Position numbers and translations under genes: made by a program. Shown here one piece after another: positions 1 through 63,190 of a stretch of DNA of 63,190 nucleotides. The stretch is from positions 294,309-357,498 of the forward strand of contig JBNGIO010006298.1 in assembly GCA_049999805.1 (NCBI GenBank). The letters run 5' to 3'. This stretch comes from Folioceros fuciformis. Its lineage: Eukaryota. The notes under the pieces were generated by a model, which did no database searches, was not told the origin of the DNA, and saw only the letters and a program-made list of their open reading frames with translations. Position 1 is the first letter of the stretch, and every line of letters begins with the position of its first letter.

Positions 1-544
1 TGAAATGAAGGACAACAAATCAAGGATGTTTATAATTTTTTTATATCAATCAAATGTATTTGATTTTAATATAAATTTAAAAAAATTAAATTTGTTAATT
101 AATGATGTCTGATTTAAAAAGGTGTTTCTCCAGTCAAAATGGGACTTAGTGAGAATTCAAACAATTTCATGTGATTTTTGATTTTTTCCCCTTCTATTTT
201 TTTTTCTGCTTTGTTTTTTTTTTTTTTTGTGGCTTTTTGTAAGGGTTCGATGATATCCTTCATCGATCTTGAGGAAAAATTTCACTTTGATGTCAATGCC
301 ATTGGCTGCAATCACTACATATAGCATAACCACTAGGAATTTTGGAGGGATGAATATATTTAGAGCTTCCAATTCATTGTAATTTTAGCATGCTATGGTT
401 TTGGCAAAAAGCTATGCTTCGAGAAATTTAGAGAACTGATTAGCACGCCTATTTGACCTTGGTGAATTAGTTCATGTCAATCTTCCATGGCATTACTAAA
501 ACCTACCATTGTATATTATTTACGCAAATGTTTCTTTCTCATGT

Positions 545-646
545 TCCAAAAACAAGGTTGTTTACACGTGTGGAGTACTACTAAGGACATAAGTGTCCAA
601 AAACAAGGTTGTTTACGAGTGTGGAGTACTACTAAGGACATAAGTG
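545..646. repeat. 51-bp tandem duplication
   Basis: tccaaaaacaaggttgtttac...aaggacataagtg at 545 and 596. Confidence 0.85.
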
Positions 647-2414
647 ACCTTAAATGACTACAAACACAAACGACTAATTGAAGGGCCAATGATTTCGTAC
701 TTTTTTTTCCCCTTCTATCGTTCTATGTGTTTAGGACAGGGTAGTGATTTCGGTTTACGTCGTAGAGATAAACCTATACATACAGAATACATATAGAGGT
801 CAACCTACGAGATAGGTAAGGGCTAAAGCAAGAGCTTCTAGGATCATTCATTTCTAGAGAAGGAGATTGAGTTCTAAGTCTCATATTTAGAGAGCTATGG
901 AGAGCATAGCTAGTAATTTTGGCGAAGAGTCACAAGGACAATATCGAGTTGCATGGAGATATTCAGACTCTATTTGGGTAGTACTTGGAATAAAAACCAA
1001 TTCCCCTAAATTCTCTTAGGAGGTGTTTTGTCCATGAATATAATTTAGTGATTTGAGAGTTATGGGCTAGTCTCTCTTTAAGAGTAGATGGGCATGATAT
1101 GAGGGCATTGAAATCAGCCTGGATAGCTTCTTCATTGGTTGCATGAAGGGTGTTGGTTTTAGATTTGATGTTGGAAGTGTGAAAAGGGTACTTAAAAAAC
1201 TCCTTGTCAATATCTTGATCCTTGTAGTAGGATATATTATAAGCACCATCATAATAGATAAGGTGATTTGATTATTATGATGGTAGAAAGTGAGATCCTA
1301 TATAATGGAATACAATCATGAAGAAGAAGCATGTGGATAAGGCTTCAAGAATTAAGTCAGTTGTATTTTAATTTCTACATGAAATGGTTTACATAAGTTG
1401 AGTGCATTAGAATAACTGTTGTTTGTTCCCTCTGGTAGCTAAGGCCCCTATTATTGGGTAGGTTAGTTGCTGTTCAGTGGGTTGTATTTGCACAGTCGTA
1501 TCGTCTGCTACTGCTCTAGCATTGCCACTTGCTGAGGCCCAGCTTTGCGCTGGCTTGCCCCGCCGTCCCGTCCAGTATTCCCTCGTAGCTCTTGCGGAGC
1601 AGGGGCCTCTATTGTCTTGGGAGCTACGCGCTTCTGAATAGGTATCAAACGGACGCCCTGAAGCATATCATGACGTGGCAAATTCGGTGAAGGATGCTCC
1701 TGAAATGGAGTCTTTGACGATTTCAGAGCCAGGTGACTTCATCACTTATAGCTTTCCTGTATGCTTCAGGCTTCTCCACAGTGGAGCATGTCATGTCCCT
1801 GTCTGCTAAGCTGGTGTGCGTCTCTGTTTTGTGACAAGGACAGACTCCAGTGACCCCAGTAGATAATGAGCCTCTTCAGTTGCTGCAATTTGTTCTGCTC
1901 AGGATCGAGTGGATGCGAAGGCTCAGTCTGTGAGTTAGGTCTTGTGATGAGGGTAGATCTGTAGCCTGCGGGAAAGGAGACGATTGTCATCCTCTGAGTG
2001 AACAAGTAGGGCACGTGAGACGTGGGAACACATCTCAAGCTGCAGCTGCTGGCTTATCCTGCTGTTTCTCTGGACCGAAATTGTAGCGAATTATCAGGGA
2101 ATGAAGGGGCCCACTGATCTGCGGATGGTGATGATGAATGTTTCCATTGTTCCAGATCACTCTATGTCCCACCCGGCTGGTCACTGATTGGCATGCAATC
2201 TACGGGTTACGTTTATGATCATCAGGGAACAGCCAGCGATTCTGACTACAGCACTGATTTCCAAGCAGTCGTCAAGTTCTTGTTCATAATTCTTCCGGCT
2301 GCAGAGATGTTCGGTGGAAGTTTCGGGTTATCACAGGTTTAGCCTAATCTGTTCTTTTGAAGTCTTCCTTATACTGGGTGTTGCCTTTGTGCAGAGCCTA
2401 CTGTAGTGCAAGGA

Positions 2415-5400
2415 ATGGCTACTGCGGATGAACCATTATATCCGATCGCGATTTTGATTGAAGAGTTGAGAAATGAGAACATTCAGCAACGGCTTAATTC
2501 TATACACCGCCTGAACATTATTGCTCTTGCACTTGGAGCGGAGAGAACACGCACGGAGCTAATTCCCTTTCTGAGTGAAAACAATGATGATGATGACGAG
2601 GTACTGCTTGCCATGGCAGAAGAGTTGGGCTCTTTCATTCCTTATGTCGGAGGAGTGGATTATGCACATGTTCTGTTGCCACCTTTAGAAACTCTTTGCA
2701 ATGTGGAAGAGACAATTGTCAGAGATAAGGCAGTTGAGTCCCTCTGCAAGATTGGTTCAGCTATGAAGGAGCGCGATGTCGCAGACTGGTTCATACCTCT
2801 TGTTAAGGTAGCTCGCCGTGCCTGTTCTTCATGTTGACTACCAGCAGAATATTCCAAGATTTGCAAACAAGCAAACTGGATGTGCCTTGCCTGTGGACCC
2901 CTTTCTGACCTCTGCACTGTAAAAACTTCGATCTTCCTCTCTGCGACCCCTGCTATACTCTGCTTGCAACTGGGAGGCCTGTATCATGTGGTTTATTGGA
3001 AACCTACCTGTCTCAGTCGTTAGAAAAGGGCACATTAGAGCTGTGTGTTTTTACCCCATTGTGTTTTGGAACTTGTGATTCAGGTGCCTGTAAGGGTTAC
3101 CTCTTGCTGAAAGCACTTCTTTTGTTTTGTGCAGAGACTGGGTGCTGGGGAATGGTTCACATCTCGGGTTTCTGCCAGTGGGCTATTCCACATTGCCTAT
3201 CCAAATGCACCAGATCTCATTCGTGCAGAATTACGATCTGTATATAATCAGCTCTGCCATGATGATACTCCCATGGTTAGGAGGGCGGCAGCCACTAATC
3301 TAGGAAAGTTTGCTGCAACTGTGGAGCCTGTGCATCTAAAGTCAGATGTCATGACTTTCTTCAAAGACCTGACTGTAGATGGTGAGCATGTCGTAGTAAC
3401 ATGACGGTTCTGCTGTGTCAAGTGAGGCCTGCGAGTGGTATTCACTGTCATTCAAGTTTCTGACTGCTACCTTTTTTTACGTGCAGAACAAGATTCTGTA
3501 AGACTCCTGGCTGTGGAAGGGTGTGCAGCTCTGGGCAAACTACTTGAGCCTCAGGATTGTGCTGCCCATATCCTCCCCGTTGTACTAGGCTTCGCACAGG
3601 TGTGTGTGCAACATTGTGCCATTTTTGTCAATCAAAACCTGGTTACCATTGAGCGGATGTTGGCTGATGATGTGATGTGATGTGCCTTCCTGTACTTAGG
3701 ATAAATCATGGCGTGTGCGGTACATGGTAGCTAACCAGTTGTACGAATTGTGTGAAGCAACTGGCCCGCAGTTGACCAGGTAGAACTGGACGAGAAAGTG
3801 GGTGCCACCAGTCCACTGTTGTATTGTGACTTGCACTGTTAGGTTATTCTTAGAGAAACTCAACTAATTGCATCTGGCTCTTGTAAAAAGCACGGAGCTG
3901 GTCCCAGCCTACGTGCGCCTACTGCGGGACGTTGAGGCTGAGGTTCGGATTGCAGCTGCTGGGAAGGTTACGAAGTTTTGCAAAATCATAAGCCCACAGC
4001 AAGCTATACAACAAATTATTCCGTGTGTAAAGGTCAGTGCGGATTAGAGATGCCCACACTGTTCTTCTGATATTGATTTGATGGAAATCCTTTCTTGTAT
4101 TGCACTGTGGTTGATTGCCTTGCCCTGCATGAACAGGATTTGTCTTCAGATGCCTCTCAGCATGTGCGAGCTGCTCTGGCATCTGTCATAATGGGCCTAG
4201 CTCCAGTTTTAGGAAAGGTAAGCGCTCTGATTGTTGGAGATGTACTACATATTTAATCTGTCCCGTATGAGGATACAGGAAGGTGTTCTCGGGTCAAGGC
4301 CGTGTGTGCATATTGTGAGGACTGCCCTGTGAGATAACCTACTGACTGTGCTGCTGATGTGATCTGCGTTCGGTGGTTAGGAGGCAACCATTGACCAGCT
4401 CCTGCCGACATTCCTTGTGCTGTTGAAAGACGAGTTCCCGGATGTGAGGCTCAATATTATTAGCAAGCTTGATCAATTCAATCAGGTAATTCACTTGAGT
4501 GATTTGTCCGTATGGCCCTATCCAATTTCTCCCCAAAGTAAGAACTTGGTCATGTCTTTGCTTGCACATGGCTGACTCCAGAGATGACCCTGTAGGTTAT
4601 AGGTATCGACCTTCTTTCGTCTCTTCTTCCTGCAATAGCGGAGCTCGCTAACGACAAGCATTGGCGTGTCCGGCTTGCAATAATCACATATATACCACTG
4701 TTAGCCAGCCAGTTGGGGGAGGAGTTTTTCAGCAACAAGCTTGGTGGGCTTTGCATGCATTGGCTAGGCGACCAGGTCCAGCTTCCAGACCATGGTGAAC
4801 ATGCTACATGTGGCACACATGTCGTCAAGATTTTAGCTTGACAAGCTTGCCTGATGTTGCAAGGCAGGTATACTCAATACGAGAAGCTGCTGCTAATAAC
4901 TTGAAGTGTCTGGCTGAAGAATTTGGTCGTGACTGGGCTTTGCAGAACATGATTCCACAGGTTAGTTTCTGCTCATTCGGTTGGAAATTTGAAGATCTTC
5001 ATCAATGCACTGTGGGTGAATGCATTATAAGACTGGAAACTTGCAGGTGCTGGAGATGATGAAGAATCCTCATTACCTTTTCCGGATGACTGCGTTATAT
5101 ACGATATCTCTGCTTGCCCCTGTCATGGGGTCTCAAATTTTCTCTGAAACCATGCTGCCGGTAGTAATCAACGCAGCCAAAGACAGGTACTTGTTGTTTT
5201 AGCTTCTTGTCATTGTGCTCCCAAGCACTCAGATTCCTAATTTCGAACTGATTTGTGCACCTGATTGCTGGATGCTTCACAGGGTTCCTAACATCAGATT
5301 TAATGTAGCGAAAATCCTTGAAACACTAATGTCGAGCACGGACCGATCGGTATGTGGGTTACAAGAATTTTATTTTGAATTTTAAAGTTCCTCTTGGGTG

Positions 5401-5605
5401 GGCCTATTGGTGCGTGAGTTGTGTTTGCTATCTTGAAGGATACCATATTTTTTCCTGAAGCAGGACAGTGGTATTCTTTTTGTAGGTTGTGGAGCAAACA
5501 TTCAAGCCTTGTTTGCTGGAACTTGTGGAAGATAGGGACGTGGATGTGAAATTCTTTGCCTCCCAGGCCTTGGAGGCTTACGAACGACTTCCTCCAGCCG
5601 CATAA
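2415..5605 (+). CDS. PP2AA: Protein phosphatase 2A scaffold (A, 65 kDa) subunit, multi-exon HEAT-repeat protein
   Basis: ATG 2415 [21 protein letters not shown]...; later exons give [53 protein letters not shown] and [11 protein letters not shown]; last exon [39 protein letters not shown] (TAA 5603-5605); GT-AG introns. Confidence 0.96.
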
Positions 5606-7345
5606 TGCTCAGGTGGTCCTGAAATTCCATTTATGTTGGTCGAACCGCGCAAGATACTCATCTCGTGGTTCAAAAGGCAGCTTCACTTTACAATGCGTGA
5701 TTCACTTGTATAGCAGCCAAGCTATTAATGTGGCACCGCGAAGCTATGAGCAGATGTCAATTCCGTCGCGTACTACTACTGCTGGATGACTGAAGACTGA
5801 TGACTGGTTGTCTTGCGCTGAAGTAGGGCTTGGTTGCAGTTACCCATTGATAACGAGTTAAAAGAACACAGTTGTAGGACCTGGTGATTCTGGAGAGCCA
5901 CTAGGCGGCGTTGAATGTTCCAGCAGGAATTTAGTGCCCGTGTTGTACATTTTTTTAACATTTCAGAACAAAAACAATTTTAACCAATGCGCGAGTGTGC
6001 GCTGTGAATGACCTATTTTCCTAGCGAACCAATCTTAACATATTTCGCTGTTTTTTCATTTTGTTTCTACATGCAACCCTAACCCTAATTAACAAAACAA
6101 ACCACAGGAGCACTTCAAATTGAGGGCTGATATATTACGAGGTGTGGGATGTTTTGGAAATCTTCCGTGCATGTTATAGGTAAAATTGTACTTCGTCTTT
6201 TTTGAAATTGGTGGCAAGTGACCCTTTAGCCCTCTTCAATTATTTCTCCTTACTTTTAGGGCATACAGGATCTCCATCAAATGAAAAACGTAAGGCTATG
6301 TCTAATTGCCTTTTGTGAGGCTGCCGCACCTTAGTAATTAAGATTTTGTCAACTTAAGAGGATCGTAAAACATTTTCAGAATTCCCCAGGCGAGTGTCAC
6401 ACAAGTTTCCACAAAGGTTGGAACACGATTTGTGAGTAGTGAATAAAACAAGACAACAGTCAGTTGTATTTTGAAGAGAGTCTCCAAGAGATGAGAGCTA
6501 GGGCTGAAGCACCAGAGCAGTAACTAGCCCCTATGATCCTACATCTAAAAATGATTAAATGATCTTTCCTATCAAAATTATCAAATCATCGACCTTTTAA
6601 ATACTTCAAACTGCCCGCCCTTGGACAATTTGGTGTTCAGGAATACGAAAGGCTCCCATAATACAAAGAAGAAGGAAAAAAAACGGGGGTTAAGAAGCTA
6701 AGATGAGCTAATACAAATAGAGTCCGCAGAACCAGGGCGCGGTTGGAAGTTGACGCCTCGTGTAAATCCCAATTTTCCCCGCTATCATGGACTGAGAGGA
6801 TGCGGTAAGAGGACGAGTAAACAAAATCAAGCTCCACAGAAGTCGTACGTGAGTACTTAATTGCCATACACGAGAACCGATAGACGATCCAATGAAATAG
6901 AGATCCTTGACTGCGCGTGCCACTGCACGACCTAAAGTTCATGAGTAAGAAGGGGGTCCCTGGAGACCTATGTGACAGGGGGCAGACAACTTTCCCATCA
7001 ACCCCCATGTCTGAAGTTCTGTCAGTCTTGTCAATAGACAAAATCAGATCAGAGGTGCCCGCTCGGATCCGTTGCCTCGTCAGGAACAAGAAATACATCA
7101 GGCTGCCACAGCCAACAGTGACAAAGGTAGAAACATTGGTTATCATCCCCCCTAAATAGCACCTCTGTAGCATATTAATCCACCCATGCCGGACCAAGGA
7201 TGTGATACAAACAGCCGTAGATACCAACACCTTGGCGCCAAGGAGCCCCATACAGGGAGTCATAAAACTGCTCCAAACGATTACGGCCACAAGAGGAGAG
7301 AGAAAAACGTGCCCCGCCCACGCTTCTAAACACTTTGCACTGGAT

Positions 7346-11109
<3,764 letters not shown>

Positions 11110-11303
11110 CTTAGATGCACGCGGTGTGCAGACAGCGCAGCGAGTCAGAACGGCTGAGAACGGCAACCACACCGCAACCCCTTCCTCGAGAGAAATCGCC
11201 GGACTTCCTCCGCTCGGGTCGCAACTTTTGATATCACACTCCGTTGCGTGGCGCCAGGAGCTCGACCACCAGCCCGCCCGCAAAAAGCAGAGACGGGGCA
11301 ATG

Positions 11304-11312
11304 AAACCCTAA
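11304..11312. promoter_or_regulatory. Telo-box (AAACCCTAA) near the 5' end of the DBP2-family gene
   Basis: Exact AAACCCTAA about 200 bp upstream of the ATG. Telo-boxes are typical of plant ribosome-biogenesis and translation gene promoters. Confidence 0.5.
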
Positions 11313-11911
11313 TCCTGCTAGTTTAAAAGGAGCGGGTGGAGCGCAAGCAACCACGGTCCAAAATGTCGCAACCACTGTTTCCCTGGGTACCTACTTCCAA
11401 GGCACCTGTGGTGAGTTTGGGTTAGCCTTATGCAGATAGACTTATGAAGGCCCTTGAGAGGAAAAGGCTCGGACGCAGCCAGCGAGAAAACGAATAGAAG
11501 AAGGAAATTCTAGCTTTAAAGTCAGAACAGTGGTTAATCACCTGTAAGTATTATCGTCCATCAAAATCAACAAATAATTTAATTTAATCATTATTTATCA
11601 CTTGGGGATACTTTCTTCTTTCAATATGAACACTCCTTTCATTCCTCAAAGCCAATATCCTACTAGCAAAGCAAAGTTAAGCAACAGACTCCAAGCTTCT
11701 AAGGATAGGAGCCTGTCTTCATAGAATGAGACACTTGCAAGGAAGAAAACACACTTCTCTAATCTTGGGACAAAGATTCCACAAAACTGAAGTCTTCCTG
11801 ATAGATTTGAATAGATCTTACTAATGCTCTTCAAACTTTCAACATAGCACCCATTATCATTACCTTGAACAGACTAATCTTACTTATACTCTTCAAGCAT
11901 TCAAAGCACAC

Positions 11912-12192
11912 AACTCACTCATAGCCAAAGACCTTGTGTGCTCTCCAACTATCTCATTTGAAGAGAAAATTTCAAGAGGATGGATTGTAAGGGAAGGAGA
12001 TTGTTTCCTCTACAGCCATTGTGTGAACAACTAAATTTTGACCTTCCTAATGAACTCACTCATAGCTGAAGGCCTTGCGAACTCTCCACCTATCTCCTTT
12101 GAAGAGGAAATTTCAAGGGGATGGATTGTAAGGGAAGGAGATTGTTTCCTCTACAGTCATTGTGTGAACAGCTGAATTTTGATCTTCCTAAT
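11912..12192. repeat. 141-bp tandem duplication (2 diverged copies)
   Basis: aactcactcatagc...ttcctaat starts at 11912 and again at 12053. Confidence 0.85.
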
Positions 12193-12228
12193 CAAGCCAT
12201 ATGAAAGCTTGTAGGGGCTAATGTACTT

Positions 12229-12579
12229 TGATAAGCAGCTTGATTACTTGCTCCCTCTCTTGACACTGAGCTTGAAGATGGGTGCATGAGTGAGATAATG
12301 AGTGAGATAAGCTTTCTCAAGCTTGATAAGCAGCTTGCTTACTTGCTCCCTCTCTTCACATTGAGCTTGAAGATGGGTGCATGAGTGAGATAAAGCTTTA
12401 TGAAGCTTGATAAGCAGCTTGCTTACTTGCTCCCTCTCTTGACACTGAGCTTGAAGATGGGTGCATGAGTGAGATAAAGCTTTCTGAAGCTTGAAAAGCA
12501 GCTTGCTTACTTGCTCTCTCTCTTGACACTGAGCTGGAAGATGGGTGCATGAGTGAGATAAAGCTTTCTGAAGCTTGAA
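12229..12579. repeat. 84-bp tandem repeat, about 4 copies
   Basis: gcttacttgct recurs at 12337, 12421 and 12505 (spacing 84); one further, slightly longer copy begins near 12241. Confidence 0.9.
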
Positions 12580-13060
12580 GGGAAAGGGGAAGGAAGGTTG
12601 ACGAGACAGGACACCCGCGGATGTACGCATGTACCCAAAACTCTCAGACAATGTGAGCTTGTGGCATTAAAATGCGGCTGTTGTTGGGAGGGTTTATTCA
12701 GTTTAAGGAAACGGCAGTGAGAAGGGAGTGCAATGGCGGAGGGAAGGAAGCAGGTCTCGTCAGATGCTGCCGACAAATGTGTCACGGAAAGGTAAGACGA
12801 AAGGTGGTTGGATGGTTTAGGTCTGGGACAATGAGTCCAAGCCCTAGCACGTCGACAGCTCTTTTCACAGCCAGGCACGAAAGCCAGCCGAGGCCAGCCG
12901 GGAAAGAGAATGCCGTGATAAAAAGGCAGGCTGGAGCGCGAAACTTTCATCAGTCGCTTGTTCTCTCGGTTGCGGTGCGGAGCTAGCGCGCCTGTCTGCC
13001 CTGCCCGGCTCCTCTCGCTCCCGCCTCGCCGTGTCAGGTTTCTTTCACGCCGCGGGTACC

Positions 13061-14690
<1,630 letters not shown>

Positions 14691-15536
14691 ATGACTTGTG
14701 ACACTCTCTGTGAGAGTGCTAGGATCAACTCGCGGGTTGTTTTTTGTGTAGGACTTGCAGATGAGTTGTAGGTCTAACAAGGACAACAGTGATTATGTCT
14801 CGTCTCGGCTACAGAACTTCTCATTCCATCTTTTGACGCCCCATTATTTAAGTGATTGTGCTGCCAAATGATCAAATCAAGTCTTCCTCTTTGCTGCCAA
14901 ATTATTGGACCATCCTTTCGTCCGCGAGCAGTCGCGTGTTTCTGGCAACTCCCTAGACGAATCAGTCAACCTGCTTTGAAAGGCTCCAACTGGGATACCG
15001 AATCGAAAATATCTGTACCACGCACGTTCCCGACCCAGGACAGCTGCTACGGGACGAGAGAAACTGTAGGGTGGGATTCATGAGTCGTAAGTCTGTGTAG
15101 AGCAACGGTAATATGCTCAGCACTACGTATACATGTCACGTAATTGGTGGGCACCCTAAATTGGATATGTAGGAAGTGACGACGTTGCTTCCTGTTCCTT
15201 GTGCTGATGGAAGAAAACCCTCGCAGCAAATCGATGTTAGTACGGGGGCTTCAAAGTTTGGTTATTGATTGCTATGCAACGGAAAGCGTGGGAGGACGGG
15301 TTTGGAAGCACAGGCGGCGTGCGTGGGAAGCCTGGTGCATTTTGATAGGAGGATAGGAGTCTGGGGCTCACGGCTCGTCCTTGACGGACATTACCAGGAT
15401 TTGAGTTTGTTTGTCTTCCTCTTCACGTGGAAGGTCGGGGCGGCATGATTAACATTGTATAGCAAGGAGTGCTGTTACTGACTGGAATTCTTCTGCTCCA
15501 CGCTGTGCTACACCGAGAGGCGCTTGTTGAGCGGCC

Positions 15537-16885
15537 ATGAGGCGCGTGTTCGGTGCGAAAAAGGACAAGGTGCCCCCTCCCACTGTGGAGGAGGCGACCG
15601 AGAGGGTAACAGTCCTGTCTTCAGCTCTGCAGAGTCCCTGGAACCCAGTAGATAGCATCACGGCTTGTCGCAGTTGGGTTTGTCAAGAGCCTTTGTTGCG
15701 TAGGGTTTCGGAGTGCTTGATGCAGCTGGATGCCGTGGCTCTGCAGATTAACAAACGAGGAGATACTGTGGATGAGAAGATCAGGAAGCTTGACGGAGAA
15801 CTGGTGAAGTACAAGGAGCAACTGAAGAAAACGAGGCCTGGGCCTGCTCAAGAGGCCATCAAAGCACGTGCCATGAGGCTTTTGAAGCAAAAGAAGATGT
15901 AGCTCTCTGCGTATGATTCGTTTGGGGTTTCGATTGGTTGTTACATGGAGTGATTGGGAGTCTGACTAGGTTTTTTGTTGTCCTTTTTGGAACTGTAGGT
16001 ACGAGGCGCAGAGGGACCAGCTGTACAATCAGACTTTTAACCTGGAACAAGTCTCCTTTGCTACTGAAAGCATCAAAGATGCACAGCAAACTGTGAGTGG
16101 GTTGGTAGTGTTGGTAGTGGTAATTGGATTGCCGATGGACATAGGTTTCTGATGACGTGTGTCTGGTTTATCCAGATGGCGGCCATGAAGGTTGCTAACA
16201 AGGAGCTGAAGGGAACAATGAAGACGCTGAAAATTGATGACATCGATGTGAGCCTTGCTTGTCATCTGAACTTGACACGGGTTGTATGCTGAATTCTGTG
16301 CCTCCCGACCTCACCTGTGGCTTGTTGTGACAGAAAATGCAAGATGAGATGATGGATTTGGTTGATTACAGCTCTGAGATTCAAGAGTCGCTAGGTCGCA
16401 GTTACAGTGTGCCCGACGATCTAGATGAGGAAGAACTGATGGGTGGTGAGCTTTTTTGTCCATATTGCTTTGTACCTGTTGGATTCAGGCGTCAGAAGAG
16501 GATTTCTGTGGCTTGGATTCATGTTTTCTTACTTTTACTCTTGTGCAGAGCTCGATGCATTAGAAGCGGACATGGGTTTTGAGACACCCGAGAGTGTTCC
16601 TTCCTATTTGCAACCTGAAGCTGAACCTGAGCCGGATGCTGACTTAAACCTCCCAGTACCACCGTCTGGCCACAACCCTGTTCCACAGGCCAACCCTCAG
16701 GTGTGTTGCAGGACCGAGTGAGCCTTTTGGAATGCTGCAGATGAAGAATTTGGGTGTTTCGTAACGTGTGTTACAATTGGACCTACTGACATGGAACCCT
16801 CTTCCTAACAGCGGGCTTGATTGTGTGACAGGCTGCGGATGAATTCGGGTTTCCTCAAGTTCCAAGGACGTCATTACGTACATAG
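15537..16885 (+). CDS. VPS60: ESCRT-III-associated VPS60/CHMP5 (Snf7 family), multi-exon
   Basis: MRRVFGAKKDK...INKRGDTVDEKIRKLD...YEAQRDQLYNQTFNLEQV...SLGRSYSVPDDLDEEELMGELDALE; last exon AADEFGFPQVPRTSLRT* (TAG 16883-16885). Confidence 0.94.
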
Positions 16886-18658
16886 CACAAGGATTTGATT
16901 TAGACAGCAACCTCAGACGATATCGGGTGATTGTCTACACTGGCTTTGTTACATAAATTCTTCAGCCGGTAGGAGGTTATTGTTAGAGTTATTGCCTGTA
17001 CGATACATGTGTAATCAAATGAACTCTATTTGTACAGTTTGAGACCCACATTAAATAGCCTGCAGTGCACATTATAGGGGCTATGATCTTGTTACGAGTG
17101 TTGTGTTTGGCGCTGCGGACAAGGATGATGATGTGGAGAAGGATTAAGTGAATGTACTGTCCGTCCTCCTCTACTCGGTCGGCTCACCTTAGGGCACCCT
17201 GTTAGCGGCAGGCACACTTCTGGTTGTTCCTGCATTAACAGAATGCCCACAGACAGTTTGCAGCAGAATTAGTCAGGCTCTTTCTAGTGGAGTTGACTTC
17301 AGACACTGCCAGACATTTTTCAACATGGATGTCTAGATAGATGCACTGGTCTGGTAGTGTTTTCCCATTGTACATAGTGTGCTTGTCCAACAGGTTGGAA
17401 GTCTGTAGTAATAACCTGAGCCTTGTATTTGCATGGCACCCTGTGGCAGACAGCTATGCTTCTTGTTGCAGCTGGGGCCTAAGGATGCCTACAGAAGGAA
17501 TTGCATCAGAATTAGTTAACCCGTTCATGGTGGGGTTGACTTCAGACAGTGCAGGACAGTCCGAAAGTCTTGATGTTGCATGTTGGTCTTGTTGTGTTCG
17601 CCATGGAATGCTACTCCAAATACTGAAGAGCTAGTGACTAATACGGATGCTGTGTTCCCCTCGGCAGTACTCAGAGACGTTGCCAGCTTCTGTATGCTTT
17701 GGTAGTTTCGGTTTCTTTGTCATGCTGCTGCGTGAGTTCTCTGGAGTAAGAGTTAAGTACCGGAGAGTGCCATGTAGATACTCAATCCTGCGCTTATCAT
17801 GATACTCCGAAAAGCAACCTAGCTTGTGTCTGTCTGGGTAGTGACTCTTCGCTACCACGACTGATGGCAGAAGCACACAAATTCCGCTTCTAGTGATCGC
17901 CACCTTTCATTCGAACTTCTCTCCACAAGAATCTCCTTGCATAGCCTATTGCAAGGGGATGACCGTGGGAGAAGAGATTGACGATTCATGTTGGCCTCTG
18001 TATTACCAATGCCTTCTTCTTCGTGTTGAGTTGGCATTCATGTGCAATGGCACATTCACTGGTTAATGATGAGAGTGTACTAGTATGGTCGGCGATTTGA
18101 GTGTGTGCAGCGTCATATTGACAGTGCAGTCTAATGGTGTAATATTTGCTTGCGCGCTCGGATTATGGTTCGTCTCCCGTCAGTGCATCGTGTTTATCGT
18201 TTGAAACAGATCTTCATCCAGGACGAGGTTTACTTAGAATGGGGATATGTCGGGATTTAAGTGCGCCCAGGGCTTGTTCAGAACTTGATTAGAGTTTTTA
18301 GAATTCATTTTCTGCTGTTGGAACTCCTGGGTTAAGTAAGCATCTTGGAAGCTGTGACACCAGGCCGCCTCTCCCTGAAAGCCCTTCGAGACTGGTCTAA
18401 AGAAAGTACAAACTAGTAGAAGAAGGCTGTACACCTTTTGAACTGCGGTCACCAAACTTGGTAAGGAGCCTTGCATTGACACGGGAGAAAATGTGTCGAT
18501 AAGAAGCTAACCCTTCACACTCAGCACGGGGTGGCAGCCCTCGTGAGGGATGAGATGAGCCTTATCCCAAGGTAGCATTCCATCCAATGTGTGACTCGGT
18601 GCCGTCCTCAAGTTGTCATTAGTGCAGGACCTTCTCAGAAAGACAACTGGCCTCGAAA

Positions 18659-21154
18659 TCAAACTGAAGGCCTCCGAACTTGGCGCCACTGCAGGGACCT
18701 TCGCCATCTGTGACCACGACTGGACAAACGATACACAATAACACCCAATGCGAGGCCCCACAGAATGACCATAGTGATGAAAAACTGGTGCATTGCTAAT
18801 CCAGCTTCGTTCCGCCTGTGGACAGTCTGACCGATGCCTGCATCTATTCCAGCCCACATTCGGAAAGGCCTACCATCACTCTCCTGTCCTCCAAACTTAA
18901 AGGCCTCCGAGTCGGACCAGTCACTGTGCCTGGCTTGTGCCCACACCCTTCCAGGCATGCCCTTCAGAGCGGAGGGCAAGTTCAAGATGAGTGTGATGAA
19001 AGCCTCCGACCAGTTTGAAACCACGCGCTGCAAGGCACAACACAGCTGAGGTCACACAATTCACATACGGTGACTAAACTCCAAGACAGGACGAAGGAAC
19101 CCCTTCCACAAACCTCGAAATGGCTCATTGAAATTGGGTTGAACATACGGAAACACTCCTCGTTGGATGCTGTAGAGTCTCCATATATCTGCAGCAAGGG
19201 AAGAGAAGCGGAGAAGAGCTGTGATCCATCTTTGCTCTGAACAAGCTAAAAGGGTGCACAAGTTGAAAAGTGAATGCCCCACCTCGAATGTGAAAGCCAA
19301 CGGCACCCTCAACCCGTCAAACATAAAGTCAGTTGCCGTTCCATGTGCCAAGTAGCTGTAGTCATACAAAGATGCGCATGGTGGAGTCAACCTCTGAAAC
19401 AAGACGGCCATCCTCATGCCTGGTGATGGAGAGACTTACCCCACTGCCCCGCCACCTGAGCCCACAATGCAGCTGCTGTTGCAGTGCAAGAGATTAATTG
19501 CCTGGAGAAGCAGCATCATGGGTTCTGCTGACCCATCTTCCGGCATTGTGTTCTTGTGGTCATATGGCATAAACAGAGCCTGCACCAGGAAGAAGAACCA
19601 CATGACAATCGTCACTTTGTACAACCTCTTTTGTGGGAAGACTTTGGCTACCAAATCTGGACTGGACGAGGTTGTACACTGATTACCTCCATTCCGGAAT
19701 GGACATTAACCCAAAGGTGAGGTTTGAATTTCTCAGCAAGCCCTCTCAAGATCTTAGTTTCTGGCTCACTAAAAGGTGCAGTCCCGGGATACTCCTCTGC
19801 TGGATCGTAATCCTTCAGTCCCACAACAGAACATTTAGGATCACCGGGACTGACATATTTTCCTATTGCGTTGTCCTCGAGTGCCGAGCACGTACCTTCT
19901 CTCTCTTGCCCCAGTCGAGTCCCCAGTTTCGGTTAGTGTCAACACCCCTGCCTGGCATGGAAAGTGGGATGTGATTCACAGACGAAGTTATCTTTACTTT
20001 ACTTGGACAAAAAAGCTGATCAGGCAACTGACGGGAATTTCAACACATTCACTAACCATTTTTCCTTTCGCAGAAGTATCCTGCTTCAACTTTCTTCCGA
20101 CCACTGACATTCTCCATGGCCACAATCTGGAAAACCCTGTAACTGATCCATCATCAAAGAGATCTGCAATGCAGAGCTAACCTGCTACACAAAGGAGAAG
20201 AATTTAAACAATGACACCATTGCTGTTGTGCTTCACTAAAGACAGAACTTTCCAGATCTATTGCAGAGAAACTGAATGGTCATGGTCCACCTTGATGACT
20301 GAGTTGGACAGAATCCGCTGTAACCTTGGGTTCTCCATAAGGACGGACTTGTGTTCACCCACAAGGGTTCTCATCAGTCGCATAGCAACTTCAGAGGTGA
20401 CAAGTTCCCGCCCATGCTGTCCAAAATCCTGTACTCTCCCACATCAACACCATCACTTGGCAACGCTGTGGCGAAGATAAGAAAAAAAGAACAGAACAGA
20501 TGCTAGCAAAACGCTCACGATTACAGCTACACACCAGAAGAAGGCGCAATTTCTCTGCAGAGCTAGCATTCCTGCCACCGCATTCGACAGTCACAACTCT
20601 TATCTCGGCACGGTAATCATTCGCCGCAGCCTGGAGGTCCTCCACCTGCAAGTCAAACAGACGTCAATGGGAACGTTGGGATCAGGGACAGCTTCAATCC
20701 AGCGCACAGCGATAAGCCAAAGGAAACCTCTTACACTCAGGACAAGAGGATGCCGAAACACAAGTGCTTGGATCTCTGTCAACAGAACATCACTGTCGGC
20801 GTAGTAGTCAGAGGATCTGAAAAAACGTCCCAAGCTAACAATCTTCTGATATGCTGGTACACAAGAATCCGGCAGAGGCACAAACCTTGTACGATACAAA
20901 TCATTCAAGGAGCTCTCCCTGAGATTCACATTAGATTCTGCCTGCTTTGCATTTTCCGAAAGTAGACAATAAAAAAATTAAATTACACCCTCAACATCCA
21001 AGCTGTCCCATCTGTCAAGTAGGAAATCCAGATCCATCACACGAATGCCCCGCTGAGAAAATGCTCCTGGCGAACACACCTGAGAGGAGCCAACAATCCA
21101 GATAACAATTGGGACGTATAGTTGCAGGATGGTGAGAAGCTGCCGCAGTTGCAT
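18659..21154 (-). CDS. M14-family zinc carboxypeptidase with N-terminal signal-like segment and C-terminal transmembrane helix, multi-exon
   Basis: Spliced exons give GQHGRE (HxxE Zn ligands), RKNGRGVDTNRNW, YPGTAPFSEPET, NVHSG, GTATD and FTFEIYG; hydrophobic FITMVILWGLALGVIVY near the C-terminus. The start codon (MQLRQLLTILQLY...) is inferred. Confidence 0.88.
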
Positions 21155-21706
21155 GATTCTATCTACCCTTCGATGTGAGTAAGATCCAAGCACGTTCACA
21201 GCTCAGCCATGTAGGCCACTGCTGCGAAGCAACAACCTTCTCGAACGATCCAAAGACTTCTCATAGTTCCGACTTCCCTCCCGCCGCGACCAGGGTTTGG
21301 TACTTGTGTAATAATTTGTTACGAAAGGCGATACAATACAGTATTTCGCCTAGTCATTTGTAACAACAGTTCCATATCCAATGCCGCCGTCAGCCCCGTT
21401 CCGTTGGAGAGGGTGGTCGGAGATTGATACGCATCGTTTTCCAACTTCCACAAACTCAGGTGACACGGGGGTACCGCGCACCAAGGCTCACTGGCGACAT
21501 TTGGCAGAGGACAGACCTTGCCACTTGGCCAGGTATGCCTTGCATGGCTGCCACCATTTCCGCCTGGCATTTCACGTACAACGCGCATCAAGAGCTAGCT
21601 CACAAGAATTTGAGCGTGGGGGCTCTCAAAAGCCGATCAGAAGCTGAGATGCGACAGCAACCTGCTCGTCTGGTATTGGAGACATCTTCAGTCAACTGAG
21701 AACACC

Positions 21707-24700
21707 ATGCTGCTGAAGTGCAGAGCGGGTCTTACAGGTCATCTGATTTTCCCGACCAGCATTTTGCACCACAACGCTGCTCAGACTGCGAGACTCTGTG
21801 ATCTGAACCAAGCTGCAACGCATCTGCAGTTTCCTCTTTTGAACAGGCTCTCCACCAGCCTCAGGCCGACCGGCGCGATCCGGCTGCTACGCGGAAGCAG
21901 AACTAGAGCGAGGGTCGAGGGGATGGATTCTCCGGCAGGAGCTACGCGTGCTGAGTATCGAGAATCAGAGCCAGTCACGTCCGATGCCGTGAAGAAGCCT
22001 GACAGTGAAGCGAATGGGAACTTGACTTTTCCAGAAGTCGATTACAGCAAGAAGTTTGAGGGAAGCGATTCCGGATCCGGGGCGCAGAGCATGCTGACCA
22101 ATGGAAGAGACTTGGAGGAGGAGGATACGTTGGGGGCCTGGAAGAATGAGATTGCTTTAGCTACCAGTCTGGACACTGAGAAAGTGGAAAGTGAAAGCGA
22201 GGACGTCCTTCAGGCACAAATTGAGAAGCGTTGTGCTGACAACATCCGGATGCTTGTCGTTGATTCCGTAAACAATGCGAATGCGGGCCATCCGGGTCTT
22301 CCCATGGGCCTCGCAGAGGTTGGATACGTCTTGTGGAAAGATGTGATGAAGTACAATCCCGAGAATCCCCGTTGGTTTAATCGAGATAGGTTTGTGCTCA
22401 GCGCTGGTCACGGATGCCTGCTGCAGTACATTTGCCTTCATCTTGCCGGCTACGATCTGCAGGTGCGCGCGCATTCTGTCCTCAAAGTTTCCATGCAGAT
22501 TTGCACACAATGACCCGTGACCAGAGCGTACATCTCAATTGTGCAGGCCGCAGTTGTCACTGATCATATTCTGACTTGCGGATCTGTTGTACCTAAGTAT
22601 GTAGGTGCAGGACCTTAAGCGGCTATGCAAGTTGGATGGGAGAACCCCGGGACACCCGGAAAACGTGACCACTCCTGGAATTGAAGTTACAACAGGTCAG
22701 TCTTGTAATTGCACAGGAAACCGGAGAAATCTCTGGAAGTTGCAAATCCTGTGTCCCTCGTTGTGACGCATTTTAGAATGTTCCAAGTCACAGACTGTGT
22801 GATACGTTTGGCACCAAGTAGGTCCTTTGGGACAGGGAGTGGCGAATGCAGTTGGATTGGCCATTGCAGAGGGGCATCTCGCTGCTCGATTCAACAAGCC
22901 TGACGCCACTGTGGTGGACCATCGAACGTATGGAACCTCCTCCTACCTTTTGAGATAGTTCCTTCTGGTCATCCGACTAATTATTGCCGATAAGAATGTC
23001 GAAACTGAGCGTTCTGTTATGTCTCGCGCTTATCTAGGTATTGCATTATGGGAGATGGTTGTGCCATGGAAGGTATCGCAAATGAGGCAGCTTCTCTAGC
23101 AGGACATTTGAAGCTGCACAAGTTAACGGTCATCTACGACGACAACCATAACACTATTGATGGCGATACAAGTCTCGCCTTTGACGAAGATGTAGGTGTC
23201 CGATTCCGTGCTCTTGGTTGGCACACCATTACGGTCGACAATATCTATGAAGATCTTTCAAGTTTTCGACGAGCAGTTTTAGACGAAGCTGCAGCGGAGA
23301 CAGACAAGCCCACTTTTATTCAGGTTGGGGAAAGCTTATTGGTTTTTTGAATGATCGTCAGCTCCAGCTCTGAGGAATAAGTACCTGCTCTTCTTCCCCA
23401 GTGTTGGTGTTCTGGGCCTTAGAGCCTTTGCTTGTCCAACTTGCAGGTAAAATCCAGCATCGGCAGATTGTCTAAGAAGGAAGGCACTGCAAAAGCTCAC
23501 CATGGTACATTTGATGAGGAGGACGTGAAGAGGATGAAGCAGAAACTTCGGTGGCCTGCAGAGAGAGAGCCGTTTTTTGTCTTGCCCATGGTTTATGAGT
23601 AAGCCGCGCCGCTTGTCTAACTCCGTCCAAAGAAGTTGTGCATTCACGATCGATCAGATATTTTCAGGACTCAAATGTACATCTCATCTAAGATTCGTTC
23701 GGTGTCAATTTCAACAGGAGGTTTAGGGAAACTGGGCGGCGTGGTGCACATTTGGAGCAGGTATGGAAGGAAACAGTGGCAAAATACGAAACTCAGTATC
23801 CGGCGGAAGGAGGAGAATTTCGACTCCTGCTTGATCGCAAGTTGCCCTCGGATTGGGCTCGTGTTCTGCCAGTTAGAACCCTCAACTCTTGAATTTGAAC
23901 TATCATCACTTCTCGCGTTCATGGATCATGGCTGACCTGGACGCTTCACTGAAGTCCTGACTTCTCTTTCTTGTCTGTAGCACTGGTCAGGGGACGAACC
24001 AGAGGATGCCACTCGCAGCTACTCGGACAAATGCTTGAACGCTTTGGCAAAAGTCATTCCGGGATTGATCGGGGGAAGTGCAGACCTTGCAAGCTCCAAC
24101 AAAGTGTACTTCAAAGATATGGACGACTTCTCAGCGACGAGTCCTTGGGGCAGGAACATTCACTACGGAGTTAGGGAGCACACCATGGCAGGGATTTCCA
24201 ACGGCCTTGCCCTCCACCGCTCTGGCCTCATCCCCGTTGCAGCCACTTTCCTCATCTTCTCTGACTACATGAAGAATGCCATCAGGTTATCTTCGTTGAG
24301 CGAAGCTCAGGTGCTGTACATCCTCACCCATGATTCCATCGGGTTGGGAGAAGATGGACCGACTCATCAACCAGTGGAGCAATTGGTGGGACTGAGAGCT
24401 ATCCCAAACATCGTTGTCCTACGGCCTGCAGATGGTAACGAGACGGCAGGGGCGTACAAGGTAGCCATAGCACGCCACCATGGCCCTACAGTTATATCCC
24501 TCTCCAGGCAGAAGGTGCTGGCGAATGTGGCAGGTTCTTCGGTGGAGGGAGTGGAGAAGGGTGGGTACATAGTCAGCGACAATTCTAACGGCCAATCGCC
24601 TGACATTATTCTCATAGGTACTGGCTCCGAACTGTGTCTGTGCGAAGGGGCAGCAGAGAACCTGCGCAAGGAAGGTACTAAAGTGAGAGTAGTGTCCCTG

Positions 24701-24949
24701 GTTTCGTGGGAGCTATTTGACGAGCAAGGGCGGGAGTACAAGGAATGTATCCTACCTCCCAAGGTGCACAGGAGGCTGGCAGTTGAGGCGGGCTCACCCA
24801 TCGGTTGGCGGGAGTACGTAGGACCTCAGGGACATGTGCTGGGGGTGAGGAAATTCGGGGCAAGTGGTGCTTATCTGGATGTCTTCAAAAAGTATGGATT
24901 CACTGTGGAGAATGTTGAAGAAAACGCTCGACTGTTGCTACAACAGTAA
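21707..24949 (+). CDS. TKL: Transketolase with long N-terminal extension, multi-exon
   Basis: [42 protein letters not shown] (TPP motif), GSADL, YGVREH and [18 protein letters not shown]; ends ...ARLLLQQ*. The start could be 21707 or a downstream ATG. Confidence 0.94.
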
Positions 24950-25390
24950 TAGAACCAATTTGTTCTGCGGGGGCTTCTTTAGATCGTCTCCCCAGATGAT
25001 TGCGCCCCCCTGTATCTAAGGAGCGAAGCAGCTACTCTAGAGGTTTCGGCGTAAAAATTCACTTTTACTTCCTCGCAGTTTGAACCCAAAATGCGAGGAT
25101 GTAATAAAGCTGTCCACATACATGGAATTGCACCTTTCAACTGGTGGTCCTTTGTCACTAGTAGTGTAAAGGTACCGAGAAAGCGTAACCGGCGTATCCT
25201 GTTTTCTCTGATATCTCCACCGCAAAAAGGAGAGCACGATTCACGAAGAGTGGCTACATACCTTGGCCTCAACCCCAAGCTCGCGTCCCACATAGCACTA
25301 GGATACGAGAGGAGTGTTGTGATCCCGTTCGTGCTCTCTGATTGTGTTCGCTGCGCAATTATCTGACTTCGTCAACGGCTTTTTACCAGA

Positions 25391-25846
25391 ATGGCAGAGG
25401 TGTGGTGCAAGCGGCCTCTCATCTGATGCTGGATTATGCAATTGTGAAGGGTGGAGATGCATTTGTGCTGGCTGTAGGTCTGACACTCAACCCCCTTTCT
25501 GCGTCTGCAGACTGTGGTGCTGAAGGTCGGGATGTCCTGCCAGGGATGTGTCGGTGCAGTGAAGCGAGTTCTGTCCAAGCTTGAAGGTAAGCCTTTCTGC
25601 CATCTCTAGTAGCTGACTGTAGCTCGCATGCGCTAAGCAACTCGGTGTGCTGACACCGCAGGTGTGGAAACATTTGATATTGACCTAAAGGAGCAGAAGG
25701 TTACTGTGAAAGGAAATGTCACCCCGGATGTTGTGCTCGACAAGGTTTCCAAGACGGGCAAGCCGACTGAACTTTGGCCGCAGCTTCCTGAGCCAGTGGA
25801 AGGGGCTCCGGTGGACGGGGCTCCGACGGAAGCCGTGAAGGCATAG
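25391..25846 (+). CDS. ATX1: Copper chaperone ATX1/CCH (HMA domain), 3 coding exons
   Basis: Spliced product [48 protein letters not shown]...[11 protein letters not shown]...KA*, with the MxCxxC and KTGK motifs. Confidence 0.93.
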
Positions 25847-26209
25847 ATGTGCCCCGCCTCTGCACTCGGTGAATGAAGAGGCTCTGTTCTTTTGTGCCAA
25901 TGTTGAACCGACGCGTATCGAGGTTAGCAAGATGTCAGTGCTGTAAACTATGAGCAGTATGAAAGTGTGGAGGGCACGCGGACGTCGGTTGACGTTCACG
26001 TGTCCTGAATTTCTCCTTTGCAAAGCCCTCCATTGCATCTATATTCCCTCAGCTCCTGGCTCCGTTTGTAGCAGCTTTTTTACTCCTCGATATTGCTGGA
26101 TTCTGCGGAGAAACTAGATTGGTGTCACCCTGTACGATCTCCATCCTTCTGCCACCAAGGAATCCGGGCAGCTTCCCGACAGCTGAGCAACTTCTCCCAA
26201 GAATATGCA

Positions 26210-26371
26210 GAGGCTTGGGGTCTGGCCTCGTTAGTACCTCCTGTTCTCCATCCCCCTCTCTACAGTGCACCATCAGATACGTTTCAGCAGATGTCGAGGC
26301 TCGGGGTCTGGCCTCCTTATTACCTCCTCTTCTCCATCCCTCTCTCTACAGTGCATGATCAGATGCGTTTC
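26210..26371. repeat. 86-bp-period imperfect direct duplication between the convergent ATX1 and SPEF1 3' ends
   Basis: gaggct(t/c)ggggtctggcctc...tacagtgca...atcagat(a/g)cgtttc at 26210 and 26296. Confidence 0.8.
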
Positions 26372-26451
26372 CTGCGGAGCAATGTGCTGTTCCCTTGATC
26401 AGCCGCTGTGAATTACAAAATGTGGGGATTCCAGGAATAGGGCTCTCGTTT

Positions 26452-28199
26452 TCAGGAGCGCCCATTCCCATTCCTTGACTTGCCACTAAGGACTTGAATC
26501 TTGTGCTCCTTCAGGCGTACTAGCTGTTCCAGCTTCATCACCTTAGCCTCCAAGAGCTGAGGGAGGAGAAGAGAAGGACGTCAAGAATCCGGTGGCTGAA
26601 ATCCCTTCGTCCTCAAAGATGTATTACCTCAATAGTTTCTCGTAGTTCGCGGACGGTATTGTCCTTATCATATCCGATTTCATCGCCGCCTGCCCTGTGA
26701 CCATTCTGTGGAAGGCCTCGATGTCAAAAGAGGGGGATCCAAAGCACCGAGCTGTAAGTATGTTCGGCCGTTCGAATCAGAGAAATTAGAGACTCACCAG
26801 AGAACAATTAGAATCCGATGACAAACGTCTGCACATTCAAGAAACATGGTATCATTTTTTTTTTCCCCTCCAATGTACTAACATTACATACAAGGCCCAG
26901 ATGGGGTACTTACTGCTTTGTAGGTGAGCATTTTCTTGGCGAATAACCTACACAAAGGTGTGAAACACATAGTAATAAGATATTTTAAATTATTCTATAT
27001 ATATAATATTTATATTTATATTTATTGGTGGTCTTAAGTTAATCTGATTTCTATTCGTATGGTCGGATAGTTTTCTTATCTTTGTAAATTTCTTTTTATA
27101 ATAAATTACTCATAAAATAGGTAGACAATGCATGTGAATATTATGATTTATAAATAAATTATATTGCACATGCATATGAAAGGTAGGGGCAAACTTACAA
27201 TGTCCATTGGTGCCATTACTATTAATATTGCCATTGTCATTGCCATTGCTATGATGACCATTTCCATTAACGTTACAAAATTCTTCATCCTTATGATCCT
27301 TAGGGTTGTATTTAGCTATCTAGAGAGGACAAAATTTATGTTCACACAAGAGGATGGACTCTAAGCTTAATATTATATACTATCCAAATAAATAACTGAA
27401 AAAATACCTTAAATTTCAGAAGCTTCAAAATCCTTTCTATTACTCCAGGCTCACAATTTGCAACTCCTTCTATCTCCTCTTTGGATAGAGAAATGTGCAA
27501 CCGCTTCAACACTTTTACTGCTCCATTGAACAAGAAACGATCACATAGATTATGTTATAAGTCAAAGAATTAGTAGCTTAATATGAATAAGTAATTAATT
27601 AGGTCAAGATTTCAATACGATTCAAAGTGCTCCAGTTGTATATCTTCTGAGCCAACCCATTCACAGCACTATAATTATGCATATCTATTAAACGAGGGCA
27701 GTAATGTGCCACAACTTCTGCAGCAAGGACTGCATCCAACAAACAAATGTGTTCAATAAATCACAAAAAATATGTGTACTCTACCCTAACAAGTTTTTCA
27801 AGATCAAATTCAAGACAAATTAAAAAAAAAGGATTAAATCAAAGAACAAGGCCTTACCTCCATCGCTGAAATCTCGAGCTATGTTACGTTTTGGCCGTGA
27901 CAACGGTATGCTATCAATCTGCACAAATCAAAGTCTTTGATTGTTCACTTTAATACGATGACCACTCTGTTTAGCTCACTTCTCTTGAAAAATAAAATTC
28001 AAAGTGAATAAAGACACCTTTATACACGTTAGGAATTGAATCATGCATGACATGTCAATGCTAATCATTGCAATCTATACACGTATATAAGATGTGTACC
28101 ATACACATACATTGTTTTGCATTTGATAGAATTAAAAAGTAGTCAAAAGATACAAACCCAAGAATAAAGATGAGGAAGCTCATCTGTTGCAACATCCAT
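26452..28199 (-). CDS. SPEF1: Sperm flagellar protein 1 (SPEF1/CLAMP): CH-like domain plus C-terminal coiled coil, about 9 short exons
   Basis: Manual splicing with all GT-AG junctions in phase: MDVATDELPHLYSW|IDSIPLSRPKRNIARDFSDG|VLAAEVVAHYCPRLIDMHNYSAVNGLAQKIYNWSTLN|LKVLKRLHISLSKEEIEGVANCEPGVIERILKLLKFK|...|DKDNTVRELRETIE|LLEAKVMKLEQLVRLKEHKIQVL...RS*. Confidence 0.92.
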
Positions 28200-29365
28200 A
28201 ATTGTGACCTGAAGCACTTAGCTTCAAACATGCCGTAACAATGAGAATTTTTCTAGCTTTTCAATAGCAAATTTTACTAATTTCTCCTTCCTTATCAAAT
28301 AGCACATCAACCATTTTTCATAAGACCTAGTGCGAGAGCCAATTGAAAAGTAGAGAGAGAGCCAATTGAAAAGTAGAGTAAAACATAAGTAGAACATGAA
28401 GTTGTAGTATTGTTAACTAAGTGAGTAGACTTGTATAGTTCAAGGGGATAATTTATAATGCAATTCTCTACTTTCTTGAAAACCAGTTTGTTTGATGCGC
28501 ACCATGATAAAATAATAGATAAAAATATTACTGTTTTATATATTTATTTTATATTATTATATATATTAATAACTATAAGTAAATATGGATATTTAATATA
28601 ATCATATATATTATTAAATTATCTAATTAATTTGAAGCTTGCTTCTTAGCTACTTAATTGCATTTACTATACATATATGGGTGGTTTGCCAAATACGCCC
28701 ATGTGTATGTTCAATCTATGATGCTCTTACTTAAATGGTTTAGGTTGGTAATTTTAAGTGCCACTAAGTCTTGTTATGTAGTTATTGAAGTAAGTTATTT
28801 TGTTAGAGCATATGAAGTTGCTCTAAAAATCATCCATACTCTTGTAACAAATTCATGTAGCTAAACTTAGTAATGTGTACCCTCTTCTTGATTCAAATCT
28901 TAGTACCCTCGTCTTCATTCAAAACTTACTACCCTCCTCTTCAATCAAAAAGCATAATGTGTCTTTATTGATGTACATATCTTAAATTTCATATGGAGTT
29001 GAGATGTAGTGATCTTAGAAGTATTTGCTGTTTGCAAGCCTTGTCAAATGTTGAATCATGTGTATCAGGTCTTAGTTACGATTAGCATATGTGTTACCGT
29101 ATACAAGGTTAGTTCATTTCTACATATTATTCATTCTTAATGTTATTAGTTAATGAATATTTTATTAAAAATATTTAAAATATAAATATATATTGTACCT
29201 GCAAATATAGGAGGCATTGAATCTTGAAGTTTTTGAAAACCTAAACCTTAATTAAACCCTAGATACCATTCTTAAGAAACTTCAGACCCTAAACCCTTAT
29301 GAGGAAGAATGGAATCAGTCAACTCAAATACTAATAAATCACAAAGAACTAACCCTCACCAAAGT

Positions 29366-29465
29366 NNNNNNNNNNNNNNNNNNNNNNNNNNNNNNNNNNN
29401 NNNNNNNNNNNNNNNNNNNNNNNNNNNNNNNNNNNNNNNNNNNNNNNNNNNNNNNNNNNNNNNNN
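29366..29465. other. Assembly gap (100 N); further gaps at 30612-30711, 34170-34269 and 36849-36858
   Basis: Runs of n in the sequence. Confidence 1.
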
Positions 29466-30611
29466 ACCAAAGTAACAACTCAAATACTAATAAATCACAA
29501 AGAACTAACCCTCACCAAAGTAACGTTGGAAGAGAGCACCAAACTAATCCCCATGGGAATACTTTAAATCACTTTGCAGAGTAACCATCATGGGAGGGCT
29601 TGAAATCACAAGGGACTTACCTCCATGGAGGTCAGCAAATTATGAAGGACTAACCCTTAGAGAAGAGAAGATAGCATATAGGAAGGGCTAATCCCCACAA
29701 TGGAAGCACATTTGCAAGAATTCCCTTATTAAGCATCTACACATGGATTGATACTCATAGCGTCCCTAAAGGAAGGATGTCCTTCAAGAAAGTAGCTAGG
29801 TTCACCAAGGTAAAAGTTGCTAAGTACCAAGTAAATGACTGAAATTTGTTGATAATGAACTTCATCATCTTGCAACCCCCATCCCAAAGCACCAAATCAT
29901 GAGTTAGGGCTCTATGGTATGAGGACCCTGCATAGCTTAGAACGAAGAATAAAACTTTGGATGTGTTTGAGTTATCAACATCATGTTATGAGCTAACAAA
30001 ATAGAGTAAGATTTAAGAGGACTGGAGATGTTTGGGGATGTGAACAACACTCCTTGATTGGCTATGAGTTTTATAAGACCTGGAGATGCCTAGAGGCAAC
30101 ACTCCTTGATTGGCTATGATTTGTATAAGAGCCAAAGATGCTTAGAGGGCAAGTTCACGACCCATCTCTCATTGTTACAATGTCTCTATGGGTCATGAAG
30201 GGTTAAGTGATTGATTCCCATGGTGTCTTTTAACTAAGAGATCTTTAGTTTCAATCATTTTCATGCATTCAAGCGATTAGCTTAATGGAGTTATTCTCAT
30301 GCTCCTTTCATCCAAGGTTTATGACATGTGTGCTTGCTAGGTCTTTGTGAAATGTGTGTTCATTAGCTCTTGGGCCCTCTTGGTAAGGGAAGGGTGATGA
30401 ACACTTAACCCACTCTACTCTACCTTGAGTACCTCAATAGAGCCAACATTTACATCTAGTTATGTCCTCATTACATAATCAAGCTATTACAATTAGTGAA
30501 GTAACGAGCTAGGCAAGATTCATTGGACAGAAGTAGGATCCTGCAAGGAGCCAACTCAGCCAACCCCACCAATCATTTCGACCCGTTTGAGACTACACCC
30601 CCGTTCAGTAC
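29466..30611. mobile_element. Gap-bounded repetitive fragment, possibly the 3' part of an LTR element
   Basis: Short actaaccc-type repeats; duplicated caacactccttgattggctatga block (~30045-30125); purine tract aagggaaggg followed by TG near 30385-30396; no intact ORF. Confidence 0.3.
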
Positions 30612-31057
30612 NNNNNNNNNNNNNNNNNNNNNNNNNNNNNNNNNNNNNNNNNNNNNNNNNNNNNNNNNNNNNNNNNNNNNNNNNNNNNNNNNNNNNNNNN
30701 NNNNNNNNNNNGTTCGTGCATATTGTATCGTATCCATATTGCTGGAGAAAGAATTACGATCCCTTTTAACCTTAAAGTCTACTTTCCCATCTGCCTTTGT
30801 CGTCCATCTTGGCAGGCAAAGTCCTTCGCTATCAAGTATACAAAGCTTCGCAGCTGATGAGTTCTGCTTACTCTATGTACAAGCTCTCCCATTTTGTTGA
30901 TGTCCGAATCCACACCCCTCCAAAGACACAAATTGAGCAACCACGAAAACTTCCAATTTGCTTGGAGAGAGGTGCAGCCTACCACGTGCAGCCTTTATTC
31001 AAATAATGAACCTAATGATCATAGAGCTGGGCTTGTCAGGAGAACGTTGCCATCTTC

Positions 31058-31750
31058 TCAGACAGGAAGTCCACCTCTCTGACACAGCAAGGAAAGTTCT
31101 GAGTTAGAAGATCTTACTGAACAAGGACAGGCCTTCAACCTGGGTGGCCTAATGGTGGCTCTGGACAAGAATACTCTCTATGGAGAGTAGAGTGACAGGA
31201 AGAAACTGAAAGCTTGCCTTTCTCAGGACCGGATACCTCACCTGCATCACTTGCTCCCGGCCAGCAGACATTCGACCATTTCCAGATGTTTGGCTCTGCA
31301 GCTTCTTTCTTTCAGCAGCCTACTCACAATGAATATCCAGAGTCACAACTGGAACATGGCTCCTCCCTCCCTCCATATCAAACCAACTTGAGAGTGAAAA
31401 GTGAGGGGAGAATTTGCAGCACAGCTTACAATAGCTCGCTCTTGCAAGTATGCGTCCATGGCCCACTGAAATTTTGAATTATTCATGCCAAACCACCCGG
31501 CCAACCTCCCCTCGACATTCTCCGCCACTGGAGACGAGTCAACATGGTACCAATCAGCATCGGCGTTCGCGAAGTTGAGGTCCCAAGAGAAATTCCCGAA
31601 GGCATACTCACCTCTGGTGATAGCTGAGATAGAGGACGACCAAAAACTTGCCGCAGGCTTGCTCACCGTATCATCCTGAGACATGTCAACCATGAGATGA
31701 AATTCCGACGGAGACGAAGAAATATCGGCGGCCGTGTCCTCCGAGGCCAT
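31058..31750 (-). CDS. Small 4-exon gene (~111 aa), FAM177-like; exons 31750-31612, 31527-31430, 31319-31242, 31078-31058
   Basis: In-phase GT-AG junctions (G|GTGAGT, ATT|GTAAGC, CAG|GTGAGG). The core VEGRLAGWFGMNNSKFQWAMDAYLQER resembles the FAM177 motif (GExxAxxFGIxxxKYQYAIDEY). The last exon is uncertain. Confidence 0.65.
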
Positions 31751-32737
31751 TACACTCACTGCCAACGCCAAACATCTGTCAGACTCTAGGAGAAACGTCC
31801 CGACCAAAGCGCACTAGATCTGGCTCCTCAAAGAGCACCGATGATGCACGAGTGCTGGCTGATGCATGTGGACAAAATCGAATTGCAACAACAAATCACA
31901 AGCCGGAACGCTAGGGCACCATACTCGGAGGAGGAGGAGTAGAGGAGGACTTCATCATGATTGCACAACGTCAGTTGAATACAAATTCTTGAAGAACTCC
32001 TTCGACAAAACCGGCCTCCTACTGTCCTACAAGATCGCGAACCGCAAAGGTGAGCTTCGACCAACGACCAACCAATCCACCGCGCAGGGTGCAAAGACCG
32101 ATGGTGAAAACCTTCACCGCGCAGCACGAGGCTCAGTAACGGCCGCTCGGAATGGCGAAGCAACGCGAATCCGGCTCTCCGGGTCGCGGATTCAGATCTG
32201 GCCACGGAGCAGGAGAAAGGAATGCGAACAAAAAAGCGGAAGGCGGAAGCGCTCACAGAGATAGCACCGATGCAGCCGAGGGAGTCCCGCGGCGATGCCG
32301 AGCGGGGAAGAGCGGGCGCAAGCCCGGATGCGAGGCCGAATGCTCGGCTGCGAGGCCGGAATGGCTGGTGCAAGCGCGTGGTGGAAGAGCAGAGATTTAA
32401 TGTATGGTGCGCGGCTGCCGTCGGCAAGGCACGCACATGCACTACAGGGGGCTCTGAGTGCTCCAGCTCCGGGCCCTCAATTTCTGGATCCTGCCTGTTG
32501 TACGCCGAGCGCTGCCCCCGTCACCCTGCGTCCGTATGTCCGGTACAGCTGGCCCCCCATCATTCAAATGCCAAACTCTACAGTCTCCACACCCTTTCTG
32601 CTCACTTGTCACTTTCCGAACATGATACACATGCAGCCACGAGAGCCCCGTTTGCCGACACACACTAAGCAAAAAAGCAAACCCTAAAACGACAAAGTAT
32701 ATGAAAGGTGAATTGCTACATAGCTTAAAAACCAATG

Positions 32738-34933
32738 TCACTCAGGTGTTAGGCAGCTAGGGGGCAATACTAGTCCCTCGAATGACCCCTTAGCATTTTC
32801 ACAAACTGAAGAGGCGGATTGGTCTTCAGCATCAACGAGGTTAATGTTCTTCAACACAATGCCTTCACATGGCGCATTCTCGCTGCACCTCAGGTTTATG
32901 GCATCTGTAGTTCTAGATGTGCCCCATATGTCTTCATATAGCACATTGGTAATCTTCACAGCTGATGTCTCCTGGTACAAGATTAGAAGGTTAGATTTCA
33001 TAGTATGTACCCAACTTCCTCAACCTAGTGGATGCATACACACAAAAAGTAAGCAAAACAGATTCACAAAATGCACCTCGTTTGTGCAGTTATAGGCAGA
33101 GTCGCAATAATGTTGGTCCACAATGATCGGGTTTGTCACATTATCCATGTACACACTGGAATATGAGACATTGTTAACAAACCCAGAACCTCCCTACATA
33201 CATCAGATGGAAGCAATAAGAGATTGAAAAGATTTGCTCAAGTTAACACATATCATAAACTGTCACTTCCATTAGAGTTCAGCTAAAGACTAGTGGTGAT
33301 ATCTCCCAACTACGTAGTACAATCAGTAGAGAAGCATTGGCATCATCAAATTGAATGTACACTCACCGGCCAAGACTTAATTCTAAGCCCATTAGTGGAG
33401 CTTGACATATTAACATCCTGAACAGTTATGTTACTGACTTGGGCATAAGACTTGTTTCTACCCAAGCCACCAATGCTACAGGTAGGTAATGATCATTAGC
33501 ATAAAGAAAAAACATATTCCTTGGCACAATTTAGTTCTAACCAAACTTGGTGAGGACAATAACAAGTTCACTCTCATGTTCACATGATTTTGAGCTTACC
33601 TTATTCCATGCCCGAACACACAGCTAACACTTTCAATTAGCACATTGTTCGACCCGGTTTGGATTGAGATGCAGTCGTCTCCTACAGTCATGAATTGTCT
33701 TCAAATTCATCAAAGTATACAGTTTGGAATCAAAGGATTTGTTAGACAAGATGAAGGAGGACAATGATCTTAAATCTTAATGCTAACTTACAAACCTGTT
33801 TGAATTGTACAATCCCTGATGATGACATTAGGAGTCTCTTGCAAATGAATGCCATCTGTGTTTGGAGAACTTTCAGGGGCTAAAACTTGAAGGTCTGAGG
33901 CTGTCACGTTGGTGCAATCATCGAAGTCCAAGTGCATCGAAGGAGCGTTCAAGAACGTAAGATTGCTCACCAACACATTTAAACTCTTTGTGATAAACAT
34001 TGACTACAAGAAGAATCAGATTAAGTTAACTCAACAAGCATTAAATATGAACATCATGTCCTTGTGATATAAGTAAATTCATTAAAAATATATGTATCAT
34101 TTGTATTCTTACCCGTGGAGCTCTCTCACATGGCTATAAAATCAACAACAATTTGTGCATACGTTAGCTNNNNNNNNNNNNNNNNNNNNNNNNNNNNNNN
34201 NNNNNNNNNNNNNNNNNNNNNNNNNNNNNNNNNNNNNNNNNNNNNNNNNNNNNNNNNNNNNNNNNNNNNATGCCCCCTCCAGTGATAACGAGAGAATTTG
34301 CTCTAGTGATTTTGATCCAAGAACTTACCTTATCATCGTCCCACGCTTTAGGATCTGAAGGAGCAACAATAGTTCCTTCCACCTAACAGTTGGAAACATA
34401 AGCATAAACCCTAAACCCTAAAAAGTAAACATTTACTTACTTAGATCAACAACCCATTGTTTACCTGCAAAACGATGTTTGATAGACAATTTCCGCCATG
34501 TAGGGTGATAGGGCCAAGTAAGTACTCCCCATCAGTTTGAGGGATAACCATCAAAGCATTACATTGACACTCACAAGCAGCGTGCCATGTACTTGAGAAT
34601 GCCTACAATCACAAGGATACTCATGTCATTAGGATCATGTTGTGACCCATAGAGATTACATCAAACATACTCTATGACTTTAGATACAATATGAGGCAAA
34701 GTACAATTTACATTGGTGTCATCAGACACTCCATCGCCAACCGCACCATGATCCTTAACATTGAAGATGGATGAGGATGAAGTACTATCAAAGTATACAT
34801 GCATGCATCTGATGGGAACATATGTGTTTCGAAGATGCCCGACATAGAACAAAAGAGCAACAAAAATTACAATAATTATTGTTCTTATTACCCATAAGAG
34901 GCAAAAACTATAGGATTGCTTGTGTTGACCCAT
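32738..34933 (-). CDS. Polygalacturonase (glycoside hydrolase family 28), multi-exon, with an assembly gap inside
   Basis: FNVKDHGAVGDGVSDDT plus the four PG motifs SPNTDG, GDDC, GHGISIGGLG and RIKSW; also NPIIVDQHYC and an N-terminal hydrophobic anchor or signal. Confidence 0.92.
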
Positions 34934-37126
34934 TGTATTTATAAACGAATTAACTAAAATATATAGCTTTTTTCCTGCAAATAGTGTGGCAACAATGAAA
35001 TTTCAGAGAAGATATTGATGCATAGACTTAAGAAAGCTAGCTAGATCTATTAGCACAAGCCCTTCGAACAATCCTATCAATGAGAGCCTAAAAATAAGAG
35101 ATTTTGGTCCTCCCAAGCATTAAATAGTGTGCCTTGTGCACCAAAATATAAAGTTAACCGCGAATTGCTGATACTAAATATGTATTTTGATTACGATTTT
35201 AAAAGAAATTCTCTTAGTATTAGGAGTACCTTCTTACACAAAATAACTTAAAGTAGTACTAACTTGATGAACACTATGCTACTTAAGGTCATAAGTATCA
35301 TTGTTGGCATGAGGTGTGCCTTTTGTAAGAACAATTTGCAAGAATGATCCAATTTGAAATGTCGTGTCTATTTTGGTGTTATTATGGTAACCATTTATAT
35401 CATGCTAATTATGAAACATGCCTGAACAGGACTAGATGCTATGTACTTTAATACCCTCACTTAGAATCTAGGCCTTTTGATGTAAAAAGCATGTGCTTTT
35501 ATCTGGTGCTTGTTGCATCTCCTATGTCTACAACATGCTACTAGAGCTTGATGGATGTAAGTGTCTTGGTGATTATATGGTAGCTATTATATGGTTTAGG
35601 GTTTACGTTGCTAAATATGTTACATTTACTATGATGTGGCACAAATTTTACAATTGGGCTTTGATAACATGACATGCTTGTTGTAAATGATTTTGTTAAT
35701 TGTGCAGTAAGTGGTGGCACCACAATTTACACTAAGAGGTATTTGTGGTGATTAACTGGGAGGAATTTACACTAAGAGGTATTTGTGGTGATTAACTGGG
35801 AGGATTTAGACTTGACGACATTCATGGGACAAACTTGCCCGGACTACCCTTGGCTACAACAACCCAACACAATAAGATTTTCTGCACAATTAACATGCTC
35901 ACAGGCTCATTCGCGACTAACAGGCTCATAGGCTCACTCGCGACTAACAGGCTCATAGGCTCACTCGCAACTCACAGGGTCACTTTCAACTAATAGACTC
36001 ATAGGCTCACTTGTAGCTTACGTGCTCACATGCGACTAACATGTTCACAGACTCACTCATAGTTCACAAGCTCACTCACAGCTCACAGGCTTGCTCACAA
36101 CTCAGTGGCTCACTAGCAGCTCACAAGATTATTAGCACTTCATAAGCTTACGGGTTGGAATTGATATGCTCGATCATCGGTTCAGAGGCTTGATCACATG
36201 CTCAAAGGCTTGATCACAGGCTCGATCACACACGCTCACAAGCTCGATCATAGGCTCAAAGGCTCGATTACAGGCTCAAAGGCTCGATCACACGCTCACA
36301 TGCTCGATTATAGGCTCAAAGGCTTGATCACACGCTCACATGATCGATTATAGGCTTAGCGGCTCAACCACACACTCGATCATACGCTCAGAGACTTGAT
36401 CACATGGTCAAAGACTTGATCACATGCTCGATCACACACTCATAGGCTCGATCATAGGCCTAGAGGTTCAATCACATGCTCAAAGGCTCGATCACACACT
36501 CACAGGCTCGATCACATGCTCACAAGCTTGATCACACGCTTACAGGCTTGATCACAAGTTCAAAGGCTTAAAGGGTCGATCACATGCTCACAAGCTTGAT
36601 CACACGCTTATAGACTTGATCACAAGTTAAGAGGATCAGAGGGTCGACCACACGCTCACATGCTCAATCACATGCTCACATGCTAGATTACTCGCTTATA
36701 GGCTTGATCACAAGTTCAGAGGCTCAAAGGATTGCTCACACACTTATAGCCTCAATCACAAGTTCAGAGGCTCAAAGGGTCAATCACATGCTTAGAGGCT
36801 CGATCACACACTTATAGGCTCGATCACACATGCACAGTCTCTATCACANNNNNNNNNNGATCACACACTTATAGGCTCGATCACACATGCACAGTCTCTA
36901 TCACACCCTTAGAGGGTTGGTCACACGCCTTAGGCTTGATCACACACTTATAGGCTCGATCACAAGTTCATAGCCTCAGAGGCTCGATCACACGCTCAGA
37001 GGTTTTGTCACACATTGATAGGCTCAGTCATGACCTCACAAGCTTAGAGGCTCAATCACATGCTCAAAGGATTGATCACACACTCGATCACACGCTTATA
37101 GGCTCAATCACAACCTTACAAGCTCG

Positions 37127-40100
37127 TGACAAAACTTTAAGTAGTTGAAACATCTCGAATGCTAGATGCTAGACAGACTGTAAGCAAAACATTCTTATAC
37201 ATTATATCTAGGAACTACAAAATAAAGTGTGTTGTAAATTCTGGCTTATGAATTGCATTGGCATATGTGACGAAGCAGTATGTCCCTTTGTGCCTAACGG
37301 GATACCATTGCAAACGGCTTTATAGAATGTTAAAGGGATTATGAGTTGATTAACCCCCGTAACACTCCCTCTTAAGCATCATGTAACCATGGTAGAGAAA
37401 AGAGGCACTGCGGGGGGAGCCATGTACCTTAAAACAAGAGGTTCCGTCAATGCAGGTGTAATGGTGGATGAGTGGTCACGACAAAAGGGGGCTCGTTGTG
37501 GACGGGCGATTAGGCGCTCGTGAAGGCTTTGTCCACTCACAACAGCTGAACTGTGTTTCAGGGCGGGAGGGGAGAGCACGAAGTGCACAAGGTTGGTGAT
37601 GATTCACCATGCGTCATGCTAACCTGCCTCCCTCAATCGTAGGAGTCCCTTGTACCTACTAAAATGCCTGCTAAAATCGTCCGTGAGGATAAGGTAATAG
37701 ATGGCCCTCGCCAGGGAAGGCATATGGATCTTTCCAGAGATGTCTATATGTACTAGTTCCAGCTTGGGCTCTGCCCTATGAGCATGGCGAGAAAATGGGA
37801 GCACCTTTTGCTTTGCAAGCATGCAAGACTCACAAGTGGGGAGGTGCCCGAAGCACTTAGGTAAGGGGGCCCGATCCAAATCCTATGAGGTCATAGAAAT
37901 TAGCTTGTTTTTGTTAATATGACCTAATCTAGCGTGCCACAGGGAGGCCAAGTGGTAAAAGGGAAGGGAGGAAGACTGTCCAACAACAAAGGCTTAGGGC
38001 TTCCTCTCACCATTAAACACAAGTTTCTACAGTTTGTCCTGAGGGATGGTCCTGAACACGCAGAAGTCTTAATTGGGGATTCTATAAAAGGGACAAGAAC
38101 GTCCTGTAGCCCACATCTCAAGGTCACCTTACTTCAACAACTAGCTCATAGAGACTAGGCTTTTGCCCATCAGAGGAACGAGGAGCACAGGCTCCAAGGT
38201 GAGTGCTGAACTATTGGCAAGGTGGAAAACATAGGTGCCTTGCCCCATGGTAGGCAAGCTTGATTTATGCTTCTCATCCCCAAGTAAAACCTAATTTCTA
38301 GCAAGGCGTGTGTCTAGTGTGGAGAACAAGGTGCGGTCGTTACAGATGTGGGCAGTGGCTCCGCTATCGAGATGCCACCCCGGCTCCTAATGAAGCTGAG
38401 TGCTGAGACACACTGTAAGTATCTTGACAGTCTTGGTCTCGTTTGCACTAGCTTTTCCCTTTACTGCGATGTTGGCTGCCTGGTACGGGCTAGCTTTTTA
38501 TGGCTTGCTGACCTTCTTCTTACAACACTCGCGTGCCCAATGACCAATAGCCCCACACCAATTACAGCCACTAGCCAAGCGAGGAGGGGCAGGGGCATAT
38601 TCACCTTTAGGACTGACATTAGTCTTTCCCTTATTATTCCTCCCCGGTTTGTAGCGAATGGACAACACCTTGTCCACCTTGGGCTTGGACCCTCCTACAT
38701 AATTGAGGCAGCTTTGCTCCTGCGGGTATAGAGCACCAATAATGTCCTCCACCATCAGGGTGGGGGTAGTGTAGTGCTTACCATGAGTCGATACTAGCAT
38801 CAGGCTGGTAACAAAGTTCTAGTAGGAGGCTAGTAGGCTCATTAGCAACTGAGCGGCAGCGTCGGCCTCTGACATAGTTGAGCCGAGGGAGGCGAGTTGT
38901 CCCTATAGCTGTCTGAACTTGGAGGTATGGACAATGATGGTGTCTGTCTCCTTCATTCTTAGGGAGTTAAACTCTTGCCTTACGCTATACTGGGTGAGCA
39001 TGTTGTTGACATTGTACGTATTTGACAACTAGTATGAGATTGTTGAGGCCTTAGTTAGGAATTCAACGCTTGGGATGAGACTCGAGTCGAGGCCGCTGAT
39101 GAGGAGGGTGATGGCGATACCATTCAAGTAATCCCACCTTTCAATATCAACTTTAGATGGAGGTGGTATGGCAGCGGGGTCAGGCTTTGGGAAGGTGCCG
39201 AAAATGATCTTCCAAAAGCCTCGTCCTATTAAAATAGACTTCATGGAAACACGCCACACCAGGTAATGTTGACCATTGAATCGATCCTTCTCGTTGATAT
39301 AATCCATGAAAATAGGGCTTAAACCTGTAGAAACAAACGATGTGCTACTAGCCATGGCTATTGTAGGTGTTATCGAAAGTGAATTGAATTGCTGTATCTG
39401 GTGGTCAACAAGGGAATTATAGGTTGTGGTCAGGTTCCATTGGCCACAAGCCTAGTCATGGCAAGGGACGGGCGTGGCGCGGTAGGTTCTTGCTACCTTC
39501 AGTGTCGGTAAGGGAGTACTGATGTGGAAGGTGACGCCTTCCCTCCACCAGTTATGTCACCTAAAGGTAGTATTATGATCGCATGTGTGTGCTCGGCCGG
39601 GTGCAGGAGGGCCGCTAGCATGCACGCTTAGGGTAATGAGGGCCCGTTAGGGTTGGTTGTAGTGCGCTTCGTCCCAACTACAAAGGGGTGACTCTAGCAG
39701 CACTCCAATCTAGGATTGCCATTGCTAGGGTGTCATGATTGCTGCTGCAAGTATCGAAGGCTGATTTTAGTCGGGGCGTGGCGCGCCAAGGGGCCAGGAT
39801 CACAGTGTGATGGAGATTAGAAACAACGGATCATCCAGGTGTGGTCATTTGGTGCACATTTCTAGTGTTTTAGGCTGCCTGCTTGACTTGAGCCTTTCTT
39901 TGCGTGTCGGTTGCAAGAAGCGAAAGAGAATTGCCAAGGGGCAATGGCAATTTGGCAAGGCTACTACAGGAGGCCCCATTTTAGCATCTTAAGGGGCGGC
40001 CGATGGCGTTAGACTATAGCGTGCACGCCTTTTTTTTTGGCCTCTTCTAGTCCTAAGTTCTAGATCAAAGAAGAGGTGGAGCACTCTTATAGTGCTAACA

Positions 40101-40493
40101 AGTTTGTGCAGGAGGGAAGCGTGGACTGCAGTAGATCCTGCAGCCATGCACTCATAGCTGCAAGGATTTGCTGCAATCCTCATATCCTTCCTGGATGACA
40201 GATGTCATACATAAGTGCTCATTCTAACTGATGCTCTAATATCATGACAAAACTTCAAGTAGTTGAAGCATCTCGAATGTTAGATGCTAGACAAACTATA
40301 AGCAAAACATTCTTATAAATTATATCCAAGAACTACAAAATAAAGTGTGTGTTGTATAATAAACTATTTTGGGTTGTGAATTGCATTGGCGTCTATCACG
40401 AAGTGATACATCCCTTTGGGCCTTACGGGATACCATTGCAAACGACCTTATAGAACGTTGAAGGGGTTACAAGCTGATAAAACCCCTGTAACA
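37127..40493 (-). mobile_element. Internally deleted (non-autonomous) Ty1/copia LTR retrotransposon
   Basis: LTRs 37127-37364 and 40245-40493 (TG...CA); degenerate PBS TGATATTAGAGC (from TGGTATCAGAGC); PPT aagagggag; degenerate TSD gctcg/gctta. Gag EKDRFNGQHYLVW, knuckle CNWCGAIGHWAREC, protease WHLDSGATAHIC, LWHARLGH, integrase start LELVHIDISG...TDDFSR; no RT or RNase H. Confidence 0.9.
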
Positions 40494-41272
40494 GCTTAGA
40501 GGCTAGATCATAAGCTTATAGGCTCCATCACAGGCTAACACACACGGTCGCCGGTTCACAGGCTCGATCATAGGTTCACATTCTCAATCACAAGCTCACA
40601 GTCTTGATCACATGCTAAGAGGCTTGATCACATGCTCAAAGGCTCGATTACATGCTCAAAGGCTCAATCACATGCTTAGAGGCTTGATCACATGTTCAGA
40701 GGCTTGATCAGATGCTCAATGCTCCATCACATGCTCATGTGCTCAATCACATGCTCGAAGGCTCCATCACAGGCTCATAGGCTTGATCACATGCTTAGAG
40801 GGTTGATTAGTACATGCTCAGAGGCTTGATCACAAGCTCGTAGACATGCTTATAGGCTTGATCACAAGCTTATTCCCTCAATCACATGGTCACACACTTG
40901 ATCACAGGCTCATGCTCGATCACAAGCACACGATCAATTACATGCTCACAAGCTCGATCGAAAGCTCAGAGGCTCGATCAGAAGCTCACAAGCTGGATGA
41001 TAAGCTCAGAGGCTCAATGACAAGCTCATAGTCTCAATCAAAAGCTCGTGGGCTCAATTATAGGCTCACAAGCTCGATCAAAAGCTTAGAGGCTTAATCA
41101 CAGGCTCACGAGCTCGATTAGAAGCTCAGAGGCTCGATCACTAGCTCAGAAGCACGATCAGAAGCTGAGAGGCTCGATCACAAGCTCACAAGTACGATCA
41201 AAAGCTCAGAGGCTCGATCACTGGCTCACTAGCACGATCAGAAGCTGAGAGGCTCGATCACGAGCTCACAAG

Positions 41273-41564
41273 TGAAAGGATCGCTAGAGGAGCATGGTGA
41301 AGGAGAGGAGAGGAGAAGGCAAGGAAGAGAGGAGAAAGAGAGGTCACACTCTCACATTGAGTCTCACAATACAAGGGATCTCAAGCAGGTATTTATACCC
41401 TCTAGAAGAGCTCCCTAGGAAGCTTCACAAGAAGCCCACAGGAAGCTGCACAAGAAGCCTCCTACAGATTAGCTTAAGCTAATCTAAACTAATGACACTT
41501 AACTAGACACTAATCTTAGACTAAATACATTAGTCTAAGCACATTGGGCTTTAATAACCCTACA
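41273..41564 (-). mobile_element. Solo LTR (292 bp)
   Basis: TG...CA termini; perfect 5-bp TSD ACAAG (41268-41272 and 41565-41569); TATAAATA on the minus strand near 41390. Confidence 0.85.
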
Positions 41565-43249
41565 ACAAGCACGATCACAAGTTGAGAGGCTCGATCACAA
41601 GGTTACAAGCACGATCAGAAGCTCAAAGGCTTGATCACAAGCTCACAAGCTGAATCAGAACCTCAAAGGCTCGATAGAAGGTCATAGGCTTGATCATGGG
41701 CACTTGTGCTAAACCCAATCGAGATGAGTAAGTGTTTGGCGCCACGACTCGGTGGGCACGCACACGTAAGTGCGTGGCCACACAACTTGGCCCGCACTCA
41801 CAAGTAAGTGTGTGGTGCCACAACTCAGTGGGCATACATATATTTATGTGCAGAATGAGGATAATGTTCTAAGAACTAGCAAAACAAAAAGAAATCCTGC
41901 TTTCTGGGAAATGGTGCACACTTGTGCGAGCCATAGCCTCAAAGTTTCACAATAGTCTTCCCCCTTATTTTTTCATTTTTTTTGTTTGAAAAGTTTGACT
42001 TTGTGATTTTTAACTTTTTTTTTTTGCACAATTTTATAATGAAAATATGAGTTTATACTGATTTATCTTTCTTTTCGCTTGATGGTCTAAACCTAGAACA
42101 AGTAGTAACGACTTTTAGCATGTTTTAGACCATGGGTTGTTTAGCTTAGGTCAGTCATAGAAATAACAACTAGAAGACATTGCATTTGCAAAAATTCCTA
42201 GTGATGGGCTTAGTCATCACATATAAGGACTCCCTTGGTCCCGACTATTATACAAGTAATATCTAAGTAGAGGTAAGAGTTTACACCTATGCATGGAAAA
42301 ATTATGTTTATTATAATATTTATTTTAACTAGGAATAGCTATGTATATATATTACAAATAGCTAGTTGATCGTAACATAGCTATAGAGTATCGCAACATG
42401 TACAGAACTTAAGGTTATTTATATGCACTAGCCAAATAGTTTTAGGTCAGTTATTGAACTCGTATTAGAGAGTGTTGTGAAACCATTGAAGCATGCTTGG
42501 CTCCTCGGAATGGATTATTTCCTATTATGTTTTGGGTAGTCCTATTTGGGGAGGCTGATTCACTGTGCAAGTGTGTGATTTCGAGATCAATAGTCTAACT
42601 ATCATGTGAGGACCCTCAATCTATTGCTGCATGCTATACAAACATCAAGCTTGCTACTCTTCAACAACTTATTGAGCGAGTGCTAGGAGCATGAGTGTGG
42701 GAGTTGCAAGTCAGTTATAAAGCCTTGTCTAATGAATACACCAAGTGAGTAGCGCTCTTGAAACTGTTGATACTCCTAGAATTGTTGTCCACTACATACA
42801 GTAGGTCAACAACACTCTTGCTCTTGGTCATTCCCTTTTTATTCAACTTGTTCGCATGAAGACATGCAACCTAATGAACATGTGATCAGCCCAAGATATC
42901 AATTGAGATCTTGTAACATTTAAGCTTGAATGTTACGTGTAACCAAAAGTGTGACAAACACCATGGTTTGTTGCCCTTAAGGAAAAATCACCTCCACTGA
43001 GGGAGAATATGCTTGGAGGAGGCAACAGCAATTTTAGGAGGATGTGGAAGCCAACATTGGACCGGATCCACCACCCTTAGCCATTCGTTCTGAAGGAGAG
43101 GAAGTGCCTAACATAAGCTAGATCCCTTTAGCACATTTCTAGGTTGTGCCATTCTTAGGACACTCTGGTATCCAACAGCTAGTGGCCCTATCACTTCTGA
43201 TAGACCCAGGTTAGGTATTGCAAGGATTTTGGCAACTTGAGGGAGGAGG

Positions 43250-43900
43250 TGCATACAAGATTGAGAAGTTCTCAAGAAGGCCTAACACCCAATCCTTGAG
43301 GGATTTCAAGCTTTTTCTCAATGCCGTCATCAACCAGCTGAAGTTTAAGTATGGTACATCGTATAACCTCTAGTATATGTTTGAGCATTTGTCTAACTTG
43401 TTGACAAATGAAGCATTGAATTTGTATGAGGCACACTGAGTTGATCTTTCTCCTACTATTGTCATGCCTAATCCAACAAAGTGCTTTACAGTTGGCTTAC
43501 AATGCCAAGTTGGAAGCAACAATCAATATTCATTAAGCATGCATTATTGCTGGCACTACTATTACTACTACACAGCTACCAACGATGCTGAGCTTGACTA
43601 CAATCGAAAGATTGGCAGCCATTGTGGGTGTAGGTGAATATGTGGACACCCTGAAATACATGAACCCAAGTGGAAGAGTTCATGGGAATCCTAGATGAAG
43701 CTTTGCCAATGAAGACTCCAGGTAAAATTGCAGAGCTTGCATCCTTTGCATGCAAGAAAGGGGAGGCAATGAAAATGACTTTTCGAAGGTTATAGGTGCA
43801 TGAAGGCACATGTATGCTTACAAACCAAGAGGTAGCAAAGAAATTATTGACAACACTAGAGGGGGATGTTATAGAATAATGGTGAACGCTATAGCTAATA
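43250..43900 (+). pseudogene. Decayed gag-like fragment resembling the downstream gypsy gag
   Basis: Manual translation SLRDFKLFLNAVINQLKFKYG...LSNLLTNEALNLYE and KIAELASFACKKGE parallels SLPNFEKKFRWALNEMVSKY...MSTFLSGEALTCY and EKI*ELAKFSTQPNE at 44.7-45.1 kb. Confidence 0.45.
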
Positions 43901-46900
43901 CCTACAATTATGAGTGGACAAGATGAAAACGTAGAATAATGGCAACAATAAAGGCATTCATGAGAATAACGGCTGATGGGAGTTGCGGGCCCGTCAGCAG
44001 TCATTGGGAAGGATTGCCCTTAAGATAAATAAGGGGCATCAGGAGAAGAAGGCAGATTGCCTGATGTCTACTAAGTAAGCTAGAAGCAGACGGATCCCAC
44101 AGGACAACATCTTGATGGTCATGAAGCACTGATTCTCCAGGTGAAAGAAAGGACCTTGAATACATCAGGCAATCCCTTGGCATCCAAATACCGGTGGGGA
44201 GCATGGTGAAATCGGGACGGAGGAAATTGAGATAACTCAAACACAAGGGTGTCTTGAGAAATACTCCGCAAAGGAGACACAAGTGGTCTCTAAGTGATTT
44301 ACCACGTGATGACAGATTACTCACGGTTGCGCTTTGCTGGCAAGACGATCTTGAAACTAGCCAGCATACTGGAGGTGGAACCATAAGAATTCTTGCAATG
44401 GCTATGGGTGGAAGTCATTGACCTCTTGTTGTGGCTAGCAGATTGGACAAAAGAGGGAACAAATGTTGATTTTGACAACATGCCATACATAGTGTCATGT
44501 AGAGGACGAGATGGTGTTTCTGCGATTAGGCTGGACCAACGAGAGCACACCTGAAACTAGCACCTACACCCTGAGTTCACCACACACTGTGATTCGTGGG
44601 TCATGAGGCGAGCGTGAGTGGAGTCGAAGCCCAACAAGGGCATTGAGCTTCGAGAAGCCAGAGCAAGTACAGTTAAGAATGGAGCACGAGCGAGTGCCCA
44701 GAAAGAACGACGTATTTACGAGCAAGCATGGTAGCATGTCACTTCCTAATTTTGAAAAAAAATTTAGATGGGCTTTGAACGAAATGGTATCAAAGTACAA
44801 GTCCAAATTCACCGCAGAGATAACACTGAGGAAGATGAGCACCTTCCTGTCTGGGGAGGCTTTGACATGTTACCATGATTGCAAGGAGAAGATCATAGAG
44901 GATTCACGTGCTTTGATGCACGGGGGCAGGATGAAAGGAAGCCTAATGGAGGATGGAAGCATGGGTGGTGCATCAACCTCAACGGAACCAGTCACATGCT
45001 TGGTCGACAACATGTTTCGAAAGTTCGCTGAGATGTTTCTGGTGTCATCGATTGAGAAGATCTAAGAACTTGCAAAATTTTCCACCCAGCCTAATGAACC
45101 ACTAAGGTTGGCCTATTTGTGGCTACGACAATTGGTAAAGGGCACCAAGGTGAAGACCACAAGGGAAGCCCCTCATATTTACATAGAGGAGTTATTTGGG
45201 AGGCAGAGGAGAGTCATTGCTGATTTCTTGCACATGTTACATGATGTTGAATATGAATTGGATCAAGCATATGAGATGGCGAAAAGGGTAATGAAGGGTG
45301 ATGCTGTCACTAACGTCTATTGGGAGGAGCACCATGTGCTGTGAACACCATTGCATGCTCAGGCAAAGAGGCAGGGACGATTCAGTTATCGTGAACCATC
45401 CCAAACCAATTTGCAAAGGAGAACATCTCCAGCAAATTAGAGAAGCGCCAACAACTCAGTAACAAGCAAGTCGGGAGTTAAATGTCCCAGGTGTCGGGGA
45501 ATGCATCGAGCCGTTGATTGTGACTAAAGGGAAGGCAGGTCAAAGGAAAGGGAAATCTGCAAGGTCATGTGGTAGGATGGGACATGCTGAAGCAGCATGC
45601 TGCAAATCACACCCCGAGCTCAGGCCCAAGGGATTGAGTGAAAGGAGTGTGCACAAGCCGGACACAATTGCCAGTTACTCACGAAGGGCGTTGCTCGGAG
45701 ATGTGCATAGGTTGTAAACACAATTGGCTATGGGGGTGAGTGAGAACAAGAATGTCGAGATGGGTGAGGAGGAATGCGACTCCGGGGATGAGATGTGCGC
45801 ACTCATAGCAGAAAAAATGAACTTCCCAAGAACAAGTGTGGAGTTTGGAGCAAGAGTGAAGGCTAAGCCATCGGGCATGCAGACGCAACCTAGCATGCCT
45901 TAGTCATTTTAGCAACTAGAAGAGGGAGTTGAAACGAGCATGTAAGAGAAACATCTGTCTGGTGATTAGATGTTTAAAGATATTATGAGCATGCCCGTGA
46001 TGAGCTTGCAAGATATGGGGTTCAAAGGTGTGCCACTCAAACGAGTCATACGTGCCTTGGTAAAATAGGAGCTGAACCAGATGGAGGTTTTCGCAGGAAT
46101 GCTGGGGTTATAAGGTGGCCATTTGAAGCCGAAAGCCAAGGGCAAAGGTGGCATTGCATTGGTGAAAAACCAAGGAAGCGAAGTTACACTCAATGGTTTC
46201 GCTCCATAAAATGTGTTGATTCACACTTATGCGAATCCAATCATCCTGGGAGCTAGGGTGCAAAGGGCGCTATAGTTGTTTGGGGAAAAGCTCATAGCCA
46301 GCGATGTGACGATCATGACCTCTACAGGCACTAAGGAACAAGTGCTGGGCATAACGAGGGAATCGATAAGCATCGAGTTCAAGTCAGGAACAACTGAAGC
46401 GTGCACCATGCGAGGGCAATGTTTGATATCAACAACTATGAATTATGAGGTGCTATTTGGAGCGGACGCCAGTCACGGGCCAGCCATGGGCGTGGACCCA
46501 CTACAATCTGTTGCATTCTACCAGTTGGGATGGCAACAGGGGGATTCTACGCGAGTGGCCATAATACCTCTGGAGATGACAAGGCGCAGTGACAGACAAA
46601 AATGTGTACCGACCAGCTTTTCCTATGCTACTCAAATCCCACATAGGGGAGACCTATGAGAGGAGACACTAGACCTCATGAGTGAAGAGGTAAGAAATGA
46701 GCGGGAAGGAAAAATTGTTCTCGCAAATTAGGAAACGCCCGTGCTGCGAAGCAGATTACATGCAGAATGACGGTGACCGAAGAGGTGAATGGATTGTAGT
46801 CCAAGCAGTATGTGCCTAGAGAATTGCTTGCCGAGGGCTAGGGTCTTAGGATTAAAGATGTGCTGATACAAAACTGTGTCATAGCTTGGAGACCAGGGGG

Positions 46901-46909
46901 TAAAGGAAA

Positions 46910-47845
46910 CACCTAATGGAGTTGTGTTCCAGAATTAGCAGTGGGCTGGAGGTGGTGTAGCGGTGTGGAATTCTGGTGAGGACGTATACGTGTGTAGAGC
47001 TAGATAACTATGCATGTGCAATGAACAAGGTACGCATACTTGGCCTACGAAAGGAATATCCCGACATGCTCGGCAAAGGAGCAATAAAAGGATGCTAGAG
47101 CCGTCTCGCACATGATACATAGATGGTCGGAAGGCAAAAGTTGATGGTATTTAGGTCACCTGTGGACATGCTACTAGCAGGATGGAAGTGCAAATCTTTG
47201 TCCAAAGCGGGCTAAGGAAACGAGGAACGACTAGATCAGGTGAGAGAGGTGATTCGAATCCTTAAAGAAGTATAGAGGATGAATCCTTCATGCTGGTACA
47301 TATTGGAGAATGTCTGTGAGGCCTTTGACCGGCAAGAACGAGTAAGAAAGGATTACAGTCAGCTACGAAAATCGTTGGGGAATGAATTCATTATCGACAC
47401 AGTGTAGACTGGTTCATAAGCACACCGCGTTCGTAGATTTTGAACAAACATTGCCAATGTGAAGATATTGAGGTAGCGCAGGAGGGCCACTCGACCTCCC
47501 GCACGACTGGTGAATGAAATTCTAGAAGACGGTCGCAAGGTGCAAGAGGTAAAAAGGGGAGACAACCCTCCAACTTTCTAGTCAACGTGGTGGGGGAACC
47601 AAGGAGGGCGTGGCCCACACTTGTAAGTAAGTCACAACCCTATGAATTTGGGCGCAATAGGATGGGGTGGTACTCAACCAGAAAGGTGAGGAAGTCGATG
47701 AGCCGCCAATCATGGAATGGGAGTGCGGAATGGGCTTCCGGACGAGCGCAATTGCAACCCAAGGAATCACAGAAGCCTACAAATGCAAGCTGGTGGGACA
47801 AGCGTACGACCTATGGTGTGTATAGTGGTTAATTTGTGTGGGTAT
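46910..47845 (+). pseudogene. Cytosine-5 DNA methyltransferase domain within the gypsy polyprotein (pseudogenised)
   Basis: Reading through stops: motif I-like LMELCSRISSGLE; II CVELD; IV VDMLLAGWKCKSLSKAG (Cys codon 47189-47191); VI YILENV (47297-47314); VIII GS*AHRVRRF*TN (47411-47449); IX/X EWECGMGF...KLVGQAYD. Canonical order and spacing, with two frameshifts near the end. Confidence 0.82.
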
Positions 47846-49513
47846 CATCACACAATTGATGAACTGTGTGCATCGAGGAATAACATACTTAGAAATCACA
47901 CGAAATGATAAGAGTAAGCTTGCATACGGACAAGAGGAGTTATGACGGAATGTATGTGGAGCAAAAACCAGTTCACGTAAAAAAGGGGCACCAGACAGGC
48001 ATGTTTGGCAAATATGTCAAGAGTTGGAGGAGGAGGATCAGCAAAAGATCCGATTGATGTTGGAGGAAAATCGACACGCCTTCGCATTTAGTTGGGAGGA
48101 GTTGGGTAGATATGATCGGATTAAGTTCCAAATCCTAACCAAGACTGATGAAACTGTGTATAGGCGAAGGCATCGCCTTAGTGCCATGGAATGGGATATC
48201 ATGGACTAGTGTTGTAAGGAGTTGGTAGCAGTAGGATTGATCCGGAAATCCACATCTCAATATGCTACTGCGATAGTCTTGCCTATGAAGAAGGATGAAA
48301 ACGGAGAGTGGACAAACAAACGCATGTGTGGAGACTATCGGGCGCTGAATGATGTGAGCCCTATGAAGAGGTACTCCATTCCCACACCAGATGAGATCTT
48401 TGATGCAATCGAAGAAGCAACTTATTTAATCACACTTGACTTTTGACCCGAATTCAATCATATAGTCATTGAGGAAGATCATAAATGTAAAACCGCCTTG
48501 TGGGGGAAAGATCAATTGTGGTAGTGGGAGACGATGCCGTTTGGATTAAAGAACACATTGAGGTACTTTCAGCAGGTAGCTGACATGAAGCTGCAGGGAC
48601 TGTTGTTTGTCAGGTGCTATATTAATGACATATTGGTGTTCAATAACATCTTGGAAGAGCATTTGGAGCATCTAAGGATGCTACTACAAAGGCTGGCTAG
48701 GTCAAGATTAAAGGCACACCCAAAGAAGTGTAAGTTTGCATATAAGGAGACTGAATACTTGGGACACAAGATTATTCCTAGTAGTGTGTTGCCGCAACTG
48801 GCTAAAGTTTAGGCAATCAACAACATGCCCAAGCCCAAAGGTGTGGCTACACTTAGAGCATTTTTAGGCTTGGTAAACTATTATCGAAGATTTATTCGAG
48901 ACATGAGCGTGGTGTGCCTGATGAAAATAGGGTGTTAATACATTAGGTTTCGTTTGGTGAATGCATTCATAGCTACTATAAGTCTAGGTGCCCGTTCATT
49001 TGGGTTACGTCCTTTATGAAAGGGTGTGTCTATTCACCCTACCTAGCTTAAGTTCAGTTATTTGTCTATGCTGTACATAATTATTTTTTAATCAATATAA
49101 TAATGTAATTGTTTTATAGCAATTGGTCTACACCAATTTCCATATTTTCTCATGGTATCAGAGCAAGGTTTAGGTGTAGATTACACTTGTGATAATGATT
49201 ATTAAAATCTGCACATTCTGATGTGCAGGACAATGTATTTTGTTTATATGTTTTATTGTTGCTTTCTTTTAAAGAAACTATTTTAAAACATACTTCAAGA
49301 AATAGGTTTATAGCTTTCTTGATTTTATATTTAGAAGATTTGCACTTCTAGTAGGTTGTTCTAGTGTATCCATTGTCAGATTGCACTCTAGCAATCTGGC
49401 ACTAGGCACGCTAGAACAACTGCCAGAATTGGCAAATATTTAATTATAGAATCATTCACAAAGTTACAATTGTTTCTTGAAAAATAACAAAATACAAAAG
49501 CTTGGCCAAATGA

Positions 49514-50209
49514 ATGGCCAATTTGGTGGACAGGCAGCAAGAGCGGCCACGCCCTGCTGAGCGCATCCAACAGAGGAATGGCCACAGAGGACAACGAATT
49601 CAAGAGGGCAGGTTGACTTTTGCAGAATCACTTTACCATCAAACTCTGGATTGGATTCTTCAAACACAAGACCATCCTGAACAATCCCGGCTGGTGAGAG
49701 ATTCCTTCAACAATCTGCTTGAGGCTATCTTCCCACAACAGCGCTATTTGTTGCTTCCTCCACCACCCAGGAATCAAATTAATCTTCCACCCATTGTAAA
49801 CGATAACCCTAGGGGTTTCTTGACAACACACACATCACCATATGTTAGTGTGTCACAATTAAATGCAAGAATAGAAACACTTCAATAGCATGTTGACGAG
49901 CGTTTTCAGAGCATTCGTCACAAGATAGCTGAAGTCAGTGTTGACTTGCAAGATTTGAAGGAACGTATAGGACATTTGGACTTCAAGTTGCTTACCTTGC
50001 TTAAGCCCGTTTTGCTAACAAATCCTGCACTTAGAGGTGTTGCTAACAAGAATTATAAACAACACACTTTTGACGCTCCAAATTCCTGTCCTTCATGCTC
50101 TGTTTATGCATTTAACAGATGGGAGATTAGACATCAAAGGATAGAAAATAGATTAGCAAATCAATAGGCCAATTTACCTCAAGTTGGTAGATTTGCTCAC
50201 CCCTTGTAG
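49514..50209 (+). pseudogene. Extra ORF upstream of gag in the copia element (~231 codons, two in-frame TAG)
   Basis: ORFs 49514-49888 and 49946-50167 share one frame, which continues to TAG 50207-50209; coiled-coil-like segment LNARIETLQ...LQDLKERIGHLD. Confidence 0.6.
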
Positions 50210-50217
50210 ATAGGGCT

Positions 50218-51547
50218 TGTGGAGTGATTTCTTGCACACCCAAGAACCACCAAGGGGCCACACTTCCCCTTATTATCGTTGCAGTCTTATGATTCGCTCC
50301 CAAGGGAGTGAACTAATGTCAAGGTTACTTACATCTCCCTAATCTCACCCTATCTATTAGCATATACCAAGTGCTACAGCAATAGATCAGAATTCTCGGT
50401 CCTGTCTTCGGCTCCTACCACAACACCAACCCTAGCCTCAACAAAATGAGAACTCCAGTATTGTCTTCAGCCCTCGTTTCCAACTCCAAGTATCAATCAC
50501 TTCAGTGCTGAGAGGAGGCTCCAGCCCCAAGTCTGGCCTCCAACTCTCAGCACCTAGTGCTAGCTACCTCCGCAGCTGAACGAGAACCTCAACTTCAGCT
50601 AGCTCCTCACTCCAGCTTCAACACTTCATTCCACCACTTCAGCACTTCACTCCAGTATTTCAGTCCTTCACTTCAGCACTTCAGTCCTTCACTTCAGCAC
50701 TTCACTTCATCCTCCAGCCCCTCACTTCAGCTCAACTCCTCACTTCAACACTTCCACTTCCAAAATCTGCAACTCAACCCCTCTCTCCTGCAATTTGGAA
50801 CACAACAGCCTTCCCTCTTGCAGCCTTCAAGGCAGAGACGAGGCCTAGGGCTGGGTAGCCTCCTTAGCTCACGGCCTTGCAACCTCACCTCAGCCAGCAT
50901 GCAAGGTGGTCAGCCATTGCGGATCAGGCCACACGAATCTTTGCAGTCTTGGGATCCTCTACGTTCCCCTAGTGGCAAGGGAAATCAGGACCTTGGTTTA
51001 GTCTCCACCAGCTCAGCGCCCTAAGCCAGGAGTTCTGCACCCAAGGTCCAGGGAAATCGCACCGTAGACAGCCCCCTCCTCAATGGCAGGTCTAGCCTCT
51101 TATACTACCTTGGCCCAAACCTCTATCTCTATCCATTAGGGTTAGCCTCAATCAATCACCCAGCAATCTCTCTCTGACCTAAGCCGCCCCTAATTCTGAC
51201 CTAAACCCGACTTTGACCTAACCCTAACTTTGACCCAAACCTAGTTCTGACCTAATAGGGGTTGTGTCCCATGGACACCACTGGGTGCCCTTACCAAAAT
51301 TGACCAACCTCTCAAGACTACCAAAATGGTCAGTGCCTCTCAACACTCTCCCTCCTCTCTCAAATCATTCCATCCCTTCTCTCAGATCATTCCAGTAACC
51401 CTTCAAAGATGCGTCTCGCCTCACCATTAATCTAGCTACTAATCTAACCTAATCTTTTAACCATTTCACCACAGGGTTCACTTAGAGATTCCCAAAAAGA
51501 GAAATCCTACTATTTTCCAAGGACCTATTCAGCATGTGGAGTCCACA
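50218..51547 (-). mobile_element. 1330-bp solo LTR nested in the copia 5' region
   Basis: Termini TGTGGA...TCCACA form a 6-bp inverted repeat; perfect TSD GGGCT (50213-50217 and 51548-51552). A TATA-like TATAAG on the minus strand near 51100 suggests the orientation. Confidence 0.85.
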
Positions 51548-51698
51548 GGGCTGCTCCTGCAGTTTATCTAAGATGCAACAGTAGCATCTTACCTCTTCCC
51601 AGTCTTTCACTTCAATTTGTACCTTGTCTGGATAGGCTACAAAGCTGCATACAGCCATTTCTCCTAACAGTTAGGATAGAATTACTACATTCTAATAA

Positions 51699-54600
51699 AT
51701 GGCAGACACCACTACTGTAGTTAGTGATATTTTTAAGGAGAAAGATAGATTTGGGGGGACTGACTATGACATCTGGGTCATGCGTATGAAAGGAGCCTTA
51801 CAAAGTAAGAAGCTATGGAAGATAGCAACAGGAAATGAATCACTTCCAACACCTACTGCATCTTCTGAATCTTCTCCTTCTTCTGCTGAAAAAAAAGATA
51901 CCAAGAAGCTTGGTATACAAAGGATGAAGCTGCAATGCACCTATTGAGAAGTGGACTAACCTCTGACATGCTGCGACAGACTTCTGGCTACAATACATCT
52001 TTTGAGATATGGACCTGATTACATGAGCTGTACGCAGGTGTTAATACCACAAGTCATATGAAAGCCCTTCGCAACATTCAAAATTGCAAAATGAGAGAAG
52101 GGGAGACAGTTGAAAAACATGTTGGGCATTTTAGAACACTTGTTTTTAAGTTAGAAAGTGCTTCACAGGAGGTTCTATCTGATGAGCTGCTTACCTTATA
52201 TTTCATGATGTCTCTCCCTGACTCATGGTCACACTTTGTGACATCTTACAATGCTTCTTAGCTACAGGCTTCAAAGATAGCTAAGGCTGCAGGTGTCACA
52301 ATACCACAGACAACATTTTCTAAGTTAGTGGGAGCTCTTCTTCAGGAAGAAGCTACAAGAGGACAAAACAGGTGTGCTGGCAAGCACCAGGCTATTTACA
52401 CCACAAATAAAAACAAGGGCACGAGGCCCAACTTCAAAGGTAAACAGAATACCTTTCAAGGTGCTGGTGCCTCACGGCGAGGGACAGCACAGAAGAAACC
52501 CAAGAAGTCTGGAAAATGCCACTGGTGCCAGATTCCAGGACATTGGGAAAATGAATGTCGAAAGAAGCAGGCCGGAGTACCTCGCAAGGAGGGCAACTCT
52601 ACTTCTGAGACACATGTTGTGGTGAAAAAGCAAGGCTCACCTTCTGCCCTTATAGTAGGGATTAGGAAGTTTGCATATCCTCTTGTTAAACCGACCTGTT
52701 TGTCTGCAAACACACAAGGTAAACCAGTCAGCGAGTGGTACCTTGATACAAGTGCAACACCGCACATATGCTTTGACAAAAATGCCTTTGTCACATACGA
52801 GTTAGTAGACAATCAGTTTGTTTACTTAGGTGATGACCGATCACTAGTGTCTCCAGGCAGAGGCATTGTAGAAATTCCAGTCCCTTCTGGAGTTACACTC
52901 ATATTGAAAGATGTGTACTATGTTCCAGAAATGACTAGGAATTTCATCTCTGTTAGGAGACTCAACATGGATAATAATACTTACATCCTATTTACTCCTA
53001 CAGAGTGTAGGATCATTGATGCCTTTGACCATCGTAAGATCCTAGCTTATGGGTCATCCTCACATGACCTCTTCCGTCTGCATACAGACAGCCATATAGC
53101 ACAAACACATTTAGCTTCTAAGTCTACAGAATCTACTAGTAAGTTAAAAGACAAAGCTAAATTATGGCATGCTCGCCTAGGTCACCCACATAGTGCTAAG
53201 TTACAGAAACTTGCACACAATGACCTGTATGCTGATGGAAAAATTGGCACATTGCCACCCTTACCTCTTTGTGAAGCCTGTGTTTTTTCCAAACGTCATC
53301 AGGCAGCTTTTAAGAATAAAGCTCCCTACAGGGCTTCAGAAGTTCTTGAGCTGGTTCACACAGACTTCTGTGTACCTCTCTCACAGCCTTCAATTAGTGG
53401 AGGCAAATATTTCCTGACATTCACAGATGACAAAACGAGGTTTTTCATTGCTTATATCCTGAAAGCCAAAAGTGAATGCTTTTCTCTCTTCAAAGGATAT
53501 ATGAAGTACACAGAACGCTGGACTGGCAAGCAGTTAAAAACCCTCAGATCAGATAATGGAGGTGAATTTACTTCTAGTGAATTCCAATCTTTTTGTACAG
53601 TAGAGGGAATAGGAAGGCAACTCACAGTTGTGTATACACCACAGCAAAATGGTGTGGCAGAACACTTGAATATGACCTTGCAGGAAATGACTTCCTCTAT
53701 GCTTCATCAAGCTTCTCTGCCCCTTCGCTATTGGGCTGAGGTCCTCATGACAGCAGCGTACTTGCATAACAGGCTGCCTACCAATGCCCTTGTAGGACAG
53801 ACCCCCTATGAAGCATTCTTTGGCAGAAAACCAGCTATCTTACACCTTAGAACCTTTGGATGCATAGCTTATGCATTTATCCCAAAGAAGAAACGTCCTA
53901 AGTTAGCTGCTAAAGCCAAGAAATATCTTGTGATAGGCTACACTAAAGGTATTAAAGCATATAAATTATATGATGTACCTGAGAACACTGTGGTTTATGC
54001 CCGCAGTGTTACTTTTGATGAACAACAAGTTTGGCAGCCAGTGGGAGCTTCTCCCACTTCTTCAGATAACTTTGATTTATCTGCTCTTCCTAACATCACT
54101 GTTTTCCCTGATTACCCTAATGAGGAGTTTGCTCCTGAAAGGGAGGAAGACAACGAGCACAGTGATAATGAGGATAATTAGCAGGAGGTTGCAGATGCTG
54201 AACTTGATTTTGCTGCTGATATTCAAGACCAACCTCCTCATGCCTTTTCGGATCCTGAACCCATTGTTCCAGCAGATGTTGAGCTTGATCCTGATCCTGT
54301 TGTTCTTGTGGATAGTGATCCTGAGAATATTCCAGCTCCTATTGAAGAGCCAGCTCCTATCCCTGTGCGTCATTATCCTACAAGAGACAGACGTGCACCA
54401 GATTATTATCAATCACAAGACTTTAGGGGACCTTCCATACATGCAGTTGATCTTGATCCTGTGGAACCTCAGACTTATGAAGAAGCCTTAAGTCGCCCTG
54501 ACGCTGCTGAATGGAAGAAAGCCATTCAATCTGAATATGAATCTTTGATAAAAAATGGAACATGGGAGTTAACTAAACTACCTCCAGGACGCAAGCCAAT

Positions 54601-56062
54601 ATCTTGCAAATGGGTGTTTAAGCTAAAGGTCAAGGTAGATGGTACCTTTGATCGTTATAAAGCCAGGCTTGTAGCCAGAGGCTTTTCTCAAATACCGGGC
54701 CTTGACTACCTTGAAACTTATGCTCCTGTTGTTAAGCTGGCCACATTTCGCACTATTTGTGCATTGGCAGCACACAATGATTATGAGTTGGACATGTTTG
54801 ATGTAAAGACAGCCTTCTTACATGGAAAGCTGGATACAGAAATTTACATGCAACAGCCACAAGGATACGAGGTGAAAGGGAAAGAAGATTATGTCTTACG
54901 TTTAATCAAGACCCTGTATGGTCTAAAACAATCAGCTCTTAAATGGAATGTTGTCTTGGATGAAGAGCTGCGAGCATTAGGCTTTGTCACATGTGTCTCA
55001 GATGGGAGCCTATATGTATACAGGACAAATGAAGTGGTTTGTTACCTGGCAGTATACGTTGATGACCTCATATTGGCTTGTAACAGTCCCACCTTCATCA
55101 AAGACATGAACAAGCTATTAGCAACCAAATTTGAAATGACACACTTAGGTGCCTTACAAAGCTGTCTTGGTATTCTAATTCAGCGTGACAGAAAGAAGAG
55201 AACTATCTCATTAACACAGCCACGTTACCTTCTTAGTAGTGCGGAACAACTTGGATTGAAGGATGTTAAACCTTCTGCAACTCCTTTGCCTTGTGGACTG
55301 AAGATGAGTAAAACCATGTGTCCTGATACACAATTAGAAAAAATGAAGATGAGTTTAGTCCCTTACAGACAAGCTGTAGGCAAACTCATATATGCAGCTA
55401 ACACCACTAGGCCAGAAGTAGCTTATGCTACTAGCGTCGTATCACAGTATCTGGAAAACCCAGGGCAAACACACTGGACAGGTGTTAAGAGAGTTTTCAG
55501 GTATCCAAAAGGAACTCACAGCATTGGTGTAAAATACAACCACATACCTGGAGTGCCCTTACATCTTGATGTCTATACTGATTCAGACTATGCTGGAGAT
55601 ATAGACACAAGGAAATCAATTTCTGATTATGTTGTTATGTTGGCTGGAGGTCCCATTTGCTGGTCCAGCAAGAAACAGCCTAATGTAGCCCTATCTAGCA
55701 CTGAAGTAGAATATCGGGTACTTACAGCTGCTGCAAAGGAGATAGCTTGGTGCAAGCTGATGTTCAAGGAACTTGGAATTCCCCTTCCAGCCTGCACCAC
55801 AATCCACACAGATAACCAAGGGTCTATGAGCTTGGCACATAATCCTGTTTTTCACTCCAGGACTAAACATGTGGAAGTTGAGTATCACTTTATACGCGAC
55901 CTCATCAAGTCTGGAGATATCAGCCTTGAATATGTGCCTACGTCAGAAAATCCAGCGGACATTTTAACCAAGCCCCTAGGAAGGGAGCTACATGAAAAAC
56001 ACATGAGAGTACTTGGCATGGGAAGCCATGAAGGCAATCCCACTGCCATGTCTAAGCCCTAG
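51699..56062 (+). pseudogene. Copia gag-pol polyprotein (gag, Zn knuckle, PR, INT, RT, RNase H) with a few lesions
   Basis: CHWCQIPGHWENEC, WYLDTSAT, LWHARLGH, LRSDNGGEF, YKARLVARGF, FDVKTAFLHG, LYGLKQS, YVDD, YTDSDY, RTKHVEVEYHFIR, ADILTK. Frameshift at the A-run ~51890; stops near 52016, 52259 and 54179. Confidence 0.95.
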
Positions 56063-56071
56063 CCTACCAGG

Positions 56072-57142
56072 CTATTCATAACCCCAATCAGGACTATCAT
56101 CATTGTCTGAATCTCCAGGAGGAGATTTAAAAGAACCCCTACTCTTTGAGGTGGTGGAATCACCAAGCTTCTCCCATGAAGCATATTCCACAGTGTCAGA
56201 GGAAAAGACTTCATTCTCCAAACGAGGAGACTGTCTCTTCTTCCTCTCCTTGTAGGAGATTCTGTCCTTAGATTCCAAGCTTTGCTCCTCCTCCAGTCGC
56301 TCTTCAGACCCTGTGAGGAGATAGTGGGAGCAAAGTCAGACAAGTGATGATAATTAGCAGGGGGTTAGGAAACAGTTATGCCACAAGCTACCATCAGCAA
56401 GAGGCTTACTGTAGAAGCTGATCATGTAGCCTTTACACTCCAAAAACATTTCAACCCTCACTCTCTTCATGGTGATGCCAGAAACTTGGCACTTGTACCA
56501 CAGCGGGCTGCCCGGCACTTCCCAAGTACTAGGTGTGATCACCTTGGTCTCTGACATGGCGTTCCTTGGAACTGGAAATCTTGGTGGAACTGGAGGACGT
56601 TGGTCAGCACCTTCGTACTCGAACTCACCTCGATTGAAGCGCCTCTGTTCCACAACAGCCCGTGAGTACATGAGCTCAGGAATGCGGCTCCTGGATAGGC
56701 CGCCCATAGCCTCGGCTCTCGAAGATTCGGCAGTCCTAGTCGCCGTCCTCCCTCGTGTTGTGCCTGAACCTTTGCCCGCATCCACAGCGCCTGAAGAACG
56801 TGTTGCTGGAGTTGCTGTAATCTAGCCAGCTGTCTTCCCACCTGTGATGCTGGAAAGACGAAAGCTTGGAGGGGAGACGGAGAGTCCGGATGTCGCGATG
56901 TCGCGCCGCTGGCTCAAGCTTGCTCTGGTAGTGCCTCGCGGCCGCCCCCACGATCTCCTAACGCCGCTAGCTCCTCCTCCTCGTGTGTGTGTCTCTGGCT
57001 GCTGTGCAGGTTGATGCTCTTCCGCCCATGCTCCAATGGCAATTGTTCTAGCCACAGGGGATGTGATGAACCTTCCTGCAGAGTCCCGGTGGTATGTGCG
57101 CCGCTTGGCTGCTAGAGCATCATCAGACCCTGAAGACGCCAT
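56072..57142 (-). pseudogene. Antisense ORF (~356 codons, three in-frame stops) between pol and the 3' LTR of the copia element
   Basis: ORF-track pieces 56822-57376, 56354-56785 and 56072-56278 are in one frame; ATG at 57142 (MASSGSDD); stops TAG 56822, TAA 56354 and TGA 56336. Confidence 0.6.
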
Positions 57143-57925
57143 TGTTACTTTCCTCAGCCTTTGCTCAACGAGCTTTATTGCCAAAAGGCATGGGACGTAA
57201 ATAGTAGCTACAAGAAGTGCGAACCTGTAGACGGTCGCCTTCACACACAGTAGCGCCACCTTGAGCCTACGCCCCAAAGTACACACAAGGATCGCGAGGT
57301 TCTCAGCTGGAGTCACAGTCTCCACAACTCTGAACATAGTGGAGGGGAGGAAAACCGACCCCATAATGATTAACAAGTGGGAGTGATGAGAATAGGGTGT
57401 TAATACATTAGGTTTCGTTTGGTGAATGCGTTCATAGCTACTATAAGTCTACGTGCCCGTTCATTTGGGTTACGTCCTTTATGAAAGGGTGTGTCTATTC
57501 ACCCTACCTAGCTTAAGTTCAGTTATTTGTCTATGCTGTACATAATTATTGTTTAATCAATATAATAATGTAATTGTTTTATAGCAATTGGTCTACACCA
57601 ATTTCCATATTTTCTCAGTGCAAACCGTTGCATGAGTTGCTCAAGAAGGGTGTGTCATGGTGCTGGGGTTCGAGTCAAGAGCAGGCATGGCAAGAGCTGA
57701 AAGAGCAACTTTCGGAAAGACCAATGCTGAGCTGACCGGACATTGGAAAGACGTTTGTTGTGTACACAAATTGGAGTGCTGCATGATTGGGAGCAATCTT
57801 AGCACAGATTGACGCTAGTGGAAAAGAGCGAGTGGTGGCCTATGCCAACAGATCCAATAACTCAGCTGAGGCGAATTACTCTACATACGAAGGAGAGCGC
57901 CTAGCTAGAGTTTGGGGAGTCTTAC

Positions 57926-58090
57926 TGTAAAGTTACACATTAATAATATATTCCAAAAAGTGTCATGTATATACCACATATACCAAAAGTCATGTCTCTT
58001 CAACTAACCTACACTAACAACCCTAACTCTACCTGTGGATATGTTTATAAGACATAAACCCTAACAAAATAGAACGGGTTTATCCTAACA
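57926..58090. mobile_element. 165-bp solo-LTR-like insertion in the gypsy RNase H
   Basis: TGTAA...TAACA termini; perfect TSD CTTAC (57921-57925 and 58091-58095). Removal restores WGVLHFMVYLFG. Confidence 0.85.
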
Positions 58091-58141
58091 CTTACACTTC
58101 ATGGTGTATCTATTCGGTTGGAACTTTCAGCTGGTTACACA

Positions 58142-58264
58142 TCACCAACCATTGCATCGGCTAATCACCAACCATTGCATTCGGTACTCACCAACCATTG
58201 CATTGGGTACTCACCAGGCGTTGCATTGGGTACTCACCAATCGTTGCATTGGCTACTCACCAAC
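58142..58264. repeat. 23-bp minisatellite, about 5.3 copies, inside the gypsy RNase H
   Basis: tcacca at 58142, 58165, 58188, 58211, 58234 and 58257. Confidence 0.9.
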
Positions 58265-59578
58265 ATGAAGCTCAATGAAAAGCTTACCCGGTAGGCACTT
58301 CTACTCTCAGAATACGACGTTGAGATTATACACGATGCAAGGAGGACGATCTAGCCCTAGTGATCACTATTGCACGAGAGCATGGTCAACTCGTAGAGTC
58401 TGGGAGAGACATATGGAAATGCAGCCAATGCATACAATTACTAAAAGATGGTCACATTGGTGGTGTCAATGAAAGCACCAAGAAGAAGTTGAGGAAGTGT
58501 ATCAATCGATATTCTTGGAAGGATGGCAAGATATTTGTCACAGACTAAGGCATCACAAAAGAGGTGTTTTCAATGATGAGCAGAGAAGGAGTTGTAACAG
58601 AGGTACGCAACAGACTGGGTCACTTTGGAGTCAAAAAGACTCATCACATAGTCAAAGCCGTATTTTCGTGGAGAGGCATGCACAGCGGCGTTGAACAAGT
58701 TGTAGCCAAGTGTGCTGCTTGTGATGCAGTGAAAGCGAGATTCGGAGGGCAAGATCATGTGTTGCATTCACTTCCTATATGTGGATTGTTCTGTAGGTGG
58801 TCTGTTGACCTCATGCCTAAGCTCTTGATGACCGCTCAAGGCAACAAACATTGCATGTTGATAATTGAGCATTTCTCATTATACATCCAGGGCGTTCTTA
58901 CAACGCGTTCTCAGGCGATTTGGAAGTTGTGTGGAAGTACTGATGGATTAATGGAATGAATTTTGAGGAGAATTCCAAGTGTTGCTTGATCAGAGTCTCA
59001 TTGACCATCGTCGCTCCTTGCCAGATCATCCACAGGTAGATAGGTTAGTGGAAAGGTTAGTCCAGACTTTTAAAAATGCATTAATGAAATATTGTAGGGA
59101 GGTGGAACCCAAGTGTTGGGACGAATTGCTGCCATATGTGGTCTTGGGCTACGGAGTGAGTGTTCAGGTAGCATTGGGCAAGTTCAGCTCATATTTCATC
59201 ATGTTCAGGCGGAATGCAGTCGTGCTAAACATCGTGGCTGACTCGTACTCCAAACCAATGAATTGGGCTGGAAACTCTCAGAATTGAGACCAGTTGAGAT
59301 ACACTTTCACTAGGGGTGGATCATGGAAGCCCAAACCTTGGAAATTTGAAGTGGGTGACTTTGTGTATCTACAGCATAGGCCCACCAACACTCTTGATGT
59401 GAGCACTAGTCATTTGATTTTACGAGTTGTGAATGTGGGGGAAATGGGTGTAATCAAATTGGAAGGGCGGGACACATGAAGGTGTAGGGAGCATCTCAAA
59501 CACTTGGCTCCTTGCCATTTGCCCAATCTAGATACCAAGTTGCAATTGCAAGCTTGGAAACCTCCGATAGATTTTCAT

Positions 59579-59713
59579 TGTGAACAGTGTGGACAAACAA
59601 CCAATGAAGAGTTGATGCCATTGTGTGACGGATGCAATTGAGGGTATCACATATTTTGTGTTAAGCCACCGTTGCTGGCAATGCCGGAGGGAGAGGGGTT
59701 TTGTTCAGAATGC
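59579..59713 (+). pseudogene. PHD finger (C4HC3) at the C-terminus of the gypsy integrase
   Basis: CEQC-x11-CDGC-N*GY-H-IF-C-VKPPLLAMPEGEGF-CSEC; all eight Zn ligands present, one TGA. Confidence 0.9.
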
Positions 59714-60409
59714 AAGCAGTTGGCACATAAGTCAAAATCGAAGAGTGTAGCACGAGGTCAAGGAAACAGGATGCAAAGGGAACATGCTGGGAGCAGGAAT
59801 GAGAATCTAGAGCTATTGGACATATATCATTGAAATGTGTCCGGGCTCTTGGTGTTTGTGGCTATGAGCTAATTCGGGCATGCGAAGTAGGATTAGGTAG
59901 GAAGTTGGCCTAAAAATGATAAGTGAATGACAACATGAAAGCAATGGATAAGGGGCAAAATAGTGAGCATAGCATTTCATTTTCACTTTGGCGGCTGATG
60001 TGCTAGATGGCGGTAACGCTTAAAGGTTCAAACAAATAGCAGGGTGGATATTTGCTGTGGGCGCTTAGGGAAGGCAAATCGTGGACCTCTAAGGATAACA
60101 GAAGATCAACTGCACGGAGGCCGAATCAATCTACAAAAAGTGTGAGGGTGGCGGGCAAGTGGTACAGTAGTGTTGAGTTGCACAAAGGGAGAAATGGAGG
60201 CTTTACACGGGAAAGACAAGATGCCTGCTCTTGAGGTGGAAGACGTTGAGGTGCTGCTGAACAGCAATGGACACAAGAGGATGTGTTCGAGTTGTGAGTA
60301 GAGCAATCCTCCCCAACGACCTTGTCCAGGAACCCCAATTTGTGGACAACAAAGTGGCGGAGAAGTGGACGCAGTAGTTTGTGAGAAGATACTAGCTAGA
60401 AAAACCCAT

Positions 60410-61251
60410 GATGCCAACCATGTATGCGGAACTCAGTAAATTTCTATTGTTTGTAGAAGGAGATCACCTCGCATGTCCCATTGAGTATTACCCCATTGAT
60501 CACCGTGACCTGTTTGAGCTCCAGCAGAAAGGATATAAGAATTTGCCCTAGGTATGGACTACTTACTATGAAGGTGCCTATAGGAAATTGAACACCATAT
60601 GTTCCTTCACCACTTTTTTTTTTTCGCGAAGAAAAGGATTTTGATTAATAGTTTCATCCTCTTACAATACTAAGGGGACCCCTGCCTACGTATTTACATA
60701 GCATGAGTACCATGATCGGGAGAGAAAAAATCGACCTCGTGTCCAACCCTCTGGACAGGACTCGGAAAATGCTCCCCATCACCTTGATATTCCTTCACCA
60801 CTTGTTTGATCACTTGCCATTAGATGCGTTTAAGACATATGGCCCCGCTGAATTTTCCAGGAATATGAGAAGTCTCAAACGCTGGTTTGTGCACTTTCAT
60901 GCACACCGCGCAAATAGGCATGTGCTGGGATGGCCTCGTCAATTCTATGCTCCTACTAATTTTGTTAGGATGGGCAACCTGCTATGGATGGAGAAGACCC
61001 ATGGACAGTTTCAAGGGCTATTACAGTCGTGTCAAGAGTACCTTCAGGCACGTAACTCTCATATGGTGGTGCCAAAAATCCCTCTGAAGGTAGAACCTAG
61101 CAGTGAGGGAGAGGGTGAGCAGTCTTCTCAAGCATACCGCCCAGACTCTGAATCTGAGGATGAAGAGAGTGATGCGTATGAGGAATCGGTACAGCAACAT
61201 CTACACTCAATTCTAAACAATTTTTATAAGTGGTGGCTAGGCAATTGGTGA
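60410..61251 (+). pseudogene. Decayed ORF of unknown function downstream of the gypsy pol
   Basis: The 182-aa ORF 60703-61251 extends upstream through two stops (REEKDFD**FHPL) and across a poly-T frameshift (~60614-60624) into MPTMYAELSKFLLFVEGDHLACPIEYYP...; acidic tail. Confidence 0.4.
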
Positions 61252-63190
61252 GGTGGAAGGCTTGTCACTGAAATGACTGAAGTGAGGCTCTGAAGTGTGC
61301 CACGACTTTCAGACAAGGGTGCTGATTAGTAGCTGATGTTTAGTGATTGAACTTGTGGATCCTCAAGGATGAGGAATAGGCTGTGTGTTTTTGTGAATAA
61401 GTGTCCATGACAACTCTACAGCCTCGATGGCGCGATAAGGACCCCTTGTTTCACTTTCAGCTTGTCACCTCCCTAGTGGACAAATATGGTGATAGGTGTA
61501 CACTTGAGTAGGTCCATGAAGAAGTAGAGCGTAAGGAGATTGCATTTTCTCCCTATGCTTTCTATCATTCCAAGACTTTTACTCATTATCACTTCATATT
61601 CAATAGCAAGGGAATAACTGGTGGGCTTGGGACTGGAGGCTCAGCCACGAGCAACCACGCCAAAACAACTAAGGTCAATGGTATAGTAACTTCAGAGATC
61701 ACATGCAATCAATGTGAGAGTCTCGAGGTCTTGGCATAAACGCACAAGTGTCCTTCATAAGGATTGGTGTGCGCACATTGCTACTGGGCAGGTCACCTTG
61801 AAATAGTGTGCTTTTAGAAGCATAGTGAGTGCCACAACTAACAGGTAGGGGCCTTAAATGTAGTAAGAACAAGCGCCAACATAAGTGCTTTAGAAGGTTC
61901 ATCAACAAGCCTAGCCACAGTTTCACATAGAAAAGAGCAGCACCTTAAGGTCAAGGCCAAAGGGATGGCAACGAGTGAAAAAATTGCCTCCCTTGAGTCA
62001 TCCATTGCAGCCCTCACCAAGATTTGAGCACACTTGTGGCTAGTCTCAACTCTGTTGCTTCAACTCTGCACATCGTGGAGCTTTCTTTGACTCCCACCAT
62101 ACTTGCAACAATCCCAGTATTGGAGACTAAGTAGTCCAACGGTCACCTTGCACGACAAGCCCAATTCTAAGCATGCATAATACCCATGTAGCTAGAAGAG
62201 CATGGAACAACTATAACGCAGCACATGGAGCTAAAGCATCAAGTGGTTTATCCAAGTGCAAGAGTGGTCTAGCAGCTTCATCGACAATGGTGGTAGGTTG
62301 GCCCTTTGTCATTTATTGCCATCACATATAGGAGCGATAGATAGGTATGAGAGCATAGATCCAACTAAAAATAAAGCTTTAAAGGATAGTCTTTATGAGC
62401 ATTGAATATAGGGTATGTGATCTAAGGCTGGCAAATAAGGAATAAAATCATTGTTATGTTCTACTAATTCTTGGTAATTCGGATGTTCATGCCTCTAAAT
62501 CATGGTCCTTTCTTAGTTTGGTATGCAATGTCCTATGATTTGGAATCCATCTCCACATACCTTTGTTGTGGGAATACTCTTTTAAAACTCGATGTTCCAC
62601 TCCATATGATGGTTAGTTGGGCATGGATATGTTTTGATTGTAGATTTATGCTAGAGCGATGATCTTGGCTATCACGAAGTATTGTATCACACCTAAGATT
62701 TTACTTAAACAAGACTCTTTGGTATTGGGTCAGAACATGGGGATTTACCACTGGATTAAAATGTATAATTTATGCCCAATTTGCATACAAGGTATGAAAT
62801 TCAGGTTTTGTGGTTTTGTGTAAAAAAATTGGGGTTACTAGAGAAACCTTTCTCTACTATGATCTTGTTTTCTCGTTTCTACTATGAGTGCTGAACACAA
62901 CTTCAACGGTTTGTTGATTATGACCCTTAAGAGAGCTGGATGGTTGATTACGTTACTTGAAGCACAACTTATTGCATTATTCAAGTCTTAAGAATGGAAT
63001 TCTCACCAAGACATTAATACCTTAAGCATAAGGTGCTTAAGATACTAATGTGTAAAGGATTGAAGAACTTGTATTAGGGTATATTTTTTAGGTGTGATGC
63101 CTTCCGAAGCATTCATGTTGACTGGGTTTGAAGCGTAATCAGTGTGATTCCAGGGTACAGTGCAATGATTGAGGGACTGAAAGGCAACGT

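Follow-up and report, generated by a model that had tools for sequence, protein, structure and literature searches.

The question raised by this locus is whether one retroelement polyprotein once carried both a DNA methyltransferase (DNMT), a predicted writer of chromatin marks, and a PHD finger, a predicted reader of them, as a sequence-only reading of the DNA had proposed. The window, meaning the whole stretch that was analysed, comprises 63,190 nucleotides of contig JBNGIO010006298.1 from Folioceros fuciformis. Our answer, to which we assign a probability of about 0.78, is that it contains an inactive, old Ty3/gypsy copy of the published "Gypsy-DNMT3" kind, and that in intact relatives the PHD finger would tether integration and the DNMT would mark the copy. 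The window copy itself is long dead and is now functionless at its locus. We place it as a probable member of Gypsy-DNMT3 on shared features, with the K. nitens copies compared by description only.

Judged from its domain matches, the ancestral Pol of the window copy ran in the order protease (PR), DNMT3-like domain, reverse transcriptase (RT), RNase H, integrase (IN) and PHD finger (Table 1). Pfam places RVT_1, RT_RNaseH_2, RT_RNaseH and Integrase_H2C2 in this sequence, as expected for Ty3/gypsy, and the PR was recovered through tblastn (E 4e-12 in one search and 1.35e-13 in another). Related gypsy-type proteins number 226 at E<=1e-5. The RT is 49% identical to residues 480-784 of one of them, P0001 (E 5e-90), and the integrase region matches residues 1866-2031 and 2041-2355 of another, P0003. 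The latter protein, a single open reading frame of 2358 residues, is collinear with the window as PR-DNMT-RT-RNaseH-IN-PHD in tblastn, its Pfam domains beginning at residues 663 (PR), 953 (DNMT), 1443 (RVT), 1660 (RNase H), 1925 (IN) and 2300 (PHD). The gag that had also been claimed is partly borne out, as weak matches (E 0.008-0.28 in a 5-kb search space) stand in the right order before the PR, but Pfam gave no match in the gag-like region. The tblastn matches there are P0121 110-176 to 44712-44903 (E 0.008) and P0003 61-224 to 44712-45098 (E 1.1), and the zinc knuckle is matched by P0122 390-409 (E 0.009) and P0003 403-417 (E 0.28).

Table 1. Features of the element, its nested insertions, and the segments aligned with the intact relative P0003 (window coordinates).
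Feature	Position	Strand	Evidence
Gag-like region, two open pieces, weakly supported	44607..45344	+	tblastn with N-termini of relatives
Gag CCHC zinc knuckle remnant, CGRMGHAEAACCKSHPELRP	45568..45627	+	tblastn; properly placed between gag and PR
Aspartic protease, DTGA site eroded to HTYA	46153..46584	+	P0003 652-795, 32% identity
DNMT3-like C5-methyltransferase, N-terminal two thirds, 9 in-frame stops	46913..47578	+	P0003 952-1184, 31% identity, 103 bits
DNMT C-terminal part, different frame; motif X LVGQAYDLW at 47790	47664..48015	+	Start of the P0003 1214-1645 piece
Reverse transcriptase, YxDD eroded to YIND, C-terminal end cut by copia	48003..48917	+	Pfam RVT_1, E 9.5e-17
Nested Ty1/copia	48919..57617	+	LTRs 48919-49152 and 57384-57617; putative primer-binding site 49153
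RNase H, first part; RT frame continues once copia is removed	57622..57924	+	Pfam RT_RNaseH_2, E 7.8e-22
165-bp insert, TG..CA ends, probably a solo LTR	57926..58090		Perfect 5-bp duplication CTTAC
RNase H, second part, includes 23-bp array	58096..58339	+	tblastn pieces 58095-58172 and 58235-58339
Integrase, internal frameshift, DDE core; H2C2 zinc finger ~58582-58737	58408..59290	+	Integrase_H2C2, E 3.2e-10
PHD finger, C4HC3, eight of eight zinc ligands, one in-frame stop	59579..59713	+	Pfam PHD, E 1.6e-6, 28.5 bits, cut-off 24
P0003 residues 652-795	46153-46584	+	tblastn
P0003 residues 952-1184	46913-47578	+	tblastn
P0003 residues 1214-1645	47664-48917	+	tblastn
P0003 residues 1646-1767	57622-57993	+	tblastn
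P0003 remainder, to residue 2355	ends 59746	+	tblastn

The DNMT of the window retains its motifs in order (I, ELCSRISSG, at 46919; IV, LLAGWKCKS, at 47171; VI, YILENV, at 47297; VIII, AHRVRRF, at 47420), and a 222-residue segment of it matched 395 representatives at E<=1e-3 by phmmer (best 5.1e-24) in a library clustered at 50% identity. Its match to PF00145 (E 0.016, 15.1 bits) lies under the 22-bit cut-off, solved structures gave chance matches alone (E >= 0.15), and a word-based search of proteins up to 2000 residues long with this decayed query returned no match. The intact domain of P0003 finds its nearest solved structures in DNMT3C, DNMT3A and DNMT3B (E 4e-9 to 2e-8), followed by M.HhaI (1e-5) and DRM (5e-4 to 0.4), and DNMT1 is absent among its 52 structure matches. 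By these matches, the family DNMT is DNMT3-like.

The strongest competing reading concerns what this domain does. It could be a pseudo-enzyme, a nucleic-acid-binding module, or an enzyme acting on RNA or RNA:cDNA hybrids, kept for replication and not for epigenetic marking. Motif IV lends this some weight: among 252 DNMT-bearing proteins it reads ECQ in 127, where Glu replaces the Pro that canonically precedes the catalytic Cys, and the canonical PCQ in 70, the other 55 having another residue or no pattern found (the window itself has WKCK). In addition, Pfam DNMT scores are low even in intact members of the family (20.9-32.5 bits, the cut-off being 22). Across 11 aligned relatives, however, conservation reaches 90% or more at the catalytic Cys, at the ENV and RxR positions and in motif X. 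Published work on the K. nitens Gypsy-Dnmt3 domain points both ways: no methylation was obtained in yeast, a result that the authors deem inconclusive, but human DNMT3B was equally silent in the same assay, and the K. nitens copies have Ka/Ks below 0.2 with key residues conserved (PMC5890265). We consider a role other than DNA methylation unlikely, while granting it a real share of the probability, and prefer a DNMT3-like domain that would mark DNA.

At the other end of Pol, the PHD finger lies at the integrase's C-terminus, and its reading frame closes at the stop codon at 59831-59833. The best solved matches of the family PHD are the PHD1 fingers of Lid and of KDM5A, KDM5B and KDM5D (E 4e-17 to 1e-14), with further matches to CHD4, PHF21A, AIRE, BAZ2A/B and UHRF1. 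The KDM5/Lid PHD1, CHD4, PHF21A, AIRE, BAZ2A/B and UHRF1 fingers read the unmodified H3 tail, and the solved fingers nearest to the family PHD are presumably of the unmodified-H3K4 reader class. A Trp two residues before the His, at what we take to be the position of the aromatic-cage tryptophan, occurs in none of the 99 family PHDs, and 87 of the 99 have at least two acidic residues early in loop 1. The family PHD appears KDM5-PHD1-like and is distinct from an ADD domain. In animal DNMT3, a reader of unmethylated H3K4, the ADD of DNMT3A/3L, is combined with a DNMT3-type writer, a pairing that the family would share if its PHD belongs to this reader class.

The sequence-only reading would have failed if intact relatives lacked DNMT and PHD together, and the opposite was found. 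Of the fetched proteins in which a DNMT-like segment is accompanied by an integrase with 250 or more residues behind it, 102 of 109 have a PHD; among the gypsy proteins of that set that lack a DNMT, the figure is 1 of 56. These counts come from proteins that are kin, with biased sampling. The pairing thus appears to be a conserved design of the family. It occurs with the DNMT in two placements. The window has the DNMT between PR and RT, and the commoner placement, seen in chlorophyte proteins, is RNase H-DNMT-IN-PHD. In a FastTree phylogeny of DNMT segments, the window falls in a clade of 50 leaves (support 0.997) that holds all 40 DNMT-before-RT proteins and none of the 132 DNMT-after-RNase H proteins. 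The two placements are not grouped together in the RT tree, and the DNMT and PHD pair may therefore have moved between RT lineages. Named relatives with the DNMT before the RT are from Closterium sp. NIES-53, -54 and -68, and Coleochaete scutata contributes one RT-to-PHD protein; named members of the family as a whole come from Closterium, Coleochaete, Haematococcus and Monoraphidium, with many metagenome contigs besides. Among the relatives retrieved, none was named as a K. nitens protein, and no relatives of P0003 were found in genome_contigs or viral_contigs.

In intact relatives, the PHD would occupy the position that the integrase chromodomain has in chromoviruses and would anchor the integration complex to nucleosomes whose H3K4 tail is unmethylated, which would keep it clear of active promoters. 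The cDNA or the newly inserted copy would be methylated by the DNMT3-like domain, in line with the proposal of de Mendoza et al. 2018. As self-methylation by such elements is a hypothesis of that paper (PMC5890265), the idea is not new. This functional reading, in which the PHD would target chromatin and the DNMT would mark the copy, is plausible. A second competing account, in our judgement rather improbable, gives the PHD no part in site choice: it would control the methyltransferase of the element or bring in chromatin factors of the host (compare the ADD of DNMT3A), or have a role in nuclear import or in the assembly of particles. The co-occurrence counts suggest the functional tie that this account invokes, but may stem from common descent alone. 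In the commoner arrangement, moreover, the DNMT directly adjoins integrase-PHD, so that writer and reader could stay on one mature protein; in the window's arrangement, on the other hand, they lie far apart at opposite ends of Pol (about 1200 residues in P0003) and would be on separate mature proteins if Pol is processed by the protease in the manner of other gypsy elements. The integrase C-terminus is also the place of targeting chromodomains, which direct gypsy integration (Gao et al. 2008, as cited).

Returning to a PHD that targets chromatin, a wider generalization can be put forward tentatively, as a possibility against which the odds still lie. A large green-lineage gypsy group may have retained a DNMT3-type writer in combination with a reader of unmethylated H3K4 that resembles KDM5 PHD1, following the logic of the animal DNMT3 ADD pairing, through two DNMT placements: one between PR and RT, with split direct repeats and with streptophyte algae as named members, and one between RNase H and integrase, with chlorophytes as named members. 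If the pairing is functional, such elements would locate chromatin lacking H3K4 methylation and would there methylate their own DNA, each setting its own epigenetic state rather than leaving it to the host.

All of this presupposes that the DNMT and the PHD of the window belonged to one element, and the nested insertions bear directly on this point. Three later events split the window copy: the copia insertion, the 165-bp TG..CA element and a 92-bp expansion of a 23-bp unit. The copia element is young and sits in the RT-RNase H linker. Its LTRs are 98.3% identical over 234 nucleotides with TG..CA ends, TGGTATCAGAGC directly follows the 5' LTR as a putative primer-binding site, and its flanking 5-bp repeats match at four of five positions (GTGCC at 48914-48918, GTGCA at 57618-57622). 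Pfam finds Pol_BBD, gag_pre-integrs, rve, SH3_retrovirus and RVT_2 across its two open reading frames, with rve (52262-54181) preceding RVT_2 (54182-56062) as in Ty1/copia. With copia and one flank copy removed, ..FIRDMSVVC joins QPLHELLKKGVSWCW in frame. The copia insertion was thus correctly recognised in the sequence-only reading, as was the 23-bp repeat expansion, which forms a tandem array of 5.3 copies at 58142-58264 inside the RNase H, in which a duplicated RNase H motif, HQPLHWL, is the unit; the 92 bp that four additional units contribute explain the frame change between the two tblastn pieces of the second RNase H part. The proposed solo LTR holds as an insert with TG..CA ends and a target duplication (CTTAC copies at 57921-57925 and 58091-58095), and its removal joins ..VWGVL to HFMVYLFGWNFQLVTHHQPLHRL in frame, inside the RNase H. 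No further copy of this insert was found within the window or 80 metagenome loci; since the window holds no second copy, we infer its LTR identity from these features.

Excision in silico therefore restores the frame at all three junctions, and the alignment with P0003 places DNMT and PHD in one element. The remaining alternative, that the left (DNMT) and right (PHD) arms are pieces of two elements juxtaposed by the copia insertion and rearrangements, can draw on the lack of common terminal repeats and on a second weak gag-like fragment just upstream (43269-43876), which indicates a rearranged neighbourhood, but is highly improbable given that the P0003 alignment breaks across copia after residue 1645 (48917) and restarts at 1646 (57622), that the copia junction closes in frame with its target duplication, that both arms, when compared for family membership, share the closest relatives P0001 to P0004, and that the same order occurs in one open reading frame (P0003) and, on a single strand with the DNMT ahead of the RT and a PHD present, in 13 of the 80 metagenome loci kept.

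The single pol of the sequence-only reading accordingly stands as collinearity with an intact relative, but not as one open frame. The copy has 25 in-frame stops in 1362 aligned codons and at least four frameshifts, with frame changes between PR, DNMT and RT and within the integrase, and the stops rule out host domestication. The CpG observed/expected ratio is 0.49-0.62 in the element, compared with 0.34 in the nested copia and 0.38-0.43 in the flanks; CpG depletion is no stronger than in copia or flanks and is thus not specific to the element. A search for LTRs and target-site duplications of the window copy detected no terminal repeats, as no direct or inverted repeat joins 41000-44800 with 59600-63190, and split repeats around the copy were likewise looked for and not found. 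Both arms gave no blastn match at E<=1e-10 to the 80 metagenome loci, which are therefore protein-level relatives only and cannot supply the termini of the window copy. Among these relatives, all three loci examined for the B repeat (L001, L005 and L015) have split direct repeats in the layout A1 ... B1-A2-B2, and a flanking A repeat was present at 4 of 14 loci examined. Target-site duplications were not evident at the ends of L001, L005 and L015, which can be placed only to within a few bases.

Publication of the enzyme component of this design dates back to 2018 (de Mendoza et al., PMC5890265). KnitGypsy-Dnmt3, as described there, likewise has a non-rearranged DNMT3-type domain within a gypsy Pol open reading frame, with DIRS-like split direct repeats such as those of L001, L005 and L015, and Gypsy-DNMT3 hosts are streptophyte algae, as are named relatives here; the window copy differs in being dead and without recognisable termini. 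The main text of that paper contains no mention of PHD, nor does it spell out a domain order for Gypsy-DNMT3. SymbioDIRS-Dnmt3 of Symbiodinium is also a retrotransposon whose Pol includes a DNMT3-type domain and whose repeats are split or of the DIRS type, and its DNMT showed de novo CG methylation in yeast (PMC5890265); it is, however, an alveolate DIRS element with a tyrosine recombinase, whereas the integrase here is of the DDE type and the RT of the gypsy type.

Closer in concept are the EpiLTRs of Cymbomonas and Euglena, gypsy-type elements with a cytosine methyltransferase and a chromatin reader in one Pol, as here; the preprint on them presents this writer-plus-chromodomain combination as new (bioRxiv 10.64898/2026.05.21.726589). 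EpiLTRs carry an adenine methyltransferase besides, their reader is a chromodomain, and their DNMT is sister to DNMT4 and lies at the 3' end of pol in Cymbomonas (same preprint), whereas the element here has a PHD reader and a DNMT3-like domain between PR and RT. No adenine methyltransferase or chromodomain was among the Pfam matches of the window frames or P0003. Chromoviruses likewise bear a histone-reader domain on the integrase C-terminus, in the same position as the PHD here, and provide the model for targeted integration, but theirs is a chromodomain with a different expected ligand; PF00385 was found in none of the window, P0001-P0004 and P0011. The Chlamyvir clade was considered as a PHD carrier and rejected, as Chlamyvir carries a chromodomain.

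Finally, papers on DNMT-bearing retrotransposons report the DNMT; in the literature accessible to us we found no description of its near-constant pairing with a KDM5-PHD1-like PHD, of a DNMT between RNase H and integrase in chlorophytes, or of the size of the family. A fossil copy has in this way led to a family much larger than that in print (the 395 representatives at the 50% identity level), and almost all of its full-length members combine a methyltransferase domain with a histone-reader finger. With such a family it could be tested whether a transposon is able to select its own chromatin state and to write it. The family includes intact open reading frames in P0003, P0002, P0187 and P0199.

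The portion of the window from 44.6 to 59.8 kb (+ strand) consists of pieces of one gypsy-type Pol, and the left and right arms around the nested copia belong to one element. With the window RT as query, a search recovered P0003, a 2358-aa relative whose single open reading frame carries, in Pfam order, PR (663), DNA_methylase (953), RVT_1 (1443), RNase H (1660), Integrase_H2C2 (1925), rve (1996) and PHD (2300). When P0003 was aligned to the window by tblastn, its pieces were collinear, with residue 1645 stopping at 48917, residue 1646 beginning at 57622 and the alignment extending to residue 2355 at 59746; three further relatives (P0001, P0002 and P0004) behaved in the same way. The sequence-only reading of one collinear pol with both DNMT and PHD is therefore upheld, as the arms do not come from different families and P0003 carries both domains. 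Its proposal of a single-ORF order stands for the domain order, which is that of P0003; in the window copy itself, 25 in-frame stops interrupt the 1362 aligned codons, and the reading frame changes between PR and DNMT, between DNMT and RT, and again inside IN.

The insertions proposed to interrupt the element were all present. The copia carries 234-bp LTRs that differ at 4 positions (98.3% identity), TG..CA ends, TGGTATCAGAGC directly 3' of the 5' LTR, flanks of GTGCC and GTGCA, and copia-type domains with the integrase ahead of the RT; it is much younger than its host element. With the copia taken out, ..FIRDMSVVC joins QPLHELLKKGVSWCW in phase, and removal of a 165-bp insert also restores the reading frame. 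This insert, with TG..CA ends, lies between two perfect copies of CTTAC, and, since a search for a second copy found none, we infer from these features that it is likely a solo LTR, as it had been called. Finally, an array of 5.3 copies of a 23-bp unit expands the RNase H motif HQPLHWL, and four extra units (92 bp) account for the frame change between adjoining RNase H tblastn pieces.

Features of the window and of three metagenome loci
Feature	Position	Strand	Detail
Tandem direct repeats	11912-12579		units of about 141 and about 95 bp (84-92% identity); directly upstream of hydrolase gene
S-adenosyl-L-homocysteine hydrolase gene	12848-14463	+	host gene; AdoHcyase E 2e-101
Transketolase gene	21614-24949	+	host gene
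20-bp satellite arrays	36020-37364; 40242-41700		consensus TCACAGGCTCGATCACATGC
Second gag-like fragment	43269-43876	+	weak; directly upstream of element
RVT_1	left of 48919	+	Pfam on stop-read-through translations, E 9.5e-17
RT_RNaseH_2	right of 57617	+	Pfam on stop-read-through translations, E 7.8e-22
RT_RNaseH	right of 57617	+	Pfam on stop-read-through translations, E 2.5e-13
Integrase_H2C2	right of 57617	+	Pfam on stop-read-through translations, E 3.2e-10
PHD	right of 57617	+	Pfam, E 1.6e-6, 28.5 bits (cut-off 24)
165-bp insert	57926-58090		nested
199-aa open frame	60652-61251	+	acidic tail; downstream of element; no Pfam match
PR active site, window copy			decayed, HTYA in place of DTGA
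RT active site, window copy			decayed, YIND in place of YIDD
DNMT motif IV, window copy			decayed, WKCK
Split-repeat relatives	L001:4209-14612; L005:159-8728; L015:733-11824		DDE integrase, no plain LTRs

No DNMT was matched by Pfam at E<=0.01 in the stop-read-through translations of the window (PF00145 gave E 0.016 and 15.1 bits, cut-off 22), and a search of solved structures with the window segment returned nothing credible. Motifs I, IV, VI, VIII and X are legible in order, and a search of 1.84 billion proteins with the window's own 222-aa segment, X at stops, yielded 395 representatives with E<=1e-3, of which 152 reach <=1e-10, the top match (E 5.1e-24) covering residues 2-221. The DNMT homology is significant; the gag of the element is weakly supported. 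The expected LTRs were not found: searches around the copy detected neither LTRs nor inverted or split repeats bounding it.

The DNMT region of P0003 matched 106 proteins, which range from 1296 to 4127 aa and all reach E<=4e-24; by our count, 68 of these rows include PF00628. When the six P0003 domains were mapped on 365 fetched proteins, 252 contained a DNMT-like segment, in two arrangements. In the window's arrangement the DNMT lies ahead of the RT (20 proteins in which RT or RNase H was matched and 28 PR-DNMT proteins), and its named proteins are from Closterium sp. NIES-53, -54 and -68; from Coleochaete scutata there is a transcript that spans RT to PHD. In the other (P0138, P0164, P0187, P0199 and about 130 others) it lies between RNase H and integrase, most commonly in the full form RT-RH-DNMT-INT-PHD (n=79). 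Haematococcus lacustris and Monoraphidium neglectum supply the named examples, and the Monoraphidium protein has a weak Tudor-like match beyond the PHD (PF21743, 23.8 bits, under the cut-off of 27.2). One protein of the form RT-RNase H-DNMT-IN-PHD, P0202 (1974 aa), is labelled by its source as from a "Minisyncoccia bacterium" MAG and most probably represents a wrongly binned contig of a eukaryotic retroelement. About 15 clusters (P0122-P0136, 1330-1458 aa) mostly stop directly after the DNMT as gag-PR-DNMT, so that RT-RNase H-IN may occupy its own frame in some families; P0134 and P0135 continue into RT. In proteins that combine DNMT with IN and continue for 250 aa or more past IN, a PHD was present in 4/7 with DNMT before RT and 98/102 with DNMT between RNase H and IN, against 1/56 DNMT-less gypsy proteins, a contrast that is descriptive because the proteins are relatives sampled by similarity. 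The conserved writer-reader pairing, second DNMT placement and family size merit follow-up.

Both trees (FastTree) lack an outgroup and reflect biased sampling. In the DNMT tree, built from the window and those 205 of the 252 segments that reach 280 aa, all 40 "before RT" sequences group with the window in a 50-leaf clade (support 0.997). The 132 "after RNase H" sequences all fall outside this clade, in which P0003, P0222 and P0223 are the window's neighbours. The RT tree covers the window and the 227 proteins whose RT reaches 200 aa or more; here the 14-member group that holds the window clusters with generic gypsy elements, and a split (support 0.963) sets these apart from the other arrangement.

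The solved structures nearest to the P0003 DNMT are those of DNMT3C/3A/3B (E 4e-9 to 2e-8), with the AHRxRxxWxNL and ERxxGFP stretches aligning. A metagenome scan gave 80 loci, mostly decayed and unrelated to the window at the DNA level; the 22 that contain a DNMT always have it ahead of the RT, and in 13 of them a PHD is present as well. Three of these loci (L001, L005 and L015) share the layout A1 ... G-run B1-A2-B2, with A repeats of about 290-313 bp (84-89% identical), B repeats of 138-178 bp (88-93%), TG..CA outer ends and a B1|A2 junction with the same sequence as the ends when joined; target duplications were not evident at these loci. This is the split-direct-repeat layout given in the figure 4c legend for KnitGypsy-Dnmt3 of the streptophyte alga K. 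nitens, where Gypsy-Dnmt3 was reported (de Mendoza 2018, PMC5890265). On the DNMT3-like domain, streptophyte-algal named relatives and the split repeats of these three loci, we assign the window copy to the Gypsy-DNMT3 kind as a decayed member, matched to the K. nitens element by shared features and not by sequence; it is a fossil of a published kind. "PHD" does not occur in the main text of that paper, whose figures or supplements may show one. EpiLTRs, presented as new with an adenine methyltransferase, DNMT and chromodomain, are kept separate from "streptophytes (Gypsy-DNMT3)" by their authors (bioRxiv 10.64898/2026.05.21.726589). PHD fingers in retrotransposons have been called widespread in some accounts; the literature searched yielded no description of a DNMT3-plus-PHD gypsy element or of the RT-RNase H-DNMT-IN-PHD arrangement.

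The family PHD is closest among solved structures to Lid/KDM5 PHD1 (E 4e-17), followed by CHD4, PHF21A, AIRE, BAZ2A/B, KAT6A/DPF3 and UHRF1, fingers that recognise the unmodified H3 tail. Of 99 family PHDs, none carries Trp at the second position ahead of the zinc-binding His and 87 carry two or more acidic residues near the start of the first loop, positions that presumably matter for ligand class. In chromoviruses a chromodomain is described as directing integration, and its place on the integrase is taken here by the PHD, a putative reader, probably of the unmodified H3 tail. The DNMT catalytic positions are conserved in the family, and under a published hypothesis the DNMT would methylate cDNA on reverse transcription (PMC5890265). 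Weighing against a simple writer-reader view, motif IV reads AGWECQ in 127/252 DNMT-bearing proteins (P0003 residues 1039-1044, for example) and AGWPCQ in 70/252, so that the former have Glu where the canonical Pro-Cys dipeptide has Pro, with the catalytic Cys kept; the K. nitens domain produced no methylation in yeast (PMC5890265); and DNMT and PHD lie at opposite Pol ends in the window's arrangement.

The gag-like fragment upstream of the element matches P0003 gag residues 62-114 and 196-255 with correct spacing (E 0.006-0.37) and may be a remnant of another family copy. The two satellite arrays are roughly 65-75% alike by blastn and share a 240-bp unique segment (82% identity), which follows the first and precedes the second. 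CpG o/e is 0.73-0.87 in the hydrolase and transketolase genes versus 0.34-0.62 in repeats.

Follow-up and report, generated by a model that had tools for sequence, protein, structure and literature searches.

The window, meaning the whole stretch of 63,190 nucleotides from Folioceros fuciformis that was analysed, carries host genes for the PP2A A subunit, a DEAD-box helicase, S-adenosylhomocysteine hydrolase (SAHH) and transketolase, together with a decayed retrotransposon into which a second, younger element has inserted. The region from 46138 to 59464 on the forward strand is very probably the pol of a dead Ty3/gypsy copy, belonging to a lineage in which protease (PR), DNA methyltransferase (DNMT), reverse transcriptase (RT), RNase H (RH) and integrase (INT) follow one another and the methyltransferase is of the non-rearranged DNMT3 type. 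The C5 cytosine methyltransferase domain itself was located at 46907-47830 (+), about 308 codons between the protease and the RT of the gypsy pol, and was read in three pieces. The features, in order, were:

44607..45720, forward strand: putative gag region, assigned by position alone, with a zinc-knuckle-like stretch near 45553-45640
46138..46614, forward strand: decayed retropepsin-like protease with 2 stops, its active site reading HTY where the family has D-T-G
46907..47563, forward strand: predicted DNMT3-type domain, piece 1 (motifs I, II, IV, VI and VIII), with 9 in-frame stops
47536..47652, forward strand: predicted DNMT3-type domain, piece 2 (target-recognition stretch, NVVGEPRRAWPTLV), entered through the first frameshift
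47658..47830, forward strand: predicted DNMT3-type domain, piece 3 (motifs IX/X), entered through the second frameshift, with 2 stops
47831..48917, forward strand: linker and reverse transcriptase, truncated by the copia insertion
48919..57617, forward strand: young Ty1/copia element nested in the gypsy RT, which it divides; separate from the DNMT element
57618..58339, forward strand: rest of the gypsy RT, with the RNase H
58408..59464, forward strand: integrase, spread over several frames

The gypsy pol order PR - RT - RNase H - INT was recovered from a protease profile, from Pfam matches for RT and integrase and from a colinear tblastn alignment with P0276, a full-length relative of 2327 aa. 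The protease was recognised by a pre-DNMT profile of 13 PR-DNMT relatives (102.5 bits, E 6e-33, profile positions 146-303). The linker and RT gave a 271-bit colinear profile match, a match to RVT_1 (E 7.4e-15 for 48447-48917) and a tblastn alignment with residues 1231-1623 of P0276. Beyond the copia element, residues 1611-1774 of P0276 aligned with the RT remainder and RNase H at 49% identity (E 9.7e-24), accompanied by two further short pieces from the same query, while residues 1837-2234 covered the integrase (E 6.8e-43), for which Integrase_H2C2 was also matched in Pfam (E 3.4e-11 for 58549-58959). The gag region 44607..45720 matched no Pfam family at E<=0.01, and phmmer searches that used the N-terminal regions of 13 relatives yielded non-significant matches alone, near 45553-45640, with a best iE of 0.013. 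A comparison of 41300-44700 with 59200-63190 at word size 7 found no repeat, direct or inverted (best E 0.48); the gypsy LTRs may be decayed or may lie outside the 63-kb window.

The nested copia element is bounded by direct repeats (LTRs) of 234 bp at 48919-49152 and 57384-57617 that are 98.3% identical, has TG...CA ends and the flanking 5-mers GTGCC and GTGCA, and interrupts the gypsy RT by 8.7 kb. Its gag-pol is nearly open, with ORFs of 639 and 626 aa and one stop between them, and its Pfam domains are in the order rve before RT. The ratio of observed to expected CpG was 0.62 in the 5' part of the gypsy element, 0.64 in the host-gene region and 0.34 in the copia element, with no distinctive signal.

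The reading frames of the methyltransferase were followed in a three-frame translation of 46600-48100. Motifs I-VIII lie in the frame of 46907 and read LMELCSRISSGLE, CVELD, DMLLAGWKCKSLSKAG, YILENV and AHRVRRF*TN; the middle piece, NVVGEPRRAWPTLV, is in the frame of 47536; motifs IX/X, EWECGMGF...LVGQAYD, are in the frame of 47658. Motifs I, IV, VI, VIII, IX and X thus come in the canonical, non-rearranged order over the three frames and can be aligned to those of relatives. The two frameshifts fall near 47551-47563 and near 47628-47661, and the pieces contain 9, 0 and 2 in-frame stops, 11 in total. An earlier reading, made from the sequence only, had described about 310 codons of C5 methyltransferase motifs in canonical order, running through stops and two frameshifts in the gap between protease and RT, and had called the copy dead; every motif it quoted was found where it had placed it, and both the length and the lesions bear out its account. 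Motif I, the SAM-binding F-x-G-x-G, is degenerate in this copy (ELCSRISSG, compared with ELF-GGIG or ELF-SGIG in relatives), whereas the Glu-Asn-Val of motif VI is present in YILENV. Motif IV reads WKCK, the catalytic cysteine being kept with lysine, not proline, before it.

Each piece was assigned by homology. The principal tool was a 637-position profile, here called B-type, that represents the DNMT-to-RT stretch of 8 PR-DNMT-RT relatives and that matched three successive frames colinearly. Piece 1 matched profile positions 7-246 (144 bits, E 6e-46); its best phmmer E was 1.1e-24, and tblastn aligned it with Klebsormidium nitens GAQ93235.1 (E 3.6e-18) and Closterium GJP34393.1 (E 3.8e-24). 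Piece 2 matched positions 219-257 (20.7 bits, E 1.6e-8) and, over 26-27 aa, was 57.7% identical to P0277 and 48% identical to P0005 in tblastn. Piece 3 opens the 271-bit match to positions 264-635, which continues unbroken from motifs IX/X into the RT.

When the 240-aa read-through, with X at stops, was searched by phmmer against 1.84 billion representative proteins, 401 were matched at E<=1e-3, and 159 of these reached E<=1e-10. With an HMM made from 18 PR-DNMT-type relatives, 46910-47602 scored 165.9 bits (E 3e-52), and no other stretch of the 63-kb window, in any of its six frames, exceeded -1.3 bits. A chance resemblance was rejected with the same HMM, which gave the true read-through 176.5 bits, whereas none of its 500 shuffles exceeded 6.2 bits. 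The direct Pfam match of the decayed copy, which the sequence-only reading had proposed as a check, was sub-threshold: PF00145 reached E 0.0096 and 15.8 bits against a cut-off of 22 bits, over residues 86-150 of the read-through and profile positions 61-125. A single-sequence PDB search with the decayed copy found no methyltransferase. Since the copy's own Pfam match is below the cut-off and the PDB search was empty, the family assignment rests on the homology of its intact relatives, and these did pass. All six of the best matches scanned with Pfam were gypsy polyproteins carrying PF00145, five of them above the curated cut-off, and 19 of 22 further relatives matched the family at E<=1e-3. 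By this homology, 46907-47830 was confirmed as a real C5 cytosine methyltransferase domain.

The type of methyltransferase was examined with profile A1, built from the Folioceros copy and 17 relatives. Its leading matches were to DNMT3A (1.3e-25, human and mouse) and DNMT3B (8e-25), with DNMT3C also matched; lower matches were to DRM (9e-13), M.HhaI (3.5e-11) and DNMT2 (1.7e-5), and DRM aligned to profile positions 4-132 only. The fold predicted for P0028, an intact relative and not the dead copy, had a mean pLDDT of 92.4 and a pTM of 0.91, and when this model was used as a Foldseek query all of the matches listed were DNMT3A, DNMT3B or DNMT3C chains (best E 2.1e-19, target-normalised TM <=0.80). 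The profile and the modelled relative therefore support assignment of the domain to the non-rearranged DNMT3-type C5 methyltransferases, the type that its motif VIII had first suggested.

The domain orders of the relatives were mapped on the best 150 of the 401 matches with local jackhmmer probes and classified by rules of our own making. Seventy had the order RT-RH-DNMT-INT, often followed by a PHD finger, 21 had PR-DNMT(-RT-RH-INT), and the remaining 59 were fragments too short to classify. The two orders correspond to two groups in a DNMT tree. A further tree, computed with IQ-TREE, took in the Folioceros copy, 35 relatives from the PR-DNMT grade and 12 that have the other order. A phylogeny of this kind, with the algal elements included, had been suggested by the earlier reading, and it separated the copy from the RT-RH-DNMT-INT clade (support 90.8/94), but the sister of the copy was left with low supports (0/18, 89.9/72) around its long branch (1.37) within the PR-DNMT grade.

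Organism names were attached to 7 of the 30 clusters looked up: five Closterium, one K. nitens (GAQ93235.1) and one Scenedesmus sp. PABB004. The named members that share the order of the Folioceros copy are K. nitens GAQ93235.1 and Closterium NIES-53, -54, -65 and -68, all streptophyte algae, while the nearest relatives of the Folioceros DNMT come from metagenome or Logan assemblies. In a profile search of long proteins, K. nitens was the sole named organism among 16 matches and no land plant appeared, which is weak evidence; one database relative, P0127, led in the ESM Atlas to generic PF00145 clusters only, which gave no hint of a host. GAQ93235.1 corresponds to the published KnitGypsy-Dnmt3, as described in de Mendoza et al. 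2018 (PMC5890265). The kinship with algal DNMT-bearing gypsy elements that had been proposed from the motifs is upheld by a homologous domain in the same order as in K. nitens and Closterium, and the shared architecture supports grouping the Folioceros copy with the charophyte KnitGypsy-Dnmt3 as one architectural lineage. The family, at 401 representative clusters and two domain orders, is much larger than published.

The host was placed with two of the genes in the window. SAHH (485 aa, three exons) was 90% identical to its closest relative, the EukProt transcript P0300, 88% identical to Sphagnum, Physcomitrium and Diphasiastrum and 87% to Calypogeia, and 80-83% identical to Mesotaenium, Spirogloea, Closterium, Chara, Klebsormidium and Chromochloris. 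Its identity averaged 86.3% over 10 embryophytes and 81.2% over 6 algae; the comparison profiles were about 88 and 82.5 for embryophytes and about 83 and 81 for algae, and the window gene was nearer the embryophytes. In the SAHH tree the window gene and P0300 (100/99) were sister to mosses (86/77). The last exon of transketolase was 71-75% identical to lycophyte, conifer, liverwort, moss, fern and angiosperm sequences alike, which is the between-group range, and in a tree whose set had no algae to root it the window gene was sister to the moss clade (82/80). Rfam and tRNA scans for taxon clues found none.

These markers suggest that the host is probably a land plant of bryophyte grade. The land-plant host claimed by the sequence-only reading thus stood in that both genes fall beside mosses with embryophyte-like identities, but it was weakened on two counts: 1) a tree in which the window falls on the algal side was not rejected by an AU test on SAHH (p 0.39, lnL difference 2.25), and 2) the element and the marker genes are on different sides of four runs of N, at 29366, 30612, 34170 and 36849. 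The same two points, joined by the weak backbone of both marker trees, the lack of algae in the transketolase set, the transcriptomic origin of the closest SAHH relative and the fact that all of the named element relatives (from 7 of 30 clusters) are algal, speak for a host that is not a land plant, either an unsampled streptophyte alga or an element contig that was mis-scaffolded or is a contaminant. However, two independent markers lie beside mosses, the named Zygnematophyceae, Chara and Klebsormidium form clades of their own in the SAHH tree that leave out the window, and the same repeat families flank the gaps at 29366 and 36849. We regard a host outside the land plants as doubtful, though a serious contender; were it true, the finding would fall inside the published host range, in charophytes.

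With the bryophyte-grade host as the preferred reading, there is the matter of what the domain does. Any activity would belong to live relatives, in which the DNMT would be translated as part of Pol, might be freed by the protease of the element or kept fused ahead of the RT, and would draw on S-adenosylmethionine and the conserved cysteine of motif IV to methylate cytosines, either in the cDNA of the element itself or in a newly made insertion. Self-methylation of cDNA or of a new insertion is a hypothesis of de Mendoza et al. (PMC5890265). Among 138 relatives, the motif-IV catalytic cysteine was present in 137 and the motif-VI glutamate in all 138, and motif VIII (AHRxRxYWTN) was conserved. 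The residue before the cysteine was glutamate in 76, proline in 51 and another residue in 11, and the residue two before it was tryptophan in 120 of the 138. The earlier reading had remarked on a catalytic cysteine retained in a WxC instead of a PC context. The cysteine is indeed kept, but its setting is not peculiar to this copy: judging from the aligned relatives, the W-x-C context is typical of the family as a whole and not a defect of the Folioceros sequence. The pattern of residues points to a constrained active site, though most members are without the textbook proline, and glutamate in place of the 'invariant' proline of Pro-Cys in most members is an oddity that enzymology could test.

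The substituted proline, glutamate in 76 of the 138 and a different residue in 11 more, is also a reason to consider that the domain may in practice be no DNA cytosine-5 methyltransferase, but an inactive pseudo-enzyme, a module that binds DNA or a methyltransferase of RNA, kept because it serves retrotransposition in some other way. To this can be added that no methylation was detected when KnitGypsy-Dnmt3 was expressed in yeast, the one published activity test of a gypsy DNMT (PMC5890265); that assay, however, was called inconclusive in the same paper, human DNMT3B having failed likewise. Moreover, the near-universal cysteine and glutamate and the conserved motif VIII form the pattern of a working active site, Pro-Cys is kept in 51 of the 138 relatives, K. 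nitens included, and the K. nitens DNMT copies have a reported Ka/Ks below 0.2 (PMC5890265). An inactive or otherwise employed domain is accordingly thought unlikely, and a methyltransferase functional in live relatives is the reading retained here.

The Folioceros copy on its own is without function. It is dead, as seen from the 11 stops and two frameshifts in the DNMT, the degenerate motif I, the mutated protease active site, the undetectable LTRs and the copia element inside the RT.

The sequence-only reading had allowed that other copies of the family might lack the segment between protease and RT, which would mark it as an unrelated later insertion; relatives from other sources carry the segment at the same place. 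A fragment of a host DNMT3 gene, or an unrelated sequence, that landed in a single gypsy copy after its insertion is highly improbable and was rejected on the colinear profile and the P0276 tblastn match: one copy was examined, and stops are denser in the DNMT piece, where 219 codons contain 9, than in the linker and RT, where 420 codons contain 7, but the Closterium, Klebsormidium and metagenome relatives have a homologous domain in the same place of a colinear PR-DNMT-RT, and the domain clusters with retrotransposon DNMTs, with E down to 1e-24 to polyproteins. P0276 aligns in order across the copia element, through the DNMT, the RT to 48917, the RT tail and RNase H and the integrase to 59464. 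Because the colinear PR-DNMT-RT profile match runs on into the RT, the DNMT is taken to be native to the element.

The element belongs to the known KnitGypsy-Dnmt3 lineage, and the possible novelty is its host, likely a land plant. Among the searchable papers, methyltransferase-carrying retrotransposons have been described only in dinoflagellates and one charophyte (PMC5890265). The literature searched, with subscription journals and supplements outside its scope, contained no report of a DNMT-bearing retrotransposon from a land plant; the parts available of a 2025 paper (PMC12344493) refer only to the earlier streptophyte and dinoflagellate cases, and those of a May 2026 preprint (10.64898/2026.05.21.726589) list only 'streptophytes (Gypsy-DNMT3)' and dinoflagellate cases. 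We lean, with caution, toward a bryophyte-grade host in which the element is resident, which would make it the first DNMT3-carrying Ty3/gypsy in embryophytes, its lineage having either survived the move to land or been transferred later. Retrotransposons with a cytosine methyltransferase of their own invert the usual picture in which the host silences the transposon. If the land-plant relic is real, the host range of the lineage extends to embryophytes, and a survey of bryophytes, lycophytes and ferns for elements still alive would be warranted; Folioceros or related genomes may yet contain live or less eroded copies with the unusual Trp-Glu-Cys catalytic loop.

Several known systems can be set beside the Folioceros copy. 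Cellular DNMT3A/3B and plant DRM2 are the closest solved relatives by profile and by the P0028 fold, and motifs I-X are ordered as in DNMT3. The retrotransposon domain differs from these cellular enzymes in having no PWWP or ADD regulatory domains, in being embedded in Pol and in a motif IV of W-E/P-C, not S-P-C; in contrast to DRM, its motifs are not rearranged. SymbioDIRS-Dnmt3 and SymbioLINE-Dnmt of Symbiodinium are also retrotransposon-encoded cytosine methyltransferases, the former methylating CG de novo in yeast, but they belong to the DIRS and LINE classes and are described as independent acquisitions, being set apart here by that description (PMC5890265).

A homologous DNMT is found within gypsy pol in the RT-RH-DNMT-INT-PHD elements, represented by a 'pol' of Scenedesmus sp. 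PABB004 (KAF8056149.1) and by many metagenome proteins. They share the W-E/P-C-Q motif IV and the ENV/ENT motif VI, but their DNMT comes after RNase H and ahead of the integrase, which is itself followed by a PHD finger, and the DNMT forms the separate clade described above. The gag-PR-DNMT-RT polyproteins of Closterium (among them GJP34393.1 of NIES-68, CAI7886383.1 of NIES-54 and CAI5973665.1 of NIES-65), from zygnematophyte algae, have the same domain order as the Folioceros copy. They are among its best named matches (33-34% identity, E 4.5e-22 for P0005), with a motif IV of W-E-C-Q, and are annotated as hypothetical or unnamed; the literature searched contained no paper describing them.

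KnitGypsy-Dnmt3 (GAQ93235.1, P0031 in our set) likewise has a non-rearranged C5 methyltransferase of DNMT3 type in a Ty3/gypsy Pol after the protease, with PR at 598-691 and DNMT at 834-1073. It matched the Folioceros copy with an E of 5.5e-18 in phmmer and 3.6e-18 in tblastn, at about 29-30% identity. Its motif IV is FPCQ, with Pro-Cys kept, whereas the Folioceros motif is WKCK. The published K. nitens copies are intact and under purifying selection, while the Folioceros copy is dead, and the legend of Fig. 4c gives DIRS-like repeats for K. nitens (PMC5890265), in contrast to the Folioceros copy, for which no terminal repeats were found. Finally, the host of KnitGypsy-Dnmt3 is a charophyte, whereas that of the Folioceros copy is probably an embryophyte.

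The first part of the window was a gene-dense host segment (2361-25000), and the repeat-rich half followed it. The features of both parts were as follows.

2361-2837, PP2A A subunit, host gene segment
about 7516-10953, minus strand, DEAD-box helicase, host gene segment
12228-12579, shorter tandem array, immediately upstream of the S-adenosylhomocysteine hydrolase (SAHH) gene
13061-14687, SAHH, interrupted by a pair of short introns (each ~86 nt)
21614-24949, transketolase, host gene segment
29366-29465, 30612-30711 and 34170-34269, three 100-N runs (scaffold gaps)
36020-37126 and 40490-41700, diverged tandem or satellite-like repeat arrays, 65-85% identity between copies
36849-36858, one 10-N run (scaffold gap)
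39029-39451, minus strand, ORF similar to a copia-type gag start
48919-57617, young, nearly intact Ty1/copia element inserted within the gypsy RT

The first 100-N gap was bordered by a 46-bp exact duplicate (29320-29365 and 29476-29521), and arrays of the diverged repeats flanked the 10-N gap on each side.

The copia element had LTRs of 234 bp each with 98.3% identity and was flanked by the 5-mers GTGCC and GTGCA. Its coding part consisted of a gag-INT ORF of 639 aa and an RT-RH ORF of 626 aa, divided by one stop alone (54179-54181), and was preceded by an unusually long leader of ~2.5 kb (49153-51698) containing a repetitive ORF rich in proline and serine (50512-51024). The N-terminus encoded at 51699-51947 was similar to the minus strand ORF, a likeness that suggests that the latter is another copia fragment.

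Among the 150 best of the 401 protein matches to the DNMT domain of the window (P0001-P0150), 70 had the order RT-RH-DNMT-INT, and these constituted a large second gypsy group, often with a C-terminal PHD finger. The members came mostly from metagenome assemblies and in one case from a chlorophyte; one example is P0016, a pol protein of Scenedesmus sp. PABB004 (KAF8056149.1). A literature search found no description of this architecture for DNMT3-type domains.

In the alignment of 138 retrotransposon DNMT domains, the catalytic Cys was kept in all but one (137/138), while the residue before it, Pro in the canonical Pro-Cys dipeptide, was Glu in 76. With the conserved Trp ahead of the dipeptide, the motif in these members reads W-E-C-Q, an active-site loop that is unusual among C5 methyltransferases.
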